Shown here: piece after piece, positions 1 to 64,000 of the stretch
Numbering within the stretch: position 1 is the stretch's first letter
Layout of the letters: the number at the start of each line of letters is the position of its first letter
NCBI GenBank assembly: GCA_016125285.1
Contig: WGMA01000016.1
Coordinates: 1 to 64,000, forward strand
Length of the DNA stretch: 64,000 nt
From: Phycisphaera sp.
Lineage (GTDB): Bacteria; Planctomycetota; Phycisphaerae; Phycisphaerales; Zrk34
Direction of reading: 5' to 3'
Program-made: the position numbers and the translations under genes
Notes under the pieces: model-generated
Databases searched by the model: none
What the model saw: the letters and a program-made list of their open reading frames with translations, nothing else
What the model was told of the DNA's origin: nothing

Positions 1-159
1 TCCAGCGCGGTTGGTCTCGACCACCTGCCCGGCTGGGTCCGAACCCTCGATCGCGTGCGACGCTGGATTCACGCCAAGATCCTCATCGCCTTGACCATCA
101 AACAAGGCACCACTTAAGGCAACTATGCAATATCCTGCTTGGAGGGAGAGGGAGTGAAC

Positions 160-1317
160 TCACTGGGCGAGCGCCTTCGCGGCGGCGGCGACGGCTGTGC
201 CCGGGGTGATCTTGACGCCCGCGGCGATGAGCTCGGCCTCGATCGCCATCATCGCCGCCAGCGTGTCGCCGGCGTCGACGTATCCCATGTGGTTCACGCG
301 GAAGATCTTGCCCTTCCACGAGGCGCCGCGGCCGTCCTGTCCGCCGGCGATCGCCATGGCGTGGTTGTCACGCACGGCGCCGCGGAACTTCGAGTCGTCG
401 ATGCCGTCGGGGTAGAAGGCGCCGGTGACCGAATCGCTGGGGCTGGTGGAGCAGAGCTTCAGGCCCATCGCGGTGAACGCGGCGCGTGTGGCGGCGGCGA
501 GCTTGGCGGTGCGGATCCAGATGTTGTCCAGGCCGATCGCCTCCATGGATTTCAGCGCGACGTTCTGTCCGCGGATCAGCGAGACGGGCGGGGTGAACGG
601 CACGTCGTTCTTCTCGTAGCTCTTGAGCCACTTGCGGAGGTCGAGGTTGTAGCAGGGCAGGCCGTCGGTCTGCTCGAGTCGGAGGATGGCGCGGTCGCCG
701 AGTCCGACGAAGCCGAGTCCGGGCGGCAGCATCATGGCCTTCTGCGATCCGGTGACGAGCACGTCGATTCCCCAGGCGTCCATCTCGACGGGCAGGGCGC
801 CGACGGCGGTGATGCCGTCGACGATGAGCAGGGCGTTGGACTGCTGGACGACCTTGGCGATCGCACGGATGTCGCTGTAGGTCGCGGTCGAGGTTTCGGA
901 GGCGACGATACAGACGACGCTGATGTCGGGGTTGTCCTTGAGGGCCTGCTCGATCTGCGCGGGGTCGACGGCGTCGCCCCACGGGACGTTGATCTTGATC
1001 TGCTCGACGCCGTAGGTGTCATAGACGTCCTGCCAGCGCTCGCCGAATTTGCCGCCGGAGATGGTCAGAGCCTTGCGACCGGGCTCGATGAGCGAGATCT
1101 GCGCGGCCTCGAAGGAGGTCGTGCCGGACCCGGCGATCGTCAGGACGGGCGACGACGTGCGGAACAGCTTCTTGAGGCCTTCGCTCATCTCTTTGTAGAT
1201 GGCCTGGAAGGCTTTGGTCCGGTGGTGAATGATGGGCTGAGCCATCTCGAGCAGCACGTCCGGCGGCACGTCGGTGGGCCCCGGGGTCATCACACGCTTC
1301 TTGAACAGCAAAGACAT
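160..1317 (-). CDS. Class V aminotransferase (serine-pyruvate/alanine-glyoxylate aminotransferase family, PLP-dependent)
   Basis: 385-aa ORF. It has the PLP-lysine context 'TGSQKAMM' and a 'GPTDVPPDVL' N-terminus typical of AGXT/SGAT class V aminotransferases. The codon bias is consistent with the rest of the window. Confidence 0.8.
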   Translation of the reverse strand: MSLLFKKRVMTPGPTDVPPDVLLEMAQPIIHHRTKAFQAIYKEMSEGLKKLFRTSSPVLTIAGSGTTSFEAAQISLIEPGRKALTISGGKFGERWQDVYDTYGVEQIKINVPWGDAVDPAQIEQALKDNPDISVVCIVASETSTATYSDIRAIAKVVQQSNALLIVDGITAVGALPVEMDAWGIDVLVTGSQKAMMLPPGLGFVGLGDRAILRLEQTDGLPCYNLDLRKWLKSYEKNDVPFTPPVSLIRGQNVALKSMEAIGLDNIWIRTAKLAAATRAAFTAMGLKLCSTSPSDSVTGAFYPDGIDDSKFRGAVRDNHAMAIAGGQDGRGASWKGKIFRVNHMGYVDAGDTLAAMMAIEAELIAAGVKITPGTAVAAAAKALAQ

Positions 1318-1332
1318 CGTTTGATCCAGTAG

Positions 1333-1367
1333 TCAGGGTTCAGGGTTCAGGGTTCAGGGTTCAGCGT
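1333..1367. repeat. Heptamer tandem repeat (TCAGGGT)x5, last copy degenerate
   Basis: Read directly from the sequence: tcagggt tcagggt tcagggt tcagggt tcagcgt. It lies in the divergent intergenic region between the aminotransferase start and the DUF971-like gene. Confidence 0.9.
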
Positions 1368-1428
1368 GGCGAGCACGCGGATCGGCCATCATAGTGTCCG
1401 TGGCGCGTCGATCAATGGCCGCGTTACA

Positions 1429-1788
1429 ATGCCGGGCATGGACGCCGACCGACCGAAACACGTGGACATCAAGAAGGACCGCGGGCTGACGCTGGAATGG
1501 CCCGACGGGTCGAGCAGCTTTTTTCCGGTGGCGTTCCTGCGCAAGCACAGTCCGTCGGCGGAGATGAAGAACCTGCGGGAGGAGATGGCGCGGAATCCCT
1601 TGACGGTGCTCCCGGCCTCGGCGGTGCACGACGGGCCGCTGACGATCACCGACGCCGAGCTGGTGGGTAACTACGCGATCCGGTTCCAGTTCTCCGACGG
1701 CCACGGCACGGGCATCTACTCGTGGGAGTACCTGCGGGAGATCGATCCGCACGAGCCGGGCGGCGGCGGGCCGAGCGGCGGGGCGTGA
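1429..1788 (+). CDS. DUF971-like protein (gamma-butyrobetaine hydroxylase-like N-terminal domain family)
   Basis: The motif 'LTLEWPDGSSSFFPVAFLRKHSPSAE' matches the DUF971 signature. The ATG at 1429 is in frame with the track ORF 1366..1788, whose N-terminal extension is probably spurious. Confidence 0.6.
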   Translation: MPGMDADRPKHVDIKKDRGLTLEWPDGSSSFFPVAFLRKHSPSAEMKNLREEMARNPLTVLPASAVHDGPLTITDAELVGNYAIRFQFSDGHGTGIYSWEYLREIDPHEPGGGGPSGGA

Positions 1789-1791
1789 TGA

Positions 1792-1913
1792 GGGAATTGC
1801 AAATTGCAGATTGGTCATTGCAAATTGCAAAGTGTCGGAGGGCCGCAGCCGTACGTTTGATCGCCGCCTCCAATGACCAATTTGAAATGTTCAATTTTCA
1901 ATTTGCAATTCCC
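1792..1913. repeat. AT-rich TTGCAA-rich inverted-repeat element, copy A (~45-nt arms around a GC-rich spacer)
   Basis: The left arm is gggaattgcaaattgcagattggtcattgcaaattgcaaag. The right arm, reverse-complemented, is gggaattgcaaattgaaaattgaacatttcaaattggtcattg. The termini GGGAATTGCAAA...TTTGCAATTCCC form a terminal inverted repeat. Confidence 0.85.
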
Positions 1914-1944
1914 TCGTGACTCGCGAGAGAGGTATGATCTCCCG

Positions 1945-2214
1945 ATGCCGACGATCGGGTTTACCGCCAACGTTGCGAAGTATGTCGACGTGTCGCCGCC
2001 GCGGCTGACGGGCGACACGGTGCGCGCGGCGCTGGAGGATCTGTTCGCGATCAACCCGAAGCTGCGCAGCTACGTGCTGGACGACCAGGGCGCGGTGCGC
2101 ACGCACGTGGTGGTGTTCGTCAACGGTGAAGCGATCGCGGACCGGGCGACGCTGAGCGAAGCGGTGAAGGACGATGACGAAATCTTCATCGCGCAGGCGC
2201 TGAGCGGGGGATAA
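1945..2214 (+). CDS. MoaD/ThiS-family sulfur-carrier-like protein (C-terminal Gly-Gly)
   Basis: 89 aa ending in ...AQALSGG followed by a stop. It has the MoaD/ThiS size and a beta-grasp-like hydrophobic pattern. The track ORF 1873 start lies inside repeat element A, so the ATG at 1945 is preferred. Confidence 0.6.
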   Translation: MPTIGFTANVAKYVDVSPPRLTGDTVRAALEDLFAINPKLRSYVLDDQGAVRTHVVVFVNGEAIADRATLSEAVKDDDEIFIAQALSGG

Positions 2215-2322
2215 GGAAATGCAAATTGAAAAATGCAAAATGCAAAATGCAAAATGTGCGCCCAGGTGCGGCGCGCATCCATTTTGCGATTTGCAATTCT
2301 CATTTTGCAATCTGCAATTTCC
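2215..2322. repeat. AT-rich TTGCAA/ATGCAA-rich inverted-repeat element, copy B
   Basis: The arms are ggaaatgcaaattgaaaaatgcaaaatgcaaaatgcaaaatgtg and cattttgcgatttgcaattctcattttgcaatctgcaatttcc, around the GC spacer gcgcccaggtgcggcgcgc. The termini GGAAATGCA...TGCAATTTCC are inverted. Confidence 0.85.
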
Positions 2323-2343
2323 TCTTCAACGCGGAGTGTTCAC

Positions 2344-3435
2344 ATGATCCTCGTCGGCACCAGAAAGGGTTTGTTCTTCGTCGAAGACGGTCGCATCGCG
2401 TCGGTGCATTTTCCCGGCGTGCAGGTTCCGATGGTGCTGCGTGACCCGCGTGACGGGGCGATCTACGCGGCGCTGGATCACGGGCACTTCGGCGGCAAGC
2501 TGCACCGCAGTGACGACGAGGGCAAGACGTGGGAGGAGCTGACGCCGCCGACGTTTCCGCCGAAGCCGGACGACGTGGAGGACATCTATTGTCCGATGCG
2601 CAAGATCGTGATCCCGTGGTCGCTGAAGCTGACGTGGGAGCTGACGCCTGGCGGCGCGGACGAGCCGGGCGTGTTGTGGGCGGGCGTGATCCCGAGCGCG
2701 GTGTTCAAGTCGACCGACCGCGGCGCGACGTGGGAGTTGAATCGACCGCTGTGGGATCAGCCCGGGCGCGCGAAGTGGATGGGCGGCGGGTTCGACTACC
2801 CCGGCGTGCACTCGATCGCGGTCGATCCGGCGGACTCGAAGCACGTGACGATCGCGATCAGCAGCGGCGGCGTGTGGCAGACACGCGACGGCGGGGCGAC
2901 GTGGGCCGCGACGTCGACCGGCATGCACAACAGCTATTCGCCGCCCGGGCAGGAGGGCGAGCCCGAGGGGCAGGACCCGCACCGCATGGTCGTGTGCCCC
3001 GGCGATCCGAAGCGGGCGTGGGTGCAGCATCACTGCGGCATGTATCGCAGCGACGACGGGTGCGACACGTGGGTGGAGCTGAAGGACGTCGAGCCGTCGA
3101 CGTTCGGGTTCGCGGTGGCGGTGCACCCGACGGACGGCGACACGGCGTGGTTCGCGCCGGCGAAGAGCGACATGGAGCGCATGGCTGCGGACGCGCGGGT
3201 GGTGGTGGTCCGCACGCGCGACGGCGGCAAGTCGTTTGAGACGCTGACGAACGGCCTGCCGCAGGAGCACGCGTACGACCTGATCTTCCGGCACTGCCTC
3301 GACGTCGACTCGACCGGCGACCGGCTGGCGATGGGCTCGACGACCGGTTCACTGTGGACGAGCGACGACGGGGGCGACTCGTGGGCGACGGTGTCGGAGC
3401 ATCTGCCGCCGGTGTATTGCGTCAGATTTGGGTGA
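2344..3435 (+). CDS. BNR/Asp-box repeat beta-propeller protein (sialidase-like / xyloglucanase-like fold)
   Basis: Repeated S-x-D-x-G-x-T-W motifs are present: 'SDDEGKTW', 'STDRGATW', 'TRDGGATW', 'SDDGCDTW', 'TRDGGKSF', 'SDDGGDSW'. The ATG at 2344 is preferred over the track start 2233, which lies in repeat element B. Confidence 0.75.
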   Translation: MILVGTRKGLFFVEDGRIASVHFPGVQVPMVLRDPRDGAIYAALDHGHFGGKLHRSDDEGKTWEELTPPTFPPKPDDVEDIYCPMRKIVIPWSLKLTWELTPGGADEPGVLWAGVIPSAVFKSTDRGATWELNRPLWDQPGRAKWMGGGFDYPGVHSIAVDPADSKHVTIAISSGGVWQTRDGGATWAATSTGMHNSYSPPGQEGEPEGQDPHRMVVCPGDPKRAWVQHHCGMYRSDDGCDTWVELKDVEPSTFGFAVAVHPTDGDTAWFAPAKSDMERMAADARVVVVRTRDGGKSFETLTNGLPQEHAYDLIFRHCLDVDSTGDRLAMGSTTGSLWTSDDGGDSWATVSEHLPPVYCVRFG

Positions 3436-3453
3436 TAGCGGGCGCGTCGAGTA

Positions 3454-3591
3454 GGAACTGCAAATTGAAATTGCAGATTGGTCATTGCAAATTGCAAAGT
3501 GCCTGAAGCCTGCGGCTGCGATCGCAGTGGTGAACCTTATCGCTGGCACAATGATCCGTTTGCAATGCTCAATGATCAATTTGCAATTCCC
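3454..3591. repeat. AT-rich TTGCAA-rich inverted-repeat element, copy C
   Basis: The arm ctgcaaattgaaattgcagattggtcattgcaaattgcaaagtg is followed by the inverted arm gtttgcaatgctcaatgatcaatttgcaattccc. The attggtcattgcaaattgcaaag core is shared with copy A. Confidence 0.85.
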
Positions 3592-3621
3592 ATCTGGCGA
3601 CCGTGATACAATCCACGCACC

Positions 3622-5031
3622 ATGAAGGAATGGATCCCGCGCATCGTGGTGCTGGTGCTGTTCGTGGCCGTGGTCGGGCTGCCGGTGTTGTGGCGTCCGG
3701 CTGAGGCGAAGACGGACGCAGATGCGGCGCTGAAGCTCGTGGTGATCACGCCGCACAACGAGCAGATCCGGTTCGAGATCGGGCGGGCGTTCAGCAAGTG
3801 GCACGAGGCGAAGTACGGCGAGGCGGTCGACATCGACTGGCGTGCGATCGGCGGCACGAGCGACATCGAGCGCGTGCTGCTCAGCGAGTACGCGTCGCTG
3901 GCCGAGCAGGGCAAGCTCGAGGACGGCGCGGGGTACGACGTGGTGTTCGGCGGGGGCGACTACTCGTTCGACTTCAAGCTCAAGCCCGGCGTGCAGTGGA
4001 ATGGCAAGATGGAGAGCGTGCTCGAGCCGCTGGACCTCGACGACGCGTTCATCAAAGAGGTGTACCCCGAGCCGACGATCGCGGGCAACAAGCTGTACGA
4101 CCCGGAGCACTACTGGTGGGGTGTGGTGCTGTCGAGCTTCGGCATCGTGTACAACCGCGACGTGCTGAGGCTGCGCGGCGTGCCCGAGCCGAAGACGTGG
4201 GAAGACCTCGGCGACCCGAAGCTCGCGGGGTGGATCGCGCTGGCGGACCCCGAGCACTCGGGCTCGGTGAAGGTGACGTACAACGCGATCGTGCAGAACT
4301 ACGGCTACGAGCGCGGGTGGGCGACGCTGCGACGCGCGTGCGCCAACGCGCGGTACTTCTCCAACAGCAGCTCGAAGGTGCCGCTCGACGTCTCGGCGGG
4401 CGAGGCGGCGGCGGGCATGTGCATCGATTTCTACGGGCGATACCAGGCGAACGTCGTCGGCGCGGACCGCGTGGGCTTCGTCGCGCCGGCGGGGCAGACG
4501 GTGGTGACCGCGGACCCCGTCGCCGTGCTGCGCGGCTGCCAGCGCCCCCAGCTCGCCGAGCGGTTCGTGCGGTGGCTGCTGAGCACCGAGGGGCAGCTGC
4601 TGTGGAACGTGCCGGTCGGCCACGCGGCGGGGCCGGAGAAGTTCGGCCTGCGACGCATGCCCATCCGGCGCGACGTGTACAAGCCGTACCTCGGCGAGAT
4701 GATCGACCGGGTCGACCCCTTCGAGATCGCCAGCCCGCTGCCGGCCGGCACGCCGAGCTACTTCAGCGTGATCGGCCCGGTGATGCACGCGATGGCGATC
4801 GACATCCACGACGACCTGCGCGACGCGTGGCGGACGATCAACCAGACGACCGACGAAGCGCAACGCGCCGAGATGCTCAAGCTGTTCGACGCGATGCCGC
4901 TGACGAGCGACGAGCTGCTCGCCCGCAAGGCGGAGTGGAAGAAGAACCCGGACACGCAGATCGCCGACCGCCTGGCGTGGACGACGTTCTACCGGGACAA
5001 CTACCGGCGCATCGTTGAGATGGGACGCTGA
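3622..5031 (+). CDS. ABC transporter substrate-binding protein (extracellular solute-binding family 1, Fe3+/polyamine-like), orphan
   Basis: 469 aa with an N-terminal signal/TM helix. The overall SBP family 1 pattern includes 'GW...ADPEHSGS' and 'W...G'. No permease or ATPase gene is adjacent. Confidence 0.65.
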   Translation: MKEWIPRIVVLVLFVAVVGLPVLWRPAEAKTDADAALKLVVITPHNEQIRFEIGRAFSKWHEAKYGEAVDIDWRAIGGTSDIERVLLSEYASLAEQGKLEDGAGYDVVFGGGDYSFDFKLKPGVQWNGKMESVLEPLDLDDAFIKEVYPEPTIAGNKLYDPEHYWWGVVLSSFGIVYNRDVLRLRGVPEPKTWEDLGDPKLAGWIALADPEHSGSVKVTYNAIVQNYGYERGWATLRRACANARYFSNSSSKVPLDVSAGEAAAGMCIDFYGRYQANVVGADRVGFVAPAGQTVVTADPVAVLRGCQRPQLAERFVRWLLSTEGQLLWNVPVGHAAGPEKFGLRRMPIRRDVYKPYLGEMIDRVDPFEIASPLPAGTPSYFSVIGPVMHAMAIDIHDDLRDAWRTINQTTDEAQRAEMLKLFDAMPLTSDELLARKAEWKKNPDTQIADRLAWTTFYRDNYRRIVEMGR

Positions 5032-5063
5032 CGGCGCGACCCGCCGAAGCGGGTCGCACCGGG

Positions 5064-6137
5064 TTACGCCACGAGTTCTTCGGGGCGGTACTGCTCGAAC
5101 ATCTTCTTGTCCTGGGCCTTCATGTACGCGGCTTCGCCGGAGATGGTGCCGGCCTTGATGAGTTTCATCAGGCCCTGGTCCATCGTCTGCATGCCGTCAC
5201 GCGAGCCCATTTCGATCATCGACACGATCTTGGAGATGGCGCCGTCGCGGATCATCTGCGACATGCCTTCCTTGCGGACGAGGATCTCCTGGCAGGCGAC
5301 GCGGCCCTTGCCGTCGGCCTTGCGGAGCAGCTGCTGCGAGAAGATCGCGCGGACCGACTCGCTGAGCATCGTCCGGATCATGGGCTGCCGGCCGGAGGGG
5401 AACACGTCGATGATGCGGTCGATGGTCTTCGCGGCGGAGTTGGTGTGCAGCGTGCCGAACACGAGCAGGCCGAGCTCCGCGGCGGTCAGCGCGAGCGAGA
5501 TGGTCTCGAGGTCGCGCATCTCGCCGACGAGGATGACGTCGGGGTCTTCGCGGACGGCGGCGCGGAGGGCCTCGGCGAAGCCGTCGGTGTGCTGGCCGAC
5601 CTCGCGCTGCGTGATGACGGACTGCTGGTTCTCGTGCACGAATTCGATCGGGTCTTCGATGGTCACCACGTGCTTGGAGTATTCCTTGTTGACCTTGTCG
5701 ATGATGGCGGCGAGGGTCGTGGACTTGCCCGAGCCGGTCGGCCCGGTGACGAGGCAGAGGCCGGAGCGGTAGTGCGCGGCGTCGGCGATGGCGTCGGGCA
5801 GGCCGAGGTCCTGGCAGGTGAGGATCTTGTCGGGGATCTGACGGAAGACGGCGCCGTAGCCATGGACCTGCTTGAGGTAGTTGCAGCGGAAACGGGCGAC
5901 GCCCTCGAGGCCGTACGCGAAGTCGAGGTCGCCGGTCTTCTCGTACCGTTCCCAGAGGACCGGCTCGCAGATCTCGACGAGGTACGTGCGCAGCATGTCG
6001 CGCGTGAGGATGGGGTGTCCCTCGATGGGGTGCAGCTCGCCGTGCACGCGGACCTTGGCCGGCTGGCTCTGCAGCAGGTGCAGATCGCTGGCGCCGTTGG
6101 CTTTGACGTATCGGAACAGTTCGTCGATCTTGGCCAT
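5064..6137 (-). CDS. pilT: Type IV pilus retraction ATPase PilT
   Basis: 357 aa with Walker A 'GPTGSGKSTT'. It has the 'DPIEF' Asp box, 'ILVGEMRDLETI' Walker B and 'GTLHTNSAAKTIDRI' His box. The size and absence of an N-terminal domain fit PilT. Confidence 0.9.
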   Translation of the reverse strand: MAKIDELFRYVKANGASDLHLLQSQPAKVRVHGELHPIEGHPILTRDMLRTYLVEICEPVLWERYEKTGDLDFAYGLEGVARFRCNYLKQVHGYGAVFRQIPDKILTCQDLGLPDAIADAAHYRSGLCLVTGPTGSGKSTTLAAIIDKVNKEYSKHVVTIEDPIEFVHENQQSVITQREVGQHTDGFAEALRAAVREDPDVILVGEMRDLETISLALTAAELGLLVFGTLHTNSAAKTIDRIIDVFPSGRQPMIRTMLSESVRAIFSQQLLRKADGKGRVACQEILVRKEGMSQMIRDGAISKIVSMIEMGSRDGMQTMDQGLMKLIKAGTISGEAAYMKAQDKKMFEQYRPEELVA

Positions 6138-6176
6138 AGTGTTTGCCTCTCGGGTCTAAGCGAGCGGTCGGGTGCC

Positions 6177-7829
6177 TTACTTGAATCGTCTGGGGTCCTC
6201 GGCGACCTTGATCGCCTCTTCCTTGTTGATCGTACCGCTCTGGACCAGCTCGTCGAGCGATTCGTCCATCAGCTTCTGGCCGACCTTGCGTCCGGTCTGC
6301 ATGACCGAAGGCAGCTGATAGGTCTTGGAGTCGCGGATCAGGTTGGCCACGGCGGTGGTGACGTAGAGGGTCTCGAGCGAGGCGACACGGCCGGAGCGGT
6401 CGTTCTTGCGCACGAGCTGCTGCGTGATGATGCCGCGGAGCGACCCGGCGAGCATCGTGCGGACCTGGGCCTGCTGGTCGGCGGGGAACACGTCGACGAT
6501 GCGGTCGATGGTGCGCGCCGCGGACTTGGTGTGCAGCGTGCCGATGACGAGGTGGCCCGTTTCGGCGGCGGTCATCGCGAGGCTGATGGTCTCCAGGTCG
6601 CGCATCTCGCCGATCATGATCACGTCGGGGTCCTCACGCAGCGCGGCCTTGAGCGCGGCGGAGAACGACTCGGTGTGCGGGTGCACCTGACGCTGCGTGA
6701 CGTTGCAGCTTTTCGACGGGTGCAGGTATTCGATGGGGTCCTCGACGGTGATGACGTGGTCCATGCGGTTTTCGTTGACGCAGTTGACCAGCGCCGCGGC
6801 GGTGGTGGACTTGCCACAGCCCGCGGGACCGGTCACGAGCACCAGCCCCTGCGACCACTCGGTCAGCGCCTCGAGGCTGTCGGGCATGCCGAGCTGCTGG
6901 AGGGTCGGGACCACGGACGGGATGATGCGGAGGATGATCGACGGGCCGCGGAACTGCATCAGCGCGTTGGCGCGGAATCGGCTGAGGTGGGGGTGTTCCC
7001 ACGACAGGTCGAGGTCGCGGTGCTCGGTGAAGATCTCGCGCTGCTCGTCGTCGAGGAAGCCCATGACCATGCGTTCGGCCATCTCGAAGGTGATGGGCGG
7101 TTCGTCGAAGAAGTGCAGCTCGCCGTGCAGCCGACAGAACGGTCGCGACCCGGCGGTGAGGTGCAGGTCGCTGGCGCCCATCCGGCAGGCCGTGTAGAGG
7201 AAACGCCACGCGTCGTCGTCGAGCCGGGGATCGTCGTCGGGCTTGGGCGGGACGTCGATCTTCGCGCCCGGCGCGGCGGGCTGCGCGCCCGGTCGGGGCG
7301 GCGCCGGCCGGTTCGGCGGCGGCGGTGGCGACGCGGCGGGGGGCGCGGCTTCCTCGAAGGAGAACTGCTTTTCCTCGACGGGCTCGGGCGGCGCCGGGGG
7401 GCGCGCCGCCTCGGCGGGATCGGTCGCGGGCACGACGTCGCCGAACAGCGCCGCGACGCGCTGGCCCACCTTCGCGACGACCGCGTCGTCGAGGAAGCCC
7501 TTGCGCTTGAGGATCCTGCGGATCGGCATGCGCCCGCCGGACTTCTCGAACTCCGAGAAGCACTCCTTCCACTGCTCGGGGGTGAGCAGCTTGTTGAGCG
7601 TCAGCAGGTTCTTCCACACGCGTGTCTCGACGATGACGCGCATGAGCGGGATCTTCTTCGGCGGGACCAGCCCGCTGGTCATCAGCATCGTCTGGAAGGG
7701 GATGCGGCCCTGCTGTTCCTTGAACTTGCCGACGACCTCGGCCCACTGCTCCTCGGTCATCAGGTTGTTCTGCATCACGACCTGATACCAGATCTGCAGG
7801 ACGATCTCGGTGCCTTGGGAGTCGCTCAC
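6177..7829 (-). CDS. PilT-family ATPase with N-terminal duplicated GspE_N/MshEN-like domains and a Pro-rich linker
   Basis: The C-terminal 350 aa are PilT-like: 'GPAGCGKSTT', 'IMIGEMRDLETI', 'GTLHTKSAARTIDRI'. The N-terminus carries two ~40-aa repeats, 'LMTEEQWAEVVGKFKEQQGRIPFQTMLMTSGLV' and 'LTPEQWKECFSEFEKSGGRMPIRRILKRKGFL', resembling T2SSE_N/MshEN helical units. Confidence 0.85.
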   Translation of the reverse strand: MSDSQGTEIVLQIWYQVVMQNNLMTEEQWAEVVGKFKEQQGRIPFQTMLMTSGLVPPKKIPLMRVIVETRVWKNLLTLNKLLTPEQWKECFSEFEKSGGRMPIRRILKRKGFLDDAVVAKVGQRVAALFGDVVPATDPAEAARPPAPPEPVEEKQFSFEEAAPPAASPPPPPNRPAPPRPGAQPAAPGAKIDVPPKPDDDPRLDDDAWRFLYTACRMGASDLHLTAGSRPFCRLHGELHFFDEPPITFEMAERMVMGFLDDEQREIFTEHRDLDLSWEHPHLSRFRANALMQFRGPSIILRIIPSVVPTLQQLGMPDSLEALTEWSQGLVLVTGPAGCGKSTTAAALVNCVNENRMDHVITVEDPIEYLHPSKSCNVTQRQVHPHTESFSAALKAALREDPDVIMIGEMRDLETISLAMTAAETGHLVIGTLHTKSAARTIDRIVDVFPADQQAQVRTMLAGSLRGIITQQLVRKNDRSGRVASLETLYVTTAVANLIRDSKTYQLPSVMQTGRKVGQKLMDESLDELVQSGTINKEEAIKVAEDPRRFK

Positions 7830-7954
7830 GACGGCGCCCTCCCGTCGCGACGACGCTCACGCCGAGCCGCGACCGGACCGGTCGGGGGTGTCCGCCGGCG
7901 ACCGTGACTCAAACGCATGGGTGTCGGGTCGTCCATCGTGGGTGCGCGTCCGTG

Positions 7955-10120
7955 TCAGAACAGCTTGTTGGGGTTCTCCGCGGCCTTCATCGCGTCGTCC
8001 TTCGTGATCACCCCGGACTGCGCCAGCTCCTTGAGCGAATCGTCCATCAGCTTCTGGCCCTGCTTGCGTCCGGTCTGCATGACCGACGGCAGCTGGAACG
8101 TCTTGGAGTCGCGCACGAGGTTGGACACGGCGGTGTTGACGTAGAGCACCTCGAGCGCCGCGACGCGGCCGGAGCCGTCGGCCCTGCGGACGAGCTGCTG
8201 GGTGATGATGCCGCGCAACGCCTCGGAGAGCATCGTGCGGACCTGCGCCTGCTGGTCGGACGGGAACACGTCGACGATGCGGTCGATCGTGCGCGAGGCG
8301 GACTTGGTGTGCAGCGTGCCGATGACGAGGTGGCCCGTTTCGGCGGCGGTCATCGCGAGCGAGATGGTCTCGAGGTCGCGCATCTCGCCGATCATGATCA
8401 CGTCGGGGTCTTCACGCAGCGCGGCCTTGAGCGCCGCGGCGAAGGTCTTGGTGTGGATCGGCACCTGCCGCTGCGTGACGTTGCAGTTCTTGGACGGGTG
8501 GATGTACTCCACCGGGTCCTCGACGGTGATGATGTGGTCTTTGCGGTTGGAGTTGACCAGGTCGACCAGCGCCGCGGCGGTGGTCGACTTGCCGCAGCCG
8601 GCGGGCCCGGTCACGAGCACCAGGCCCTGCGTCCACTCGGTCAGGCGGCCGAGGCTGGCGGGCATGCCGAGGTCGTCGAGCGTGGGGATGGTCTTGGGGA
8701 TGATGCGGAAGATGATCGACGGGCCGCGGAACTGCATCAGCGCGTTGACGCGGCATCGGCCGAGTTCGTCGCCGCCGTCGAACGAGAAGTCGAGGTCGCG
8801 GTGGCGCAGGAACTGCTGCTGCTGTTCGTCGTCCATGAAGCCGAGCACCATGCGGCGGGCGCGGTCGGGCGTCAGCTGCGGGGCGTCGAAGAAGTTCAGC
8901 TCGCCGTTGTGGCGCATGAAGGGGCGCGACCCGGCGGTGAGGTGAAGGTCGCTGGCGCCGGCCTCCACCGCGGCCTGGAGAAACTGCCGCGCCTCGGGGT
9001 CCAGGTCGTTCGGCGCTACCTCGCACTCGACACGCGGCTTATCGTCGGCCGCCTCCGGCACGCCCACCTTTGACGCCAGCGGCGCGATCGGCTTGGGCGC
9101 CACGAGCTTCGGCCCCTCGGGCTTCGGACGCGCGTCCGGCGAGATCGACGCCGAGCTGTCGAAGACGATGATCTTCTCGGTCGGCTCGCTGTCGTCGAGG
9201 TCGATGGCGTCGAGGTCTTCCTCCTCGCGTTCGATCGACAGCAGGTTCTCCTCCGCTTCACCGACCATCCGCGTGTTGGCGTCCTCGGTGGTCTGCGAGG
9301 TCCACTCCATCTCGCCGACGCGCTTGCGTCGCGCGGCGCCTTCGGCTTCCTCTTCGTCGGTCAGGTCGATGTCGTAGTCGTCGCCGTCCTCGTCCTGCAG
9401 CTCGACGACATCGGCGTCTTCCTCGAGGGCGTCCATGCTGATCGCGCTGCCGCCGGGCGCGGACGGCGCGGCGGTGGGCGGCGGCGGTGGGGGGGCCTTG
9501 GGCTTCGGCGGTGGCGGCGGTGCGGGATCGTCCTCAAGGGCGTCCATGCTGATGGCGCTGCCGCCGGGCTTGGGGGGCGCGGTCGGCGGGGGAGGCGGCG
9601 CGGCGGCCTTCCGGGGCGGAGGCGGCGCGCTGGCCTGCGGCGCGGGCGCGGCGTTGTCCGGCCACTTGCCGAGGATCAGGCGGAGCCGAGCCTTGATGTT
9701 GTTCGCCATGTCCTCCCGGACGTAGCCCTTGTCGATCAGGATCTTGTCGATCGGCACGCCGGCGTTCTGCTTCTGCAGCTGTTCACACTCGGCCCACTGA
9801 TCCTTGCTGATGACCTTGCTCTGCAGCAGCATCATCTTCAGGACCTCGACCTTCGCCGCGGAGCGCAGCTGGACGATGGTCTTTTCATCGGCCAGGCCGT
9901 TGTTGTGCAGGATCGTCTCGATCTGGATCTTCGCCCCGGCGTCGTTGTACGCCTTGTGGATCGCGTCCCAGACCGGTCGTTCGAGAATCTTGTATTTCAG
10001 CAGGACGTGCTGCCAGACCTGTGCGCGCGTCGCGGCAAGGGCGGCCTGTTCACGTTTCAAGCTTTCAGGAGAGGGACTCAAATCCGCTTCCTTTGAATCA
10101 CCACCGGCCCGAGCGTTCAC
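7955..10120 (-). CDS. PilT-family ATPase paralog with extended N-terminal GspE_N/MshEN-like repeats and a duplicated Pro-rich acidic linker
   Basis: 721 aa. The C-terminus is near-identical in motifs to the previous gene. The N-terminus contains 'VISKDQWAECEQLQKQNAGVPIDKILIDKGYV'. The linker has duplicated 'PPPP..GGSAISMDALE(D/E)D' segments. Confidence 0.85.
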   Translation of the reverse strand: MNARAGGDSKEADLSPSPESLKREQAALAATRAQVWQHVLLKYKILERPVWDAIHKAYNDAGAKIQIETILHNNGLADEKTIVQLRSAAKVEVLKMMLLQSKVISKDQWAECEQLQKQNAGVPIDKILIDKGYVREDMANNIKARLRLILGKWPDNAAPAPQASAPPPPRKAAAPPPPPTAPPKPGGSAISMDALEDDPAPPPPPKPKAPPPPPPTAAPSAPGGSAISMDALEEDADVVELQDEDGDDYDIDLTDEEEAEGAARRKRVGEMEWTSQTTEDANTRMVGEAEENLLSIEREEEDLDAIDLDDSEPTEKIIVFDSSASISPDARPKPEGPKLVAPKPIAPLASKVGVPEAADDKPRVECEVAPNDLDPEARQFLQAAVEAGASDLHLTAGSRPFMRHNGELNFFDAPQLTPDRARRMVLGFMDDEQQQQFLRHRDLDFSFDGGDELGRCRVNALMQFRGPSIIFRIIPKTIPTLDDLGMPASLGRLTEWTQGLVLVTGPAGCGKSTTAAALVDLVNSNRKDHIITVEDPVEYIHPSKNCNVTQRQVPIHTKTFAAALKAALREDPDVIMIGEMRDLETISLAMTAAETGHLVIGTLHTKSASRTIDRIVDVFPSDQQAQVRTMLSEALRGIITQQLVRRADGSGRVAALEVLYVNTAVSNLVRDSKTFQLPSVMQTGRKQGQKLMDDSLKELAQSGVITKDDAMKAAENPNKLF
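9416..9645. repeat. ~115-nt in-frame tandem duplication inside the pilT-like gene linker
   Basis: The unit tcctcgagggcgtccatgctgatcgcgctgccgccggg... is followed by tcctcaagggcgtccatgctgatggcgctgccgccggg..., read directly from the DNA. Confidence 0.8.
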
Positions 10121-10253
10121 CGCGGAAATGGCGCGTACGCAGTAACTTCCGCAGTATAGACACGCCCACGAATTGCGCCAAGGTGACCCGGCGGCCGCGA
10201 CGCCCCGTCGTAGACCGCCGGCCTCCCCGGTTTATGTCGAGCCTGCCGCAGCT

Positions 10254-11045
10254 TCAGAGCGGATCGCTCTCGTCGCCGCTGGAGGCCTCCTCGCCGCCGA
10301 GCTCTTCCTCGTGTGTCGAGCCGCCGTCCTCCTCGTCGTCGAGTTCCTCCTCGATGATCGAGTCCTTCTCGGTTTCGGTCGTGACGGCGGTGAACTCCAG
10401 CAGGCGGTTGATGCGGCGGCGGACCAGGAACAGCAGGGGCACGTGCGGGATGCGACGCAGCTCCTGCCGGCCGGTGGCGCTGTAGACGATCAGCGTGCCC
10501 GCGCCGCACATCAGGAACTCCAGCAGGTCGGGGTACGTCGTGCGGACGCGCTTGGCGCCGCGGGCGAGCGAGTCGTCGGCCCGGCCGAACGCGTAGTGTT
10601 CAAACTCGTTGTGCGAGATCCGCCAGCGGTGGTTGATCCGCACCCACACCATCATGATCGCGAACGGGATCGCCAGCAGGATGCTCAGCGCCATGCCGAA
10701 CCCCCTGTCGTAGTGGGCGTTCAGGCCGTCGAAGAAGTCATACATCGCCTTGAAGACCATGATGTCGTACGCGTCGCTCAGCCAGCGTCCGGCGAAGAAC
10801 AGCAGGCCCGCGATCACGACCCACACGAACGCGTAGTTGCGCTCGACGTCGACGCTGATGGTCATGATGACCGCCAGCATGATGAGCAGGTAGGTCCACC
10901 CGATGAGCGGGATCTGCGGCAGGAAGTACAGCAGCGGCCCGGCGACGATCAGCGGCCACGTGAACAACAGTTTCGGGTAGGTGTAGAACGTGACCGCTTC
11001 GCGGTCCTTGCGGGGTTTGTGTCCTGCCATCGGATCGCTCCTCAT
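10254..11045 (-). CDS. Hypothetical polytopic membrane protein with acidic C-terminal tail
   Basis: Four to five hydrophobic helices are followed by an 'EEELDDEEDGG...EEELGGEEASSGDESD' tail. An alternative start at M6 would be 11030. Confidence 0.55.
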   Translation of the reverse strand: MRSDPMAGHKPRKDREAVTFYTYPKLLFTWPLIVAGPLLYFLPQIPLIGWTYLLIMLAVIMTISVDVERNYAFVWVVIAGLLFFAGRWLSDAYDIMVFKAMYDFFDGLNAHYDRGFGMALSILLAIPFAIMMVWVRINHRWRISHNEFEHYAFGRADDSLARGAKRVRTTYPDLLEFLMCGAGTLIVYSATGRQELRRIPHVPLLFLVRRRINRLLEFTAVTTETEKDSIIEEELDDEEDGGSTHEEELGGEEASSGDESDPL

Positions 11046-11220
11046 GAGTGAGGGACTCGCCGGTTGCGCGGGGCGCTCGGCGGGGGGTTCACGTGGCCTG
11101 TGTTATCGATCGATCGTCGCCACAGGTCAAATCCACAACGTGTGTTTGTGATGATTTTAGGTTGGCGGGGGGTGGCGTCGACGGCAAAAGGCCTACGCGG
11201 ATTCACGAACGTGGCAAGGC

Positions 11221-14200
11221 TCAGCCCGACCCGTCCGGCGGACGCCGACGCTCCACCAGCTGACGCAGCTGCGGGATCAGCCGCCTGAGCAGGTCCAGCA
11301 GGTGTTCGATCGACTCGGGGTGCTCGACGACGGCGTGTTCGTCGGCCTCGATGCTGCGGCTCACCGCCTCGGCCTCCTTCGACCCGAAGATGCCCAGCGA
11401 CCCCGCCAGCCGATGCACGAGGCGGTGAACCGACTCGGTGTCGCCGTCTTGCACCGCCCGGCGCAGGTCGTCCGAAACCGCTTCGCTCTCCTTCGCAAAC
11501 AGCTCGACGATCTCGGTCAGCAGCCCGTGGTCGTCACCGGTGCGGTCGAGCACCTCGTTGAGGTCGTAGAGCACGGCGCCGTCACCGTCGCCGTCACGGT
11601 CGTCTCGCCCCGTGCCGCTGGTCGACCTGTCCCGGTCGCCCCGAGTGGTGTTCGTCGGATCGTCGGGTTCGCTCGTCACGCTGCGCGCCAGGGCGTCGCG
11701 CAGCGTGTCGCGCCGGATCGGCTTGGACAGGTAGTCGTCCATGCCCGCGTCGATGCACCGCTCGCGGTCTCCGGCCATGGCGTGTGCGGTCATCGCGATG
11801 ATCGGGACGTGCTCGCCGGTCTGACGCTCGGCGACGCGGATGCGACGCGTGGCCTCGAGGCCGTCCATCTCCGGCATCTGCACGTCCATCAGCACCACGT
11901 CGTAGCGCGTCGCGCCGCGCAGCGCCGCCAGCGCCTGTCGGCCGTTGCCCGCGACCGACACGCGATGGCCCTCGCGCTCCAGCAGGTGCGTCGCGACGAC
12001 CTGGTTGGTCACGCCGTCTTCCACGAGCAGGATGTTGAGCGAGCGCACCGCCGCGTCGCGCCCGGTCTCGTGTGACGTGGGGGCCTGGAGCTCCAGCGTT
12101 TCGGCGATCGCGTCAAACAGCTCGGACTGTTTGACGGGCTTGATGAGGTACCGACGGATGCCGACCTGCGCGAGGCTCGCGGTGTCGGCGAAGCGATGTG
12201 CGGAGGACAGCATGATCAGCCGCGTGCCGCGCAGGTTCGGCGTGTCCTTGATCCGGCGCGCCAGATCGAAGCCGTCCATGCCGGGCATCATCGCGTCGAG
12301 CAGCGCCAGCGGGTAGGGATCACCGGCCTCGGCGGCGCGGGTCAGCTCGGCCAGCGCCGCCGCACCATCGGCGACGACGGTTGGCGCCATGCCCCAGTTC
12401 TCCACCAACTGCTTGAGGATGCGGCGGTTGGTTACGCTGTCGTCGGCCAGCAGCAGCCGCACGCCGTCGAGCGACTCGTGCCGGTGGGCGGGTTGTTTGT
12501 CGGCGATCTCGAACGACGCGCTGAAGTGAAACGTGCTTCCCACGCCGACCGTGCTGACCACGCCGAGCTGCCCGCCCATCATCTCCACGAGCCGCCGCGA
12601 GATCGTCAACCCGAGTCCCGTGCCGCCGTAACGCCGCGTGGTCGACGAATCCGCCTGGGCGAACTCGTCGAAGATCCGCCCCAGGTGCTCGGGCGCGATG
12701 CCGATGCCCGTGTCGCGTACGGTGAACTTGAACGTCGCGTGATGGTCGTCGCGCGACTCGTTCGCCACGGTGACGACGATCTCGCCGCGCTCGGTGAACT
12801 TGATCGCGTTGCCGACGAGGTTGACCACGACCTGCGCCAGCCGCGGCGCGTCGCCGATCAGCACGTCGGGCACGTCCGGCGGGATGTCGTACGCCAGCTC
12901 CAGCTTCTTCTCCGACGCACGCGACCCGAGCATCTGCAGCGTGTTGCCCAGCAGGTCGCGCAGGCCGAACGGCTCGGCGTGCAGCTCGAACCGACCGGCC
13001 TCGATCTTCGACAGGTCCAGGATGTCGTTGATCAGGTCGAGCAGCGACATCGCCGAACGCTCGAGCATGTTCAGGTATTCCTTCTGAGCCTTGTCCAGGT
13101 CGCTGTCGCTCAGCAGCTGCGCCATGCCGATGATGCCGTTGATCGGCGTGCGGATCTCGTGGGACATGTTCGCCAGAAAATCGCTCTTGGCGCGGTTGGC
13201 CTGCTCCGCGGTGGTCTTGGCGATCTGGAGCTCCTGCGAGGCTCGCTCCATCGCCTCCTGCGCCTGCTTCATCGCGGTGATGTCGATCGAGTACATGATC
13301 ACGCCGCCGATCTCGCCGTCGGCGTCGCGCCACGGGCGCACCTCCCACATCAGCCACTGCACCGTGCCGTCGGGGCGCTCGAAGCGGTCCTCGTCGCAAG
13401 TCTCGGTCGCCCCCGCCAGGCAACGCTGGTGGATCTCCTTCCACCGGGCCGGCACCTCGGGGAACACGTCGTAGTGGCAACGCCCCTCCAGCGACCGCAG
13501 CGGCAGGCCGTAGTCCACCAGCCACTGCTCGGAGTGGCAGATGTAACACATGTCCCGGTCGAACATCGCCACGCCGACCGGCGCTTCCTTGACGAACTGC
13601 TCGAGCGTGTCGGCGGTCGCCCGAAGCTCCTGCTCGGCCTGGACGCGCTTGGTGATGTCCGTCGCGATCCCCGCCACCGCGTAGATCTTCCCCTCGTCGT
13701 CGCGCAGCGGGAACTTCAGCGACAGGTAATTCCGGAGCCCGTCGTCGTGCGGCATCGTCAGCTCGGACTGGATCGTCTGCCCGTTCGCCGCGACCTGCTG
13801 GTCCACCAGGAACGCCTCGGCCAGCTCCGCGCGGAACAGGTCCCGCGCCCGGCGGCCGTGCACCTGGACGTTGGTCAGCCCGAACACACGCTCGAACTGC
13901 CTGTTTACGAGCGTGAAGCCGTGGTCGAGGCTCTTGATGTAGACCACCGCCGGCATGAAGTCGATGATCGCCTTGAGCTGCTGCTCGCTGCGGGTGCGGT
14001 CGGCCAGCGCCTGCTTCTGCGCCGTGATGTCCATGATCACGCCGTCCAGCCAGCCGACCTCGCCCGTCAGGTCGTCGTGGATCGCCTGTCCCGACTCGCC
14101 GACCCAGCGGATCGAGCCGTCGGCGTGGACGATGCGGTACTCCATCGAGTAGGGCTCGTCGCGGTCGACGTGCTCGCGCACGATGCGGTCGACGCGGTCG

Positions 14201-15471
14201 GTGTCGTCGGGGTGGATGACGCTCTCGAAGGATCGCACGCGGTTCGACACGAAGTCGGACGCGGGGTAGCCGGTGATCTGCTCGATGCGGTCGCTGAGGT
14301 AACGCATCGTCCATTCTTCATCGAGGTCGCAGCGGTAGACCGCGCCGGGAATGTTGTCGACGAGCGTGCGGTACTGCCGCTCGGATCCGGTCAACGCCTC
14401 CTGCGCGACGCGGCGTTCGGCGGCTTCGCGTGTCGCCTCCGCGGCCTTCTGCTCGGCCTCGGTGCGCGCGGCGACGACCGCGGACTGCTGGCGGTGGAGG
14501 AACCCCGCGACGATCAGGCCGCCGATCGCCACGACCAGCCCCGCGACGATCACCTCGATCAGCGCCTCCCGCAGCGGCGCGTACGCCAGCGCCTCGGGCT
14601 GCTGGGCGACCACCGTCCACCGCTGCCGCGCGTAGGTCACGGGCATGAAGCTCGCCAGCACCGGCTCGTCGAGCCGCGGGTCGACGTAAGTGAGCGTGGC
14701 GCTCTTGCCGAGCGACGCCTGGATCTTCGGTTGCGTCGCGTACACGTCGTTCAGCAGCCGCGGGTCGCTCTCGTCGGGCGCGATCGCCGAGTGCCCGATC
14801 ACCAGGCCGCGCCGATCCAGCAGGATCACCTGCACGCCCTCGGCGATCGGCAGGTCAGACAGACGACGCGTGAACGTGTCGAGCCGGTACTGGTAGCACA
14901 GCACGCCGTGCACGCCCTCGTCGTCACGCACCGGCGTGGCGACGGTCACGACATAGGGCTGCGGCGCGGCGCGGCGCTGGTACGGCTCGGAGACGTACTG
15001 CGACCACTTCTCCGACACGCCGCGGAACCAGTCGCGATCGGAAAAGTCGACGTTGAGCGATTCGGGCGCCGCGGGGTAGTCGCACCACAGCACGCCCTTC
15101 TCGTCGGTCACGAACGCGCGGTCGACGTCGTCGTATGACTCGACGAGCGTCTGGAGCTTCGTGCGCAGCCCCGCGGCGTCGTGGCGGCTGACCATGTCAA
15201 TGAACTCGTCGGAGCCGGTGTAGATCGCCGCGTGCTGGCTGAGGTAGGACAGGTCGTTGGCGACGTACTGGCTCGTGAGCCGCGCCGCCGCCTCGCTCGC
15301 CGCCAGCGCCTGCGCGCGGATCGTGTGACTGACGATGACATACGCCGACCCGCACAACAGGAACACCGGCGCCATCAGCAGAACGACAAACACATAAAAC
15401 CACCGACGCGGACGGTTGTTGTCGCGTGTCTCGGCATCTCCACCACGTGCATTACCCTGCGTCTCTGACAA
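11221..15471 (-). CDS. Hybrid sensor histidine kinase/response regulator (periplasmic Cache-like sensor, multiple PAS, HisKA, HATPase_c, two REC, Hpt)
   Basis: 1416 aa. The H-box is '[17 protein letters not shown]' and the G2 box is '[19 protein letters not shown]'. The two receivers are '[12 protein letters not shown]...[13 protein letters not shown]' and '[11 protein letters not shown]...[14 protein letters not shown]'. The Hpt motif '[11 protein letters not shown]' is present. The N-terminal TM-sensor-TM region is followed by several PAS-like blocks. Confidence 0.9.
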
Positions 15472-15675
15472 TCGCCATACCCCCAGGCGAGTACTCCCCC
15501 ATGGTCGACCGGATCACAGTTGTGTCCGACGGACCCCGATACGAATAGACCTGCTCCCATTCAGGATATAGACGCGCGTCGTCGCAGACAATCGTGGGGA
15601 ATGTCCTTTTGAATTTATTAAGGCGTCAATATGCACAGCAATCTCCTGCAATCGCGCAGCCGTGACCCGCGGCCC

Positions 15676-16710
15676 TCAGCCGTGAATCGCTTCGCCGCCG
15701 ACGTCAGCCAGCTCGTTGTATATCTCCGCGAACACGTCCTGGGCGTCGTTGAACGCCTCAACGATGTCGGGGTCAAAGTGCTTGCCCGACTCGGTATTGA
15801 TGATCTGGCACGCCCGGGCGTGATCGACCTCATCCTTGTACACACGCTTGGAGCGGATCACGTCGTACGCGTCGGCGAGGGCCACGATCCGAGCCGCCAG
15901 AGGAATGCCGGTCTTACGGTCGCGTCCGGCGCGTCCCTCCGGGTAGCCCGTGCCGTCGAACTTTTCATGATGCGACAACACCAGGTCCCGCGCCATCGAC
16001 AGGAACGACGCGGCGGGAAACCGTTTGATCGTCGTATCCAGCACCCGCGCCCCGCGCACGGTGTGCTTGGTCATGATCGCAAACTCCTCGGGTGTCAGCT
16101 GCCCGGGCTTGAACAGCACGCGGTCCGGCACCGTCACTTTGCCGATGTCGTAGAGCGGACAGACCTGCATCAGGATCAACCGGAACTCCGCCGTCACCTC
16201 GTTGATGTATCGCGGGTGCGTCGCCAACTCCTCGGCCAGCGTCATGCAGTACCGCCGCACGCGCTCGAGGTGGTTCGAGCCAGGCCAGTCACGCGCCCCG
16301 GCCAGCTTCGCCAGCGCGAACACCATCGCGTCCCACGACTCGGCCCGCGCGATCCGACGACCGGCGTTGAGCCGCAGCCGCAACTCGTCGTCGTTGAACG
16401 GCTTGATGATGTAATCGTCCGCCCCGGACTCCAGGCCAACCCGCACGTGGTCCGGATCGCGGTGACCCGTCAGCAGCACGATGTAGGTGTACGTGTGACT
16501 CTCCCGCGCGCGCACCGCCCGGCACAAGTCCACGCCGCTGACGCCCGGCATCTCCCAGTCCGCGAGGATCACGCGGAACGGGCGCGTGCGCAGAACCTCC
16601 AGCGCCTGGGCCCCGTGCTGCGCGACGGTGACCTTCCAGCCCCACTGCAGCAGCCTGGCCCGCAGCAGCGCGCGCGTCGTCGTGTCGTCATCAACGACCA
16701 GAATCTCCAC
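15676..16710 (-). CDS. Response regulator with HD-GYP domain (c-di-GMP phosphodiesterase, RpfG-like)
   Basis: The REC domain reads 'ILVVDDD...ILADWEMPGVSGVDL' with 'DDYIIKPF'. The HD-GYP domain shows 'HHEKFDGTGYP'. It lies immediately upstream of, and co-oriented with, the hybrid kinase. Confidence 0.9.
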   Translation of the reverse strand: MEILVVDDDTTTRALLRARLLQWGWKVTVAQHGAQALEVLRTRPFRVILADWEMPGVSGVDLCRAVRARESHTYTYIVLLTGHRDPDHVRVGLESGADDYIIKPFNDDELRLRLNAGRRIARAESWDAMVFALAKLAGARDWPGSNHLERVRRYCMTLAEELATHPRYINEVTAEFRLILMQVCPLYDIGKVTVPDRVLFKPGQLTPEEFAIMTKHTVRGARVLDTTIKRFPAASFLSMARDLVLSHHEKFDGTGYPEGRAGRDRKTGIPLAARIVALADAYDVIRSKRVYKDEVDHARACQIINTESGKHFDPDIVEAFNDAQDVFAEIYNELADVGGEAIHG

Positions 16711-16856
16711 GATACCCCCTTCCGAACAACACGTAGCCCTTTGATGTCCGAGGCTTTACTATAACCGCATTGGGCGGCGTCCGGGAAGAAAGGCGCGCAA
16801 AAAAGCCCGGGTCGTCGGACCCGGGCCTCGTTCGATATCCACCGTGTCGGGTCGTC

Positions 16857-18128
16857 CTACTGCTTGACGTCGAAGCAGAAGAACAGGTCCTGGTCACGCA
16901 GGTACAGCTTGCCGTCGCTGATCACCGGGTGGACCCAGATCTTGCCGCTCTTGCGGGGCTTGTTGGTCTTCGCGGGCAGATTGAGGCGGCCGTGCTCCTT
17001 CCAGCCGTCCTTGCTCGCCTCGATCAGCACGCACGTGCCGTCGCTCTCGCTGTACAGGTACAGCATGCCGTCGGCGTAGGTGCACGAGCCCTTGCCCAGG
17101 TCGCGCGAGCTCCAGATCATGTCGCCCGACATGAAATCCTGGCAGACCCACGCCGAGTCGTTGTGACCGTAGAGCTGCTCGCCCACGCGGACCACGCCGC
17201 CGTGGTGGTTCTTCATCGTCTTGTTGTCGTAGACGATCTCCGCGGACTTCGAGTCGTCGGCGATCTTGATCAGCATGCAGCCCTGGCCGTAACCCGACGT
17301 GATGTACACGTGACCGTTGTGGTAGATCGGCGTAGGGATCACCGCCGTCTTGCCGTGCCACGGCACCGACCAAAGCAGCTTGCCGTCCTTCGCGTCGATG
17401 CCGTTGACGCTTTCGACACGCAGCTTGACGTACTGACGCTTGCCGTTGTGATCGATGGCGATCAGCGACGAGTAGTGGCCCGCGTCCTTGAAGTTGTCCG
17501 ACTTCCAGATGATCTCGCCGGTCTTCTTGTTGAACGCGTAGCAGGGCCCGTTGCCGCCGGCGGTGGCGACCACCTGGTCGCCGTCCACGAGCGGCGACTG
17601 CGTGTAGCCCCAGCCCTCGGTCTTGCCGCCGAGCTTGTTGAGGTCCTGCGTCCACAGGCTCTTGCCGCTCGTCGCGTCGATGCACGCCAGCTCGCCCTTC
17701 GAGCCCATGCAGTACGCCTTGCCGTCGTCGATCGTCGGCGTCGAACGCGGGCCGTCGCCCCAGTTGTTGTCGTAGTGCGAGCCGACCGGCGTCGACCAGA
17801 TCATCTTGCCGTTCGACGCGTCGAGGCAGTGCAGTTCCTCGCCGTTGCCGCGGTCGGACATGATGTAGATGCGCCCTCCGACGACCGACGGTCCCGCGTG
17901 CCCGATCCCCAGCGTGTCGATCTGCCACACGAGCTTCGGGCCGCCCTCGGGCCACTGCTTGAGCAGTCCGGTCTCCGACGAGCGGTCGGTGCGATCCGGC
18001 CCGCGCCACTGCGGCCAGTCCGCCGCCATCGCCGCCGACGCCAGCGCGAGCGCCGCGCCGGTGATGATCATGCTCGCCGTTCGCGTCGCCCACGGCGTCG
18101 CTACGTTCTTACCTCGCGCGTTGGTCAT
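16857..18128 (-). CDS. Secreted PQQ-like beta-propeller repeat protein (BamB/PQQ enzyme repeat family)
   Basis: It has a signal peptide 'IITGAALALASAAMAADWPQWRGP' and the 'WPQWRGP' PQQ-propeller hallmark. Repeated 'G..Y....DG.L.C.DA.TGK..W' units are present. Confidence 0.8.
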   Translation of the reverse strand: MTNARGKNVATPWATRTASMIITGAALALASAAMAADWPQWRGPDRTDRSSETGLLKQWPEGGPKLVWQIDTLGIGHAGPSVVGGRIYIMSDRGNGEELHCLDASNGKMIWSTPVGSHYDNNWGDGPRSTPTIDDGKAYCMGSKGELACIDATSGKSLWTQDLNKLGGKTEGWGYTQSPLVDGDQVVATAGGNGPCYAFNKKTGEIIWKSDNFKDAGHYSSLIAIDHNGKRQYVKLRVESVNGIDAKDGKLLWSVPWHGKTAVIPTPIYHNGHVYITSGYGQGCMLIKIADDSKSAEIVYDNKTMKNHHGGVVRVGEQLYGHNDSAWVCQDFMSGDMIWSSRDLGKGSCTYADGMLYLYSESDGTCVLIEASKDGWKEHGRLNLPAKTNKPRKSGKIWVHPVISDGKLYLRDQDLFFCFDVKQ

Positions 18129-18373
18129 GCTGCGTGTCCCTCATCAATCGTGTTGGTGGTGCGTGCCGGTTCCAAAGTGTCGGCAGATTATACCGTCGTC
18201 ATCGCCGCCGGGTTCGAGTATTCATAGGCGAAAGGGGTTTTTGGTCAGATGCTTTACATGCGGTGGGCTGGGGTTGATACTGAACAGGTCCACATGGGGC
18301 CGGCGATCCACTCGACGCGCCCCCGTTCCGTGGTTCACAACGTCCTGTCCAACCGCCCAAAAGGGGGTCGCAC

Positions 18374-18625
18374 GTGCGTTGGCTTTGTCGATTCCTGACC
18401 GTCACGATCATGATCCTGCTGTCGAGTGCGCCGCTTCTGGCGCAGGAACCGGGCAAGGGTGAACGCGTCGTGGTCGATAGCGGACTGGGCACCGGCGGCA
18501 AGGCCGCGCTGATCATCTTTATCATTCTCGGCATCGCCGTGGTCGTCATGGGGATTCTGCTGTGGACCAGCGGCCAGAGCCGGCGCACCCGCGCGATGAA
18601 CCGCACGGGTATCCGGCGGTATTGA
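18374..18625 (+). CDS. Small secreted/membrane protein (hypothetical)
   Basis: A GTG start is preceded by AAGGGGG at 18361-18367. The protein has a signal-like N-terminus and one TM helix 'AALIIFIILGIAVVVMGILLW'. A shadow ORF on the minus strand overlaps it. Confidence 0.4.
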   Translation: MRWLCRFLTVTIMILLSSAPLLAQEPGKGERVVVDSGLGTGGKAALIIFIILGIAVVVMGILLWTSGQSRRTRAMNRTGIRRY

Positions 18626-18741
18626 CTTCGCGGTCACGTCTCGCGGCGGCCCTTGCTGTACACCGCCGCCCGATTGTTAGAATATGTTGCACGTCCAAAC
18701 GCGTACGGGTCCCGTCTTTCAGCCCTGAGGCACCGCATCGC

Positions 18742-19092
18742 ATGATCCTCGTCGCCACCTACAGCTCGCGCTATTGCGTCGCGATCAAGAAGTTCGTCGA
18801 GGACCTCGGCTATCACGCCCTGGCCACGACCGACGGCGAGGACGCCTGGGAGATCTACCGCGGCCGAAAGAAGGAACTCGAACTCGCCATCCTCGACGCC
18901 AACCTCCCGCACAAGTCCGGCGTGTCCATCATGCAGGAGATCCGCGCCGGCGATCCCAAGTTTCCGATCATCCTGCTCTTCCGGTCCGAGCAGAAGCACT
19001 TCATCGAGGAAGAGAACGTCCACTGCCTCAACAACCCCGTCGACCGGGAAGTGCTGCGCGAGCTCGTCATCGAAACGACGATGTTCGGCTGA
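18742..19092 (+). CDS. Single-domain response regulator (CheY-like receiver)
   Basis: 116 aa: 'MILVATYSSRY...LELAILDANLPHKSGVSIMQEIR...PIILLF'. The phospho-acceptor is in a DxxLP context. The ATG at 18742 is in frame with track ORF 18562..19092. Confidence 0.6.
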   Translation: MILVATYSSRYCVAIKKFVEDLGYHALATTDGEDAWEIYRGRKKELELAILDANLPHKSGVSIMQEIRAGDPKFPIILLFRSEQKHFIEEENVHCLNNPVDREVLRELVIETTMFG

Positions 19093-19104
19093 TCGCGCCC
19101 CGCC

Positions 19105-20487
<1,383 letters not shown>

Positions 20488-20507
20488 GGCCGCAGTATAA
20501 CTTCGCG

Positions 20508-20545
20508 ATCCTCACGATGTGGTGAAATTCACTAGCATTAGTGAA
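20508..20545. promoter_or_regulatory. Two adjacent GTGA-N-TCAC palindromes (GTGAAATTCAC and TAGTGAAAATCACTA), candidate EBP/operator site
   Basis: Read directly: ggtgaaattcactagcattagtgaaaatcactatatcc in an AT-rich stretch. It lies about 20-60 nt upstream of the sigma-54 activator start on the minus strand and about 80-110 nt upstream of the divergent -24/-12 element. Confidence 0.55.
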
Positions 20546-20620
20546 AATCACTATATCCTCCAGGACATTAGAAAATACGTATCTTTATTAAATAAAGAGC
20601 ATTATGCGTAATTTTGGCTC

Positions 20621-20636
20621 TGGCACGTCTGTTGCA
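20621..20636 (+). promoter_or_regulatory. Sigma-54 (-24/-12) promoter: TGGCACG-N4-TTGCA
   Basis: The sequence tggcacgtctgttgca matches the RpoN consensus TGGCACG-N4-TTGCW exactly. It is oriented toward the + strand genes at 20686 and 21172. Confidence 0.7.
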
Positions 20637-20685
20637 TTGTGATAGGCGGGGAGAGCGACGATCACTGGAAGAAAGGATCAGAGGG

Positions 20686-21051
20686 ATGCATAGCTCCCGC
20701 AAGATATCGGTACGCGACTGGCTCACGAGACTGGCCATCCTCGGCATCGTCAGCTTCATGGTGATTGGCGCCGAGCAGGTCACGCTTCAGTGGACCTACC
20801 CCACGACGCTCAGCGAGCTGGCCGTTCAGCAGCTCGAGGCGTCGAACGACGTCGCCGAGGCGATGCGTATCCAGAGCGACCTGCGGCACACGCTGACGAT
20901 GGTCTGCGAGTCGCTGGTCGTGGCGGTCGCGCTGGTCCTGTTCACCGGCCCCGTAGTGGCGCTGTTCCAGCGTCGCACCTCCGACGAAGGCGCAGGCGAT
21001 CGCGATGACGACGCCGACGCCGCCGCGCTCCGGCGCGCGCGGGGCGCCTGA
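20686..21051 (+). CDS. Small membrane protein (hypothetical), candidate sigma-54-dependent transcript
   Basis: The ATG at 20686 is in frame with track ORF 20614..21051. There are two TM helices, 'LAILGIVSFMVIGA' and 'LVVAVALVLFTGPVVALF', and an acidic C-terminus. The gene is downstream of the -24/-12 element. Confidence 0.45.
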   Translation: MHSSRKISVRDWLTRLAILGIVSFMVIGAEQVTLQWTYPTTLSELAVQQLEASNDVAEAMRIQSDLRHTLTMVCESLVVAVALVLFTGPVVALFQRRTSDEGAGDRDDDADAAALRRARGA

Positions 21052-21171
21052 ATCACCACCCGCCACTGAATCCTCGTTGACCCGTGCGCCAAACGTGCGC
21101 GCCGGGAAGACGCCTCACACCCACACGCGGCTCGGCCGCGCACGCTCACCGTACGTGAAAGGACACCGAAG

Positions 21172-22224
21172 ATGACACGCCAAACACTCAAACTGCTCGT
21201 CACGCTCACGCTCGTCGCCGTCATGACCACCGGCTGCAAGCCGTACGATAAGCCCGAATTCGAGGAGATTGACACCTCGGAGACCGGCTTCCTCATCCCG
21301 CTCGAGGGCGACACGACCAAGCAACAGTCGTTCGAGTCGGAGACCTACCTCGACCAGCGCAAGGTCGCGGCCAAGCGCGTCGAGATCCCGCACCGCTGGG
21401 TGCAGACCGGCCGCGCGTGGTGGGCCGGTCAGTGGATGGACATGGTCCGCCTGGTGAAGGTCGACCGCTCGCCGGTGACGCGCGAGTGGACCGCCGAGGC
21501 GACCAGCGGCACGTCGAAGGCGAACCAGGCGATCTGGATCGAGTCGAAGGACTCGGTCGGCTTCAGCGTCGGGTTCAACTGCACGGCGTACATCCAGGAG
21601 CCCAACACGGCCAAGTTCCTCTACATGTACCGCAGCAAGTCGCTGGCCGACATGATGGACACCGAGGTGCGTGCGCGCATCCAGTCCGTCGCCGCGGAGG
21701 TCGCCGCGGAGTACGACCTCGACGAGCTCCGCTCCAAGAAGCAGGAGATCATCGACAAGGTCCGCACCGATGTCATCCCGTTCTTCGAGCAGCGTGGCAT
21801 CAGCATCACCACGATCGGCATGTTCGGCGGGTTCACCTACCAGAACGTCGCCATCCAGAACGCGATCGACGAGACGTTCGTCGCGCAGCAGCTGAAGGTC
21901 GTGGCCGACGCGAAGCTCAAGGCGCAGCTCAAGGAGAACGAGGTGATCGAGCTCGCCGCGAAGGCCGAGGCGAACAAGGCCGAGACGATCGCCACCGGCG
22001 AGGCCGCCGCGATCACGAAGGTCGCCGAGGCGACGTCCAAGGCGCAGAAGGACCCGCTGTTCATCCAGCTGCGACTGCTCGAGGTCGAGAACGCCCGCAT
22101 CGCCAAGTGGGACGGCAAGTACCCCGTCTACATGATGCAGCTCGGCCAAGGCGACACCCAGACCCAAGCGCCGCAGATGCTCCTGCAGCTTCCTCCTGTC
22201 AGCGCGACCAGCGTGTCCCGCTGA
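21172..22224 (+). CDS. SPFH/band-7 (stomatin/prohibitin/HflK-like) domain lipoprotein
   Basis: The lipobox 'LTLVAVMTTGC' is present. The central SPFH-like region is 'FLYMYRSKSLADMMDTEVRARIQSVAAEVAAEYDLDELRSKKQEII'. The C-terminus is a coiled coil rich in A/E/K, typical of band-7 proteins. Confidence 0.65.
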   Translation: MTRQTLKLLVTLTLVAVMTTGCKPYDKPEFEEIDTSETGFLIPLEGDTTKQQSFESETYLDQRKVAAKRVEIPHRWVQTGRAWWAGQWMDMVRLVKVDRSPVTREWTAEATSGTSKANQAIWIESKDSVGFSVGFNCTAYIQEPNTAKFLYMYRSKSLADMMDTEVRARIQSVAAEVAAEYDLDELRSKKQEIIDKVRTDVIPFFEQRGISITTIGMFGGFTYQNVAIQNAIDETFVAQQLKVVADAKLKAQLKENEVIELAAKAEANKAETIATGEAAAITKVAEATSKAQKDPLFIQLRLLEVENARIAKWDGKYPVYMMQLGQGDTQTQAPQMLLQLPPVSATSVSR

Positions 22225-22337
22225 CCGCGAGCCCGCCGCTCGCTTGAGAGCCCTTCCGGGGCTTTCGGGAGCCGACCGTTAAGTCGGTCGGCTCCTTTTG
22301 AGAAGTCGCAACCCTGTGGATCGATCAGTCGATCAGA

Positions 22338-22811
22338 TTGGAGACACCGATGACACGCATGCCTGACGAATCGTTCGTGGACACCCGTGGGATTACGGTC
22401 CCGGTCGCGGTGGGCGGGCGGATGGTCGCGGCGCCGCTGCTGCCGGTGGTCAGCCCGCCGGTGTGGGCGGAGATCGGGTTGATCGCGGTGCGCGAGGGCC
22501 GGTTGGCCGTGGCGCAGCCGCCGCAGTGCGAGCCGCACCTGATCCTGTGGGACCCGGAGCTGGAGCGAGCGGCGTGGTCGATCCCGCTGGCGCGCGTCAC
22601 GGGCGTGGCGCACTTCGGCTGGTGGTGGTGGCGCACGTGTCGCCTGTCACTCGACGACGGCGAACGCGTGCTGATCCACGGCGACCTGGGCGACTTCGAC
22701 GTCCTGCTCGAATTCGAGCTCTGGCAGCGCGGCATGCCCCGCTACGACGCTGACGACCCGCGGTCGCTGTGGCATCCGACGCACTGGATCGACGTGGCGG
22801 AGAGGAACTGA
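22338..22811 (+). CDS. Hypothetical protein
   Basis: 157-aa ORF with a Trp-rich motif 'GWWWWRTCRL'. It is translationally coupled (ATGA overlap) to the next gene. No family was recognised. Confidence 0.45.
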   Translation: METPMTRMPDESFVDTRGITVPVAVGGRMVAAPLLPVVSPPVWAEIGLIAVREGRLAVAQPPQCEPHLILWDPELERAAWSIPLARVTGVAHFGWWWWRTCRLSLDDGERVLIHGDLGDFDVLLEFELWQRGMPRYDADDPRSLWHPTHWIDVAERN

Positions 22812-23398
22812 TGAACGCGATCTGGAAAATGGCGACAAAGCGCATCAAAGTCAAAGAGTCGCGAGTGGTGTCTTGGTTGTGTGTCGGATTCTTTGTCGCA
22901 AGCGCCGTGTGCCTTGTAGCGAGCTTTTGGGGTTCGTTGTTTGGTCCCGAGGTCTTGGATTTACTTGGCGCGCTCGGCTTCTTCATCACTGTGATCGCTT
23001 TTTTGACCTCCGGGTCCGAGGCAGTACGTGATTACATCGCGAAGCGGCCACGCGGCCTCGCGCCTGATTGGCTACGACCGTGGCGTTGGTTCTTGATTGT
23101 CAGCGCCATAGTTTTAGCAGCGATCGTCATTGCGTCTGGAATCCCGATGTTTCTGTACGCAGATGGCGTTGCATCGAGTTCGGGTCCAGTGTTTGAGCAC
23201 CGTGCAGTGTACGAGTTGTGCAATCACGGCACGTATACCACCGTGTCGCGCTGGCGGTACCTGGTCGTGGGCACATCGTTCATCGTGGGGTGGCACGGCG
23301 GCATAGCCTTCATGGACCTGATCGGACTCATTTACTTGTTGTTCGGTGTCAAGAGATCCATGAATACGAAAAACAGCACCGAAGGAGGTGCGACGTGA
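22811..23398 (+). CDS. Hypothetical polytopic membrane protein encoded in a low-GC (~53-55%) segment
   Basis: About four TM helices. Codon third positions are not GC-biased (aaa, ttt, gat), unlike neighbouring genes. Its start overlaps the upstream stop (ATGA). Confidence 0.55.
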   Translation: MNAIWKMATKRIKVKESRVVSWLCVGFFVASAVCLVASFWGSLFGPEVLDLLGALGFFITVIAFLTSGSEAVRDYIAKRPRGLAPDWLRPWRWFLIVSAIVLAAIVIASGIPMFLYADGVASSSGPVFEHRAVYELCNHGTYTTVSRWRYLVVGTSFIVGWHGGIAFMDLIGLIYLLFGVKRSMNTKNSTEGGAT

Positions 23399-24078
23399 AA
23401 AGGAAATTCTTTCAGTTTGTTCGCGTCCTGGCGGCGGTGTGCATGCTGCTGGGTGGGATTGGGTATTTCGGTTCGCTGTCGATCAACAACGGGTCGACGG
23501 ACTGGCTCGGCGACAACGTCGAGCTGCCGCTGGGGGACCTGACGGACGTGGAGGTCGACGGCGATGGCCACGTGTACTGCGCGTTGCAGGGTTACCACCG
23601 CGTGCAGGTGTACGACGCGGATGGGCGCTTCGTGCGCGGCTGGCAGGTCGAGTCGCAGACGGGGCGCTTCCGCATGCAGCTCGGCGATACGGGCCACGTC
23701 GAGGTCGCGACGCTGCGCGGCGACATGCTGTTCGTCTACGACACGAACGGCAAGCTGCTCGACGCACGCGACGGCGGTCACACGGCGTACTTCGCGTTCG
23801 GCGAGGGGCACGACCGCGTCGCGCCGCAGCAGGGGCGTGACGGTCACGTGTACCGCGTGGCCGACGCGCAGCTCTATCCGCACGTCGTGCGCTGCGACGC
23901 GACCGACGGCGGCGGCGCGAAGGAATCGACGGTGGTGTCGATGCCGTTCTACTACTGGCCGTTCATGGCGCCGGTGCCCGCGCTGCCGATGTGGATGGGC
24001 GGGATCTTCACGCTGATCCTCACGGACAAGCGTTACGGGGATTCGAGCAGCGTGGCGACGGCGGTGACGGCGGACTGA
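23395..24078 (+). CDS. Hypothetical membrane-anchored protein with beta-propeller-like (NHL/SMP-30-like) repeats
   Basis: A GTG start at 23395 is preceded by GGAGG at 23385-23389. It has the N-terminal TM 'FVRVLAAVCMLLGGIGYFG' and 'DGHVY...YDADGRFV' repeats. The track ORF 23218 start is an upstream artefact. Confidence 0.55.
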   Translation: MKRKFFQFVRVLAAVCMLLGGIGYFGSLSINNGSTDWLGDNVELPLGDLTDVEVDGDGHVYCALQGYHRVQVYDADGRFVRGWQVESQTGRFRMQLGDTGHVEVATLRGDMLFVYDTNGKLLDARDGGHTAYFAFGEGHDRVAPQQGRDGHVYRVADAQLYPHVVRCDATDGGGAKESTVVSMPFYYWPFMAPVPALPMWMGGIFTLILTDKRYGDSSSVATAVTAD

Positions 24079-24160
24079 GCGCGGCGTGCGGCGCGACGCA
24101 TCTGCGCGCCGCGCCCGCTCACGCATGCACCGCTACGCATCGCAACGAAAGGAGACAACG

Positions 24161-24460
24161 ATGTCGAACGATCGAAACACTGGAACGGGTTGGTGGGCGA
24201 GCCTGTCCTGGCCGCACGCGATGATGTTCGCGTGGGTGGCGTTCAATCTGGCGATCGGCCCGCTGGTGATGTTGCCGCTGCTGCGTGACCTGATGTCGGC
24301 GACGCCGCACGACGCGCGGGGGCTGCCGATGGACCTGGCGCTCGGCTGGGCGAGCGTGTTCCTCGGCGTGCTGATCGTGCTGGTGATGGCCGAGCGGGTG
24401 CGCGAGCTGCTGCAGGCGCCGAAGCGACCGCGGCTGCGGCGCAGGCGCCGTCGCAAGTGA
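24161..24460 (+). CDS. Small two-TM membrane protein (hypothetical)
   Basis: The ATG at 24161 is preceded by AAGGAG. It has two hydrophobic helices and an Arg-rich C-terminus 'RLRRRRRRK'. Confidence 0.5.
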   Translation: MSNDRNTGTGWWASLSWPHAMMFAWVAFNLAIGPLVMLPLLRDLMSATPHDARGLPMDLALGWASVFLGVLIVLVMAERVRELLQAPKRPRLRRRRRRK

Positions 24461-24482
24461 TCGCGCGTCGCGCAGTCGTTCG

Positions 24483-26012
24483 CTACTTGATCGACGCGAG
24501 CTTCGCGTCGAGCTTGGCTCGCATGTCGTCGAGGACCTGCTTGTGCTGCGGGTCCTCGGCGAGGTTGGTGAACTGGTGGGGGTCCTTTTCCATGTCGTAC
24601 AGTTCGACGCCGCTCTTGCCGTCGTTGTATACGATCAACGCCCAGCGGTCGGTGCGCAGCATGTGGTCGGCGTCGTTGCGCAGCGTGTAGACCGACTCGT
24701 GCACGGCGGGCGCGTGGTCCGGGTCATTGACGACGGACGCGAGGCTCTTGCCCTGCACGTGCGGCGGGATCGGCAGGCCGCAAAGCTCCGCGAGCGTGGG
24801 GTAGATGTCGATCTGTTGGCCGAGCGCGTCGGGCGCGCCGACGGGGCGACCGGGCGCGGCGACGATGAGCGGGATGTGCGTCGTCTCCTCGTGCAGGTGC
24901 ATCTTCTGCCACAGCTCGTGCTCGCCGAGCTGGTAGCCGTGGTCCGCGGTGAACACGACGATCGTGTTGTCGCGGAGGCCGAGCCGGTCGAGCGCGCCGA
25001 GGATCTTGCCGACCTGTGCGTCCATGTAAGACACCGCCGCGTAGTACGCTTCGAGCACCTTCTGCTTCTTGAGCGTCGTGTCGAGCCCGCGCTTCTGGCT
25101 GTCGTTGTGTCGCCCGGCTTCGGGGATGTCCGCTTCGTCGTTCTCCACGCTCAGCGCCAGCTTCATCTCCTCCGCGGGGTACGGCTCGAAGAACGACGCG
25201 GGCGCGACCAGCGGCACGTGCGGTCGCACCAGACCCACCGCGAGGAAGAACGGCTTGTCGTCCTTGCCGTGCTTCTCCAGCAGTTCGACCGCCTTCGCCG
25301 CGGTCTTGTGATCGGCCTGCTCCGTGCCATCGCTCGCGCCGCGCACGACGTAGAACGCGCTTCCATAACCCAGCGCGTAATGGATGTCGTGGTTCGGGTC
25401 GGGCTTGAGGCGATCGTGCGACAGGTGCTCGTGCACGCCCTCGGTCCACTGCTCGGGCGCCTGGCTGTTGAATCGTTCGGTCCACGACGCTTCGTGGTCG
25501 GGGCCGTCGACGCCCGCCGTGATGTCGCCCGGGACGCGCATGTGATAGATCTTGCTGACGCGCGCGGTGTAGTAGCCGTGGTCGCGGAACTGCTGCGCCA
25601 TGGTGGGGCGGTCGCCCATCCGCTTGGTGAAGCCGTTGGCCTGAGCGTTGGAGGTCACGCCGATCACCTGCGCGTACATGCCCGACATCAGCGCCGCACG
25701 CGACGGCCCGCACACGGGGTACTGGCAGTACACGCGTGTGAAGCGCGCCCCGCGCGCCGCCAGCGCGTCGAGGTTCGGCGTCTTGCACTGCGTGTTGCCG
25801 TAGCAGCCCAGCGATTGCGAGCCCAGGTCGTCGGAGATGATGAACAGCACGTTGGGCTTGCGGTCCGCGGCGCGCAGCGGCGTCACGCAGGCGAGCAGCG
25901 CGGCGGTGATGAGCACGGCGATCAGGCATGCAAGCGGGGCGGCATCGGAGCGGACGGATAAACGGTCGGGCGTCGTCATGCGGCGATCCTTATGTGTTGG
26001 GTCTTGTAACAA
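24483..26012 (-). CDS. Sulfatase (formylglycine-dependent arylsulfatase family)
   Basis: 'LFIISDDLGSQSLGCYGN' and the FGly motif 'CGPSRAALMSG' (C-x-P-S-R) are present, with a signal peptide. An alternative start would be MTTPDR at 25979. Confidence 0.9.
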   Translation of the reverse strand: MLQDPTHKDRRMTTPDRLSVRSDAAPLACLIAVLITAALLACVTPLRAADRKPNVLFIISDDLGSQSLGCYGNTQCKTPNLDALAARGARFTRVYCQYPVCGPSRAALMSGMYAQVIGVTSNAQANGFTKRMGDRPTMAQQFRDHGYYTARVSKIYHMRVPGDITAGVDGPDHEASWTERFNSQAPEQWTEGVHEHLSHDRLKPDPNHDIHYALGYGSAFYVVRGASDGTEQADHKTAAKAVELLEKHGKDDKPFFLAVGLVRPHVPLVAPASFFEPYPAEEMKLALSVENDEADIPEAGRHNDSQKRGLDTTLKKQKVLEAYYAAVSYMDAQVGKILGALDRLGLRDNTIVVFTADHGYQLGEHELWQKMHLHEETTHIPLIVAAPGRPVGAPDALGQQIDIYPTLAELCGLPIPPHVQGKSLASVVNDPDHAPAVHESVYTLRNDADHMLRTDRWALIVYNDGKSGVELYDMEKDPHQFTNLAEDPQHKQVLDDMRAKLDAKLASIK

Positions 26013-26040
26013 CGGCGCGACCGGAGGGCGAGATGGCGTG

Positions 26041-26790
26041 TCACCGCCCGAATCGATAGGTGTCGTCGTATTCGCGAGCGCCGCCGCCGTCGCCGTACTG
26101 CTCGTCGATGCCGGGCGAGATCAGCAGGTACTCCGCGGAACGGAGCGGGATGCTGAGGGTGTTGCGATCGGTCGCCGAGGCGGTGGTCCGCCAGTAGTCG
26201 ACGGGGTTGTCCGCGCCGACGAGCGTGTTGTTGTGCGCGAGGTTGAAGCGGCCACCGTTGTCCCACACGTCGGCCCCGGCGCCGCCGAGCGTGCCGGTCG
26301 CCCCGGCGTTGTCGGCGCGGTAGTAGAGCACGCCGCGTTTCGACTGGCTCGTCGCGACCGTCAGCACCCAGCGTCCCGGCGCGCTCTCGGCCAGCGTCTG
26401 CTTCTCGGTCTGGATGTTGAGGTACGGGCCGTACGACTTGCCGGTGAGCGACGCGTCCTTGGTCCACCCGTAGCCCATCTGGCCGTCGACGCCGTTGGGC
26501 TGCGGCCCGACGAGCGCCTGCGCGAGGATCTCGCCGCCGCTCCATGCGCCGAAGCAGATCGGCGCGGTGGCCTTCGTGTAGTCGCTGGGCGGGTAATCGT
26601 TGAAGTCGTTGTGGTAGGCCTGCAGCGCGATGCCGGTGTTCGTCAGCAGCTGCACCTCCCACGGGTTGGGCCTGATATTGGCGATGGTCGGGATGAGGAT
26701 GCCGAGCAGCGCGATGATGATCGCGATCACCACGAGCATCTCAACGATTGTGAACCCGCGGCGTGTGTGCGGCTGGTCGGTCGGCATGGC
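26041..26790 (-). CDS. Prepilin-type N-terminal cleavage/methylation domain protein (type IV pilin / T2SS pseudopilin-like)
   Basis: 'RRGFTIVEMLVVIAIIIALLGIL' is the classic G-F-T-x-x-E class III signal peptide. The start chosen is MPTDQP at 26790, within track ORF 26041..26853. Confidence 0.75.
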   Translation of the reverse strand, partial: AMPTDQPHTRRGFTIVEMLVVIAIIIALLGILIPTIANIRPNPWEVQLLTNTGIALQAYHNDFNDYPPSDYTKATAPICFGAWSGGEILAQALVGPQPNGVDGQMGYGWTKDASLTGKSYGPYLNIQTEKQTLAESAPGRWVLTVATSQSKRGVLYYRADNAGATGTLGGAGADVWDNGGRFNLAHNNTLVGADNPVDYWRTTASATDRNTLSIPLRSAEYLLISPGIDEQYGDGGGAREYDDTYRFGR

Positions 26791-26895
26791 GTGTCTCCCT
26801 TTGCGGAATCGGCGATGGCCCCGTGCGTGATCTGCGTGCGGGATTATAGGCACGGGATCAGCCGGGCGACGGCGACGGGGCGTTGCCGGGAATCG

Positions 26896-29800
26896 CTATT
26901 TCGCGTCGAGGCATGTGATCGAGCCGTCGACGCCGCTGACATAGAGCTTGCGGTTGGCCGCGGCCATGCCGTTGAACACCGGCGGGGTGTCGAGGCGTGA
27001 CTCGAACAGTCGCTGGCCGGTCTTGGCGTTGACCACCCAGAACAGGGCGCCGCTCTTGCCCGCCCACGCGTCGCCCTCTTCCTTGATCTGCTTCTGAGTG
27101 ACCAGGTCGGAGAGCTTGCGGAACGCCTGCTCCTCGTTGACCGCGTCCTCCGGGCCGGACATGAACAGGTTGCCCTCCGACAGCACGAGGCCGCGGACGA
27201 ACATGGGGATGTCGGTCGTCCAGTCGTACGGCACGTCGAAGCCGGGCACGGCCTTTTCGGGCTCGGTGTTGGGCGAGCCTTCTCCGGCGGCGACCTCCGT
27301 CTCGCTCGCCCGGCCGTCGAACCTCAACGCCTTGCCCGCGCGGCCCGGCGCGGTGCTCGCACCGTCGACCGCGCCGTTGAGCTGGTTGCCCGACGCGTCG
27401 GTCGCCTTGCCGTCGTCGAACCCGAACGCGACGACCAGGCCGTCGGCGTCGGGCTTCGCGTCGGCGTCCGCGGGGGCCGCGGCGTCGGCTGCGATCTGCG
27501 CCTCGCTGCGCGCCTTGCGGTAGATCCGCACGTCGTCGATCAGCCCGGTGAATCCGACGGCGCGCTTGTACTCGCCGACCGGCGTCTCATCGTCCGTGCC
27601 GATCGACACGCCCTCGATCGGGTCCTTCGGCAGCGGGCCGTCGGCCCTGGCGGACGCGGCGAGCTTGCCGTCGATGTACACCTTGAGCGTTCCGTCGCCG
27701 TCGAGCACACCGGCGAGGTGCACCCACTTGTTTTCGTCGACCGTGTGCTTCGCCGTCGCGTCGGTGATCTTGCCACCGTTGCGCAGGGCGAATACGGGGT
27801 GTGCGTCGTCGAGATAGAGCGTGAAGCCCATCGCGCCGCCGCCGCGTGCGAGGATGACGCCGTCGGCGCTGGCGGGCTTGATCCACGCCTCGACGGTCAC
27901 CGGTGACTTGGCCGTCGACAGCTTCGGCGCGTTGGCGAGACGCACGACGGTCGACCCGGTCGCGTCACCCTTGCCCGCGTTGCCCTTGCCATCGCCGCCC
28001 TTACCGTTGCCCTTGCCCGCGTTCTTGTTGACCGGCGTCTCGCCGCGGCGGACCGCCGGGTTGCTAACGCCGCCGTTGTCCGGCACGTCCTGAGACGCGC
28101 CCTTACGCGGCGACGAGAACAGGTGGTTTTCCATCGGCGTGGTCCACTTCCAGTACTCGGGCTTGCGGCCGAACCCGTAGATCGTCGTGTCGTCCGACAC
28201 GAGCACGCGACCGGCCGGGGCGCTCTTGCCCGCGCGGTAGTAGCCCTGCCAGCCGCTGACGTACATCGTGCCGTACATCCAGTACGTGCGGTGCCAGTAG
28301 CTGTCGTCGAGGTAGCCGGTCGGGCTGAAGATGTGCGCGTGCTCGACACCCTGCACGGGGTCCGGCGCGCCCTGGTCGGCGTCGGCCTTACGCGGCATCG
28401 CGCTGAGCGGCAGGCGCTTGCCCGACAGGTCGAACGGCTGCGACCGCATGTACACGAACCGATCGTCGCACGACAGCACGTCCGGCAGGCCCACCGGCAT
28501 GTTCAGCCAGCTGACGAAGTCCGTGATCTTCTTGCCCGTGCCCTCTTCGCGGTCGTCCATCTTCGTGATGCTCAGCAGGCCGCCCGTCGCCGGGTCGAGC
28601 CGGTACATGCGGATGCCGCCGTCGAGGAACATCGACCGCCCGGCCACGCAGTACAGCACGTCGTTCTCGATCAGCACGCTGCCGTTGACCGGCCAGAGCG
28701 ATTCGATCTGATCGAACGACATCGTCCGTTGGTCCACGAACGCCGCGAGGAACCGCCACGCCAGCGCGCCGTCGCTCGCACGCAGCGCGTACACGTAGCC
28801 GTCGTTCGAGCCGAAGTACACGCGGCCCTTGTGGTACGTCGGTGGCGAGTCGACGCGGCCGCCTGAGGTGAACGACCACAGCGGCTTGCCCGTGTCGGCG
28901 TCGATCGCGTGCACCGTGTGCGTGTCGATCGACGCGACGAACACCTTGTGATCCGCCACGACCGGCGCGGTCAGCTTGCCGCCGATCGGCGTCTTCCACG
29001 TCGTCTGCAGCGACGTGGGCACGATCGTGCTGGCGTGGCCGCTGCGCTCGTTGTCGTGCCGGAACGTGGGCCACTCCTCGACGCTGCTGACGCGCGGGTC
29101 GTCGAGGTCGTAGCCCGGGCCGCGCGTCAGGCGTTTGTCGTCGGCGACCGGCACGAGCGGTTTGTCCGCGGCGGGCGCCAGGGCGTTGAAGCCCGACAGC
29201 TTGGCCTCGAGGTAGCAGGCGCAGGGATGTTGCGGAGCGTAGGTCAGTCCGTTGGCGGGCATCACGCCGTACAGGCACGCGCCGCGCACGAAGTGGTTCG
29301 TGTCCCAGCTCTCCTTCTTGACGTCGATGTACTCGATGCCGGTGCGCGACATCATCAGGTACTTGTCCGTCGCCTTGCCGCGGTAGCAGCGGTGGTGGAA
29401 CCAGTACGTCTGCACGTCCGGCTCGAACGACCGCTTCACCTCGCCGGTGCGCGGGTCACGCCCGGTGAACAGGCCCTCGGCGCGGCCGCTCGTCGTCTCG
29501 CCGGTCCACACCAGCCCGTCGACGACCATCAGGTCCTCCGCCGAGCGATAGCCCGAAGCCGGGTGCGGCGCGTTCCACAGCACCTTGCCCGTCGCCAGAT
29601 CCAGCGCGGACATGCTGTCGACGTCGCGGCTCCATCCGCCCGAGCCCGAGCCCGCCTTCTCGCCGCCCGCGAACAGCACCACATCCTTATAGATGACGAG
29701 CGTCGGCGAGAAGAACGGACGCATCTCGGCCGATCGCGCCACCGGTTCGGATCGCCACGCGACTTCGCCCGTGTCGCGCTTGAGGCACACGACGCTCTCT

Positions 29801-30987
29801 CCGTCGTGGAACACCGCGTAGGGCCCGCTGACGGCCAGCGTGTTCGGCAGGACCTTCTTCTTGTCCTCCCACAGCGGTTTGCCGGTTGCCGCGTCGAGCG
29901 CGATCAGCGCCCACACGTCCTTCTCGGTCCACGCCACGCCGCGGCGCTTGGCCAGCGCTTCCGCGCCCGGGTCGGACAGCCGCATCACCGAGTACACCAC
30001 GCCGTCATCGACGAGGATCTCGGCCGTGTTCTCGGTGCCCTTGTAGGTCAGCACGGTCTCGCCGGTCGCCGCGTCGATCGCGGTGATCGGGCCGTCGATC
30101 GTCATGGTCACGTACACGCGGTCGCCGACGGCGACGAGGCGTCGCGGCAGCTGCGCCGGGCCGTTCTTCAGCCCCCAAAGGTTCGGCTGCCAGTCGTCGA
30201 TGTCGCGCTTCCAGAGGATCGTGCCGTTGAACGCGTCGCGCGCGATCAGCTTCCACTCGGGCGGCAGCAGCACCGACACGCGGGGCGCCTCGTCGAAGAT
30301 CGTGAACACGCGGCCGTTCGCCGACACCATCGCGCTGAGGCTCGACATCTTGTCGTGGTGCCGCGAATACCGCGGGCCGGACACCCACTGCAGGCGGCGG
30401 GGCGGGCCGACCACCTCGTCGTGCGCCACCGCGTTGTTCGTCGGGTCGTGCAGGTAGTGCGTCCAGTCGTCGATGTTGCTCGGGCGCGGCTTGACGGTCT
30501 TGTTCCACGTGTCGCCGCTGCGGACCATCGCCACGCCGTTCGGCGCCAGCACACGCGTGACCTCCTCCATCGACACCGCGTCCGCATCGGAGACGACCAC
30601 GAGGTTGACGAGGTTGTCGATGAGCGGGATCGACCTGCCGTGGAGGTGATCGATCGTCACGCGGCCGTACGCGCCCAGCGCGTTGATGCGATCGCGTGCG
30701 GCGTTGACGTCCTTCGCGTCGGCGTCGAGGCCCAGCGCGTTGAAGCGTTCACCCGCCAGCGCCGCGGTGAGCTTGCCGTCGCCGCAGCCGACGTGCACGA
30801 TGAGCCCGCCGGTGACGCCGCTGGTGTCGAGGATCTGCTTCGCCTCCGCCGCGCTCGCGGCGTCCACTTCGGCGGCCATCGCTGCGCCGCTTCCGGCCAG
30901 CGTCAACAGCAGCATTCCGCACGCCACACGACAGAGCAACGCAGAGACACGCATGGAAAACACTCCACTGGGGAACCGTCGATTCAA
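26896..30987 (-). CDS. Giant secreted protein: N-terminal class I SAM-methyltransferase-like domain + PQQ-like beta-propeller repeats + LamG (concanavalin A-like) domain
   Basis: 1363 aa with a signal peptide. Motif I is 'GLIVHVGCGDGKLTAALA' and an 'LGLDADAKDV' acidic loop follows. Multiple 'DA.TG...W' propeller blades are present. The LamG-like block is 'VEAWIKPASADGVILARGGGAMGFTLYLDD...HLAGVLDGDGTLKVYIDGKL'. It is a paralog of 50875..53787. Confidence 0.8.
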   Translation of the reverse strand: MNRRFPSGVFSMRVSALLCRVACGMLLLTLAGSGAAMAAEVDAASAAEAKQILDTSGVTGGLIVHVGCGDGKLTAALAGERFNALGLDADAKDVNAARDRINALGAYGRVTIDHLHGRSIPLIDNLVNLVVVSDADAVSMEEVTRVLAPNGVAMVRSGDTWNKTVKPRPSNIDDWTHYLHDPTNNAVAHDEVVGPPRRLQWVSGPRYSRHHDKMSSLSAMVSANGRVFTIFDEAPRVSVLLPPEWKLIARDAFNGTILWKRDIDDWQPNLWGLKNGPAQLPRRLVAVGDRVYVTMTIDGPITAIDAATGETVLTYKGTENTAEILVDDGVVYSVMRLSDPGAEALAKRRGVAWTEKDVWALIALDAATGKPLWEDKKKVLPNTLAVSGPYAVFHDGESVVCLKRDTGEVAWRSEPVARSAEMRPFFSPTLVIYKDVVLFAGGEKAGSGSGGWSRDVDSMSALDLATGKVLWNAPHPASGYRSAEDLMVVDGLVWTGETTSGRAEGLFTGRDPRTGEVKRSFEPDVQTYWFHHRCYRGKATDKYLMMSRTGIEYIDVKKESWDTNHFVRGACLYGVMPANGLTYAPQHPCACYLEAKLSGFNALAPAADKPLVPVADDKRLTRGPGYDLDDPRVSSVEEWPTFRHDNERSGHASTIVPTSLQTTWKTPIGGKLTAPVVADHKVFVASIDTHTVHAIDADTGKPLWSFTSGGRVDSPPTYHKGRVYFGSNDGYVYALRASDGALAWRFLAAFVDQRTMSFDQIESLWPVNGSVLIENDVLYCVAGRSMFLDGGIRMYRLDPATGGLLSITKMDDREEGTGKKITDFVSWLNMPVGLPDVLSCDDRFVYMRSQPFDLSGKRLPLSAMPRKADADQGAPDPVQGVEHAHIFSPTGYLDDSYWHRTYWMYGTMYVSGWQGYYRAGKSAPAGRVLVSDDTTIYGFGRKPEYWKWTTPMENHLFSSPRKGASQDVPDNGGVSNPAVRRGETPVNKNAGKGNGKGGDGKGNAGKGDATGSTVVRLANAPKLSTAKSPVTVEAWIKPASADGVILARGGGAMGFTLYLDDAHPVFALRNGGKITDATAKHTVDENKWVHLAGVLDGDGTLKVYIDGKLAASARADGPLPKDPIEGVSIGTDDETPVGEYKRAVGFTGLIDDVRIYRKARSEAQIAADAAAPADADAKPDADGLVVAFGFDDGKATDASGNQLNGAVDGASTAPGRAGKALRFDGRASETEVAAGEGSPNTEPEKAVPGFDVPYDWTTDIPMFVRGLVLSEGNLFMSGPEDAVNEEQAFRKLSDLVTQKQIKEEGDAWAGKSGALFWVVNAKTGQRLFESRLDTPPVFNGMAAANRKLYVSGVDGSITCLDAK

Positions 30988-31153
30988 CTCAAAAGCGGAT
31001 CACGACCGATCGTCAGCCGCGTGCCCGCAATCCAGTGTAGGCCGTCTTAACCTTTTAGGAAAACGGGGTCGCCCAGATACCCGCGTGCGTGCTAAAGTGG
31101 TTCACCTACCGACGGACTGGGCATTCGTCGATACCCCCAACCGGAGACGCCGC

Positions 31154-31927
31154 ATGTTTTCACGCGATCACCGCCTCGCTGTCACCGCCGCCATCGCCTT
31201 GCTCGCCGCGCTCGTCGTTGCCGTGCTGGGCGCCACGCCCGTGCGCGCCGCCGACAAGCCGATCCACCTGTTCATCCTCTCCGGACAGTCGAACATGGCG
31301 GGGATGAAGCCCGAGGCGGGGTTCGTGCCCGAAGCCAACAAGCTGTTCGCCGACGGCGAGGTGGTCTACATCAAGGTCTCGCAGGGCGGTCAGCCCATCC
31401 GCCTCTGGCTGGAGACGTGGAACGACATCGCCAAGAAGCACGGCCTGACGACGATGTCGACCGGCACGAAATTCTACAAGCCGATCCTCGAACAGGTCGC
31501 CGAGAAGCTCAAGGGAAAGCCCGCGCCGAAGACGGTGACGTTCTGCTGGATGCAGGGCGAGCGCGACGCGAAGGAGCATCTCGACGCGGCGTACGAAGAG
31601 GCGATGATGACATTGATCGCGGACCTTCGCCGCGACCTCAAGCGTCCGGACATGTACTTCGTGATCGGCCGCCTGAGCGACTTCGGCAAGCCGGACAACA
31701 AGCCCTGGCAGGCCGTGCGCGACGCGCAGGTGAAGGTCGCCAACGACGACCCGCGCGGCGCGTGGATCGACTGCGACGACCTGAACAACAAGGAAAAGGG
31801 CGGCAAGCAGTACGACGACCTGCACTACACGCCCGAAGGCTACAAGACGATGGGCGAACGCTACGCCCGCCAGGCGCGCCTGATGATCGACGGCAAGAAG
31901 CCCGCGGCGGACGGACGTCCGCAGTAA
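31154..31927 (+). CDS. SGNH-hydrolase carbohydrate esterase (sialate O-acetylesterase / DUF303 family)
   Basis: A signal peptide is followed by 'IHLFILSGQSNMAGM' (the GQSNM catalytic Ser motif). The ATG at 31154 is in frame with track ORF 30683..31927. Confidence 0.8.
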   Translation: MFSRDHRLAVTAAIALLAALVVAVLGATPVRAADKPIHLFILSGQSNMAGMKPEAGFVPEANKLFADGEVVYIKVSQGGQPIRLWLETWNDIAKKHGLTTMSTGTKFYKPILEQVAEKLKGKPAPKTVTFCWMQGERDAKEHLDAAYEEAMMTLIADLRRDLKRPDMYFVIGRLSDFGKPDNKPWQAVRDAQVKVANDDPRGAWIDCDDLNNKEKGGKQYDDLHYTPEGYKTMGERYARQARLMIDGKKPAADGRPQ

Positions 31928-31962
31928 TCGCCGCCAAGTCAATCGGCGGGCGCGCGACCGGC

Positions 31963-32454
31963 TCACCCACCCAGGTCGTAGAGCAGCCCCGGTCGCGCCG
32001 CGGCGAGCGCGTCGGCGGCCTTTGATGTCACGCGCGTGCCGCGCGCTTCGAGCATGGTCAGGCCGGTCATGCCCTGCAGGTGCGCCAGGCCCGCGTCGGT
32101 CACCTGCGTGCCCGACACGTTGAGCAGGCTCAGCGTGCCCAGGCCCGTCAGTTGCGACAGACCGGCGTCGGTGATCGACGTGTCCGACAGGTCCAGCGAC
32201 GTCAGCCGCTTCATCCCCGCCAGCTTCGCCAACTGATCGTCGGTGACCGTGCTGCCCTTGAGGATGACGTACGCGTTCCACTCGTCGGCCGCGATCGCGT
32301 CGATCTGCGCGTCGCTGATCTGCTGCCCCGACAGGTCGGCGGTCTTCGTCTTCGGCGGCTCGACCGCATCGCCCCCGCAGCCGATCATCGCCAACGCCAC
32401 CGCGCACACGACAACCACGCAGCCCCCGCGCCGCAAGCTTCGCGCATCACACAT
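31963..32454 (-). CDS. Leucine-rich repeat lipoprotein
   Basis: The lipobox 'LAMIGCGG' is present. Repeated 'L..L.L..T.VTDA' LRR units occur: 'LTSLDLSDTSITDAGLSQLTGLGTLSLLNVSGTQVTDAGLAHL'. Confidence 0.65.
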   Translation of the reverse strand: MCDARSLRRGGCVVVVCAVALAMIGCGGDAVEPPKTKTADLSGQQISDAQIDAIAADEWNAYVILKGSTVTDDQLAKLAGMKRLTSLDLSDTSITDAGLSQLTGLGTLSLLNVSGTQVTDAGLAHLQGMTGLTMLEARGTRVTSKAADALAAARPGLLYDLGG

Positions 32455-32748
32455 CCGGTCGCCTCCTGTTGACGTCTTCCCCTCAAAGGCAGATAGCATC
32501 AACCCTCGTTTGATTACCGAGCGATCGGTTCCGGCATCGTAACTCGTGTGTGGATTGGGTGTAGCGTCGCGAGAACACCGGCGTCTTCGGCGATGTCATG
32601 CAAAAACTTGGCACGCGCGTGTAATGCATTTTCTCCCGGCGTTATCTGGTAGTGGAGCCGGAGAACGAGCACGGGGCACCAGCTATTTCCCCAAATGTAG
32701 AACGGATCGCGTCGTGCAACACGCGATCGGCGTCACGAGGAGCGACCC

Positions 32749-33552
32749 ATGACCACGCGGGTTCGGCGGTTGAGATCGACCAGGGGATTCACGCTCGTCG
32801 AGCTGCTGGTGGTCGTGTCCATCATCGCGCTGCTGATCGCCATCGTGCTCGCCCCGGCCTACGAGAACATCCAGTCCGTGGCGGGGCAGACGGTCTGCGC
32901 GTCGAACATGCGTCAGATGGGCGTGGGCATGGTCAGCTACGGCGTGACCTGGGGCTACACGCCCGCGTCGTACACACGCTACAACGCGTGGTCGCTCCGC
33001 GGCGTCAACGAGGTCTGCGCCGTCTGGCCCGCGCAGATCCGCAGCCACACCGACGGCAACACCGACATCTTCTACTGCCCCGTCTCCGAGCCCGCGGCGC
33101 GCTGGGTCCGTCAGTACGGCTCCGGCAACCCGGCGCGCTACGGCTACGACGAAGACGAGTACTGGGTCGCCGCCCATCCCACCGGCGGCACCAGCTACGG
33201 TCACAACAACGACGGCACACGCTCGCACCTCTCAGAGACCACCGGCCATCTCCTGGGCCTCAGCGACAACCCCGACCTCGCCAGCAACTACGTGCGCATC
33301 TCCGCCATCCGCGCCCCCGGGCAGTTCATCTGCTTCGGCGACTCCAAGCTCGACGACAAGTGGGACGCGTTCATCGACTACGGCGTGCCCGGCGAGGACA
33401 TCTCCGAACGCCACCACGGCGGCGGCAACATCCTCTTCGGCGACGGACACGTCGAGTGGATCCACTCGCCCGAATACGAAGATAACGCCTGGACGTACGC
33501 GATCGACCCGGACCACGGTCGCATGTGGAACAACGACAACAAGTACCCGTGA
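32749..33552 (+). CDS. DUF1559 protein (Planctomycete H-X9-DG protein; prepilin-like N-terminus)
   Basis: The N-terminus is '[22 protein letters not shown]'. The C-terminus is 'HHGGGNILFGDGHVEWI', the H-X9-DG motif. Confidence 0.85.
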   Translation: MTTRVRRLRSTRGFTLVELLVVVSIIALLIAIVLAPAYENIQSVAGQTVCASNMRQMGVGMVSYGVTWGYTPASYTRYNAWSLRGVNEVCAVWPAQIRSHTDGNTDIFYCPVSEPAARWVRQYGSGNPARYGYDEDEYWVAAHPTGGTSYGHNNDGTRSHLSETTGHLLGLSDNPDLASNYVRISAIRAPGQFICFGDSKLDDKWDAFIDYGVPGEDISERHHGGGNILFGDGHVEWIHSPEYEDNAWTYAIDPDHGRMWNNDNKYP

Positions 33553-33594
33553 TCCTTCAGCCGCGCCCAACGGCGCCCGCCGCGACCAACACAC

Positions 33595-34101
33595 GTGACC
33601 GAACTGCCCACCCGATTCCGCGACTGGACCAACCGGTACTCCGCGCCCGTGACGGTGCTGTGCCTCGTGGTGCTGCTGCTCTGCGGCGCGACGCTGTTCT
33701 GGTCGAAGTCCGCCAGCAGCGTGCCGATCGAGCACCAGGCGTGGTACCGCGACTCGGTGACCGGCGAGACGTTCATGGCCGCCGAGCAGCTGCCGCCGAT
33801 CGTCAGCCCCGCGGGCAACCCCTCGGCGCGCGTGTACTACTACGGGTGCGGCGCGTGCGGGGACGACGATCGTTTCGTCGGCTACTACTACAAGCTTTCC
33901 GACGGGGCGATGCGGCGCATCGCCGAGAACCCGCAGCTCGAGGCCGCGGCATGGGGCCCGCGGTTCCCGGGTCGCATGTACTCGCTGGACGGCGAGACGT
34001 GGGTCGAGGCGCCGGACCCCGCGTCGGCGGGCGTCGGCGCCGCGCTCGCCAAACGCTGCTCGGCGCCCAACTACCTGCGCGAGTGTCGCGAAGGCCCGTG
34101 A
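33595..34101 (+). CDS. Hypothetical membrane-anchored protein
   Basis: GTG start at 33595 with one N-terminal TM helix, 'VTVLCLVVLLLCGATLFW'. No family was recognised. Confidence 0.4.
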   Translation: MTELPTRFRDWTNRYSAPVTVLCLVVLLLCGATLFWSKSASSVPIEHQAWYRDSVTGETFMAAEQLPPIVSPAGNPSARVYYYGCGACGDDDRFVGYYYKLSDGAMRRIAENPQLEAAAWGPRFPGRMYSLDGETWVEAPDPASAGVGAALAKRCSAPNYLRECREGP

Positions 34102-34141
34102 CGCAGACGCTGCGCAGCGCACCGTTCCACATCGAGGCACG

Positions 34142-35014
34142 ATGACCCGCAACCGCACGACATCACAATCACGCCAACCCCGCCGCGGCTTCACGCTCAT
34201 CGAGATGCTCGTGACCCTCGCGATCATCGCCGTGCTGCTGGGCATCCTGCTCCCGGCGATGAGCAAGGCGCGCAAGCGCGTGATGGCGGTCGTCGGCGAC
34301 TGGAACATCCCCACCGACAACCTCGTGGCGTTCTATCCGCTGCTCGGCGCAGACGTGCCCGGGCGGCTGCCCAACAACCTCGGCAGCCCGAAGGTCGTGT
34401 TCGACCAGGACGCGCAGCTCGATGTCATCGAGTTTGATGGTTCGTTCACGCTCGGCGTGCTGCCGCCGGTGTTCGACAACCGCCAGGAGCTGACGGTGAT
34501 GTTCTGGGCGAAGGGCGACGACGCGCTGCCGCAGGCGACCGCGGCGTTCTGGCTCGAAGGGCCCGGCGCGGGCGGACGCGTCGCGCTGGTGCACCTGCCG
34601 TGGTCGAACGGCAACGTCTACTTCGACGCGGGCGACGGCTCGTGCTGCCCCGACCGCATCTACACCGCCGTGCCGCCCGAACTCTACAAGGGCGAGTGGA
34701 CCTTCTGGGCGTTCACGAAGAACGCGAAGACCGGCGAGATGAAGATGTATGCCAACGGCGAACTGATCGCCAGCGGCTCCGGGCACAAACGCGCGATGGC
34801 CGACACCGCGAGCCTGTGGATCGGCTCGGCGCCCGGCGGCGCCAATCGGTACCGCGGCCGGATGATGATGCTGGGCTTCTACGATCGCGTGCTCGACCCC
34901 GAGCAGATCAAGGAGTACGCCGCCGCCCAGCCGGGGCTCGTGCAGGCGTACCAGGGCAAGCTGTCCAGCCGCATCAACGCCGTGGGCAAGGGCCTGCGGA
35001 CGGTTAAGGAGTGA
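34142..35014 (+). CDS. Prepilin-type N-terminal domain fused to LamG-like (concanavalin A-like lectin) domain
   Basis: 'RRGFTLIEMLVTLAIIAVLLGIL' is followed by LamG-like blocks: 'LTVMFWAKGDD...', 'WTFWAFTKNAKTGEMKMYANGELIASGSG', 'GRMMMLGFYDRVLDPEQI'. Confidence 0.7.
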   Translation: MTRNRTTSQSRQPRRGFTLIEMLVTLAIIAVLLGILLPAMSKARKRVMAVVGDWNIPTDNLVAFYPLLGADVPGRLPNNLGSPKVVFDQDAQLDVIEFDGSFTLGVLPPVFDNRQELTVMFWAKGDDALPQATAAFWLEGPGAGGRVALVHLPWSNGNVYFDAGDGSCCPDRIYTAVPPELYKGEWTFWAFTKNAKTGEMKMYANGELIASGSGHKRAMADTASLWIGSAPGGANRYRGRMMMLGFYDRVLDPEQIKEYAAAQPGLVQAYQGKLSSRINAVGKGLRTVKE

Positions 35015-35050
35015 TCCACGAGCGCGGCGCAGGGCGCATAGATCACGTCG

Positions 35051-35338
35051 ATGGCCCTGATGCTTTATTGGATGGCGATCGGACTCTGCGTCGGCGCGTT
35101 CGGCGGATGGTTCACCGCGCGGTGGGGCGAGCCGATCGGCGAGGCGATGTATGTGTCGGCGCGCGCCGCGGCGTTTTGGGCGTTCGTGGCGACGCTGCCG
35201 TGGCTGATGCCGTATGGGTGGGCGGGCTTCTTGGCGTCGCCGTTGCTGCTGGGCGGCGCGGGCGTTTGTGCGTCGCCCGCGGGGCTGATGGGCGCACTGA
35301 TTACACGCGAACTGCACGAACTGTCGCGGTCGGGGTAA
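35051..35338 (+). CDS. Small hydrophobic membrane protein (hypothetical)
   Basis: 95 aa with three Trp/Gly-rich hydrophobic helices. Confidence 0.4.
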   Translation: MALMLYWMAIGLCVGAFGGWFTARWGEPIGEAMYVSARAAAFWAFVATLPWLMPYGWAGFLASPLLLGGAGVCASPAGLMGALITRELHELSRSG

Positions 35339-35358
35339 TCAGCCGCGTGACCAGCCGG

Positions 35359-35571
35359 TCACCACTGATCGTCGTCGACCTCGTCGAGAAAACCGATGAC
35401 GTCGCTGTCGGACGGGCTGCCCGCCGCCGCGGCGACATGGGGCAGGTCCTCGACGACGACGTGGATCGTGTTGCCGCACGGCTCGCAGCGGATCACCTTG
35501 CCGATGTACTCGAAGGGGATGCCGTGCTTCCGGCCGCAGTGCGGACAATAGATCTTGAACAGCTCAGCCAT
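35359..35571 (-). CDS. Small zinc-ribbon protein
   Basis: 'MAELFKIYCPHCGRKHG...KVIRCEPCGNTIHV' carries two CxxC pairs and an acidic C-terminus. Confidence 0.5.
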   Translation of the reverse strand: MAELFKIYCPHCGRKHGIPFEYIGKVIRCEPCGNTIHVVVEDLPHVAAAAGSPSDSDVIGFLDEVDDDQW

Positions 35572-35820
35572 GGTCAACACCTCGCTTCAGGCGTCAACGG
35601 TCGCATCGAACGACCGCGAAACAGAACGACACGCGGAAGGCGTGTGGAGGTGTAAAGGAGCGGCGCCCCGCCGGGGGGATCGACGGAGCGCCGTGGTGGT
35701 GAGGATCTCGGTAAGGCGGTCGCGGCCGATGTGCGTCGGCGTCGGGTTCGCGGTCTCCGGTCGATCGGACCGTGACCCGCGGATGCGTGCGTGCGACCTG
35801 TCAATGCAGTCAGCCATTGC

Positions 35821-36053
35821 TTATTGCGTCGCGGTTTCGGGCTTCTTGGTGTTGCTGACGTTGATCACTTGCGGCTGCGTGCCGTCGGTGTCTTCACCGG
35901 GCGACGCAAACGCCGCGGCGGGCGCCTCCGTCGGGGGGCCCATGATGATCGGTCCCCGCGCGTTCGGCGCCGAACCGTTCTCCGAGCAACCGCCCAGCGT
36001 CAAAGCGAACACCGCGAACAGAATCGTGATGGAACCTGCGAGCCTCGACATGA
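35821..36053 (-). CDS. Small lipoprotein (hypothetical)
   Basis: 'MSRLAGSITILFAVFALTLGGCSENG' is a lipobox signal. The upstream part of track ORF 35821..36279 is probably not translated. Confidence 0.4.
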
Positions 36054-36522
36054 CTATCCCTTTCAACACAACGGTATCAAATACCACTTGACGTGAATCA
36101 CTCAGCAAACCGGGTTGTGAGTCCCAATCCGCAAACCACTTTCGCCCGTGTGAGACGTGCCGGAACACGGAGCGAAATTGAACGCAACCGACTCGCCTGG
36201 CAAGGAAAATCCCAACGAAACCCCGTACAGGGAGCCTTGCAAGGCCGTCCGTGGGGTCAACACGCTTGAAAGAACGCATGTGACATCACGAACAAGAACA
36301 ACTTGTCTGGTTAGGTGCGGGTCGGCGCTGCTTGACCGTCAGGGAGGAGAGATGAATAAGGCCGGGTACTGAATAACCTGACGTTCAAATTTCAGCGCGT
36401 GTCTCGATTACCGCAAAGCAATGATGTGAAACTTCTACTTCCGTTACCAAATGAACAGTAGCAACGGTCGAAATGAGAGTCAACTATTTGGTTAAAAAAT
36501 TGGGCAAGTTCCATGCGGTATT

Positions 36523-37737
36523 TCACGTCGGCTTGGCGTCGTCGTTGGCGCGTGATCCGGCGGTCTGCTGGCGGTATCGGCCGGGCGTGACGCCGAGCCG
36601 CCGCTTGAAGAGCGTCGCCAGGTGCTGCGGGTGGGCGAAGCCGGTGCGCCGGGCGATCCGCTCGAGCGTCAGGTCCGTGTCGCGCAGTAGCCGCTGCACG
36701 TGCTCGAGGCGGACACGCGTGATCTCCGCCTTGGGCGATCGGCCGAGCGCGGCGCGCATCTTCCGCTCCAGCGAACTCCGCGACATCGGCACGGCGTCGA
36801 GCACGTCCTCCGTCGTGATGCCCCGGTCGGCGTTCTCGCGGATGAACCGCACCGCATCGGCGATGTCTGCGTCGGCGATCGCCACGACGTCCGAAGACTG
36901 ACGCGTGACGATGCCGATCGGCGGCACCTCGATGGCGCGCGGCTTCGTCGGCGTCTTCGCGCCGCGCCCGCCGCGCCCGCGCATCAGGCCGTCCAGCAGC
37001 CGCGCCGCTTCGTAGCCGATCCGCTCGGCGTTGAACGTCACGCTCGACAGCGGCGGCGTCGACATCAGGCAAAGCGACTCGTCGTTCTCCGCGCCGACCA
37101 CCGCCATCTCCTCCGGCACCGCCACGCCCGCGCGCCGGCACGCGTCCAGCAGCCAGAACCCCAACTGGTCCGTGCACGCCAGCACGCCCACCGGCTTAGG
37201 CAGCGACGTCACCCACGCCGCGAGCCGCTCCTGCTCGCGCTCCCACTCGCGCGGCTTCTCCCGCTGACCCGCCGCGTGGTACACGCTCACCTCGTGCCCC
37301 AGCTCGCGCAGGTACTTCACGAACGTGTCCCGCCGCTGTGCGAAGTACGCCTGCGTGTCAATGTCGTACACGGCGAACCGCGTGAAGCCGCGGTCGATCA
37401 GGTGCTCGGCGACCATGCGCCCCAGCGCCGCGTTGTCGACGCCAACGAACGGCAGGTCGTGCCGCAGGTGCGTGGCGCGCAGCTCCACCGCCGGCAGCCC
37501 GAGCCGACGGATCACGTTCGCCGTCGCCTGCACCTCCGTGCGCGTGAGGATCCCGTCGCCTCGCCACCGGCTCAGCCACGGCGGGGCGTTCGTGTCCAGG
37601 TGCCGCAACTCCACGTACAGCGACCACGGCCCGTGCTCGTCGACGTAACGCTTCACCCCGCGCAACAGCCCGCGGCCGTAGCTCCGCGACGTCTCGATCA
37701 GCAACGCCACGTGCGGCGTCTTACGCGTGCGCGCCAT
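36523..37737 (-). CDS. XylR-like transcriptional regulator (periplasmic-binding-protein-like sugar-sensing domain + AraC-type HTH)
   Basis: The N-terminus has a LacI/PBP-like fold, 'VALLIETSRSYGRGLLRGV...VGVLACTDQLG'. The C-terminus is AraC HTH: 'ITTEDVLDAVPMSRSSLERKMRAALGRSPKAEITRVRLEHVQRLLRDTDLTLERIARRTGFAHPQHLATLFKRRLGVTPGRYR'. Confidence 0.8.
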   Translation of the reverse strand: MARTRKTPHVALLIETSRSYGRGLLRGVKRYVDEHGPWSLYVELRHLDTNAPPWLSRWRGDGILTRTEVQATANVIRRLGLPAVELRATHLRHDLPFVGVDNAALGRMVAEHLIDRGFTRFAVYDIDTQAYFAQRRDTFVKYLRELGHEVSVYHAAGQREKPREWEREQERLAAWVTSLPKPVGVLACTDQLGFWLLDACRRAGVAVPEEMAVVGAENDESLCLMSTPPLSSVTFNAERIGYEAARLLDGLMRGRGGRGAKTPTKPRAIEVPPIGIVTRQSSDVVAIADADIADAVRFIRENADRGITTEDVLDAVPMSRSSLERKMRAALGRSPKAEITRVRLEHVQRLLRDTDLTLERIARRTGFAHPQHLATLFKRRLGVTPGRYRQQTAGSRANDDAKPT

Positions 37738-37858
37738 GTTGCGCCTCCGATCCGGGGGAAATCGCGTGACAAAAATTCGCAATAAGTTTACGCAATTCGT
37801 GAATGACACGCACGCGCCGCGCGTCGGATAATGGCCCGTAACCGATCACCGAGGCACG

Positions 37859-38650
37859 ATGACCATGAGCCACAACCGCCGCACTGCCTTCACACTCATC
37901 GAACTGCTCGTCGTCGTGTCCATCATCGTGTTGCTGGTCGCGATCCTGCTCCCGGCGATGAGCAAGGCGAAGGAGTCCGCCCGCCGCGTGGTCTGCGCGT
38001 CGAACCAGCACCAGATCGGCCTGGCCCAGACCTACTACGCCAACGATCATCAGCAGCGCCTGCCCCCGGCGTTCCGCGGGCTGACCTCAAAGAACGTCTT
38101 GCCGCACATCATCTCCGAGGACGTCTGGCCGCTGCTGCGCGACCGCAATCGCCTCACCGCACAGGTGATGTTCTGTCCGTCGAGCTACCGCCCCGTCAGC
38201 GGGACCACCGAGCGTGTCGGCGCGCCGGACGACGACCTGACGCTGTGGGCGGGCAACTCGTCCTGGCCGAGCGGCTGGGAGATCGGCTACTTCGTGCTCG
38301 GCAACATGTGGGGCATGTCGCCCGGCGCGACGGACCCGAAACCGGACGTGAAGATCACGCCGCGCACGCTCGCGGACCCGGGCATGTCGCACCTCACCGC
38401 CGACAAGAACATCTCGTGGCAGGCGAACACGAATACGGGCCTGCAGTGGATGGCTCACCCGGCCGACCGCGAAGGCACGACGATGCCCGACGGCACGAAT
38501 CGCGGCTACCTCGACGGCCACGTCGAGTGGGTGTTCCCCGACCACATGGGCCGCGACGAGACCGCGCTCGAGCCGACCGGCACGTGGATGTGGGGCGGCG
38601 TCGAGAAATACGACCACTGGACGCCGGGCGATCGACGCTACTACTGGTGA
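37859..38650 (+). CDS. DUF1559 protein (H-X9-DG; prepilin-like N-terminus)
   Basis: '[26 protein letters not shown]' at the N-terminus and '...[13 protein letters not shown]' at the C-terminus. Confidence 0.85.
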
Positions 38651-38651
38651 C

Positions 38652-40037
38652 ATGAATCCACTACACCAACAACACGACCGCTTAATGACCGCGTGCGTCG
38701 TCGCGCTGCTGCTCGTCGTTGGCGCGTTCGCGTCCACCGTGGCTCGCGCCGACGACAAGCCCAACTTTGTCGTCATCCTCACCGACGACCAGGGCTACGC
38801 GGACCTGGGCTGCTTCGGGTCGCCGACGATCCACACGCCGAATATCGATCGCATGGCGCGCGGCGGCGTTCGGCTCACGAGCTTCTACGCGGCCGCGCCG
38901 ATCTGCACGCCCACCCGCGCCGCGCTGATGACCGGCTGTTACGCCACGCGTGTCGGCCTGCCCACGCCGCTGCACGTCTTCGACGAGATCGGTCTCAACC
39001 CGGCCGAGGTCACGCTGCCGGAGGTCCTCCAGCAGCGCGGCTACCGCACGGCGTGCGTCGGCAAGTGGCACCTGGGTCACGCGCCGGCGTTCTATCCGAC
39101 GCGCCACGGCTTCGACGTCTACTGGGGCACGCCGCTCGGCCACATGTTCGACCGCCCCGCGGTAGGTAAGGCGGTGGGCGACACGTCCGACCTGTTCCTC
39201 GACAACGAGACCGCGATCGCGTTCCCCGACCACGGCGATCTGACCGAACGGCTCACCGACGTCGCGGTGCGATTCATCGCCGAGAACAAGCGGCGGCCGT
39301 TCTTCCTGTTCGTGTCGCACCCGATGCCGCACGAGCCGCTGGCCGTGTCGCCGCGCTTCGCCGGCAAGAGCAAGGGCGGGCTGTACGGCGATGTGATCGA
39401 GTGCATCGACTGGAGCACGGGCCGCATCCTCGCCGCGCTCGAAGAGCACGGGCTGACGGAGCGCACCGTCGTGATCTTCACCTCCGACAACGGCCCGAAG
39501 AAGGGGCACGGGTCGGCCGCGCCGCTGCGCGGATTCAAGCATCAGCCCTACGAAGGCGGCGTCCGCGTGCCGTGCGTCGCGTACGCGCCGGGGCGCATCC
39601 CCGCCGGGCGAACCGTTGACGCCATCACGACGGTCATGGACCTCTATCCGACGCTCGCCGGTCTGGCCGGTGCGCCGGTGTCGCCGCAGCAGGTGCGCGA
39701 CGGCAGGGACATCTGGCCGCTGCTGACCGGAGAGTCGAACGCCGAGCCGGCGCACCGTGAGTTCTTCTACTTCGTCCGGCACGGCGTGCTCGCCGGCGTG
39801 CGCGACGAACGCTGGAAGCTGCTCGAGCAGAAAGGGCTGACGGAGCTATTCGACCTCGTGGCGGACATCAGCGAATCGAGCAACGTCGCCGGGCAACACC
39901 CCGAGATTGTCGCGCGGCTGACCGCGCGCATGCAGGCGTTTGAGAAGGACGTGACGGAGACCAAACGCCCGCCCGCCGGCGCGAAGGCGACGACGCACGT
40001 GAGCAACGGGCAGCAGCATCAGGAGCAACGGCAATGA
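38652..40037 (+). CDS. Sulfatase (formylglycine-dependent)
   Basis: 'NFVVILTDDQGYADLGCFG' and the FGly motif 'CTPTRAALMTG' are present, with a signal peptide. Confidence 0.9.
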   Translation: MNPLHQQHDRLMTACVVALLLVVGAFASTVARADDKPNFVVILTDDQGYADLGCFGSPTIHTPNIDRMARGGVRLTSFYAAAPICTPTRAALMTGCYATRVGLPTPLHVFDEIGLNPAEVTLPEVLQQRGYRTACVGKWHLGHAPAFYPTRHGFDVYWGTPLGHMFDRPAVGKAVGDTSDLFLDNETAIAFPDHGDLTERLTDVAVRFIAENKRRPFFLFVSHPMPHEPLAVSPRFAGKSKGGLYGDVIECIDWSTGRILAALEEHGLTERTVVIFTSDNGPKKGHGSAAPLRGFKHQPYEGGVRVPCVAYAPGRIPAGRTVDAITTVMDLYPTLAGLAGAPVSPQQVRDGRDIWPLLTGESNAEPAHREFFYFVRHGVLAGVRDERWKLLEQKGLTELFDLVADISESSNVAGQHPEIVARLTARMQAFEKDVTETKRPPAGAKATTHVSNGQQHQEQRQ

Positions 40038-40933
40038 TGAGACGACGTGAATTCTGCAAGACGATCGGCGTAGCCACGGGCGCGGTGCTCGGTGCACGCC
40101 TCGGCGTCGGCGCGGCCCACGCGGCCGATGCGCCGTTCAAGCTCAACTACCTCGTCGCATCGGCGTTGTACGGCAAGCTGCCGCTGGCGGAGGTCCTTCC
40201 GGAGGTATCGAAGCTCGGGTCGACGCACATCGACATCTGGCGACTCAATCACGCCAATCAGCGCGAGCAGATCGACGCGATGGGGCTCGACGCGTACGCC
40301 TCGCTGCTCGACCAGCACGACGTCAAGATGGCGTGCACGACGATCTGGGGCGGCGACTTCGTGCCCGAGCTCGACTTCGTCAAACGCTTCGGCGGCGACA
40401 CGCTCGTGACCGGCTTCGTGCCCGACTCGAGCAAGAAGGGCGACACAATCCAGACGCTGCTCGATAAACACCGTGCGGGCATCGAGAAGGCCGCGAGCCT
40501 CGGCGTGACCGTCGCGTTCGAGAACCACGGTGCGTCCATCGACGACATGCGCCGCTTCGCCGACGCGATCCGCGACATGAAGGGCGCCGGCATCGCGTTC
40601 GCCCCGTATCACCTGCCGCAGGACCCCGCGGCGCTGGCGTCGTTGATTGAACACATGGGCCCGACGATGAAGCTGTTCTACGGCTGGCAGCACGGCATGG
40701 GCTGCATGACCAAGCTGCCGAAGGAGCAGGAACTGCTGCAGCTGCCCGGTCGCGGCGACCTCGACTTCACGCCGCTGCTCACGGCACTCAAGAAGACCCA
40801 TTTCACCGGCTGGACCGAGATCTTCATGCACCCCACGCCGCGCGGCATCCCGATCATGCCCACCGCCGCGGAGGTCACCGCGGAGATCAACCGCGCACGC
40901 AACTATCTCGAACAATGCCTCGCGAAGGCGTGA
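40034..40933 (+). CDS. Tat-exported xylose isomerase-like TIM-barrel protein (sugar phosphate isomerase/epimerase family)
   Basis: The twin-arginine signal is 'MMRRREFCKTIGVATGAVLGA'. It has the TIM-barrel AP-endonuclease-2 pattern: 'HIDIW', 'VAFENHG', 'GWTEIFMHP'. Its start overlaps the sulfatase stop. Confidence 0.7.
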   Translation: MMRRREFCKTIGVATGAVLGARLGVGAAHAADAPFKLNYLVASALYGKLPLAEVLPEVSKLGSTHIDIWRLNHANQREQIDAMGLDAYASLLDQHDVKMACTTIWGGDFVPELDFVKRFGGDTLVTGFVPDSSKKGDTIQTLLDKHRAGIEKAASLGVTVAFENHGASIDDMRRFADAIRDMKGAGIAFAPYHLPQDPAALASLIEHMGPTMKLFYGWQHGMGCMTKLPKEQELLQLPGRGDLDFTPLLTALKKTHFTGWTEIFMHPTPRGIPIMPTAAEVTAEINRARNYLEQCLAKA

Positions 40934-40974
40934 TTGTCATCAGTAACCCCATCGACCGCACGAAGGAAGCACCC

Positions 40975-41562
40975 ATGAGTAACAAGGTTCTTATCGTCAT
41001 CGGCGACGCGTCCGAGACGCTCGACACGATGTATCCGTTCTACCGCCTGCAGGAGGCGGGGTTCACGCCCGTCGTCGCCGCGCCGGAGAAGCGGAAGTAC
41101 CAGATGGTCATGCACGAGGTGAAGCCCGGCTGGACCATCACCAAGGAGTGGGAGGGCTACACGATCGACGCCGACGTGGCGTTCGCGGAGATCGACCCCG
41201 ATGACTACGCCGGCATCTTCTTCAGCGGCGGGCGCGCGCCGGAGTACATCCGCTACGACGAGGACCTCGTGCGCGTCACGCGGCACTTCTTCGATCGCGA
41301 CAAGCCGATCGCCAGCGTGTGCCACGGCGTGGAGATCCCGGCGTACGCGGGCTGCGTGAAGGGCCGACGGATGGCGACCGTGCCGAAGTGCAGGTTCGAC
41401 CTGGAGGTGTGCGGCGGCGTGTTCGTCGACGAGGCGTGCGTGGTGGACGGCAACCTCGTGAGCGGGCGCACGTTTCACGACAACGGGCGGTACTTCGGCG
41501 CGTTCATCAAGCTGCTCGAAGAGGCGCGTGCGGCGGCAAACGCGGAGGCGCGCAGCGCGTGA
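40975..41562 (+). CDS. DJ-1/PfpI family protein (class I glutamine amidotransferase-like)
   Basis: '[27 protein letters not shown]' and the nucleophile elbow 'IASVCHG' are present. Confidence 0.8.
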
Positions 41563-41582
41563 GGCTGACGCTCTACATCTCG

Positions 41583-43826
41583 ATGATGGCGACGTTGCTC
41601 ATGTGCGGACTCGCGCACGCGGCGGATGCGCCGCAGGCATCGCACCCGATCGTGCCGGGCTTCGAGCGGTTCTACGCGACCGGCGAACTCGACGACGCGG
41701 CGCTGGCCGACGGCGGCGAGTTGCTGCTGGCCGAGCTGAACTGCGTGGCGTGCCACGCGGTGGACGACGCGACGCGCGCCCGGCTCAACGCTAAGCCCGC
41801 GCCGGACCTGACGAACGTCGGCACGCGCCTCGATCGAACAGCGATCCGCGACATGATGCTCGCCCCGCACACGCTCAAGGCGGGCACGACCATGCCCGCG
41901 ATGTTCGCCGGTGACGACGGACCGAAGCGTATCGGCATGATCGTCAGCTTCCTCGCGTCGCTGAGCGGCGCCGGGGCGGACGGCGAGCGCGCGTCATCGT
42001 CGGCGCCGTCGCCGGGCGGTTCCGCTGAGCGCGGACGTACCGTGTATCACACCGTCGGCTGTGTGGCGTGTCACGACGCGGATCGCGGCACGGGTGACAG
42101 GGCCGAGGCTTTGCCAACGTCCGTGCCGATCGCGCTGGCGGGGCGATACGACGTGTCGGCGCTCGCGGCGTTTCTGCGCGATCCGTTGGCGGCGCGACCG
42201 GCGGGGCGCATGCCCGCGACGCACCTGACGGCGCAGGAGGCCGCGGACGTCGCGGCGTACCTGCATCAACGGCTGGAGAACGACACGGGTGAAGGGCCGC
42301 CACACCTGGGCCGCATGCCGGCGCACGTCATCGCCGAGGGACAGCGTCAGTTCACCGAGCGGGGCTGTGCGGCGTGCCACACGGTCACGATCAACGGCCG
42401 ACGCCTCGCGTCGACGCGCACCGCGCCGTCGCTGGCGACGCTGCAACCCGAACAACGCGCCGGTTGCATGAACGCCGAGGCGACCGATGGCGTGCCGCAC
42501 TACGGACTCAACGACCGGCAGCGTGCCGCGCTGACCGCGGCGATCGTCCGGCTGCGCGATGACAACATCAAGCCGCTCACACTCGCGCAGCGCGTCGATC
42601 GGACGATGACGCAGCTCAACTGCTACGCGTGTCACAAGCGCGGCGACAAGGGCGGCGTCGAGGCCGAGCGCGCGGCGTATTACACGGTGACCGAGCCGAA
42701 GGCCGAGGCGCTGGGCCCCGAGGGCAAGCTGCCGCCGGTGCTGACGATGGTGGGGCGGAAACTGACGCGCGAGGCGCTCGGTGCGGTGCTCGCCGGCAAA
42801 GCGGATCGCGTGCGGCCGTACATGGGCGTGCGCATGCCGGCGTTCGGCGCGGCGGCGACCGCGCATCTTGTCGACGACTTCGACAAGGCCGACGTGTGGG
42901 ACCACCCGATCCAAATCGACACGTCGGGTGGACTGCGTCACCAGCGCGAGCGGTACGGTCGCTCGCTGATCGGCGTCGAGGGCCTGAACTGCGTGACGTG
43001 TCACGGGATCAAGGGCAAGGCGTCGCTCGGCGTGCCCGCGCCGGACCTGACGTACGTGACGCATCGGCTACAACCGGAGTACTTCAAGGCGATGCTGCTG
43101 AACCCGCAGGCGTTGCGGCCAGGCACGATGATGCCGCCGCTGTTCACGGGGCGGAAGAACGCGGACATCGAGATCGAGCAGCTGTGGACGTACCTGAAGG
43201 AGGCGGACCAGCGACCGCTGCCGACGGGGCTGCTGGATCGCGGCACGTACGAGTTGAAGCCGGACGCGACGAGCGGGCCGATCGTGTTCCGCACGTTCAT
43301 GGAAGGACCGAAGGGCGAGGCGCTGACACGTGCGATCGCGGTGGGGATGCCGTCGAAGACGCACGCGGCGTTCGACGCGACGCGCGGTGCGTGGGTGATG
43401 GCGTGGCGCGGCGCGTTCATCGACGCGATGGGCACGTGGGACGACCGCTTCGCGCCGCTGGCCAAGCCGCTCGGCGACGACGTGCGCGCGCTGCCGGTCG
43501 GGCCGACGCTGGCGCGGCTCACGAGCGGCGACGCGAAGTGGCCCGGCGCGTGGGCCGATCGCGACGTTTACCGCTTCGGCGGATACCGCGTCGGTAAGGA
43601 CGGCGGGGTGACGATGCTTTACACGGTCGACGGCTTGTCGGTGGAGGACACGCTGCACGCCGCGTCGGACGGGCACGGGCTGCGGCGAACGGTGAAGCTG
43701 AGCGCTCGTGGCGGTGAGGATGCGGCACGCGACTGGTGGTTCCGCGGCTACGGGCACACCGCGGAACCACGGCGCGTGTCGCTGACCGACGGCGTGGAGA
43801 CGATCGAGGAGGTGATCACGTGGTGA
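41583..43826 (+). CDS. Multi-CxxCH c-type cytochrome domain protein (Pirellula/Verrucomicrobium-type heme-binding domains)
   Basis: Five CxxCH motifs: CVACH x2, CAACH, CYACH, CVTCH. It has a signal peptide. An alternative GTG start at 41559 overlaps the upstream stop (GTGA). Confidence 0.8.
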
Positions 43827-43840
43827 ACGTGCGCTTAACG

Positions 43841-45355
43841 ATGCTGGCGATCGCGACGCTTGCGCTCGCCGCGACGTGCGCGTTCGGCGCGGCGACGCCG
43901 CCCGACGCGTCGGCCGAGTCGGCGCAACGCCAAGCGGCGCGCGCCGACGAGATCGCGCGACACTACCAGACGGTCACCGTCCCGTTGCCCAGCGGGCTCA
44001 AGCTCGAGGCGAGCGGCCTGGCGGCGTTGCCAGACGGGCGACTCGCGATCGCCATCCGCAAGGGCGAGGTGTGGATCGCCGACGGCGTCGAGTCGAAGAC
44101 GCTCACCGACAAGAACGTGCGTTTCACCCGCTTCGCATCCGGTCTGCACGAGCCGCTCGGTCTGACGCTGCACGACGGTGACCTCTACACGACGCAGCGC
44201 AGCGAGGTGACGCACCTGCGAGACACCGACGGTGACGGCGTGGTCGACGAATACCTCACCGCCGGGACGGGCTGGGGCGTGTCGGGCAACTATCACGAAT
44301 ACGCGTACGGCCCGGTGTTCGATCACGCAGGGCGCATGTGGGTGACGCTTAACACGACGATCGGCAAGCCGCTCGTCGATGACGTGGCGTGGCGCGGCTG
44401 GTCGATGGTGCAGGACAAGCCCGGCGGGGACATGCGGCCGGTCAGCGCGGGCCTGCGCTCGCCGATCGGCATCGGCGTCAATCACGAGGGCGATGTGTTC
44501 GCGACGGATCACCAGGGCAACTGGTTCCCGACGTGTCCGCTGCTACACCTCAAGCCCGGCGCGTTTCACGGACACGCCGATGCGCTCAAGTCATCGAAGC
44601 TGGCGGGCGCGACAGTCACCGGCATCGGCAAGCTGCCGGAAGGTAAGACGGTCGGCGAGGTGGCGCAGCTTGTGTCGCAGTATCAACTCCCGGCGGTGTG
44701 GTTCCCGTACGGCAAGATGGGGCAGGGCACGACGGGGATCGTGTGCGACGAGACCGGCGGGAAGTTCGGGCCGTTCGAGCACCAGTTCTTTGTCGGCGAG
44801 TTCACGCTGTCGCGCGTGAGCCGGGTGTGGCTGGAGAAGGTCGGCGGCGAGTATCAGGGCGCGTGCTTCCCGTTCCTGGCGGGGTTTGACTCGGCGGTGG
44901 TGTCGCTGGAGTTCGGGCGCGACGGTTCGCTGTTCGTCGGCGAGACGAACCGCGGGTGGAACTCGGTCGGCGTGCGATCCTTCGGGCTGCAGCGCGTGCG
45001 ATTCACGGGCAAGACGCCGTTCGAGATCCAGTCGATGAGCGCGACGTCGGACGGGTTCGTGCTGACGTTCACCGAGCCTGTCGACACGAAGACGGCGGGC
45101 GACCCGGCGGCGTACCGCATGAGCAGTTACACGTACCGCTACAGCCCGGCGTACGGCGGCGACGAGACGAACACGCGGCGGCTCACGATCAGCGCCGCGC
45201 GCGTGCTCGACGAGCGCCGCGTACGGCTGACCGTCGACGGCCTGCGCGCGACGTACGTGCACGAGCTGCACGCCGAGGGCGTGCGCGCCGCCGACGGACG
45301 CACGCTGCTGCACGCCGAGGCGTACTACACGCTCAATCGCATCCCGTCGGAGTGA
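43841..45355 (+). CDS. Glucose/sorbosone dehydrogenase-like beta-propeller protein (putative membrane-bound dehydrogenase domain, partner of the CxxCH protein)
   Basis: It has a signal peptide and a propeller-like sequence, 'GEVWIADG', 'DGDLY', 'HEGDVFATDHQGNWFP'. An alternative GTG start at 43823 overlaps the stop of the cytochrome gene, suggesting translational coupling. Confidence 0.6.
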   Translation: MLAIATLALAATCAFGAATPPDASAESAQRQAARADEIARHYQTVTVPLPSGLKLEASGLAALPDGRLAIAIRKGEVWIADGVESKTLTDKNVRFTRFASGLHEPLGLTLHDGDLYTTQRSEVTHLRDTDGDGVVDEYLTAGTGWGVSGNYHEYAYGPVFDHAGRMWVTLNTTIGKPLVDDVAWRGWSMVQDKPGGDMRPVSAGLRSPIGIGVNHEGDVFATDHQGNWFPTCPLLHLKPGAFHGHADALKSSKLAGATVTGIGKLPEGKTVGEVAQLVSQYQLPAVWFPYGKMGQGTTGIVCDETGGKFGPFEHQFFVGEFTLSRVSRVWLEKVGGEYQGACFPFLAGFDSAVVSLEFGRDGSLFVGETNRGWNSVGVRSFGLQRVRFTGKTPFEIQSMSATSDGFVLTFTEPVDTKTAGDPAAYRMSSYTYRYSPAYGGDETNTRRLTISAARVLDERRVRLTVDGLRATYVHELHAEGVRAADGRTLLHAEAYYTLNRIPSE

Positions 45356-45455
45356 TCGGCGTAGCACCGTGCGACATCCCTGAAAATGACCAATGCCCGA
45401 GGCGCTCCACTCGCCATCGGGCATTGCTCGTTTGTGTCGAACTGATCTGTCGTGT

Positions 45456-46652
45456 TTACCGCTGCGCCTGCAGCGGTGTCGACTGCATCCGCTGCCAGCC
45501 GACGGTGGAGCCGACGTTGGGGTCGAGATTGGCGTTGTTGGACAGCAGGTATTCGCCGGACTCGGAAACCCACACGTCGCGGTAGCTGCTGGGCAGGTCG
45601 ACGGTGTTGCCGGTGTAGGGGTTGGCGTACTGATCGACGCCGCGGACGTAATTGGAGAACTGGCGATTGACACGGTCGTAGGTGCGCTGCTGGTTCTCGT
45701 ACGCGGATCGGTTGATCTCGCGGATCTCGTCGCTGGCGCGGGCGATGTAGCGGCTCAGCTCGCCGGCGCTGCGGATCGCCCCGGCCTGGCGGTTGTTGAA
45801 CAGCTGCACGACGTAGAGGTATTCGGTGAGCCACTCGGGGCTGACGCGGACGCTCGACACCATCGCGTGCATCACGTCGGACCGCGCGTTGAGCTGACCG
45901 GCGGGGGCGCGGAACGAGTAGAGCCGCACCGGCGTCCACAGCGTCGTGCCCGGCGCGACGGGGCTGGTGGTGTAGGCGATCGCGACGTAAAAGTCTTCTT
46001 CGTACGCGACGCCGTGGAAGTAGTACGCGATGCGGATGCGTTCGGCGGAGACGGTCTTGCGGGTGCTCGGCTCGGCGATGGACGTGGCGAGCGTCTGCGC
46101 GACGTCGCGCATCTCGCGGTGGTCGACGAGGCGCGGCTGGATGCCCGGGCGGATGCTCGGCAGCAACTGGTCGACATACTGCACCGGCGACAGCGGCCGA
46201 GCGACGATGTTGCCGAGGTAGTTGCTGCCCTCGGGGAATCCGTAGTAGCCGCGATCGGACCACGTGTAGTTGATCGACGGGTAGACCTGCAACGCCTCGC
46301 CGCCGTCGGGGTTCCACGCCAGCATCGACACGGCCGCGAGGTTCGAGCGGTCGTGCATCCACACCACGCCACCCTGGCTGCGCCAGCCCTGCGGCACGAG
46401 CATGCGGAACGCTTCGATGTTGTTGATCTGCGCGTCGCGGACGACGAGCGGCGCGAGGCGCACGGCCTGGCCCGCCAGCGACGGATCGGCCTGCTGGCCG
46501 CGCGTCGCCGCGGGCGCCGCGATCAGGATCGCCACCACGATCGCCGACCCGAGCCCGCGCCCCGGACGTCTCGGCCCGCGCGGCTTACGCTGCACGCCCC
46601 GACTCGACTGTTCTCGATTCCCCCGCATCGAACTGTGATTCAGCGTCTGCAT
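45456..46652 (-). CDS. Hypothetical secreted protein
   Basis: It has a signal-like 'LGSAIVVAILIAAPAATRG'. No family was recognised. The track ORF extends to 46685. Confidence 0.45.
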   Translation of the reverse strand: MQTLNHSSMRGNREQSSRGVQRKPRGPRRPGRGLGSAIVVAILIAAPAATRGQQADPSLAGQAVRLAPLVVRDAQINNIEAFRMLVPQGWRSQGGVVWMHDRSNLAAVSMLAWNPDGGEALQVYPSINYTWSDRGYYGFPEGSNYLGNIVARPLSPVQYVDQLLPSIRPGIQPRLVDHREMRDVAQTLATSIAEPSTRKTVSAERIRIAYYFHGVAYEEDFYVAIAYTTSPVAPGTTLWTPVRLYSFRAPAGQLNARSDVMHAMVSSVRVSPEWLTEYLYVVQLFNNRQAGAIRSAGELSRYIARASDEIREINRSAYENQQRTYDRVNRQFSNYVRGVDQYANPYTGNTVDLPSSYRDVWVSESGEYLLSNNANLDPNVGSTVGWQRMQSTPLQAQR

Positions 46653-46828
46653 GACCTTTCCCCTGTCTGGCCCACGACGTGGCATCGCCGGGCGTTCTTG
46701 TCTTCGTGTTCCTCACCGCAACGCCGTGTTGCGTGCTGTATACCCGAACAATAGTGTTCAAAATACACGAAGTCAAAGAATCGGGGAAATAACGTACATT
46801 TCGCATAAGTTGGGCTGGAAACGGAGAT

Positions 46829-48145
46829 TCAGGTGAGGCTCAGCGGGCCGTCGGCGCAGTAGTCGGGGTTGCCGAAGGTGTTGATGCGGTGGCCGAACCC
46901 GTGGGCGAGCGCCATCAGCAGGCGGTTGTGGGCGACGCCCTTGAACTTCAGCGAGCGGCCCATCTTGAAGTCGAGCCCGCCGCCGACCAGCACGAACGGG
47001 ATGTTGTCCAGCGTGTGGCTGTTGCCCTTGCCCAGCTCGTTGGTCCAGACGATCAGCGTGTTGTCGAGCAGCGTACCCTCGCCGCCGGGCTCGGGCGTCT
47101 CGGCGAGCTTCTTGGTGAGGTACGCCAGCTGCTCGCAGTACCACTTGTTGATGCGTGTGAGCTTGTCCTTCGCGTCGTTGTTGGAGTCCGGCTCGTGCGA
47201 CAGCCCGTGGTGTCCCTCGTCGATGCCCAGCCAGCGCATCTTCGCCTGCCCGACCGAGCGGGTGAACTGCAGCGTGGCGATGCGGGCGAAGTCCGCGGCG
47301 AAGCTGTTGACCAGCAGGTCGATCTGCGTCTGGCTGATCTTCGGCATGTTGTCGTTGTCTTCGACGATGCCCGGCTCGAGCGTCGGCACGGCGTGGTCGT
47401 TGCCGCGCTGCTTCGACGCCTGCAGCTCGCGCTCCATCTCGCGCACCCACTGCGCGTGCTCCTCGAGCAGGCGGCGGTCGTCGGCGCTGACACGCGTGCG
47501 CAGCTTAGCGAGGTCTTCCTGCAGCTCGTCGAGCACGCTCTTGAGCGACTCCTGGTCCTTCACGCGGCCGTACATCTTGTCGAACATCTGGTACGGGTCG
47601 TCGATCGGCGCCAGCGGCTGGTTCGGCCCGGCGTACGACATGCGTGTCCAGGTGTCGGCGCGTTCGGGCACCATGACGCCGAACTCCAGCGAGCCGAAGC
47701 GCGTGCGCGTCGCGGCGTTCTTCTGCAGCTGGTTCTTGATCTCCTGGTCGATGGAGATGCCGCTGGACCAACCGGCGGGCGTGTGCGAGCCGCCCTGGAT
47801 GTTGCCGGGGAACAGCTCGATGCCGGTCAGCAGGCAGCCGATGCCGCGCATGTGGTTGTCGCCGTCGCCGCGCACCTTGTCGCACACGCCGTTGAGGAAC
47901 AGCGTGCGGTTCTTGAACGGTTCGAGCGGCGAGGTCGAGTCCTTGAGGTTGTAGTTTTCGCCTTCCTCGCCGGGCCAGAAGTTCTCGGGGATCACGCCGT
48001 TGGGGCTGAACATGACGATCAGCCGCTTCTTGCGCTGCGTGGTCTGCGCGAAGCCGAGGCTGGGCATGTTGAGCAGGAACGGCAGGGCGGCGGCGCTGAG
48101 GCCGAGCTCCTGCATGAACTGTCGTCGTGTCTGTGGCTTGCCCAT
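46829..48145 (-). CDS. Tat-signal protein of the Planctomycete DUF1552-like family (partner of the PSCyt/DUF158x-type protein)
   Basis: The twin-arginine signal is '[19 protein letters not shown]'. It is about 438 aa and lies immediately downstream of a ~800-aa CxxCH-headed protein, the characteristic gene pair. The family assignment is from memory and was not confirmed. Confidence 0.55.
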
Positions 48146-48166
48146 GGCGCTACTCCTTGCCCTTCC

Positions 48167-50572
48167 TCAGTTCGATTTCGCCTCGGCCTTCGGTCGGTCG
48201 GGTGCGGTGGTCGCGATGGTCACCGCGGCGTTGACGATCAGGTCGCGGATGTTGTAGCCGTGCGCCGCGAAGTCGCGACGCAGCTGCTCGGCCTTGTCCT
48301 GACCGTAGGCCATCATCGACTGCTTGGCCAGGTGATGGAACAGCTGCATGACGAACGCGTCGTGCGTCTCTTCGCTCTCGGCCAGGAAGCTGGCCAGGTC
48401 GTACGCGTCGTTGAAGTTGCGGACCTTGCCGGTCGGCAGCTCGTACGCGCCGCGCGCGTCGATCGGCTTGCCGAACTCCTTGTCGCGGAACCGGCCCACG
48501 GCGTCGAACTGCTCGAGCGTGAAGCCCAGCGCGTTGATCATCCCGTGGCACGCCTGGCACGCCTTCGGCTCGGTCTGCAGCGTCACGCGCTGACGCGTGG
48601 TCATGCCCGGGTGCAGGTCCGGCGCGAGCGGCGCGACGGCCTTCGGCGGCGGACGCAGCGCCCGGCCCAGCACGCTCCGCACGATGAACACGCCGCGGTG
48701 GATCGGCGACGTGGCGTCCGGGTACGCGAACCGCGCCAGCACGTACGGGTGCGTCAGCACGCCCACGCGCTTCGGCGTCGTCGCGGCGACCTTCTCGAAC
48801 GGCGCGTCCTTCGGCAGGTTCACGCCGTAGTACGCGCCGAGACGACCGTTGACGTACATCGCGTCGGACGTCAGCAGCTGGCGGAAGTCGCCGCTGCCGT
48901 TCCACACCACGTCGTCGAGGAACAGGTCCAGCGACGTCCGCAGGTCCGAGGTGACCGCGGCGTCGAAGCCCTTGAACTGTTCCTTGTCCTTGGCCATGTC
49001 CGGCACCTGCTCGATGTCGAGCCAGTAGTGCATGAACTGGCGGACCTTCGCGTGGCAGCGCGGGTCGTCGAGCATGCGCTGCGCCTGCCGGGCGACCTGG
49101 TCGGGCTTGGCGAGCTGGCCCTTCGCCGCCGCGTCGAGCAGCTGCCGATCGGGCAGCGAATCCCACAACGCGAACGACAGCCGCGACGCCTGCGCGTACG
49201 CGTCGTCCTCGTCGCCGCCGAGGTTGTGGTACAGGAACCGCGGTGACTCCATCGTCAGCATCACCACGCGTTTCAGGCCGAGCTTGATGTCGTCGGCGCC
49301 CTCGAACTGCTTGTCGACGTAGAGGCGACGCTCGAAGTCGGTCAGCGGGCGGCGGAAGGCGCGCTCGACGAACGTCGCGGCGAACGCGCGGACCTTCTCG
49401 TCGCGCTTGTCGTCCTTGATGCGCGTGTTCGACAGCTCGTACATGTGCCCCACGACGTAGTCGGCGACCTCGATCGCCGCGCCCGTCGTCGCGTCCGCCC
49501 ACGCCTTGGACACCGACGACCCGCGCTCGTAGCCGACGCTGCGATCGTCCGGCGGGAACGGCGTGTTCAGCACGCAGACCTCCGTCGCGCTCGTCGGCGA
49601 CAGCACCCGCGCGGGCACGACCTCCACCTCGCGGTGCGGCGGCCGCCACCACAGCTCCACGAAGCTGTGCTCGGGCAGCTTGCTCTTGTGCTCCTTCTCG
49701 TCGCCCACGCCCTGGCTGTGACACGAGAACTCCACCGCCAGCGGGTACACCTGCCCGGCGATCAGGAAGATCGTGCCGCGGTACTCGATCTGGTTGCCGG
49801 ACTTCACCCACGCGTCGATGAACGCGTCCTTGGTCTCGGAGAACTCGTTATCGTCGCGGTTGCCGCGGCCGTCCTGGTTCAGCCAGAGGCGCACGGCGTG
49901 ATCGCTCTTGAGGATGAACTCGTAGTTGCCGGTCTCCGGCGCGACCAGCGCGCCGCTCCAACGGGCGCTGAAGCCCTTGGGATCGAACCTGTCGTACAGC
50001 GGGTTGGACTTGTCGAAGTGCGCCAGCACGGACGGCTCGATGCGCTCTTCGAGGCGGTCACGCCCCATCGAGCGGCCCTTGAAGAACTCGGCGCGCAGGC
50101 CGTCACGCTTGTCGAGGCTGACGTTGCGGCGGAACGAGCCGATCAGGTCGGCCACGACGTTGCGGTGCTGCGTGACGGTCAGCCGCGACAGCTCGATCCG
50201 CGGCGGGCGGTGACGGGCCTGGGCGATCGGCGAGTAGAACGCGTCGTAGATGTAACGCGACACCGCCTCGGCGTCCTTGCCGACGCACTGCTCGGGCTTG
50301 TCGTCCGGCATCGATTTGGTGACGTAGTTGGTCAGCTGGGGGACGGTCTTGTCGCCGACGAGCGGCTTGGAGTACTCGCCCTTCACGCCGCCGCCGGTCT
50401 TGCCGTGGCACGACGCGCACCGCTTCATGTAGATGCTTTCGCCGGGCTCCTCGGCGCGGCCGGTGGCCGTCGCCAGCAGCGCCAACACGACCACGCCCGC
50501 GACGAAGACCGCGGTGTGCCCTGGATGACGCGTGCCCAACCCAAAGTGAAACTTCCGCTTCGGGGTCATCAT
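48167..50572 (-). CDS. Planctomycete cytochrome-c-domain protein of the PSCyt3/DUF1585-1587-1588-1592-1595-like family
   Basis: It starts 'MMTPKRKF...' with a signal/TM helix, then 'YMKRCASCHGKTGG' (CxxCH) near the N-terminus, and is about 800 aa. It is paired with the DUF1552-like gene. Confidence 0.6.
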   Translation of the reverse strand: MMTPKRKFHFGLGTRHPGHTAVFVAGVVVLALLATATGRAEEPGESIYMKRCASCHGKTGGGVKGEYSKPLVGDKTVPQLTNYVTKSMPDDKPEQCVGKDAEAVSRYIYDAFYSPIAQARHRPPRIELSRLTVTQHRNVVADLIGSFRRNVSLDKRDGLRAEFFKGRSMGRDRLEERIEPSVLAHFDKSNPLYDRFDPKGFSARWSGALVAPETGNYEFILKSDHAVRLWLNQDGRGNRDDNEFSETKDAFIDAWVKSGNQIEYRGTIFLIAGQVYPLAVEFSCHSQGVGDEKEHKSKLPEHSFVELWWRPPHREVEVVPARVLSPTSATEVCVLNTPFPPDDRSVGYERGSSVSKAWADATTGAAIEVADYVVGHMYELSNTRIKDDKRDEKVRAFAATFVERAFRRPLTDFERRLYVDKQFEGADDIKLGLKRVVMLTMESPRFLYHNLGGDEDDAYAQASRLSFALWDSLPDRQLLDAAAKGQLAKPDQVARQAQRMLDDPRCHAKVRQFMHYWLDIEQVPDMAKDKEQFKGFDAAVTSDLRTSLDLFLDDVVWNGSGDFRQLLTSDAMYVNGRLGAYYGVNLPKDAPFEKVAATTPKRVGVLTHPYVLARFAYPDATSPIHRGVFIVRSVLGRALRPPPKAVAPLAPDLHPGMTTRQRVTLQTEPKACQACHGMINALGFTLEQFDAVGRFRDKEFGKPIDARGAYELPTGKVRNFNDAYDLASFLAESEETHDAFVMQLFHHLAKQSMMAYGQDKAEQLRRDFAAHGYNIRDLIVNAAVTIATTAPDRPKAEAKSN

Positions 50573-50874
50573 GGCGGAATTCAATGCCGCGAGAACGCGA
50601 AAGTGAAGCGCCGGCAGAATTTTGTAGAGCGATTGAGACAAATGCGTGTGCCCGTGGAGGTTCGTGTCGAGCGACGCGGCGCGTCGCTCTATCGATCTAT
50701 TGGCCCGAACGCGCGGATTGTTACGCGCCTGGCGGCGGTCGGGGACTGATTGATTCGTGCAGTGCTTTGATTCGATCGGAGCTTGGTTCGGCGAGGTTCT
50801 TGCCCCTACAATGCGGCCACGATCGCTCACGTGGGCACGTGGGTGGGCACACATACACGTCCAATTCAGATGGG

Positions 50875-53787
50875 ATGGGCTTCATGGTACGGAACGTTAC
50901 AGTTGCTCTGTTGACGGTCCTGCTGGCGGTCGCCGCGCCGATGTACGCGGCGGCGCCGGTGCAGGAGATTTCCAAGTCGATCGACGCCGAGGCGGGGCTG
51001 GTGGTGGTGATCGGCGGCGGCGCCGACACCGCGGACATCGCCGCGGGCCTGGGCAACGGCGACCGGCTCGTGCACGTGATCGCCTCGGACTACGCCGAGC
51101 TCAAGCGTGTCAACGACGCGGTCGCCAAGGCGAACCTCAAGGGCTGCGTCACCGTCGAGGTGCTGGGCCTGGCGACGCTGCCGTACCGCGATCACCTGGT
51201 CAACGCGATGGTGATCACCGACGCGGACAAGGCGGCGAAGGCCGGGCTGAAGATGGAAGAGGCCACGCGGAGCGTCATCCCCGAGGGCGTGATCGTGCAG
51301 TGCCGCGGCGGCAAGGTTCAGGTCACGCGGACGCCGGTGCGTAACGACATGGACGTGTGGACCCACCGCTACCACGCGGCGGACGGCGTGCCGGTGTCCA
51401 ACGACAAGGTGTTCGCGATGCCGATCGGCTTCAAGTGGAACGCCGACCTGCCGATGAACTTCGACAACCCCGAGCGGGCGGCCAACCGCTACTCGTCCAC
51501 GCGGGCGCTGATCGTCGACGACGGCCGCATCTTCACGTTCAGCGAGTGTGTCGTGGAGAACCTCGGCGAGGGCGTCAGCTCGAAGTTCGGCACGGATCAG
51601 TACCTCACGTGCCGCGACGCGTTCAACGGCCGGCTGCTGTGGCGCAAGAACGTCGGCGACACCTACTACGGCGGGCTGTACATCGAGAACACCGCGCCGC
51701 TGATCAGCACGGGGCGTCGGCTCTACACGGCCGGGGCGAACGGCAAGATGGAGGTGCTCGATACGCGCAGCGGCGAGACCGTGCGTGAGCTGCCCACGAA
51801 GTTCATCCCCGGCGTGATCGCCGCGTCGCAGGGCGTGGTGGTGACCACGACGTGGTCCGGCGGCAAGCAGATGGGCTCGGTCAAGCATTACGACCGCCGG
51901 CGCATGGACTGGGAGATCAGCGCGGGCACGGTGGAGGCCTACGACGACGCGACGGGCAAGCTGCTGTGGAAGAACGACACGCTGGGCACGTCGCTGCTGA
52001 TCGCCGACGGAACGGTGTTCATCGTCAACCGCAACGAGCGGGACGCGCTGGAGGCCGAGCACAACAAGCGTCGCGAGGGCGTCGACCTCAAGCACCCGCC
52101 GCAGAAGGTCATCGCGTACGACCTGAAGACCGGCAAGCAGGTCTGGTCGGTAGACGACACGAGCTTCAATGTCAGTGACCAGCCGCTGAGCCTGGAGTCG
52201 GCGGGTCGCGGCGCGGTGGCGGTGGGGCTGGACGGTCGGTCGAAGGTCGCGATCCTCGCGGCCGACAGCGGCAAGCTGCTCGAGGCCGACGCGCTGAAGG
52301 AGGCGAACGACTACTTCTTCCGCTTCCGCAACCACATCTGCACGCCGGTGCTGCGTGTGGGCGACGTGGTGTTCAACAACCGCGGCGGCAACATCAAGGA
52401 CGGCAAGTCGAACACAAACTTCGGCGGCGCCCGCGCCGCGTGTCTGACCGGCACCGTGCCCGCCTACGGCGCCGGGTACATCGCGCAGAATTGGTGCCGC
52501 TGCTCGCCGGGCCAGATCCCCGGCCTGCTCGGCGTGGCGCCGATCGGCAAGGTCCCCACGCCCGAGGAGATGGAGGTCCCCACGCAGCCGATCAAGCTCG
52601 GCGACTACAGCGAGGGCGAGGACGGCGTGGCGCACCCGTCGAACTGGACGTCGTTCCGCGGCAACGCCGAGCGTAGCAGCAGCGTCGCGATGGACGTGCC
52701 CGACGACGTGAAGGAGAGCTGGTCGGTCAAGCTCGCCGGCGACGAGCTGGCCGGCACGATCCAGCGTGACTGGCAGTCGTACCTCAACAGCCGCCTGACC
52801 GCGCCGGTGCTCGCGGACAACCTCGCGATCGTCGGCGATATCGATCACAACGAGATCATCGCGTTCGACACCGCCAAGGGCGCCGTCAAGTGGCGGCACA
52901 TGCTCAGCGGCCGCGTCGACACGCCGCCGACCGTCTACAAGGGCATCGTGCTCATCGGCGATCACACCGGCTACGTCACGGCGCTGAAGGTGAAGAACGG
53001 TCAGCCGATCTACAAGCTGCGGATCGCGCCCGACGAGAAGCGGATGATGTCGTACGGCAAGGTCGAGTCGGTCTGGCCGGTGATCGGCGGCGTGCTGGTC
53101 GCCGAGGGCAAGGCGTTCGCCTCGGCGGGGCGCACGCAGGGCTCCGACGGCGGCCTGGTCGTCCGCGCCTTCGAGCCGGAGACCGGCAACCCGATCTGGG
53201 CGCAGGCCATCCCGCAGTCCAGCCCCGAGCTGACCGAGAAGAAGCCCAAGCGCAACGACGCGCTGGCGCGGCACGGCGAGTTCGTCACCGTCATGGGCCA
53301 CTGGCTCCGCCTCGACAACGGCGCGTTCGCACCGAAGCCCGAAGGCGACACGCTCGACATCGGGCTCGAAGGCCTCTACAGCTGGAACTGGACACGCCTG
53401 GGCGACCGCAAGTTCATGGCGATCGGCTACGGCTCGATCAAGGGCGACACCATCGCGTGGAACGACAGCTACGCCGTGACCACCCGTCACGACAGCAGCG
53501 GCCTGATCGCCTCGCGCGTCGACCCGAAGAAGGTCCGCGGCTTCCCCGGCCTGCCCAACATCTATCAGCCCACGTGCATGGTCGTGTGCAACAACGCCCT
53601 GATCCAGGGCGGCGCCATCCTCGACCAGCCCGCTGACAAGGGCTTCATCCGGGCCGTCAGCCTCACCGACGGCAAGGTCCTGTGGGAAAAGAAGTACACC
53701 AAGAAGCTCGCGTTCAACGGCCTGGCGGTCGATAACGGCGGGATCCTCGCCAGCTTCGACGACGGGTCGGTCGTCTGCCTCAAGTAA
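50875..53787 (+). CDS. Giant secreted PQQ-like beta-propeller protein with N-terminal methyltransferase-like domain (paralog of 26896..30987)
   Basis: 'GLVVVIGGGADTADIAAGLGNGDRLVHVIASD' parallels 'GGLIVHVGCGDGKLTAALAGERFNALGLDAD' in the other giant protein. 'WTHRYHAADG' parallels 'WTHYLHDPTN'. Many 'D..TGK..W' blades are present. Confidence 0.8.
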   Translation: MGFMVRNVTVALLTVLLAVAAPMYAAAPVQEISKSIDAEAGLVVVIGGGADTADIAAGLGNGDRLVHVIASDYAELKRVNDAVAKANLKGCVTVEVLGLATLPYRDHLVNAMVITDADKAAKAGLKMEEATRSVIPEGVIVQCRGGKVQVTRTPVRNDMDVWTHRYHAADGVPVSNDKVFAMPIGFKWNADLPMNFDNPERAANRYSSTRALIVDDGRIFTFSECVVENLGEGVSSKFGTDQYLTCRDAFNGRLLWRKNVGDTYYGGLYIENTAPLISTGRRLYTAGANGKMEVLDTRSGETVRELPTKFIPGVIAASQGVVVTTTWSGGKQMGSVKHYDRRRMDWEISAGTVEAYDDATGKLLWKNDTLGTSLLIADGTVFIVNRNERDALEAEHNKRREGVDLKHPPQKVIAYDLKTGKQVWSVDDTSFNVSDQPLSLESAGRGAVAVGLDGRSKVAILAADSGKLLEADALKEANDYFFRFRNHICTPVLRVGDVVFNNRGGNIKDGKSNTNFGGARAACLTGTVPAYGAGYIAQNWCRCSPGQIPGLLGVAPIGKVPTPEEMEVPTQPIKLGDYSEGEDGVAHPSNWTSFRGNAERSSSVAMDVPDDVKESWSVKLAGDELAGTIQRDWQSYLNSRLTAPVLADNLAIVGDIDHNEIIAFDTAKGAVKWRHMLSGRVDTPPTVYKGIVLIGDHTGYVTALKVKNGQPIYKLRIAPDEKRMMSYGKVESVWPVIGGVLVAEGKAFASAGRTQGSDGGLVVRAFEPETGNPIWAQAIPQSSPELTEKKPKRNDALARHGEFVTVMGHWLRLDNGAFAPKPEGDTLDIGLEGLYSWNWTRLGDRKFMAIGYGSIKGDTIAWNDSYAVTTRHDSSGLIASRVDPKKVRGFPGLPNIYQPTCMVVCNNALIQGGAILDQPADKGFIRAVSLTDGKVLWEKKYTKKLAFNGLAVDNGGILASFDDGSVVCLK

Positions 53788-54066
53788 GGCCGACACGCGA
53801 CAGCACGACACGCATCGACCAACGCCCCGTGCCCCGCGCGGGGCGTTGTCTTGCGCCGCGGCGATCCGCCAGTGTGGGCCGGTTGGCGCGGTTCGAGCCA
53901 AAATGCCACGCCGGCGCGGACCGCGCGGCGGTGGTCGGGATACAATGCCCCCGCACCGGGACCGGGCGACGGCCCACCCCGCTGACCGTCCGACGGCGTT
54001 GTCGGGCGGGAGGTCACACGCGTGACCTCGACTACTCAATCGCGATGGGCACGCGAAAGGATCGAT

Positions 54067-55119
54067 ATGCGTTCTTATCTGGCAGCGGCCATGGTTCTGG
54101 CGTTCGTGCTCCCATCGGTTTTGCGGGCGGAGGCCGGCGTGACTTACGAAGGCGACAGCGGCCCCGGCAAGGGCAAGCACATCGTGTTCATCGCCTCGGA
54201 CCACGAGTACCGCGGCGAAGAAACCTGCCCCGCGATCGCACGCATCCTCGCCAAGCGCTACGGGTTCAAGTGCACCGTGCTGTTCGGGCTCGACGGCGAG
54301 GGCAACGTCAAGGCCGGCTCGTCGAACATCCCCGGCATGGAGGCGCTCGACGACGCGGACATGCTGTTCCTGTTCATCCGCTTCCTGGCGCCCGACGACG
54401 AGTCGATGAAGCACTTCGTGGCGTACCTCGAGCGCGGCGGTCCGGTCCTCGGGCTGCGGACGTCGACCCACGGGTTCAACGGCCTGAAGGGCGACTACGC
54501 GAAGTACAACTACAACAACGGGGACCCCAACTTCGAGGGCGGCTTCGGCCGTCAGGTCCTCGGCGAGACGTGGAACCCCAAGAAGGGCGCCGGTCACTAC
54601 GGCAGCAACCACAAGTACAGCACGCGCCTGCACACCGTGCCGGAGCAGGCGAGCCACCCGGTGATGACCGGCTGCAAGGACATGCACGTCATGGCGGGCG
54701 CCTACTCGGCCGTGCCCCAGCCCAACTCCGTCATCCTCGCGACCAATCAGGTGCTGGATAGCATGTCGCCCGACGCCAAGCCGCTCGAAGGCAAGACGCC
54801 TCAGCCGGCCGTGTGGGTGCGGACGTACCAGCTGCCGGGCGGCAAGGAGGGCCGGGCGTTCTGCTCCACGCAGGGCGCGTCGCAGGACATCCTCAGCGAC
54901 GACTTCCGCCGCTGCATCATCAACGGCGTGTTCTGGTGCATGGGGATGGAGGACGCGATCAAGGCGGACATGGACGTGTCGTTTGTCGGGCCGTACAACC
55001 CCGCAACGTTCGCGTTCGGCGGCGAGCGCAAGGGCGTGAAGCCGGCCGACATCGCGGGCTGGGACACGCCGATCTGGAACCCGGACGCACCGACCGACGC
55101 CCCGAAGAAAAAGAAGTGA
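54067..55119 (+). CDS. ThuA-like (trehalose-utilisation) class I glutamine-amidotransferase-like domain protein
   Basis: It has a signal peptide and the ThuA-like pattern 'HIVFIASDHEYRGEE...ADMLFLFIRF...RTSTHGF'. The start chosen is MRSYLAA at 54067. Confidence 0.65.
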   Translation: MRSYLAAAMVLAFVLPSVLRAEAGVTYEGDSGPGKGKHIVFIASDHEYRGEETCPAIARILAKRYGFKCTVLFGLDGEGNVKAGSSNIPGMEALDDADMLFLFIRFLAPDDESMKHFVAYLERGGPVLGLRTSTHGFNGLKGDYAKYNYNNGDPNFEGGFGRQVLGETWNPKKGAGHYGSNHKYSTRLHTVPEQASHPVMTGCKDMHVMAGAYSAVPQPNSVILATNQVLDSMSPDAKPLEGKTPQPAVWVRTYQLPGGKEGRAFCSTQGASQDILSDDFRRCIINGVFWCMGMEDAIKADMDVSFVGPYNPATFAFGGERKGVKPADIAGWDTPIWNPDAPTDAPKKKK

Positions 55120-55129
55120 GACGCCATCC

Positions 55130-56794
55130 ATGATGACGATTCGACAATCCGCGTTCTGCGCCGGAGTGATGTTCGTTGCGATGCTGGCGCTGTTCGTCGC
55201 CGTTTGCCATCCCCAACCGGCGCACGCGGCGGCGGCGGCGCCCGGCAAGCGCCCGAACGTCGTGTTCATCCTCGCCGATGACATGGGCTACTCGGACCTG
55301 GGCTGCTACGGCGGCGAGATCGAGACGCCGAACCTCGACGCGCTGGCGGCGGACGGGCTGCGCTTCACGCAGTTCTACAACACCGCACGCTGCTGGCCTT
55401 CGCGTGCGGCGCTGATGACCGGGTATTACGCGCAGCAGGTGCACCGCGACGGGCTGCCGGGCTTGGGCGGCGGCGGTGGGGGCAGGCGTCAGGAGTGGGC
55501 GCGGCTGCTGCCGGACTTCCTTGCGCCGCTCGGCTACCGCAGCTATCACAGCGGCAAGTGGCACATCGACGGCAAGGTGCTCGACGCGGGGTTCGACCAC
55601 TCGCTCGACGTGCGCAATCACGGCGACAACTTCACGTGCAAGGGCAACCTGGTCGACGACAAGCCCGTCACGCCGCCGGCCGACGAGTCGGGCTATTACT
55701 CGACGACGGCGATCGTCCAGCACGCGATCGACTGCCTGAAGGATCACGCCGCGCACTACGCCGGCCGGCCGTTCTTCAGCTACGTCGCGTTCGTCGCGCC
55801 GCACTTCCCGCTGCAGGCCCCGCAGGACGACATCGCCCGCTACGCCGGCAAGTACGACGCGGGCTGGGACGTGATGCGCGAGCGGCGTTTCGCGCGGCAG
55901 AAGGAGCTCGGCGTCGTCAACACCACGCTGTCGAAGCTCGAGCCGGACGTCGGCCCGCCGTACTACTTCGCCGACGCGTTCGAGAAGCTCGGCCCCGGCG
56001 AGGTCCGGTACCCGGTGCCTTGGGACCAGCTGACCGACGAGCAGAAGAAGTTCCAGTCGACGAAGATGTCGATCCACGCGGCGATGGTGTACCGCATCGA
56101 TCAGGAGGTCGGGCGGCTCGTCGCGCAGCTCAAGGCGATGGGGCAGTTCGACAACACGCTGATCTTCTTCGCGTCGGACAACGGCGCCAGCGCGGAGATC
56201 ATGGTGCGGGCGGGCGGCCACGATCCAAGCGCCCCGCCGGGCAGCGCCAAGACGTTCCTGTGCCTGGGGCCGGGCTTTTCGAGCGCGTGCAACACGCCGC
56301 ACCGGCGGCACAAGACCTGGGTGCACGAAGGCGGGATCAGCACGCCGCTGATCGTGCACTGGCCGGCGGGCATCAAGGCGCACGGCGAGCTGCGGCACAC
56401 GCCGGGCCACTTCGTCGACATCATGCCGACCGTGCTCGAGGTCGCCGGCGGTGAGAAGCCGAAGCGGTGGAAGGGCGAGGCGCTGCCGCCGGCGCCCGGT
56501 CACAGCCTGGTCGCGGCGTTCGCCGATGACGTGACGATCGCGCGCGACCACCTGTGGTGGCTGCACGAGGGCAACCGCGCGATCCGCGTGGGTGACTGGA
56601 AGCTCGTGGCGGCGAAGGGCGATCCGTGGGAGCTGTACGACATGACGTGCGATCGCGCCGAGTCACACAACCTCGCGGCCCAGAAGCCCGAACTCGTCGA
56701 GCGGCTCGCAGCCGAGTGGGACGCGCAGACCAAACAGATCAGCGAGTTGGCGAAGCAGACCGCGGACCTCGGCGGCAGGGCGAAAAAGAAATAA
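55130..56794 (+). CDS. Sulfatase (formylglycine-dependent arylsulfatase)
   Basis: 'NVVFILADDMGYSDLGCYGG' and the FGly motif 'CWPSRAALMTG' are present, with a signal peptide. Confidence 0.9.
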   Translation: MMTIRQSAFCAGVMFVAMLALFVAVCHPQPAHAAAAAPGKRPNVVFILADDMGYSDLGCYGGEIETPNLDALAADGLRFTQFYNTARCWPSRAALMTGYYAQQVHRDGLPGLGGGGGGRRQEWARLLPDFLAPLGYRSYHSGKWHIDGKVLDAGFDHSLDVRNHGDNFTCKGNLVDDKPVTPPADESGYYSTTAIVQHAIDCLKDHAAHYAGRPFFSYVAFVAPHFPLQAPQDDIARYAGKYDAGWDVMRERRFARQKELGVVNTTLSKLEPDVGPPYYFADAFEKLGPGEVRYPVPWDQLTDEQKKFQSTKMSIHAAMVYRIDQEVGRLVAQLKAMGQFDNTLIFFASDNGASAEIMVRAGGHDPSAPPGSAKTFLCLGPGFSSACNTPHRRHKTWVHEGGISTPLIVHWPAGIKAHGELRHTPGHFVDIMPTVLEVAGGEKPKRWKGEALPPAPGHSLVAAFADDVTIARDHLWWLHEGNRAIRVGDWKLVAAKGDPWELYDMTCDRAESHNLAAQKPELVERLAAEWDAQTKQISELAKQTADLGGRAKKK

Positions 56795-56955
56795 TCGACG
56801 CCGCGATGCGGCGCACCGGCTAGAATCACAGCGTACTTCCCGATGGCGTGCCAGACGGTATCCCCAACATGTCCGTCACCCGCACGCCGGCGGTACTCGG
56901 CAAGAACAGGACCGTGAGAGTCGTTTCGAGCCCCTTCTTCGCAAGGAGTATGGTT

Positions 56956-57561
56956 ATGCGTGTCATCATCGGAACGGCGATCGGCGTCACACTGGGCATT
57001 GTCCTCGTCGCAGCAATCTTCAGGCCGTGGCGGGACCGGGCGGTCGAAGGGCCGGTCACGTCAACGGTCTCACCGCCGGTGGACGTGGTCAGCGCCACGC
57101 CGCCAACGGAACCGACGCCCGCCGCGCCGGCTGCCAAACCGACGGCCGCTCAGCCGTCTACCGAACCGACGCCCGTCACGGCCGTCCCGCGTGTCCCTGC
57201 GACGCCGCGGGCCTCGATCATCCACGGCTATCCGCCAAACTCGGACCAAGACCCGCTGGTCAGGGCGCTGGCGGACCTGGAGCGTCAGCTCAAGGACGCG
57301 GCAAGCGCGGGCGATCCCGATCCCGAGACGCTGCGAACGACGGTCGCGAGGCTGCTCCAGTTGAGTGACTACGCGCAGCGGCTGTACGACGTCCACAGTG
57401 GGTTTCCGCCGCACATGGCGCGGGTAGCATCCGACGCCAGGCTCCTCGCTGACGAGTACATGCCGGGCGTCAGCAAGCAGCCGCGCAAGCCTTTGAGTGA
57501 GATGCCGGACTGGTTGCGGGCATATGGCGTAAGCGTCAAGCCGGCTGTTCCGACGTCTTAG
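56956..57561 (+). CDS. Hypothetical membrane-anchored Pro/Thr-rich protein
   Basis: AAGGAG lies upstream. It has the N-terminal TM 'VIIGTAIGVTLGIVLVAAIF' and a P/T/A-rich linker. Confidence 0.5.
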   Translation: MRVIIGTAIGVTLGIVLVAAIFRPWRDRAVEGPVTSTVSPPVDVVSATPPTEPTPAAPAAKPTAAQPSTEPTPVTAVPRVPATPRASIIHGYPPNSDQDPLVRALADLERQLKDAASAGDPDPETLRTTVARLLQLSDYAQRLYDVHSGFPPHMARVASDARLLADEYMPGVSKQPRKPLSEMPDWLRAYGVSVKPAVPTS

Positions 57562-57621
57562 GCGCGATGTTTCGCGCGGTGCGGGCATGAAAAAAGGCGA
57601 CTCCCGGAGGAGCCGCCAATG

Positions 57622-57694
57622 TGGGCAAGGGCGGACTTGAACCGCCGACACCGGCATTTTCAGTGCCGTGCTCTACCAGCTGAGCTACTTGCCC
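57622..57694 (-). tRNA. tRNA-Phe (GAA), CCA not encoded
   Basis: The reverse complement reads GGGCAAG-TA-GCTC-AGCTGGTA-GAGC-A-CGGCA-CTGAAAA-TGCCG-GTGTC-GGCGG-TTCAAGT-CCGCC-CTTGCCC-A. This gives a cloverleaf with anticodon GAA, a TTCAAGT T-loop and an A73 discriminator. Confidence 0.9.
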
Positions 57695-57734
57695 GGTAGA
57701 GGACGGAACATCATTAGACCGTGCGGTGGCTTTG

Positions 57735-58259
57735 TCAAGTTCCGGCGTCCGCGTCGACGTTGGCGGGTCGCGTGTCGGGCTCGGGTGCGGTGTGTTGGCC
57801 GGTCGCCGGCACGCCGGAGGGCGCGTGGGTCGGTGGGGCGGCGAGGAGGCGTGCACGCTGCAGCGTCAGGTCGGTCATCGTGCGCTCGTGGATCTGGCGG
57901 ACCTGCGCGAGCGTGCGTTCGGTGAGCAGCCTGAGGCGGGGGTTGTCCGCGGCCCGCCGGTCGTGCAGCATCGTTTCGAGGCTGTCGCTGAGCGTGACGA
58001 ACGCGGCGCGCTCGTCGGCGATGCGGCGGTCGATCGTCGCGAGGCGCACCGTCGCGTTGCGGGCCGCGACCTGCACCGACGTGGACACGTGGCCGACGGT
58101 CACGGCCATGAGTCGATCCAGCGGCAGGTCGAACAGGTCGGCGTACGCGAAGTTCTTGGGCGATGCCTTGGGTTCATCGGCGCGCGGCGCGGTGCCGGCC
58201 AGCGTTGCGGCGCAGCCGCAGACGATCACGATCAACCCGGTTCGATAACGTTTCGACAT
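57735..58259 (-). CDS. Hypothetical lipoprotein/secreted protein
   Basis: It has the lipobox-like 'LIVIVCGCAA' and is otherwise unrecognised. Confidence 0.45.
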   Translation of the reverse strand: MSKRYRTGLIVIVCGCAATLAGTAPRADEPKASPKNFAYADLFDLPLDRLMAVTVGHVSTSVQVAARNATVRLATIDRRIADERAAFVTLSDSLETMLHDRRAADNPRLRLLTERTLAQVRQIHERTMTDLTLQRARLLAAPPTHAPSGVPATGQHTAPEPDTRPANVDADAGT

Positions 58260-58438
58260 TCCTAAGCCACCCCATTTGATTTCCCCGTGACGAGAAAGTT
58301 AGCGGAGGTCGGCGTGTCGTTCAAATCGGGCGATGGGGTATCCGCCCGTGTCGCTAACGCGGGGCGACACAAAACCCGACGCCGGCACACGCGAGATGCG
58401 CCGGCGTCGGGTGGAACGTTGTGGGGCGGGCGAGCGGT

Positions 58439-59305
58439 TTACGGCTGCGGCCAGGCGAGGCGGACGGTGAAGCCGGACGGCAGCTGCTCGTCGGGGTTGT
58501 CGATGGTGAACACGCAGCGGAAGGTCTGGCTGGCGGGCTCGATCTGGGGCTCGACGCTCTTGAGCTTGCCGATGACGGTCTTGCGTGTGCGGTTGACGGG
58601 CGGGCCGGCGTAGAAGGTGTACTCCTTGCCGATCTGCAGCTCGCCGTAGAGCTGCACGGGCAGGAACATCTGCGCCTCGAGCGGGTTGAGCGCGATCATG
58701 TAGATGATCACGTCGTCGCTGCGGTTGTTGGAGACGGTGGCGCCCTCTTCGACGCCGAGCTGGAGGATGCGTCCGTCGAACGGCGCCTTGATCTTGTAGC
58801 GATCGAGTCGGAGCTGCTCGAGGTCGAGCGACGACTTGGCGCGGTCGAGGTCGATCTGGGCTCCGGTCTGCTGGAGCTCGCGCTGCCGGAGCTCGAAGTC
58901 ACCGATCGCCTTCTTCTCGAGCAGCCGCTTGGCCTGGTCCACCTGCAGCTTGGCCTCCTCGAGCAGGGCGGCGCGGCGGTCGACCTCGAGCCGGGCGGCC
59001 TCGACCTGCACGATCTGCAGCTCGTCGTCCATCACCGCCAGCACGTCGCCTTCCTTGACCGAGTCGTCCTCATCGACGTTGATCTTCTTGATCAGGCCTT
59101 CGAGCGGCGCCATGAGCGACACCTTCTTCGACGGCTTGACGAGTCCGGTAAGTCTTTCGTCGTCGGGGGTGATCGGCTTGAGCTGCAGGGGCTGCTCGAT
59201 GTCGCCCGCCGCGGCGCCCTGACTCTGGCCGGTCGAAACCGACGCGACGGCCAGCGCGGCGAGCACGGCGGTGAAGCAGAATAACCTTGACAAAGTTTTC
59301 ATCAT
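58439..59305 (-). CDS. HlyD-family membrane-fusion (periplasmic adaptor) protein
   Basis: The start chosen is MMKTLSRLF at 59305, with signal/TM. The biotin-lipoyl-like region is 'GLIKKINVDEDDSVKEGDVLAVMDD'. A coiled coil 'LEEAKLQVDQAKRLLEKKAI...LRQREL' follows, then the beta-barrel 'IKAPFDGRILQLGVEEG'. Confidence 0.8.
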   Translation of the reverse strand: MMKTLSRLFCFTAVLAALAVASVSTGQSQGAAAGDIEQPLQLKPITPDDERLTGLVKPSKKVSLMAPLEGLIKKINVDEDDSVKEGDVLAVMDDELQIVQVEAARLEVDRRAALLEEAKLQVDQAKRLLEKKAIGDFELRQRELQQTGAQIDLDRAKSSLDLEQLRLDRYKIKAPFDGRILQLGVEEGATVSNNRSDDVIIYMIALNPLEAQMFLPVQLYGELQIGKEYTFYAGPPVNRTRKTVIGKLKSVEPQIEPASQTFRCVFTIDNPDEQLPSGFTVRLAWPQP

Positions 59306-59406
59306 TCCTCCTAATGCCTCATCTTGCGCTTGGATTCGGCGTTCGTCGCCAACTATTGTATCCAAGTCGCCGGTGGAGTCAGGGTAGCCAGAGAGATGAG
59401 TTTCGC

Positions 59407-61335
59407 ATGAGTCAGACGGCCGATCAAGTTCAGCGGCTCGTTCAGCAGGCGTTGGGCGAGTTCGAGCAGCAGATGTCCAGCGACGAGAAGCCCTCGTCGG
59501 TGCTGACCAAGATGATGGAAACGCTGCTGCGCACGACGCAGGGCGTGGGCGCCGTGGCGTGGATGTTCAAGGACCCCGAGCACCCGGAGTTCACGTCGGT
59601 GGCGCAGGTGGGCCCGGCGTCGCCGCTGGTGTTCGACCCCGAGGGCCGCATCCAGACGCCCGTGCGTGAGGTGCTCCAGCAGAGCGCGTCGCAGGGCAAG
59701 CCGATCATCGTCGCGCCCGATCAGCCGGACTTCCAGAAGACGGACCTGCACAACACGTGTCAGTTCATCGTGCCGATCGACGCGATGGGCCGCACGCTGG
59801 GCGTGGTGCAGCTGATCCACACCAAGGACCTGGACCCGAAGGTCTACCGCCAGTTCGTGATGTTCACGCAGCAGGCGTCGCGTGCGGCGGGGCTGTACCT
59901 GGCGCGGCGTCAGAGCAACGTGCTCCGCGAAGACCTCGACGCGGCGACGCGCATGCTCAAGATGTCGCACCAGCTGGTCAAGGTCTCCACGCCCGAGGAC
60001 CTGATCCACGAGCTGGCGAACCTGGCGCGCAACGCGCTGAAGGCGCAGCGCATGTCGGCGGTGGGGTACTGGCGGAACAAGACGGAGGTCGCGTTCAGCG
60101 ACACGATCGAGGTCAACCGCAAGGCGGTGGTCGTGCGGACCGTCGAGCTGCTCGCCGAGGTCGTGCGCGACCGGCGCGTGCCGATGGTGTTCCTCCGCGA
60201 CCAGGAGCTCGAGCCGGAGGAGCAGTCGCTGCTGCCGCTGCTGGAGGATCTGTACAGCCACGGCGCGGCCGAGGCGATCGTGCTCACGCCGCTGATGGTC
60301 GACAAGAAGGTCGTCGGCGTGCTGATCGGCGAGTACGACGACGCGGAAGAGGCGTCGGCGCGATCGGCGACGCAGAGCGAGGTCGCCGGTCAGGCGGCGC
60401 CGCTGCTGAACCAGGTCGTCGAGTGGCGCTACCGCCCGCTGCGTCGCACGAGCGACCTGCTGGCGTCGATCCGCCGCAGGCCGATGTCGTCGATGGGCAA
60501 GGTGGCGGTGGCGGTCGCGATCGTCTGGTTCGTGATCCACGTGCTGTTCTTCGTGCCGATGCCGGTGTCGGTGTTCGGCGAGGCGCGTCTGGAGCCGGCC
60601 AAGCTGGCGCTGATCACGGCGCCCGAGGCCGGGCGGATCAGCGACGTGAAGATCGTCAACGGTGAGGCGGTGGAGCGCGGCCAGGTGCTGGCGACGATGG
60701 ACGACATCGACCTGAAGCTGGAGCTGGCGGAGATCGTGCAGAAGATCAGCGGCGAGCGGGTGGAGCTGGAGGCGTCGCGTCGCGAGGGCGACCGGCCGAA
60801 GCTTCAGGCCTCCCAGCTCCGCATCGAGCAGTATCAGCTGCAGAAGCAGTCGCTGGAGCGCAAGATCGAACGCGCGCAGGTGCGCACGCCGATCGGCGGC
60901 GTGGTGCTCGACGACCGCCCGCAGCGGCTGATCGACCGCACCGTCGCGCAGGGCGACGAGCTGATGAGCGTGGCGGACCTCACGGAGTTCGAGCTGGTGA
61001 TCGACCTGCACGAGGAAGACCTCGCGGCGGTGGAGGAGGCGATCCGCGACGGCAAGGAGGTCGAGGTGTCGTTCCTCAGCCGCCCCTGGCCGGACCTCGT
61101 CCAGCACGCGAAGGTCACGAACATCGAGCAGCTGTCGCCGACGAGCCGCCCCGACGAATACCAGAAGCAGCACGTGTTCCGCATCATCGTGCCGATCGAG
61201 CTGGAGGGCCTGAGCCCGCAGCTGGTGCTGGCGAACCCGACCGGCCGCGCCAAGCTGATCACGCCGCCGCGCAGCATCGCGTACGGCGTGTTCGGCGGCG
61301 TGTGGCGATTCCTGAAGATGACCCTGTTCTTCTAA
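59407..61335 (+). CDS. Tandem GAF-like sensor domains + TM helix + HlyD-type membrane-fusion domain (fusion protein)
   Basis: Two GAF-like blocks cover residues ~30-190 and ~210-370, with 'TLGVVQLIHTKD' and 'VVGVLIGEYDD' cores. The TM helix is 'VAVAVAIVWFVIHVLFFVPMPV'. The HlyD part has the biotin-lipoyl 'GRISDVKIVNGEAVERGQVLATMDD', a coiled coil, and 'VRTPIGGVVLDD'. Confidence 0.75.
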   Translation: MSQTADQVQRLVQQALGEFEQQMSSDEKPSSVLTKMMETLLRTTQGVGAVAWMFKDPEHPEFTSVAQVGPASPLVFDPEGRIQTPVREVLQQSASQGKPIIVAPDQPDFQKTDLHNTCQFIVPIDAMGRTLGVVQLIHTKDLDPKVYRQFVMFTQQASRAAGLYLARRQSNVLREDLDAATRMLKMSHQLVKVSTPEDLIHELANLARNALKAQRMSAVGYWRNKTEVAFSDTIEVNRKAVVVRTVELLAEVVRDRRVPMVFLRDQELEPEEQSLLPLLEDLYSHGAAEAIVLTPLMVDKKVVGVLIGEYDDAEEASARSATQSEVAGQAAPLLNQVVEWRYRPLRRTSDLLASIRRRPMSSMGKVAVAVAIVWFVIHVLFFVPMPVSVFGEARLEPAKLALITAPEAGRISDVKIVNGEAVERGQVLATMDDIDLKLELAEIVQKISGERVELEASRREGDRPKLQASQLRIEQYQLQKQSLERKIERAQVRTPIGGVVLDDRPQRLIDRTVAQGDELMSVADLTEFELVIDLHEEDLAAVEEAIRDGKEVEVSFLSRPWPDLVQHAKVTNIEQLSPTSRPDEYQKQHVFRIIVPIELEGLSPQLVLANPTGRAKLITPPRSIAYGVFGGVWRFLKMTLFF

Positions 61336-61370
61336 GCGTCGGTTGATCGACACGCGGACCCGCACACCCC

Positions 61371-63620
61371 ATGGCGCACCTCCCGTTCCAACCCGAACCG
61401 CCTCAGCCGCCGCAGCACGGCGTGGACGACGAGCCGTTCCAGCGCGACAACTCCGGCCAGGCCGAGCAGGCGATGTCCGAGCCGCTGCCGGCGGTGCGCA
61501 AGGACCTGGAGATCAGCCCGCAGCTGTACCTCGGCAAGATCGTGTACGTCGTGAAGGACCCGGTGAGCCTGACGTATTTCCGCCTCAAGCCCGCCGAGCA
61601 CTTCGTGCTCAAGAACCTCGACGGCCAGGCCAGCGCCAACGACATGGCGCGGAAGCTGGCGCGTCACTTCCCCGAGCAGCCCGCCGACGCCGAGCAGGTG
61701 ATGGTCTTCATCCGCATGCTGCAGGGCTCGGGCCTGCTGCTGGGCCGCGGCGAGTCGCACGGCGAGTGGATCCGCGAGAACCGCGACGAGCGCCGCCGCA
61801 AGAACGTCATGGCGCAGTGGTTCAACTTCCTGTTCATCAAGATCCCCATCATGGACCCGGACCACCTGCTCGACGACATCTACAGCTTCGTGCGGTTCTT
61901 CATGAACCGAAAGACGATGTGGCTGGCGGCGATCTTCCTGGTCTCGTCGCTCGTGGCCATCGGGCTCCACCTCGACCGCGTCGGCGCGCTGAAGTTCCCC
62001 GTGCTCGGGTGGATCAACGCCCTGATGCTCACCGGCACGTTCCTCACGGTGAAGGTCATCCACGAGTTCGGGCACGGCCTGGCCGCCAAACACCGCGGCC
62101 TCGAAGTGCACGAGATCGGCGTGATGATGATGGTGTTCTTCCCTGTGTTCTACGTCGACGTGTCCGACGCGTGGATGGTCACGCGGCGATCCGACCGCCT
62201 GTGGATCAACGCCGGCGGCGTGTACATCGAGTGCCTCTTCGCCTCCATCGCCGCGTGGGTGTTCCTCAGCACCGACCCCGGCGTCGTCAACCAGATCGCG
62301 TTCAACACGATGCTCGCCGCGTCGGTCACCACCGTGCTGTTCAACGCCAACCCGCTGCTGCGGTACGACGGCTACTACTTCCTGATGGACTGGCTGGAGA
62401 TCCCCAACCTCCGCTCCAAGGCCGGCAACTACTGCGGCTACCTCGCCAAGCGCTACCTGCTGGGCATGGACGAGGAGGTCCCGCCGCACGAGGCGTCGAC
62501 CCACCCGATCTTCATGCCGCTGTACTCCGCGGCCGCGGGCGTCTACCGCTGGGTCGTGGTCTTCGGCATCATCGCCGTCGTCTGGCACCTGCTCGATCCG
62601 TACGGCCTCGAGGTGATCAGCGCCATCATGGGCATCGTCGCCGTCGTCACCATGCTGCTGCTGCCGCTCGGACAGATGCTCTCGTTCGTCTGGTCGCAGC
62701 AGAAGGCGCGCACCGGCAGGCAGGTCGCGATCAGCGTGCTCGGCGTCGTGGCGCTGTTCGGCGTCGCCGCCGGCATCCTCGCCATCCCCACCGATCAGAC
62801 CGTCAAGCACCCCGTCGTCGTCCTCGCCGTCGAGCGCCAGCCCGTGTTCGCCTTCGTGCCCGGACGCGTCGACGAGGTCCACGTCGACGACGGCCAGTAC
62901 GTCCACAAGGGCGACCCGCTGCTGACCCTCCGCAACCCGCCGCTCGTCGATCGCCTCGACCAGCTCGGCGTGTCGCTGCGGCTGACCCAGCTCCAGCTCG
63001 AATCCTCACGCATCGACGGCCGCATCGACGTCGTCGCGTCGCTCACCACGCAGATCAAGCACATCCGCGAGCAGATCGACGTGACCAACGAGAAGATCGC
63101 CGAGCTGGTCGTCCGCGCCCCGATCGACGGACGCATCCAGACCTACCGCCGCCTGCAGACCCTGCTGGGCATGATGGTCGACCGCGGCGACGAGATCGCC
63201 CTGGTCGTCGGCGACCAGCAACGCGAGGTCGACATGGTCCTGCCCGAGACCGACGCCTCGCTCGTCGAGGTCGACGACCGGGTCAACGTCCGCCTCTGGG
63301 GCTCGGCCGAGTTGGCCCGGGTCGGCCACGTCGAGCGGGTCGGATCGCAGATTCTCAAGTCCCTGCCCCACGAGGCCCTGTCCTCGCGGTTCAAGGGCGA
63401 AGTGGACACTGTGCCCACCAGTCAGTACAATTCCGCCCCCAGCACGCCGTCCGTGATCGCCACGATCACCATGGACCCGGGACAGGCGCCGCTGCCGCTC
63501 GACGGCAGCACCGGACGCGGCTCGATCATCGTGGAGGAGAAAGTGACCCTCGCCGCCCAGCTGTGGCGCAGGATCCGCCAGGTGATCAGTCCCGACTATC
63601 GCCTGTGGATGATGAAATAA
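61371..63620 (+). CDS. PqqD-like RiPP-recognition-element domain + S2P/M50-type zinc-metalloprotease membrane core + HlyD-type membrane-fusion domain (fusion protein)
   Basis: The N-terminal block 'YFRLKPAEHFVLKNLDGQASANDMARKLARHFPEQPADAEQVMVFIRMLQGSGLL' aligns by eye to PqqD (LNETAAAILELVDGRR...FPEA...DVVEFL). Next is the HExxH 'VKVIHEFGHGLAA' in a TM helix and the S2P LDG-type motif 'NANPLLRYDGYYF', with multiple TM helices. The C-terminus is HlyD-like: 'VDDGQYVHKGDPLLTL', a coiled coil, and 'VRAPIDGRIQ'. Confidence 0.7.
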   Translation: MAHLPFQPEPPQPPQHGVDDEPFQRDNSGQAEQAMSEPLPAVRKDLEISPQLYLGKIVYVVKDPVSLTYFRLKPAEHFVLKNLDGQASANDMARKLARHFPEQPADAEQVMVFIRMLQGSGLLLGRGESHGEWIRENRDERRRKNVMAQWFNFLFIKIPIMDPDHLLDDIYSFVRFFMNRKTMWLAAIFLVSSLVAIGLHLDRVGALKFPVLGWINALMLTGTFLTVKVIHEFGHGLAAKHRGLEVHEIGVMMMVFFPVFYVDVSDAWMVTRRSDRLWINAGGVYIECLFASIAAWVFLSTDPGVVNQIAFNTMLAASVTTVLFNANPLLRYDGYYFLMDWLEIPNLRSKAGNYCGYLAKRYLLGMDEEVPPHEASTHPIFMPLYSAAAGVYRWVVVFGIIAVVWHLLDPYGLEVISAIMGIVAVVTMLLLPLGQMLSFVWSQQKARTGRQVAISVLGVVALFGVAAGILAIPTDQTVKHPVVVLAVERQPVFAFVPGRVDEVHVDDGQYVHKGDPLLTLRNPPLVDRLDQLGVSLRLTQLQLESSRIDGRIDVVASLTTQIKHIREQIDVTNEKIAELVVRAPIDGRIQTYRRLQTLLGMMVDRGDEIALVVGDQQREVDMVLPETDASLVEVDDRVNVRLWGSAELARVGHVERVGSQILKSLPHEALSSRFKGEVDTVPTSQYNSAPSTPSVIATITMDPGQAPLPLDGSTGRGSIIVEEKVTLAAQLWRRIRQVISPDYRLWMMK

Positions 63621-63686
63621 ACTACCCCCGGGGCACGTCGCCACGGGATTCAGTGAGATCGAGAAAGAAGAAGGAAGGTTTAGCAA

Positions 63687-64000
63687 TGGCTAAGGACAAG
63701 AACGACGACAAGACCACCCCGGAATCCGCCGAGCACGCCACCGCCGGTGCGGGCGACACCGTCAGCGCCCCCGCTGAGCAGACTCCCCCGCGCGGCGCCC
63801 AGCTCCGCCTCGACGAGTCCAACGTGCAGTGCTTCTACTCCTCGACGACCCGTCTCTCCGGTTCCGCCGAAGAGATCACCATCGACTTCGCCCAGGGCAT
63901 CCGCCCCGTCGGCCCCAACGCCGCCGTCCTGAAGATCGACGCCCGCGTCGTCATGTCCCCCTGGGGAGCCAAGCGCCTCGTCCAGGCCCTCGAGCAGACC
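63687..64000 (+). CDS. Small hypothetical protein, possibly DUF3467-like (truncated by window end)
   Basis: 'MAKDKNDDKTTPESAE...' has an acidic/Thr-rich N-terminus followed by 'NVQCFYSSTTRLSGSAEEITIDFAQ'. The ORF continues past position 64000. It lies 66 nt downstream of the RRE-M50-HlyD gene. Confidence 0.4.

Follow-up and report, generated by a model that had tools for sequence, protein, structure and literature searches.

The window analysed here is a stretch of 64,000 nt from Phycisphaera sp. with a GC content of 66.9%, somewhat below the approximately 70% that a preliminary description of the sequence had assigned to the genome. It harbors a run of four genes for a GBBH-like_N protein, a ThiS-like protein, a BNR/Sortilin-like protein and a solute-binding protein, and each of the three consecutive gaps between them contains an AT-rich inverted repeat. 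These repeats, A (1792-1913), B (2215-2322) and C (3454-3591), were all located precisely where the preliminary description had placed them. Their unit had been given as the hexamer TTGCAA; it is actually a tandem heptamer (ATTGCAA, ATTGCAG, ATTGGTC or AATGCAA) that contains the palindromic TTGCAA. Each element consists of a mirrored pair of tandem 7-base arrays (ATTGCAA or AATGCAA) with 5-6 units per arm, in the following arrangement.

Separate array, 1333..1364 (no strand): (TCAGGGT)4.6, located immediately upstream, in the divergent gap; period 7, other unit family
Element A, 1792..1913 (no strand): predicted hairpin of -53.5/-54.4 kcal/mol (z -6.0/-7.4); begins 4 nt past the GBBH-like_N stop codon (1786-1788); its end lies 31 nt short of the ThiS-like ATG at 1945
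A left arm, 1792..1834 (+): GGGA followed by ATTGCAA ATTGCAG ATTGGTC ATTGCAA ATTGCAA AGTG; period 7
A centre, 1835..1870 (no strand): GC-rich, folds no better than shuffled sequences; unique save that it partly resembles the beginning of the C centre
A right arm, 1871..1913 (+): reverse-complement heptamers CAATGAC CAATTTG AAATGTT CAATTTT CAATTTG CAATTCCC; 43 nt, 84% complementary
Element B, 2215..2322 (no strand): predicted hairpin of -46.3/-53.4 kcal/mol; abuts the ThiS-like stop codon (TAA 2212-2214); its end lies 21 nt short of the BNR/Sortilin-like ATG at 2344
B left arm, 2215..2258 (+): GGA followed by AATGCAA ATTGAAA, three times AATGCAA, and AATG; unit variant AATGCAA; period 7, 5.7 copies, 87% matches
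B right arm, 2280..2322 (+): CATTTTG CGATTTG CAATTCT CATTTTG CAATCTG CAATTTCC
Element C, 3454..3591 (no strand): predicted hairpin of -51.2/-54.1 kcal/mol; begins 18 nt past the BNR stop codon (TGA 3433-3435); its end lies 30 nt short of the solute-binding-protein ATG at 3622
C left arm, 3454..3501 (+): paralogue of the A left arm, about one unit longer (6-nt insertion in the alignment); 88% over 49 nt
Identical stretch, 3468..3501 (+): 34 nt of C identical to 1801-1834 in A
C right arm, 3549..3591 (+): CAATGAT CCGTTTG CAATGCT CAATGAT CAATTTG CAATTCCC; 84% to the A right arm

Period 7 of the arms was recovered by Tandem Repeats Finder, and a repeat search found arms of 38-53 nt with a complementarity of 74-84%. 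Within the window, TTGCAAATTGCAA with up to two mismatches gave 17 matches versus 0.25 expected, and the pattern ATTGN3ATTGN3ATTG with up to one mismatch gave 15 versus 0 expected; every one of these matches lies within A, B or C, and motif scans detected no further copies of the element in the other 60 kb. By our own arithmetic, the chance that three gaps in a row are occupied, among a total of about 45, is p ~0.003. The element ends read GGRR followed by ATTGCAA. Inverted termini had been described for all three copies; they are perfect in A only (15 nt, GGGAATTGCAAATTG), while B and C carry variants. A comparison with Rfam gave no match at either of two thresholds, one of them the gathering score, the best E-value being 0.92 for a microRNA model.

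Elements A and C share 88% identity over 49 nt. This similarity extends into the centre, of which only the first ~15 nt align; otherwise the centres of A, B and C differ. The 23-nt core previously reported as common to A and C is real, and the identical stretch actually measures 34 nt, which identifies A and C as recent copies or gene-conversion partners. Independent support for the sequence comes from the Logan assembly contig L001, which is 100% identical over 2220-3497. Its ends lie inside B and C and illustrate how such arrays break short-read assemblies.

The arrays also influence gene prediction. They lack stop codons, and ORF calls are therefore extended into them, which produced two wrong starts in the window. 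As had been noticed before, the ORFs 1873..2214 and 2233..3435 begin within repeat arms; the likelier starts are 1945 (not 1873) and 2344 (not 2233). Annotated proteins also gain 7-residue peptide repeats (NCKLQIA and similar) from the arrays.

A family of heptamer arrays in several phyla

The suggestion of a dispersed family holds in general terms: individual genomes can carry arrays on several of their contigs, and at least six phyla are represented. The 80 loci listed by the collection scans, in which metagenome figures refer to the matches listed, include 31 from Planctomycetota, 13 from Acidobacteriota, 10 from Verrucomicrobiota, 6 from Chloroflexota, 4 from Nitrospirota and 3 from Cyanobacteria. 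The locus thus leads to a large heptamer family of which we found no description in the searchable literature; searches with the DNA repeat and with the encoded peptide strings matched nothing relevant.

In a period census of the fetched DNA, whose loci had been selected for ATTGCAA arrays, period 7 accounted for 523 arrays and periods 5, 6, 8 and 9 for 12, 60, 35 and 15, respectively. There were 162 different canonical units, and 140 of the period-7 arrays were unrelated to ATTGCAA. The commonest of the unrelated heptamer families in these loci is AACCCTG. An AYTG core common to all bacterial heptamer repeats was considered and rejected, as it occurs in 21 of the 140 unrelated arrays, near the ~10% given by chance.

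Roughly half of the arrays are solo. Arm lengths are spread evenly between 3 and 6 units, with a sharp drop beyond, and within the unit the four ATTG positions show 49-73 mismatches versus 86-127 at positions 5-7 (p = 3.5e-11). The outer flanks are purine-rich (GGRR). Copies cluster locally, as in the window and at the loci L034 and L261, and can be paralogous, as are A and C. On one contig of 7 kb, at least three of the 39-nt arrays are perfect and identical, and two further copies, one of them inverted, have a single mismatch. Units at the same site can diverge to quite different sequences.

Copies between and within genes

Copies occupy any type of intergenic gap. Elements were found in 34 tandem, 6 convergent and 5 divergent gaps compared with a baseline of 305/63/64, which amounts to no preference. 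They also occur in frame at permissive sites of genes: 36 of 322 arrays or elements lie within long open frames whose composition is coding-like to either side, and Pfam domains span the insertions. The genes concerned include those for DnaE2, GH94, PolB, ValRS and MMPL proteins; a dnaE2 gene (L034) carries four copies, and further examples are the GH94 gene of L138 and the MMPL gene of L105. The three copies of the window are all intergenic.

In dnaE2, the same four positions are occupied, with different units, in proteins that are only 62-78% identical, and this fits turnover in place better than repeated transposition. Two DnaE2 proteins of 99% identity are wholly different at one of the repeat hot spots, and the ORF fragments of relatives with 90% identity break exactly at the four hot spots.

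These data bear on the proposal of an operator array for the local gene set, or more generally of binding sites for one protein that reads ATTG every 7 bases, which could be regulatory, nucleoid-associated or, like a cold-shock protein, a binder of single strands. An ATTG core about twice as conserved as positions 5-7, the regular spacing, the fixed orientation (see below) and the three copies in consecutive gaps of one gene cluster would all suit such a protein. However, there is no relation among the neighbouring genes, be it between loci or across many phyla, gap types stay at baseline, copies are found in frame inside genes, and units at the same site drift to quite different sequences. 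In addition, the available BNR-homologue loci, which are distant (about 60% identity, only about 63% for the nearest homologues, synteny not kept), contain no heptamer arrays, and no adjacent regulator gene was identified among the six genes screened (160-6137). We therefore regard a binding-site array as very unlikely.

Folding and transcription signals

Folding the elements, as had been proposed, predicted stable hairpins on both strands (-46 to -54 kcal/mol, z -3.3 to -7.4). The centres, described earlier as GC-rich and stem-capable, are indeed GC-rich, but they fold no better than shuffled sequences (z +0.4 to +1.3). Strong bidirectional hairpins between genes could represent a selected structural signal between transcription units, either an RNA hairpin acting as terminator, processing site or 3'-end protector, or an AT-rich insulator or UP-like element. 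Several observations point in this direction. In tandem gaps the elements start at a median of 11.5 nt past the stop codon, and an A-rich 5' arm followed by a U-rich 3' arm would correspond to the order seen in bidirectional terminators. Boxes resembling a -10 element lie just past A (TATGAT, 1933-1938) and C (TGATACAAT, 3604-3612), and such a box is present at only 3 of the 46 genes of the window. Furthermore, most of the heptamer repeats of Xanthomonas are transcribed (PMC4692102).

A search of 1250-3750 for intrinsic terminators returned 0 terminator-like sites versus 1.8 in shuffled sequences; a GC stem with a T run is missing, and the centres are unstructured, so that intrinsic termination was rejected. 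A sigma-70 promoter scan of the same region detected no strong promoter; such promoter-like matches as it gave were weak. A role as -35 box for the TTGCAA in the right arms was considered and discarded, the distance of 20-24 nt to the -10-like boxes being too long, and the spacing of the heptamers, judged by eye against consensus sequences, does not match a sigma-54 or IHF site.

Further results also argue against a structural signal. The family has no folding advantage on the sense strand (14 versus 19, p = 0.52), and divergent gaps are not depleted. The ATTGCAG variant lacks the A/U asymmetry, yet the observed pairs of this type keep their polarity. Roughly half of the arrays, being solo, lack a partner arm, and many copies reside in coding sequences, where termination would harm. 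Taken together, selection for such a signal appears quite improbable.

Orientation of the arms and mobility

Inverted pairs are polar: read along either strand, the ATTG array is the 5' one of the two and the CAAT array follows. Pairs with ATTG first outnumber the opposite order by 39 to 6 (raw; about 4 of the 6 are true) in an unbiased sample and by 55 to 3 in the genome set, and among the matches listed for unseeded pairs from the metagenome and genome sets by 14 to 3. All three window elements are pairs of opposite-strand arrays in the preferred orientation.

The two arms of an element are mirror copies offset by whole units. Non-consensus units common to both arms were found in 37 of 97 elements, compared with 9.8 on average and 17 at most over 1000 permutations. 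Of the 62 shared units, 24 are in register and the remainder are mostly offset by 1-2 units; within an element, the difference between the arms amounts to whole units. A telomerase-like, separate addition of arms to the two ends of a break, which would explain the polarity, was rejected, since rare variant units are shared far above chance.

Fixed polarity would also suit a non-autonomous mobile element, similar to REPIN, RPE or SDR sequences, that is moved in trans by a putative enzyme encoded elsewhere, which would read the folded heptamer hairpin or the purine-rich ends and insert the element with no target duplication. The GGRR outer flanks and the higher conservation of ATTG relative to the rest of the unit are consistent with recognition of this kind. 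So are the appearance of new copies within otherwise conserved genes, the spread over several contigs of one genome and of one unit over many phyla, and the 7-kb contig with its identical 39-nt arrays. Flanking direct repeats measure 5, 0 and 3 nt at A, B and C; in the family the best flanking repeat has a mean of 2.41 nt versus 2.40 nt in controls with mismatched flanks (n=95), and target-site duplication is thus not above background. Single-strand transposition of the HUH type (IS200/IS605 and RAYT systems) produces no target-site duplication, and the missing duplication would suit it.

Against mobility of this type, the mostly unique centres leave no master copy, about half of the arrays are solo, and arm length and unit content vary freely. 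Copies form local clusters (the window, L034 and L261) rather than scatter, and turnover in place accounts better for the dnaE2 hot spots. We judge a mobile element moved in trans to be unlikely. Two specific forms had been suggested by the preliminary description. A MITE, or miniature transposable element with inverted repeats, was rejected, as neither a target-site duplication nor a conserved internal sequence is found: centres differ among A, B, C and other loci, save the partial homology of A and C, and the arms vary unit by unit. A REP-like element holds as an analogy only, namely that of a palindromic intergenic repeat, and was likewise rejected as an identification; the elements carry neither a GTAG nor a CGTC tag, the family is not strictly extragenic (36 of 322 in long open frames), and folding shows no sense-strand bias.

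Origin and maintenance of the elements

On balance we consider it probable that A, B and C are members of a new sequence family within the known class of heptanucleotide repeats, and that they perpetuate themselves at the DNA level rather than serving as a regulatory device for the four genes. The repeat class spans many phyla and lies between as well as inside genes, and this argues for self-propagating repeat DNA instead of a local control site. The elements are convergent pairs of short ATTGCAA-type arrays, with arms of 3-6 units on either side of a centre that is short and mostly unique.

Arrays of this family would arise and turn over through replication slippage by 7 nt. The palindromic TTGCAA core probably favours strand switching or gene conversion, which could copy an array in inverted form and onto nearby sites, and spread would be mostly local, as the paralogues A and C suggest. 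Selection may merely filter where copies survive: survivors would be those situated just past stop codons and clear of the start region of the next gene, and coding loops would tolerate the stop-free units. For the host, the by-product would be an AT-rich structure between cistrons, a cruciform in DNA or a hairpin in RNA whose stem measures ~40 bp, which may pause polymerases or be cleaved by double-strand RNases.

Slippage alone does not account for the presence of the ATTGCAA unit in phyla far apart, for a variation of ATTG that is about half that of positions 5-7, or for the nearly constant polarity of the pairs. Together with the length ceiling and the identical 39-nt arrays, this gives a hint of some agent that acts sequence-specifically, be it a protein or a machinery for copying. 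An extended reading is that arrays are written or homogenised by dedicated sequence-reading machinery and function as 7-nt frameshift switches of error-prone repair in the imuB-dnaE2 mutasome genes of Planctomycetota, with the window elements as off-target or intergenic products. The hints for it are the cross-phylum unit, the ATTG core, the polarity, the ceiling at ~6 units, the at least three identical 39-nt arrays, the four dnaE2 hot spots and the ORF breaks at these sites. We hold this switch to be a decidedly unlikely explanation. The mechanism is constrained by four properties of the family: strict polarity, mirror arms offset by whole units, a unit with a conserved ATTG core shared across phyla, and frequent survival in frame within essential or repair genes.

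Comparison with known repeats

Elements with some of these properties occur in other bacteria. In Nostoc punctiforme, Elhai et al. in 2008 reportedly described SDR sequences of 21-27 nt that appear inserted in genes, hairpins and other repeats and whose insertion is not linked to any known enzyme. SDRs have a fixed sequence, in contrast to the heptamer arrays studied here. Rickettsia palindromic elements (RPE) were reportedly described by Ogata et al. in 2000 as sequences of ~100-150 nt, located in frame in protein genes as well as between genes, and they are not known to have a transposase. The in-frame palindromes in conserved genes that we observed in family members elsewhere (L034, L138, L105) are comparable, but RPEs have a family consensus throughout instead of tandem heptamers, and the window copies are all intergenic. 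RPEs are mentioned in PMC10969869.

REP sequences are 20-40 nt long, bear GTAG or CGTC as a tag, lie outside genes and border a RAYT gene (PMC3116915, PMC3733652). Like REPs and REPINs, the elements are short intergenic palindromes in many copies, often as hairpin-forming inverted doublets, and show no target-site duplication; unlike them, they are untagged and not confined to extragenic DNA.

Closer counterparts are found among heptanucleotide repeats. Geobacter metallireducens harbors multicopy heptanucleotide elements (GGACCGG x4, MTYCTGA x5) within and between genes, which were interpreted by the authors as regulatory sites or RNAs (PMC2700814). They resemble the family in being short arrays of 4-5 heptamers, in their case in tens of copies, and differ in their units. 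Cyanobacterial STRR sequences have been known since 1990 (Mazel 1990, cited in PMC4692102 and PMC4679880), and in 2007 heptanucleotides were identified as the most over-represented long simple repeats in bacteria, for which slippage was put forward as an explanation (Mrazek 2007, cited in PMC4679880 and PMC4692102). STRR and 7-nt LSSR share with our arrays the head-to-tail arrangement, several unit families per genome, an excess of period 7 and a proposed origin by slippage. STRRs are described as direct arrays, whereas polar inverted pairs with mirror-copy arms are found here, and the host in our case is a Phycisphaera-like planctomycete.

The closest match in arrangement is provided by the GGGAATC repeats of Xanthomonas and the GGGGAYT repeats of Nostoc (PMC4692102). 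In contrast to these, the unit described here is AT-rich and allows no G-quadruplex, has a palindromic TTGCAA core, occurs in several phyla instead of one genus, and is frequently present as in-frame coding copies in related loci. Common to both are intergenic tandem heptamers (2 to ~26 units in theirs) in a high-GC genome. In Xanthomonas, the position of the repeats is conserved and their length variable among related species (PMC4692102), and ~75% of the GGGAATC arrays occur in convergent pairs (Rehm et al. 2015, PMC4692102). As in our elements, most arrays there thus consist of two nearby convergent arrays with the potential to form a stem-loop or cruciform, and in both cases the purine-rich arm comes first.

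Inverted repeats in three consecutive intergenic gaps

Four genes on the plus strand, all co-directional, are separated by three gaps, each of which is nearly filled by one AT-rich inverted repeat (A, B or C), in a window with a GC content of 66.9%, taken from a MAG named Phycisphaera sp.:

1438-1788, plus strand, GBBH-like_N/DUF971 gene (Pfam)
1792-1913, element A, AT-rich inverted repeat
1945-2214, plus strand, ThiS/MoaD-like gene (Pfam)
2215-2322, element B, AT-rich inverted repeat
2344-3435, plus strand, BNR/Sortilin-like gene (Pfam)
3454-3591, element C, AT-rich inverted repeat
3622-5031, plus strand, solute-binding-protein gene (Pfam)

The presence of inverted repeats in these gaps, as given in the preliminary description, was confirmed. 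They are not an artefact of a single assembly, since an independent Logan contig matches the window identically from 2220 to 3497, ending within B and C. The BNR protein matches the database protein P0001 with 100% identity. The elements start 4 nt (A), 0 nt (B) and 18 nt (C) after the preceding stop codon, and the distances from their ends to the following start codon are 31, 21 and 30 nt. Open reading frames had also been said to start within the repeats, and those at 1873..2214 and 2233..3435 do begin inside arms. ATTGCAA arrays can be read in all six frames without meeting a stop codon, a property of just 18% of heptamers having five A/T.

Several other features of the window were recorded. 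Boxes resembling a -10 element (TACAAT at 1425-1430, TATGAT at 1933-1938 and TGATACAAT at 3604-3612) end 6-9 nt upstream of three gene starts (1438, 1945 and 3622). As such a box precedes just 3 of the 46 called genes, the small genes downstream of A and C may be separate, nearly leaderless transcription units. A perfect (TCAGGGT)4.6 array occupies 1333-1364, in the divergent gap between an aminotransferase gene (160-1317, minus strand) and the GBBH-like gene; its unit family, AACCCTG, is the commonest heptamer unrelated to ATTGCAA in the fetched loci. Further AT-rich islands (at most 40% GC over 40 nt) at 20507-20630, 36044-36528 and 46726-46814 are without heptamer arrays. The only Rfam match in the window is a tRNA gene (57622-57694, minus strand, 71.8 bits), and no Rfam family matches A, B or C.

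Anatomy of the elements

The arms were originally read as built from hexamers but proved to be tandem heptamers, with a period of 7 in Tandem Repeats Finder. The left arm of A reads GGGA ATTGCAA ATTGCAG ATTGGTC ATTGCAA ATTGCAA AGTG, the unit of B is AATGCAA, and the right arm of each element is the reverse complement of the heptamer arm. Searches of the window returned 17 matches to TTGCAAATTGCAA with up to two mismatches (0.25 expected) and 15 to ATTGN3ATTGN3ATTG with up to one mismatch (0 expected), every one inside A, B or C and none in the other 60 kb. Arms are 38-53 nt long and 74-84% complementary, and hairpins of -46 to -54 kcal/mol (z -3.3 to -7.4) are predicted on both strands. The centres, first described as GC-rich and stem-capable, are GC-rich but no more prone to folding than shuffled sequences (z +0.4 to +1.3). 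A 23-nt core had been reported as common to A and C; the identity in fact spans 34 nt (1801-1834 = 3468-3501), and across 49 nt, extending into the centre, the two are 88% identical. The left arm of C is about one unit longer, with a 6-nt insertion in the alignment. A and C are paralogues.

Distribution across genomes

Scanning one genome per species for the terminal pattern GGRAAYTGCARATTGN3AWTG turned up at least 119 loci. Among the matches listed, almost all are real ATTGCAA or ATTGCAG arrays, and in many cases a centre and then an inverted array come next; the 80 loci listed include Planctomycetota (31), Acidobacteriota (13), Verrucomicrobiota (10), Chloroflexota (6), Nitrospirota (4) and Cyanobacteria (3), and several MAGs have matches on two or three contigs each. 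This spread bears out, in general terms, the earlier suggestion of a dispersed repeat family. Carriers not labelled as MAGs include Planctomycetales bacterium ZRK34 (complete genome), Microseira wollei NIES-4236 and Oscillochloris sp. ZM17-4. A scan of a viral collection gave 15 loci.

Polarity, arm copying and placement

Inverted pairs are nearly always polar on either strand, with an ATTG array followed by a CAAT array. Classified by an A-N-T-G rule, which biases the unit families that are seen, and counted among the matches listed, this order prevailed by 39 vs 6 (raw; about four true reversals) in an unbiased set of metagenome contigs scanned for three perfect units, by 55 vs 3 in the genome set, and by 14 vs 3 when only unseeded pairs from the metagenome and genome sets were counted. 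Roughly one array in two stands alone, with no inverted array paired to it. Inverted pairs of other heptamers (GGGCAGT, GGGATTG, AATGACG) occur in the fetched loci L206 (3644-3773), L258 (2076-2172) and L094 (2689-2841, 4358-4515); in these, too, the purine- or G-rich arm comes first, so the polarity rule may hold for heptamer palindromes in general.

Arms comprise 3-6 units, with a steep fall above six, and the median centre is 24 nt. Both arms carry the same non-consensus units in 37 of 97 elements, whereas 1000 permutations gave 9.8 on average and 17 at most. Of the 62 shared units, 24 are in register, and the remainder are mostly shifted by one or two units. The arms of one element are thus mirror copies of each other. 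In a position-neutral count of variant units, changes in ATTG are roughly half as frequent as changes at positions 5-7 (p = 3.5e-11). The outer flanks are purine-rich (GGRR). That the elements form a protein-binding array is kept as a minor rival explanation.

Gap types, taken from heuristic calls of our own simple GC3-based gene caller, showed no preference (34 tandem, 6 convergent and 5 divergent pairs vs a baseline of 305/63/64). In tandem gaps the element starts a median of 11.5 nt past the stop codon and ends 35 nt short of the next start. Folding of the sense strand was not better than that of the antisense strand (14 vs 19, p = 0.52); a selected structural role is likewise a minor rival.

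In-frame copies in dnaE2 and other genes

In locus L034 (Planctomycetaceae MAG, CAVWEY010000002.1) a single uninterrupted frame of 1088 residues (433-3696) encodes the error-prone polymerase DnaE2 (Pfam DNA_pol3_alpha, finger and HHH_6; E-value 3e-113 against E. coli Pol III alpha). It contains four in-frame elements, one of which splits the HHH_6 domain, and they are translated as ...NCKLQIA... and ...LQFAICN... peptides. Arrays in the 7-kb contig L261 and insertion hot spots in an alignment of DnaE2 proteins (P0121-P0240) are listed with them:

L034, 799-899, 1859-1900, 2915-3007 and 3269-3340, in-frame ATTGCAA elements in dnaE2
L261, 501-539, 1608-1646 and 3344-3382, perfect identical 39-nt (ATTGCAA)5.6 arrays (at least three)
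L261, 786-824 (inverted) and 4865-4903, one-mismatch 39-nt copies
P0121, positions ~64-96, 415-437, 765-786 and 882-911, hypervariable planctomycetal DnaE2 hot spots 1-4

Peptide motifs of the ATTGCAA family were found in 43 of 120 DnaE2 homologues (about five being chance matches to the conserved LNSQP motif) and in 0 of 120 BNR homologues. Further in-frame interruptions affect GH94, PolB, ValRS and MMPL proteins and one BTAD regulator. Insertions in DnaE2 recur at the four hot spots, which from species to species are filled with 7-residue peptide repeats from many different heptamers, and protein length ranges from 1004 to 1323 residues. One such peptide, GSGFRVQ, is encoded by GGTTCAG, the unit of the window array at 1333-1364. 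Another dnaE2, in L262, carries a 175-nt (GCCGACT)25 array in frame (4863-5037, PTADCRL repeats) and a G-rich-first palindromic pair, (GGAGAGG)n...(CTCTCCC)n, at 2367-2473.

All five L261 arrays lie within 4.4 kb, in frame in dnaE2 and in an upstream gene that is regarded as imuB-like because of its conserved C-terminus (no Pfam match). Their equal length and perfection are not as expected from independent slippage. The DnaE2 proteins P0130 and P0243 are 99% identical, yet hot spot 1 holds wholly different repeats in the two. The ORF fragments P0246, P0249, P0252, P0253 and P0258, from the same 90% clusters and some on contigs of 0.1-1.6 Mb, begin or lose frame precisely at hot spots 1 and 2. 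Such differences may reflect natural frameshifting by 7 nt or misassembly of the repeats. The repeats thus change much faster than the gene around them.

Origin of the arrays and comparison with known repeats

The preliminary description had considered a clustered operator array for this small gene set, a MITE and REP-like punctuation. An operator array for these four genes is not supported by the sequence comparisons, because the family spreads across phyla with unrelated neighbours, prefers no gap type and includes copies in coding sequence. Each of the other labels, that of a terminator included, fails a defining feature: target-site duplications, proposed earlier as a check at the termini, were not detected above control level (MITE), copies also lie within coding sequence (REP), and there is no terminator-like site at the locus (terminator).

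On balance, we lean slightly towards regarding A, B and C as DNA-level self-perpetuating palindromic repeats. Slippage would generate the arrays and drive their turnover, while the palindromic TTGCAA core would favour strand switching or gene conversion, which would keep the arms mirror copies and seed sites nearby; selection would set where copies survive. Seeding of nearby sites by either route would explain the paralogy of A and C, as well as the local clustering seen in the window, in L034 and in L261. The model does not account for why several phyla have one unit in common, why ATTG is conserved as a core, why pairs keep one polarity, why arms stop at six units or why L261 holds identical 39-nt arrays. 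A trans-acting machinery, at which these five features hint, is therefore retained as the main rival.

All fetched DNA, from loci themselves chosen for ATTGCAA arrays, contained 523 period-7 arrays, 140 of them unrelated to ATTGCAA, vs 12, 60, 35 and 15 of periods 5, 6, 8 and 9. This agrees with the excess of heptanucleotide repeats attributed to Mrazek 2007, as cited in PMC4679880 and PMC4692102. Heptanucleotide repeats are the closest described class. Multicopy elements of 4-5 heptanucleotides lie inside and between genes in Geobacter (PMC2700814). The best match is the GGGAATC arrays of Xanthomonas, which vary in length at conserved positions and have no assigned function; 70-75 of ~185 arrays' pairs are in convergent orientation (PMC4692102), as are the heptamer pairs of A, B and C.

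What the first reader, a model, noticed from the sequence alone, without database searches (positions are those of the whole stretch)
5064..10120. Three tandem PilT-family ATPases; two carry duplicated GspE_N/MshEN-like N-terminal domains that may be c-di-GMP or partner-binding modules
A canonical PilT (357 aa) is followed on the same strand by two PilT-core paralogs (550 and 721 aa). Their N-termini contain two or more ~40-aa helical repeats with the pattern h-[ST]-x-[ED]-Q-W-x-E...G-[RV]-[IM]-P-x-x-x-[IM]-L-x-x-x-G-[FLY]-[VL], followed by Pro-rich acidic linkers. This pattern resembles the T2SSE_N/MshEN units that bind c-di-GMP in MshE and PilB. Retraction-type ATPases normally lack such domains. 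An HD-GYP phosphodiesterase response regulator and a giant hybrid kinase lie immediately downstream at 11221-16710. Several pilin-like proteins with LamG/DUF1559 domains are present elsewhere in the window.
Basis: partly seen in the sequence, partly recalled or inferred. Interest (0 to 1): 0.6.

Follow-up and report, generated by a model that had tools for sequence, protein, structure and literature searches.

The report
PilT motors with degenerate MshEN bundles
Two of three adjacent pilus-retraction motor genes carry a duplicated N-terminal four-helix domain that is related to a known c-di-GMP sensor but lacks the residues needed to bind it, so it more likely serves as a docking or tethering module than as a signal receptor.

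Summary
Three PilT-family ATPase genes lie in tandem on the minus strand, transcribed 721 aa (T3), then 550 aa (T2), then 357 aa (T1).

T3 and T2 each start with two ~53-residue helical units, followed by a Pro-rich acidic linker and a complete PilT core. The public annotation of the source MAG (Phycisphaera sp.) clips both extensions.

The units are genuine MshEN_N-type four-helix bundles:
- Profile searches hit PilF, PilB and MshE (E from 8e-15 to 3e-6).
- hhalign to canonical units gives 96.5% probability.

They lack the MshEN_C subdomain, and Pfam PF05157 does not detect them.

The c-di-GMP reading fails its own test. All eight motif copies lack the essential Gly (G11/G40 of MshE), and none reaches the curated NCBIfam cutoff.

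They belong to an apparently undescribed "long PilT" clade that is always followed by a short PilT. Myxococcota members keep canonical LLG…RLG motifs, while Phycisphaerae members are Trp-substituted and degenerate.

The most likely role is a tethered protein-docking module on a retraction motor. The neighbouring "HD-GYP" regulator has a YD dyad instead of HD, and this neighbourhood is not conserved.

The parts
7955..10120 (-). T3: long PilT-clade ATPase (721 aa as listed, probably ~701-708 aa from an internal TTG start)
   Evidence: ORF. TIGR01420 435 bits. GC3 is 0.50 in codons 1-30 and 0.90-0.97 thereafter. NCBI calls only the last 349 aa (P0007).
9860..10018 (-). T3 unit A (aa 35-87): degenerate MshEN_N four-helix bundle
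   Evidence: Family HMM 48 bits. Coordinates verified by translation. AF2 pLDDT 88-96, helical. G11 to Q, G40 to E, Trp at the L10 and L25 positions.
9689..9844 (-). T3 unit B (aa 93-144): degenerate MshEN_N four-helix bundle
   Evidence: Family HMM 49 bits. It is the only window unit that hits NF053729, at 24 bits against a cutoff of 38. G11 to K, G40 to D.
8996..9664 (-). T3 linker (aa 153-375): Pro-rich then acidic, predicted disordered, with conserved short motifs (two copies of GG[ST]AI[SA]MD..E[DE]D, KRVGEMEWT, DLDAIDLD[DE]SEPTEKIIV)
   Evidence: Composition and net charge of -32. pLDDT 38-64 in the full-length model. Motifs are conserved in the L014 orthologue.
7955..8995 (-). T3 PilT core (aa 376-721)
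   Evidence: TIGR01420 match over 378-718. Walker A GPAGCGKST, Asp box, Walker B, His box and AVSNLVRD all present. pLDDT above 90.
6177..7829 (-). T2: long PilT-clade ATPase (550 aa), a lineage-specific paralogue of T3
   Evidence: ORF. TIGR01420 429 bits. Core is 75% identical to T3. NCBI calls only the last 334 aa (P0002).
7635..7793 (-). T2 unit A (aa 13-65): degenerate MshEN_N four-helix bundle
   Evidence: Family HMM 60 bits. AF2 pLDDT ~90. G11 to Y, G40 to Q, Trp at L10 and L25. No NF053729 hit.
7461..7619 (-). T2 unit B (aa 71-123): degenerate MshEN_N four-helix bundle, joined to unit A by one continuous helix (aa 59-78)
   Evidence: Family HMM 64 bits. hhalign to canonical units gives 96.5% probability. 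AF2 helices. G11 to K, G40 to R.
7215..7439 (-). T2 linker (aa 131-205): 32% Pro, acidic
   Evidence: Only 32% identical to the orthologue, omega 0.85.
6177..7214 (-). T2 PilT core (aa 206-550)
   Evidence: 346 bits to P. aeruginosa PilT 3JVU. Motifs.
5064..6137 (-). T1: short PilT (357 aa), the conserved downstream partner of the long clade
   Evidence: TIGR01420 433 bits. 331 bits to PaPilT. Walker A GPTGSGKST, but the AIRNLIRE region reads GMSQMIRD. A short PilT follows the long one in every locus examined that extends past its end.
10153..10181 (-). Sigma-70-like promoter match upstream of T3. No terminator-like site on the minus strand between T3, T2 and T1.
   Evidence: This is a consensus match only and is weak evidence.

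Best explanation
T3 and T2 are catalytically intact PilT-type (retraction-type) hexameric ATPases. They belong to an ancient 'long PilT' clade marked by a Cys-containing Walker A and a retained AIRNLIRE-like motif. They are probably co-transcribed with T1, the short PilT partner that this clade always has downstream.

Each long protein carries a rigid rod of two MshEN_N-type four-helix bundles at its N-terminus. The rod is connected to the motor by a 75-220-residue Pro-rich, acidic, disordered tether. In T3 the tether contains conserved short linear motifs.

The bundle descends from a c-di-GMP-binding MshEN_N unit. Canonical LLG...RLG versions persist on the same clade in Myxococcota. In this Phycisphaerae lineage the unit was tandemly duplicated and lost the nucleotide-contacting glycines and glutamines.

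Shown: gene order, architecture, homology, fold, loss of the binding residues, conservation, and the conserved long-short gene pair.

Inferred: the bundles no longer bind c-di-GMP. Instead they act as a tethered protein-docking module, as the degenerate ND0/N-terminal domains of X. citri PilB (which binds PilZ) and XpsE do. The module would recruit, localise or gate the retraction motor at the pilus base, or couple it to a partner such as T1.
For: PilT identity: TIGR01420 at 429-435 bits. PaPilT scores 331-346 bits against 224-244 for PilU. All catalytic boxes are intact.

Bundle homology: the family profile hits PilF at 7.9e-15, Geobacter PilB at 4e-12 and MshE at 7.7e-6. A profile built only from double modules hits PilF at 3.4e-6 and PilB at 1.4e-5. 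hhalign to canonical units gives 96.5% probability, E=7.8e-10.

Loss of the binding site: Gly at motif position 3 is absent in 8 of 8 motifs. NF053729 scores are 0, 0, 0 and 24 bits against a cutoff of 38, while canonical relatives score 47-54 bits. G11I, G11L and G40I abolish binding, and XpsE lost binding through such changes (PMC5013675). PilF GSPII-A, with one degenerate motif, does not bind (PMC11731258).

Precedent for protein docking: X. citri PilB ND0 lacks the motifs, and the N-terminal domain it belongs to binds PilZ (PMC8389850).

Functional constraint: units are 61-76% identical to orthologues against 32% for the T2 linker, and T3 units have omega 0.28-0.35 against 0.24 for the core.

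Disordered tether: pLDDT 38-64.

Conserved long-short pair in two phyla. The triple array is repeated in L014.
Against: No binding partner has been identified, and the window has no other pilus-machine genes.

The hydrophobic positions that stack on guanine are kept, and two of them (the L10 and L25 equivalents) are Trp, an excellent base-stacking residue. A modified ligand site is therefore not excluded.

Position 1 of the motif tolerates Pro, Leu or Lys in proven binders (PMC11731258, PMC5013675), so those changes do not disqualify the site.

T2 units show relaxed constraint (omega 0.57-0.77), which is compatible with partial decay.

The linker motifs do not dock onto the core in the monomer model, so their role is unknown.

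Loss of binding is predicted from sequence and has not been measured.
Confidence: 0.6

Rival explanations
1. One reading: the duplicated N-terminal units are c-di-GMP receptors of the MshE/PilB kind, so c-di-GMP directly gates these retraction motors. The neighbouring HD-GYP regulator would set the local signal.
For: The units are true MshEN_N homologues with the right fold. Canonical, cutoff-passing versions sit on the same PilT clade in Myxococcota. Most hydrophobic core and stacking positions are retained, as is the helix-turn Gly47. A REC-HD-GYP gene and a hybrid kinase lie upstream on the same strand.
Against: Both essential glycines are replaced in all four units by Y/K/Q/K and Q/R/E/D. 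Substitutions at these positions abolish binding in MshE (PMC5013675). Q32 is lost. No unit reaches the curated NF053729 cutoff. In the models, the motif-I start of unit B lies inside a long continuous helix. The HD-GYP protein has YD instead of HD and is not a conserved neighbour.
Confidence: 0.1
2. The Trp-type bundle is a neofunctionalised ligand sensor. Trp residues at the two guanine-stacking leucine positions would create a new pocket for a different nucleotide or an aromatic small molecule.
For: Trp at the L10 position and Trp at the L25 position co-occur in 27 of 83 units, and 22 of those lack G40. That looks like a coordinated remodelling of the site rather than random decay. T3 units are under purifying selection.
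Against: There is no precedent. The two Trp could equally form a protein-protein interface or simply fill the former pocket. The backbone-amide donors of the Gly-x dipeptide are likely occluded by side chains or by helix extension.
Confidence: 0.1
3. The bundles are evolutionary relics with no current function beyond acting as a spacer. They would be decaying after the loss of c-di-GMP control.
For: T2 units have omega 0.57-0.77 and the T2 linker 0.85. A further 'FK-type' class in Phycisphaerae is even more degenerate.
Against: T3 units have omega 0.28-0.35, close to the core's 0.24. The unit was duplicated and both copies kept in two organisms. AF2 predicts a well-packed fold with pLDDT around 90. 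The Trp, Leu and Gly signature is conserved.
Confidence: 0.12
4. The extensions are not translated. The public annotation (334 aa and 349 aa) is correct, and the long ORFs are open-frame artefacts of a high-GC genome.
For: PGAP chose internal starts (P0002 and P0007). High-GC genomes do carry many spurious long ORFs.
Against: GC3 is 0.90-0.97 across units and linkers in this frame. Orthologues conserve the extension at 61-76% identity. 78 of 83 extended relatives share the unit. The fold is confidently predicted and matches MshE.
Confidence: 0.02

Closest known systems
MshEN / GSPII domains of extension ATPases (V. cholerae MshE, 5HTL; T. thermophilus PilF GSPII-A/B/C; Geobacter and Chloracidobacterium PilB)
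   Different: Here the module is attached to a PilT-type (retraction) core rather than a PilB/GspE-type core. Only the MshEN_N subdomain is present, with no MshEN_C alpha/beta half. It is separated from the motor by a long disordered linker. The c-di-GMP-contact Gly and Gln residues are absent, and PF05157 does not detect it.
Degenerate MshEN-like N-domains that bind proteins: X. citri PilB ND0-ND1 (7LKM, binds PilZ) and X. campestris XpsE-N (2D28)
   Different: Those domains are on extension or secretion ATPases and retain the ND1/MshEN_C subdomain. No partner is known for the window proteins. The Trp signature and the tandem rod are specific to this lineage.
PilT-PilU two-motor retraction systems (Pseudomonas, Vibrio, Acinetobacter, M. 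xanthus MXAN_1995)
   Same: Two PilT-family motors are encoded side by side and are presumably used together. One partner keeps the AIRNLIRE-type motif and the other does not.
   Different: Neither partner is PilU-like: PilU 9N32 scores 224-244 bits against 331-346 for PilT. There is no PilU-type C-terminal extension, which is the element that contacts PilT (bioRxiv 10.1101/2025.10.30.685630). Here the distinguishing appendage is N-terminal.
M. xanthus MXAN_6705/MXAN_6706 PilT paralogue pair
   Same: This is an adjacent pair conserved across Myxococcales. MXAN_6705 has a longer N-terminus, described as intrinsically disordered (PMC13584747). That matches the long-short pair found in nine Myxococcota/Deltaproteobacteria MAG loci, whose long member has a canonical MshEN_N unit.
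   Different: Identity with the MAG pair is inferred only, because the MXAN_6705 sequence could not be fetched here. MXAN_6705 is not in the published list of 17 M. xanthus MshEN proteins. The Myxococcota proteins have one canonical unit, whereas the window proteins have two degenerate ones.

Membership tests
PilT/PilU family type IVa pilus ATPase (TIGR01420) | Full-length match above the curated cutoff (319 bits) | tested here: met
   T1 433.5, T2 429.1 and T3 435.4 bits.
PilT/PilU family type IVa pilus ATPase (TIGR01420) | Walker A, Asp box, Walker B (catalytic Glu) and His box | tested here: met
   All are present in T1, T2 and T3. T2 and T3 have the clade-specific GPAGCGKST.
PilT (as opposed to PilU) | Closer to PilT than to PilU, and an AIRNLIRE-type motif in the C-terminal domain | tested here: met
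   PaPilT scores 331-346 bits against 224-244 for PilU. T2 has AVANLIRD and T3 has AVSNLVRD. T1 deviates with GMSQMIRD, so the motif criterion is met by T2 and T3 only.
PilT | Pilus retraction activity | not testable with these tools
   Needs genetics or biochemistry.
MshEN / T2SSE_N domain (Pfam PF05157, ~145 aa, N and C subdomains) | Match to the PF05157 model | tested here: not met
   No hit at E<=10 for the N-termini or single units. None of the 66 family units hit it.
MshEN / T2SSE_N domain (Pfam PF05157, ~145 aa, N and C subdomains) | MshEN_N four-helix bundle (two 24-residue helix-turn-helix motifs plus a spacer) | tested here: met
MshEN / T2SSE_N domain (Pfam PF05157, ~145 aa, N and C subdomains) | MshEN_C alpha/beta subdomain following the bundle | tested here: not met
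   The models show only helices, followed by a disordered linker, with no beta-sheet before the PilT core.
c-di-GMP-binding MshEN_N motif (NCBIfam NF053729; Wang et al. 2016) | Score at or above the curated cutoff (38 bits) | tested here: not met
   T2a, T2b and T3a give no hit, and T3b scores 24 bits. Canonical relatives score 47-54 bits.
c-di-GMP-binding MshEN_N motif (NCBIfam NF053729; Wang et al. 2016) | Gly at position 3 of both motifs (G11 and G40), which provides the backbone-amide contact to guanine | tested here: not met
   G11 is replaced by Y/K/Q/K and G40 by Q/R/E/D. G11I, G11L and G40I abolish binding (PMC5013675).
c-di-GMP-binding MshEN_N motif (NCBIfam NF053729; Wang et al. 2016) | Position 1 is R/K/L (relaxed: R/K/P/N) | tested here: inconclusive
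   Motif I has I/V/V/gap and motif II has P/P/Q/P. Pro and hydrophobic residues are tolerated in proven binders (PMC11731258, PMC5013675).
c-di-GMP-binding MshEN_N motif (NCBIfam NF053729; Wang et al. 2016) | Two triangular Leu clusters that stack on the guanines (L10/L54/L58 and L25/L29/L39) | tested here: inconclusive
   The L39 and L54 equivalents are hydrophobic in all four units (L54 is Ala in T3b). The L29 equivalent is hydrophobic only in the two T2 units (His in T3a, gap in T3b). L10 becomes W/W/W/L and L25 becomes W in all four units.
c-di-GMP-binding MshEN_N motif (NCBIfam NF053729; Wang et al. 2016) | Gln at position 24 (Q32 and Q61) | tested here: not met
   The Q32 equivalent is F/F/Y/L. 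A hand reading of T3 unit B puts a Gln one register away, so that unit is uncertain. The Q61 equivalent reads V/V/A/L by hand mapping onto the alignment, with an uncertain register at the C-terminal end.
c-di-GMP-binding MshEN_N motif (NCBIfam NF053729; Wang et al. 2016) | Measured c-di-GMP binding | not testable with these tools
   Needs ITC, DRaCALA or DSF.
PilT-PilU two-motor system | A PilU-type partner with a C-terminal extension that contacts PilT | tested here: not met
   No paralogue is PilU-like. All three end at the normal PilT C-terminus.

The most novel reading that the evidence does not exclude
The Trp-substituted MshEN_N bundles are not dead sensors but re-tooled ones. Trp at the two former guanine-stacking leucine positions (the L10 and L25 equivalents), co-varying with loss of G40, would create a new ligand pocket for another cyclic or linear nucleotide or an aromatic metabolite. 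T3 and T2 would then still be small-molecule-gated retraction motors. More broadly, the whole 'long PilT' clade would be a previously unrecognised route by which second messengers act directly on pilus retraction rather than extension. That clade has canonical c-di-GMP motifs in Myxococcota and probably includes M. xanthus MXAN_6705.
Probability: 0.12. Interest if true: 0.75.

Novelty: new variant of a known kind. Interest (0 to 1): 0.5.

Why it matters
c-di-GMP control of type IV pili has been assigned to the extension ATPases (MshE, PilB, PilF) or to adaptor proteins (PilZ, FimX). Characterised retraction ATPases are bare ~350-aa motors.

This locus shows that a conserved clade of PilT-type motors, found in two phyla, carries the MshEN_N sensor bundle on a long flexible tether and always travels with a second, short PilT.

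In Myxococcota the bundle looks binding-competent. That suggests second-messenger input directly on retraction, and it gives a testable role for the unexplained MXAN_6705/6706-type paralogues.

In Phycisphaerae the same bundle has been duplicated and stripped of its nucleotide contacts. This is a natural example of a sensor domain converted into something else, most likely a docking module.

There is also a practical point. Automated annotation clips these extensions (334 aa called instead of 550, and 349 instead of ~700), and Pfam does not detect the unit. The architecture is therefore largely invisible in databases.

Tried and rejected
- Word-indexed homologue searches with the two N-terminal modules alone found nothing. 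Relatives were only reached through the PilT core.
- Pfam scans of the N-termini and of 66 family units never hit PF05157. The recurrent FumaraseC_C and DUF4388 hits are weak helical look-alikes.
- phmmer of the T3 N-terminus against PDB gave only a chance amidase hit.
- Looking up the source contig through the clipped NCBI protein P0002 failed.
- A GTDB species-genome scan with the T2 module found no relative.
Only the tight canonical alignment worked.
- The exhaustive search of 1.84 billion representatives with the double module gave just 115 hits. These were mostly unrelated multi-unit MshEN_N repeat proteins without a PilT core, so it added little about orthologues.
- I considered that T1 might be a PilU, or that the ~730-aa hits might be relatives of T3. 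T1 is PilT-like. The ~730-aa proteins are PilT-PilT tandem fusions from other phyla.
- I considered that the conserved T3 linker motifs might dock onto the core. The monomer model gives them low confidence, so this is neither supported nor excluded for the hexamer.
- The dN/dS values come from one pairwise comparison in a strongly GC3-biased genome and are only indicative.

Full report
OBSERVATION. The window holds three consecutive ORFs on the minus strand: 7955-10120 (721 aa, here T3), 6177-7829 (550 aa, T2) and 5064-6137 (357 aa, T1). All three pass the curated PilT/PilU model TIGR01420 (435, 429 and 433 bits against a cutoff of 319), whereas PilB, GspE, DotB and the other models stay far below their cutoffs. 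Against solved structures both T1 and the T2 core match P. aeruginosa PilT best (331 and 346 bits) and PilU clearly worse (224 and 244 bits). Walker A, Asp box, Walker B and His box are intact in all three. The intergenic gaps are 125 and 39 bp. The only promoter-like match lies just upstream of T3, and no terminator-like site lies between the genes on that strand. That is weak evidence for one operon.

ARE THE EXTENSIONS REAL? The closest database entries are the same two genes from a Phycisphaera sp. MAG, but annotated as 334 aa and 349 aa. They start at Met217 of T2 and at residue 373 of T3. Several results show that the longer ORFs are the real genes. Third-position GC is 0.97 and 0.91 in the T2 units and linker, and 0.91 and 0.90 in T3, the same as in the cores (0.93-0.97). 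Orthologues cover 97-99% of T2. A JGI metagenome contig (L014) carries the same three-gene array, with a T3 orthologue (69% identity over 685 aa), a T2 orthologue (P0001, 72%) and the start of a T1 orthologue (79% over 47 aa). Against those orthologues the units are 61-76% identical, compared with 32% for the T2 linker. Omega for the T3 units (0.28-0.35) is close to that of the core (0.24). T2 units are more relaxed (0.57-0.77). This is one pairwise comparison with biased dS, so it is only indicative. Only the first 30 codons of T3 look non-coding (GC3 0.50), so its start is probably an internal TTG that still lies upstream of the first unit.

ANATOMY. The two N-terminal modules are homologous to each other (24% identity over 119 aa, E=4e-17). 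Each is an internal duplication. For T2, unit A against unit B gives E=3e-7. T3's two units are too diverged for BLASTP, but both score 48-49 bits on the family HMM. AlphaFold2 models the T2 module with pLDDT 88 and pTM 0.78 as seven helices. These form two four-helix units that share one long continuous helix (residues 59-78), giving a rigid rod. Full-length T3 gives the same N-terminal layout (pLDDT 88-96), then a segment from residues 156 to 360 that is predicted disordered (pLDDT 38-64), and then a confident PilT core. The linkers are 32% Pro in T2 and carry a net charge of -32 in T3. The T3 linker also contains motifs conserved in the L014 orthologue: two copies of GG[ST]AI[SA]MD..E[DE]D, KRVGEMEWT, and DLDAIDLD[DE]SEPTEKIIV. 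These do not dock onto the core in the monomer model.

DO THEY BIND c-di-GMP? The published determinants are as follows. Position 1 (R9/R38) stacks on guanine and may be R, K or L. The backbone amides of Leu at position 2 and Gly at position 3 contact the ligand. Two Leu triads stack on the bases. Gln at position 24 also takes part. G11I, G11L and G40I abolish binding, and XpsE lost binding through G11V, G40L and similar changes (PMC5013675, PMC11731258). The alignment of the family profile to the real MshE sequence fixes the register, and hhalign confirms it. In that register the four window units have Y/K/Q/K at G11 and Q/R/E/D at G40. They have F/F/Y/L at Q32 and P/P/Q/P at R38. Trp occupies the L10 position in three units and the L25 position in all four. 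The structural turn Gly47 is retained. All eight motif copies therefore lack the essential glycine. The curated model gives a clean gradient: canonical relatives score 54 and 47 bits, single Trp-type units 19-22, unit B of P0005 and P0006 22-23, the window units 0, 0, 0 and 24, and the FK-type class 0. Across the 83 units, 36 keep Gly in both motifs, 21 keep it only in motif I, and 22 (including all window units) keep it in neither. Two caveats remain. Binding was not measured. Also, Trp at the L10 and L25 positions co-occurs in 27 units, 22 of which lack G40. That looks like coordinated remodelling, so a different ligand or a new interface cannot be excluded.

THE WIDER FAMILY. The long proteins form a distinct PilT clade. 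Every member examined has the Walker A sequence GP[AS]GCGKS[ST] and an AIRNLIRE-like A[VI][SA]N[LA][IV]R[DE] motif. In every locus that extends past the long gene's end, the gene immediately downstream is a short PilT with GPTGSGKST and a divergent G[ML][SA]xxIR[ED]G. This long-short pair is present next to double-unit relatives (L001, L002), next to a Trp-type single-unit relative (L015), and next to canonical relatives (L003, L005-L009, L011-L013; L004 and L010 end too soon to show the downstream gene). The named Trp-type and FK-type members are Phycisphaerae/Planctomycetota. The nine genome loci found with the canonical motif are Myxococcota/Deltaproteobacteria-type MAGs, with one labelled Spirochaetales. 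The double module itself is rare. It has no relative in 185,579 GTDB species genomes. It gives only 115 hits at E<=1e-3 among 1.84 billion representatives, and most of those are other multi-unit MshEN_N proteins without a PilT core. In the literature I could search, MshEN domains are described on extension and secretion ATPases, glycosyltransferases and other proteins, but not on PilT (PMC5013675 does not mention PilT). A 2026 study notes that M. xanthus MXAN_6705/6706 are adjacent PilT paralogues conserved across Myxococcales, and that MXAN_6705 has a longer N-terminus 'predicted to be intrinsically disordered' (PMC13584747). MXAN_6705 is not among the 17 catalogued M. xanthus MshEN proteins. 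This is probably the same pair, but I could not fetch that sequence to verify it.

CONTEXT. Upstream on the same strand lie a 263-aa membrane ORF without family hits, a dCache-PAS-HisKA-HATPase-REC-REC-Hpt hybrid kinase and a REC-HD-GYP protein. The last of these aligns to PA4781 and PmGH with Tyr in place of the His of the catalytic HD dyad (LYDIGKV against LHDIGKV and MHDIGKV), although the HHExxDGxGYP motif is intact. Its phosphodiesterase activity is therefore doubtful. None of these genes accompanies the long PilT in the related loci where flanking DNA was available. The only other contig with the same three-gene array, L014, is too short to show its upstream genes. The rest of the window encodes sulfatases, planctomycete PSD/PSCyt proteins, three N_methyl pilin-like proteins of the kind abundant in this phylum, and no PilB, PilC, PilM/N/O/Q or GGDEF protein. 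The neighbourhood therefore adds little to the c-di-GMP argument.

MECHANISM. The following are shown: two intact PilT-type motors, each carrying a rigid tandem MshEN_N rod on a long disordered acidic or Pro-rich tether; a probable operon with the clade's obligatory short PilT partner; and loss of the nucleotide-contact residues while the fold stays conserved and, in T3, under purifying selection. The following is inferred, at about 0.6 overall. The rod no longer senses c-di-GMP and instead acts as a tethered docking module. Six copies per hexamer could capture a partner at the pilus base or a regulator, or couple the long and short motors. This would resemble the degenerate ND0/N-terminal domains of X. 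citri PilB (which binds PilZ) and XpsE (PMC8389850, PMC5013675). The conserved T3 linker motifs are candidates for further contacts in trans. The rivals are c-di-GMP binding after all (0.10), a re-tooled ligand pocket using the Trp pair (0.10), a decaying relic (0.12) and untranslated ORF extensions (0.02).

VERDICT. The arrangement is a new variant of known parts, an MshEN_N bundle attached to a PilT core. The by-product may be the more interesting result: a two-phylum 'long PilT plus short PilT' module whose Myxococcota members look competent to bind c-di-GMP. Interest is 0.5.

Noticed in passing
window 15676-16710 (-): The REC-HD-GYP response regulator has Tyr instead of His in the catalytic HD dyad (LYDIGKV against LHDIGKV in PA4781 and MHDIGKV in PmGH). 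HHExxDGxGYP is intact. It may be an inactive or re-purposed HD-GYP protein rather than a phosphodiesterase.
   Followed up: partly
window 6177-7829 and 7955-10120 (-): The public (NCBI) annotation of the source Phycisphaera sp. MAG starts T2 at Met217 (334 aa, P0002) and T3 at residue 373 (349 aa, P0007). About 0.65 kb and 1.1 kb of coding sequence are left unannotated. A Phycisphaeraceae relative is likewise deposited both as 566 aa and as 345 aa.
   Followed up: yes
window 10031-10120 (-): The first 30 codons of the T3 ORF have GC3 of 0.50, against about 0.9 elsewhere. The true start is probably TTG at codon 14 or 21.
   Followed up: partly
window 8996-9664 (-); L014 1-2010: The 223-aa T3 'linker' holds short motifs conserved in the orthologue: two copies of GG[ST]AI[SA]MD..E[DE]D, KRVGEMEWT, and DLDAIDLD[DE]SEPTEKIIV. 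EM[ED]W and IDLxD...IIV also occur in P0006. They are predicted disordered and do not dock in the monomer model. Their function is unknown.
   Followed up: partly
window 5064-10120; L001-L015: Long and short PilT partners are two distinct clades with diagnostic signatures in both phyla. The long clade has Walker A GP[AS]GCGKS[ST] (with Cys) and an AIRNLIRE-like motif. The short clade has GPTGSGKST and G[ML][SA]xxIR[ED]G. The short 'canonical' T1 is therefore the one that lacks the AIRNLIRE-type motif.
   Followed up: yes
L003, L005-L013: Myxococcota/Deltaproteobacteria MAGs encode long PilT proteins with a single N-terminal MshEN_N unit. The unit has near-canonical c-di-GMP motifs (LLGRIAVH...RLGEILVEKG) and passes the NF053729 cutoff at 47-54 bits. 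These are candidate c-di-GMP-responsive retraction ATPases and probably correspond to M. xanthus MXAN_6705, whose N-terminus has been described only as disordered.
   Followed up: partly
L015 10001-11866: The long PilT of this Trp-type relative has GTLQT instead of GTLHT in the His box. PilC and a PilB with a Pfam MshEN domain lie about 9 kb away on the opposite strand.
   Followed up: no
window 10254-11045 (-): A 263-aa ORF sits between the hybrid kinase and T3. It has strong coding signal (GC3 0.94) and no Pfam family. By eye, the sequence has several hydrophobic, probably membrane-spanning segments and an acidic C-terminal tail. A promoter-like site lies upstream of it.
   Followed up: no
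P0122-P0234 (representative library hits): Many proteins consist of 2 to about 9 tandem MshEN_N-like units, without any T2SSE ATPase core in all but three of the hits. Some are over 1,000 aa long. Tandem arrays of this bundle are a widespread architecture in their own right.
   Followed up: no
P0004, P0008, P0011, P0014 and other ~730-aa hits: About 25 of the best T2 homologues are PilT-PilT tandem fusions, with two full cores in one polypeptide. They come from Lentisphaeria, Kiritimatiellaeota, Arenimonas and others, and are unrelated to the T3 architecture despite their similar length.
   Followed up: partly
P0104: One planctomycete PilT relative carries an N-terminal FHA domain (PF00498/PF16697) instead of the MshEN_N unit. 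The N-terminus of this clade therefore appears to be a swappable regulatory slot.
   Followed up: no

Follow-up and report, generated by a model that had tools for sequence, protein, structure and literature searches.

A widespread planctomycetal envelope cassette with an RRE–S2P–adaptor fusion and its possible role in the leader-cleaving secretion of giant proteins

What might a bacterium do with three periplasmic adaptors encoded side by side, when one is joined to tandem GAF domains and another to both a RiPP recognition element (RRE) and an S2P/M50 intramembrane metalloprotease? Such a locus closes the 64-kb stretch of DNA analysed here (the window), and the original prediction read it as a RiPP module for the processing and export of a small peptide. 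The three adaptor genes, called M, G and A below, were confirmed where that prediction had placed them, and the domains it assigned to each were borne out by profiles and AF2 models; the nature of the cargo is what is revised here.

The plain membrane-fusion protein (MFP) M (58439..59305, minus strand; 288 aa) matches TIGR01730 (RND_mfp) at 158.8 bits against a cutoff of 94.9, along with HlyD_3, HlyD_D23 and Biotin_lipoyl_2, and has an N-terminal signal or anchor helix at aa 5-23 by hydropathy. An intrinsic-terminator-like hairpin (58374..58412, minus strand), with a 17-bp stem and then a T run, lies 27 nt past its stop codon, so that M should form a separate transcription unit in the window. 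The divergent region between M and G (59306..59406) holds a sigma-70-like site for M at 59382-59355 on the minus strand, by consensus match only. M had been described as lying directly past tRNA-Phe (57621-57694, minus strand); in fact a 174-aa ORF and a strong terminator lie between them.

Across the divergent region, G (59407..61335, plus strand; 642 aa) consists of a cytoplasmic tandem GAF, a single transmembrane helix (aa 362-382, 60490..60552; hydropathy and AF2) and a periplasmic MFP module (60556..61332; alpha-hairpin at aa 434-460 and 463-489) that matches HlyD_D23 and HlyD_3. The first GAF domain (aa 29-143, 59491..59835) is found by Pfam at 33.1 bits (GA 22.4), and the second (aa 196-341, 59992..60429) is below the Pfam threshold at 16.9 bits, yet it has a clear fold in the AF2 model (pLDDT 82.9) and is the better conserved of the two. 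Hydropathy and AF2 indicate a type-II topology with one membrane pass for both G and M.

The fusion protein A (61371..63620, plus strand; 749 aa) begins with a cytoplasmic, PqqD-like winged-helix RRE at aa 40-125 (61488..61745), on which the PqqD profile (PF05402; GA 23.4) scores 21.6 bits with the full protein and 23.8 bits with aa 1-160; the same profile finds 37 of the 77 homologues at E <= 0.01. In the AF2 model of A (pLDDT 88.9) this domain spans aa 47-119 in the order beta1-beta2-beta3-alpha1-alpha2-alpha3 (strands 47-53, 56-63 and 68-72; helices 74-81, 89-99 and 107-119; pLDDT 86-97), and it structurally resembles RREs solved with bound leader peptide. The RRE ranks second in conservation among the domains of A, and four of its residues, R43, D63, R71 and L117, do not vary across three phyla, which fits a ligand that is itself conserved, for example the unvarying E and R in the leader described below.

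The polytopic S2P core follows at aa 181-470 (61911..62780), with about seven membrane helices in an N-in/C-out arrangement (Peptidase_M50, NF041824, AF2 and hydropathy). Peptidase_M50 (PF02163) scores 29.6 bits on A (GA 27.2), and 76 of the 77 homologues match it. The zinc-binding and catalytic motif HEFGH (aa 231-235, 62061..62075) sits inside the membrane helix at aa 214-241 by hydropathy and AF2, and its residues H231, E232, G234 and H235 are invariant in the 78 homologues aligned. The S2P motif NxxPxxxxDG is the source of the third zinc ligand; its counterpart in A is NPLLRYDG (aa 327-334, 62349..62372), where N327, P328, L329, D333 and G334 are invariant in the same set and D333 would be the ligand by equivalence. 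Protein A is therefore an S2P/M50 protein with its motifs intact, and proteolysis is its predicted activity. Its periplasmic MFP module (aa 473-749, 62787..63617) matches HlyD_3 and HlyD_D23 and has an alpha-hairpin (aa 523-549 and 552-577) of the same length as that of G. The architecture found in these modules is that of lipoyl (barrel-sandwich) halves around an alpha-hairpin, followed by a beta-barrel.

The small ORF behind A, which had been proposed as a substrate or accessory factor with a start at 63687, begins at 63686 and runs to the window end (63686..64000, plus strand; gene D), so that 105 of its 135 aa are present. It is a conserved DUF3467 protein (PF11950; GA 25), with 43.2 bits for the partial window sequence and 59.8 bits for the full 135-aa length as read in locus L001, and it recurs beside the cassette in Planctomycetota, Verrucomicrobiota and Alphaproteobacteria. 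Given that it is folded and conserved, and that it stays next to the cassette in two phyla despite changes in gene order, D is best read as a predicted soluble accessory component; the substrate half of the earlier proposal falls away.

This arrangement did not come together by chance. Protein A is carried by at least 589 species genomes, mostly Planctomycetota, and G adjoins A in 55 of the 58 loci with at least 3.5 kb of upstream sequence, which makes their pairing an old and close one. A neighbourhood survey covered 82 planctomycetal-type loci and nine proteobacterial loci, the latter retrieved by HMMs of the planctomycetal families (346-519 bits for A, 109-179 bits for G). In Planctomycetia and Brocadiia the genes run D-G-M-A, in the clade of the window M<->G-A-D, and the gaps between module genes have medians of 60-90 nt. 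Orthologues of M (family 3) occur in 49 of the 82 loci, mostly between G and A. In many Phycisphaerae loci M is absent near A, and its predicted hairpin region is longer, at about 72 aa versus 55-56 aa in G and A as read from the sequences; both observations count against the model proposed below. The cassette also resides on proteobacterial plasmids, including one of E. coli, and the G-A pair is kept in all nine proteobacterial loci examined, where TolC, a short SecA paralogue, SapC or DUF3467 is a frequent companion. The SecA paralogue (626-675 aa) has SecA_DEAD, SecA_PP_bind and P-loop_SecA domains, among them a preprotein-binding domain, and no wing/scaffold; it directly follows A in one Verrucomicrobiota and one Planctomycetaceae locus and is present in four alphaproteobacterial cassettes. 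By these sequence comparisons, D, G, A and M are the core of a conserved and widespread envelope cassette.

The proteobacterial loci also suggest a cargo. In eight of the nine, a gene for a giant protein (1,200 to 12,900 aa) lies directly upstream; the ninth, from Rhizobium (L088), begins inside G, so that its upstream region is unreadable. Five of the eight giants carry an N-terminal basic stretch and an LExRxL[LF] leader (NCBIfam LEPR-XLL, NF012209; cutoff 17 bits). The LEPR-XLL protein upstream of the Pseudosulfitobacter cassette has 12.9k aa (30.3 bits), that of Thalassospira (30.6 bits) is followed by DUF3467, G, A, M and TolC, and that of Pontibrevibacter by DUF3467, G, A, a SecA-like gene and M. 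Azospirillum has a DUF4347 protein with an ALEPRFMF leader (17.0 bits) and then TolC, M, G' and A. In Alisedimentitalea an 8.1k-aa protein, with no leader visible at the annotated start, precedes G, A and SecA, and giant ORFs also stand upstream in Ensifer and Cupriavidus CH34. On the E. coli plasmid pKL53-L the cassette is a five-gene unit bracketed by IS, in which TolC, M, G' and A come after the gene for a 4,473-aa protein whose leader reads MTTIKNRRLRPRAHRFALESRQLFDG; an RTX-type end was not found at the C-terminus of this protein. Among Planctomycetota, a 7,141-aa LEPR-leader giant adjoins the module in Mucisphaera (...LQLEALEPRVLL; 17.7 bits), as do others in loci L016 (19.2 bits) and L005 (15.6 bits, just below the cutoff of 17), and Isosphaeraceae have a conserved leader-bearing S8 peptidase 2-3 kb from A. 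The leader variants of E. coli and Isosphaeraceae give no NF012209 match. Most planctomycetal loci are without an adjacent cargo gene. The 64-kb window itself contains no cargo gene, LEPR-leader ORF, TolC or SecA paralogue.

Given these neighbours, it is on balance probable, if only by a little, that the cassette is a dedicated processing and secretion apparatus in which the RRE binds a leader, the S2P protease removes it and the adaptors form a duct. The cargo would be proteins, often giant, adhesin-like and built of repeats, whose N-terminus opens with a basic stretch and continues with LExRxL[LF], a proposal based on synteny with leader-bearing giants in other bacteria. RREs bind RiPP leaders by beta-strand pairing, and the cytoplasmic RRE of A may catch the N-terminal leader in the same way, after which the adjoining S2P active site, close to the cytoplasmic side of the membrane, would cut it off. 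In the periplasm, A and G may then contribute their MFP modules, together with M where it is present, to a mixed adaptor funnel that couples to an outer-membrane channel; in the proteobacterial cassettes that channel would be TolC. The DUF3467 protein and the GAF pair of G might serve as a cytoplasmic regulator, docking platform or chaperone, and the short SecA paralogue, where encoded, could supply ATP-driven pushing. From gene neighbourhood and homology we infer that the leader is bound and cleaved and that the adaptors co-assemble, and likewise which way and by what route the cargo travels and what GAF and DUF3467 do; for the window the function would carry over from homologous cassettes. 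S2P proteases are not known as protein-conducting channels, and the minimal E. coli unit is without a dedicated ATPase, so that the proposal leaves unexplained how a cargo longer than 4,000 aa gets across the inner membrane.

The general logic of the original prediction, in which leader recognition, leader cleavage and envelope export are united in one machine, agrees with this reading. Its small-molecule control of export through the GAF domains is a conjecture, and its RiPP part is not supported. RiPP-type maturation, in which the RRE would bind the leader of a small trans-encoded peptide, the S2P protease would cleave it and the MFPs would guide the core out, draws its strength from the daptide leader peptidase MpaP, the nearest curated family, in which an RRE is likewise the N-terminal fusion partner of an intramembrane S2P (Ren et al., bioRxiv 10.1101/2023.03.08.531785). 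The MpaP model NF041824 matches A at 169.7 bits (E 1e-49, aa 66-430), spanning both domains; in the five members of the A family tested, the window's included, nearly the whole model is covered (161-183 bits). In both proteins the RRE is N-terminal to S2P/M50, and the presumed task is RRE-guided removal of an N-terminal leader. This kinship also speaks for the secretion proposal above, as does the likeness of the daptide leader motif ELExMEAP (bioRxiv 10.1101/2023.03.08.531785) to LExLEPR. The M50 proteases EpeP/YydH, TglG and TmoG of the epipeptide and pearlin systems likewise mature peptides, and EpeP is suspected both of cleaving and of exporting its own product (PMC10885120); however, they have neither RRE nor MFP, and the YydH/LiaK model NF058609 matches A weakly (45.9 bits against a cutoff of 225). 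A is also too distant to be a daptide MpaP equivalog, falling below the cutoff of 300, and it differs in having an extra transmembrane helix, a periplasmic MFP module of about 275 aa and, as partners, a GAF-MFP protein, a plain MFP and DUF3467. No MpaA is nearby; among the conserved neighbours and in the window flanks, neither MpaB, MpaC, MpaD or MpaM nor a precursor with a final Thr turned up.

Searched across the 82 + 9 loci, no short precursor-like ORF is conserved between lineages, nor is there room for one in the narrow gaps of the module; a tailoring enzyme turned up in none of the roughly 90 loci, and no family of such enzymes is conserved nearby. The homologues stand beside adaptor genes with no peptide-like ORFs, a pattern that the original prediction had itself named as weakening. 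The vertical, phylum-wide conservation of A is unlike that of sporadic RiPP clusters, and the conserved proteobacterial neighbour, the likely substrate, is a giant protein and not a peptide. A RiPP function is thus improbable.

About equally improbable is a role in regulated intramembrane proteolysis and envelope signalling without transport, in which the S2P protease would cut a membrane-anchored regulator or the membrane helix that anchors G or M, the trigger being a periplasmic signal perceived through the MFP domains or a cytoplasmic one perceived through GAF. S2Ps such as RseP and SpoIVFB classically signal, with accessory PDZ or CBS domains and partner proteins, and the type-II topology of G and M is the usual one for S2P substrates; nor is a transporter encoded in cis in Planctomycetota. 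Against this, the RseP match to A is insignificant (12.3 bits) while RiPP-type leader peptidases match strongly, sigma/anti-sigma genes are not conserved nearby, and the recurrent linkage to TolC, the SecA paralogue, SapC and leader-bearing giants would be left unexplained. That the adaptors serve an RND, ABC or MFS efflux pump encoded elsewhere is very unlikely, for although the modules resemble MacA, MexA and EmrA in sequence and fold and NCBI names them 'HlyD family efflux transporter periplasmic adaptor subunit', a gene for such a pump is not a conserved neighbour of the module in the 82 + 9 loci, the ABC signature LSGGQ is in no ORF of the window (by regex only, in line with the original prediction), and drug efflux has no use for fusion to an RRE and an active-site-intact protease, or to tandem GAF domains.

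The proposed secretion of giant proteins has parallels in several known systems. With type I and tripartite systems (HlyBD-TolC, LapBCE, MacAB-TolC, EmrAB-TolC and TriABC-OpmH) the cassette shares HlyD-type adaptors with lipoyl, alpha-hairpin and beta-barrel parts, TolC in its proteobacterial forms and, as in TriAB, the use of two or three different adaptors by a single system; as with type I adhesins, giant repeat proteins are encoded alongside. It does not qualify as a type I secretion system, since the ABC protein is absent and the motif is N-terminal: no inner-membrane transporter of the ABC, RND or MFS type accompanies it, what sits in the inner membrane instead is an S2P protease joined to an adaptor, and the cargo leader is presumably cleaved, unlike the uncleaved C-terminal signal of T1SS. 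CvaAB-TolC and NHLP systems couple leader cleavage to MFP/TolC export as well, but their protease is a C39 cysteine enzyme fused to an ABC transporter whereas here an M50 metalloprotease is fused to the adaptor, and the NHLP model TIGR03794, whose cutoff is 156, reaches no more than 20-34 bits. Many cassettes recall accessory Sec (SecA2/SecY2), which serves giant adhesins, in setting a dedicated SecA paralogue beside a very large surface-type protein; unlike accessory Sec, that paralogue is short and is missing from the window and the E. coli unit, there are no SecY2 or Asp proteins, and the cell envelope is a diderm one with MFPs and TolC.

No account of a processing and secretion system of this kind was found, and the original view of the architecture as uncharacterised holds for the full cassette, though not for its every part. 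One part, the fusion of RRE and S2P, is on record in MpaP; what appears undescribed is the cassette as a whole, together with the giant proteins proposed as its cargo.

All three adaptor genes of the original prediction were found in the ORF list where it had placed them: M, a plain membrane-fusion protein (MFP), at 58439-59305 on the minus strand with its start ATG at 59305; G, a GAF-GAF-TM-MFP protein, at 59407-61335; and A, the RRE-S2P/M50-MFP fusion, at 61371-63620. A promoter-like site for M at 59382-59355 (minus strand) fits that ATG, and past the M stop codon lies a terminator with a 17-bp stem (58412-58374, minus strand). The earlier domain calls (HlyD/MFP, tandem GAF, PqqD-like RRE, S2P/M50) are correct, because Pfam and NCBIfam matches and the AlphaFold2 (AF2) folds of G and A agree. 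M is a standard adaptor (TIGR01730, 158.8 bits), and G matches Pfam GAF at 33.1 bits together with HlyD domains. In the AF2 model of G (pLDDT 82.9) an N-terminal helix is followed by GAF1 (aa 29-143), a long connecting helix and GAF2 (aa 196-341), after which a transmembrane helix (aa 362-382) leads into an MFP with a 27+27-residue hairpin. Equal hairpin length in all three adaptors was also considered and holds for G and A only, that of M being longer.

A matches Peptidase_M50 above threshold, as well as HlyD domains, and its PqqD match is borderline; a profile search of the PDB returned only MFPs, with PqqD at E 0.22. The AF2 model (pLDDT 88.9) has a beta3-alpha3 winged-helix domain at aa 47-119 and a polytopic core with HEFGH within a membrane helix, a beta-hairpin and NPLLRYDG, and with seven membrane helices the N-terminus is cytoplasmic and the C-terminal MFP periplasmic. 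Conservation within A is strongest in the S2P core, followed by the RRE, and least in the MFP; residues R43, D63, R71 and L117 of the RRE are invariant in an alignment across three phyla. One Pirellulales MAG carries a 1,080-aa A ORF that overlaps the end of G (L076 7658-10900), which may be an M-A fusion or else an over-extended or frameshifted ORF.

The best NCBIfam match of A is NF041824, the 'daptide biosynthesis intramembrane metalloprotease' (169.7 bits, E 1e-49), which spans aa 66-430 of A and positions 25-368 of the 379 in the model and stays under the equivalog cutoff of 300; four other family members, three planctomycetal and one alphaproteobacterial, score 161-183 bits. RseP-type S2Ps gave no match to A (12 bits). 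The daptide enzyme, MpaP, is an RRE-dependent leader peptidase acting on leaders with the motif ELExMEAP (bioRxiv 10.1101/2023.03.08.531785), and other RiPP M50 proteases, EpeP, TglG and TmoG, have been reviewed (PMC10885120). The architecture had been put forward as uncharacterised, and this stands for the three-part fusion, whereas the joining of an RRE to an S2P is already known from MpaP. A differs from MpaP in its score below the equivalog level, and no daptide genes accompany it. In the literature searched, outside which most subscription journals fell, there was no account of the fusion, the cassette, or the function of LEPR-XLL or DUF3467, and the latter two had incidental mentions only. 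The cassette is rated new as a system, its putative function resting entirely on comparative genomics.

Relatives of A of about 730 aa number more than 3,400 in the protein database, and a HMMER scan with the RRE-S2P part gave at least 3,236 clusters (50% identity, E <= 1e-30). The top 150 of these are nearly all 700-760 aa long, and the best-scoring ones, at about 730 aa and so with the MFP, are named merely 'HlyD family adaptor'. Member look-up for ten distant cluster representatives yielded hardly any taxonomic information. Scanning one genome per species confirmed at least 589 loci, the best 80 of which belong to Planctomycetota, in all major classes, plus one Verrucomicrobiota MAG. When all ORFs of 82 loci were clustered, only three families were conserved with A, namely G, M and the DUF3467 protein (D). 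G is present in 62 of the 82 loci (55 of the 58 with at least 3.5 kb of upstream sequence) and M in 49, with a longer M-type gene in four more. In Planctomycetia, Kuenenia and Verrucomicrobiota all four genes stand on one strand as D-G-M-A, and the clade of the window has M<->G-A-D; median gaps inside the module are 60-90 nt.

Many ORF families that looked conserved in this survey proved to lie antisense to real genes, as shadows in high-GC DNA, and were filtered out. The window itself is 67% GC, and real genes there are overlapped by shadow ORFs as long as 1,472 aa (for example 50866-55284, 59353-61365 and 61332-62906, minus strand).

The small ORF that had been suggested as a possible substrate, with a start at 63687, in fact begins at 63686 and continues past the window end at 64000 to about 64093. 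Sequence beyond the window came from a 7.9-kb Logan contig (L001) that ends 190 nt past this gene, and the full-length product, of 135 aa, is a soluble, well-conserved DUF3467 protein (PF11950) that does not look precursor-like. A PDB sequence search with it found nothing significant. The family occurs in bacteria and archaea. In Phycisphaerae its gene follows A, in Planctomycetia and Verrucomicrobiota it precedes G, and in Alphaproteobacteria it separates a giant proposed cargo gene from G (other examples being L086 7812-8093, L087 7657-7953 and L081 6173-6505). This recurrent membership of the cassette may be the first functional context for DUF3467.

The module is flanked in the window by sulfatases (38652-40034 and 55130-56791), PSD/PSCyt proteins and a ThuA-like protein (54022-55116). 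A DUF1552 (HXXSHH) protein adjoins a PSD/PSCyt protein with DUF1592, DUF1588, DUF1595, DUF1585, cytochrome c and PA14 domains at 46829-50851 (minus strand), a typical planctomycetal pair. A genomic island beside tRNA-Phe (57621-57694, minus strand) was ruled out, because GC content is flat across the region (0.64-0.69) and the module is vertically conserved. ORFs of 174 and 237 aa between the tRNA and M were rejected as components, neither being conserved in related loci. A PADLOC scan for defence systems gave no match, and no LEPR-leader giant, leader-bearing S8 peptidase or short SecA paralogue was found in the window sequence. Some 50 kb from the module, at 5064-10120 (minus strand), stand three consecutive large ORFs with GspE/PilB/PilT-type Walker A motifs (GPAGCGKST twice, GPTGSGKST once); by these motifs they are probably ATPases of a type II secretion system or type IV pilus.

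A tblastn search of PLSDB plasmids with the RRE-S2P part returned 78 records, which align with almost all of the query at 25-32% identity. Alpha-, Beta- and Gammaproteobacteria are represented, with 18 E. coli and eight Citrobacter plasmids among the records. Many of the matching proteins bear the annotation HlyD adaptor and, being about 710-730 aa long, are three-part fusions like A; HMMs built from the planctomycetal families detect A, G and M in the plasmid loci. In Pseudosulfitobacter the order is LEPR-XLL protein (38.7-kb gene)-G-A-SapC-short SecA-M, in Pontibrevibacter LEPR-XLL protein (31.8-kb gene)-DUF3467-G-A-short SecA-M, and in Thalassospira LEPR-XLL protein-DUF3467-G-A-M-TolC. Alisedimentitalea has an 8.1k-aa calcium-binding protein followed by G-A-SecA, with SapC upstream, Ensifer an ORF of at least 3,317 aa followed by G-A-short SecA-M, and Rhizobium, where the sequence begins inside G, G-A-short SecA. 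SapC (PF07277, 245 bits) occurs with the cassette on two plasmids of Rhodobacterales (L084 10209-11030; L095 1057-1500), and outside the Campylobacter fetus S-layer type I secretion locus it is not known from elsewhere.

TolC comes first in a second arrangement: DUF4347/Ig-like proteins-TolC-M-G'-A in Azospirillum, 2,674-aa ORF-TolC (OEP)-M-G'-A in Cupriavidus CH34, and Ig-like giant-TolC-M-G'-A in E. coli. G' is a short G-type partner of about 450 aa (L083 6558-7922; L090 10626-11975; L092 10596-11945), found in Azospirillum, Cupriavidus and Enterobacteriaceae, whose shorter cytoplasmic part has no match to Pfam GAF; judged by G versus G', there seem to be two cassette subtypes. The intact five-gene copy on E. 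coli pKL53-L (NZ_CP030920.1 109718-129511; 2340-22133 in locus L099) has IS elements on both sides and encodes a 4,473-aa DUF4347/Ig-like protein, TolC and three adaptor-type genes including the RRE-S2P-MFP, with no ATPase among the genes of this minimal unit. Among 5,426 complete E. coli genomes 24 contain a copy at least 99% identical, in most cases on a plasmid, and such copies are also found on Citrobacter and Kosakonia plasmids. The unit is apparently uncharacterised, and mobile in Enterobacteriaceae of clinical and wastewater origin.

Wherever the N-terminus of the giant protein could be read in these plasmid loci, a basic stretch in it precedes LExRxL[LF], the motif of the LEPR-XLL leader (NF012209, cutoff 17 bits); KKSRLQLEALEPRVLLTT and RAHRFALESRQLFDGAA are leader sequences of this kind. 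It is seen in Pseudosulfitobacter (MEALEPRFLLSADP, 30.3 bits), Thalassospira (VEPIEPRILLSADP, 30.6 bits), Azospirillum (MALEPRFMFDAAG, 17.0 bits) and E. coli (FALESRQLFDGAA). Mucisphaera calidilacus, whose A orthologue is 45% identical to that of the window, has divergent from G a gene for a 7,141-aa protein starting MKKRSSKQQQAKQPARKKSRLQLEALEPRVLLTT (17.7 bits); in a Phycisphaeraceae locus (L005, 47% identity) the neighbour of M is at least 1,599 aa long and contains ...LELETLEPRVLLTT, and a Sedimentisphaerales locus (L016) encodes, 3.5 kb from G, a protein with ...TALEPRIMLSA whose length is 1,490 aa or more. At least ten Isosphaeraceae loci have, 2-3 kb from A, a conserved S8 peptidase of about 1,400 aa that bears EF-hand motifs and, at its N-terminus, a ...RRRR...LEERQLLAP leader. 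A is followed there (L018-L052) by the S8 peptidase, DUF3467, a Kdo transferase (Glycos_transf_N) and, further on, a short SecA, an example of this extended neighbourhood being L022 14219-17173 (minus strand). The cassette is near-universal in Planctomycetota and in general unlinked there from its proposed cargo.

The short SecA, variously annotated 'prepilin peptidase', 'DEAD/DEAH box helicase' or 'SecA', is 626-675 aa long; it combines SecA_DEAD with the preprotein cross-linking and P-loop domains and lacks the wing/scaffold and the C-terminal tail (L084 11023-13047; L086 12046-14073; L091 15045-17021; L093 14090-16048). It directly follows A in several phyla, among others in one Verrucomicrobiota locus (L050 12163-14172) and one of Planctomycetaceae (L070 12254-14134), and in several Isosphaeraceae loci its distance from A is 8-10 kb.

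Leader-dependent processing and secretion is the most economical reading of the architecture and synteny, both of which are observed directly. The RRE of A would bind the N-terminal leader of the cargo, the S2P would cut the leader off, and the equal-hairpin MFP modules of A and G would join M in an adaptor funnel to an outer-membrane channel, while GAF-GAF, DUF3467 and the SecA paralogue would work in the cytoplasm. S2Ps are not known to act as channels. The charged RRE residues R43, D63 and R71 could, we infer, pair with the invariant E and R in the leader. Such a system would work like a hybrid of an RRE-guided leader peptidase (MpaP) and a TolC-dependent adaptor exporter (T1SS/PCAT). In contrast to T1SS/PCAT and tripartite exporters the cassette is without an ABC, RND or MFS transporter, and in contrast to T1SS its proposed cargo has no C-terminal signal. 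As a whole, a new diderm pathway in which an LEPR-XLL leader is read by the RRE and clipped by the adaptor-fused S2P, and cargo often thousands of residues long leaves through the A/G/M funnel and a TolC-type channel with DUF3467 and short SecA as cytoplasmic helpers, is a tentative proposal in which our confidence stops a little short of even.

The original prediction had favoured a RiPP peptide module and looked to ABC or outer-membrane partners past the window. No small ORF is conserved across lineages in the locus survey, and no ABC, RND, OMP or tailoring-enzyme family is conserved beside A in the 82 loci. A RiPP system with a peptide encoded in trans is an unlikely alternative; no positive support for it was found, and the RRE is so strongly conserved as to imply a conserved ligand, something not expected of diversifying RiPP leaders. 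An S2P acting in signalling would leave the linkage to TolC, SecA and giant proteins unexplained. Drug-efflux adaptors would account for neither the protease, the RRE and the GAF domains nor the missing pump.

If the secretion model holds, a RiPP recognition domain, an intramembrane site-2 protease and an efflux-pump adaptor would together make up a new kind of secretion system, and the self-contained five-gene plasmid version in E. coli makes it directly testable. It would give a function to at least 3,236 RRE-S2P clusters, to DUF3467, and to the LEPR-XLL and DUF4347 regions with which some of the largest bacterial proteins begin, and RREs would read leaders on full-size proteins, beyond RiPP precursors. 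In Planctomycetota the cassette could be a general exporter of the many proteins beginning with LExRxLL, and would then be a phylum-wide route for many of their large surface proteins.
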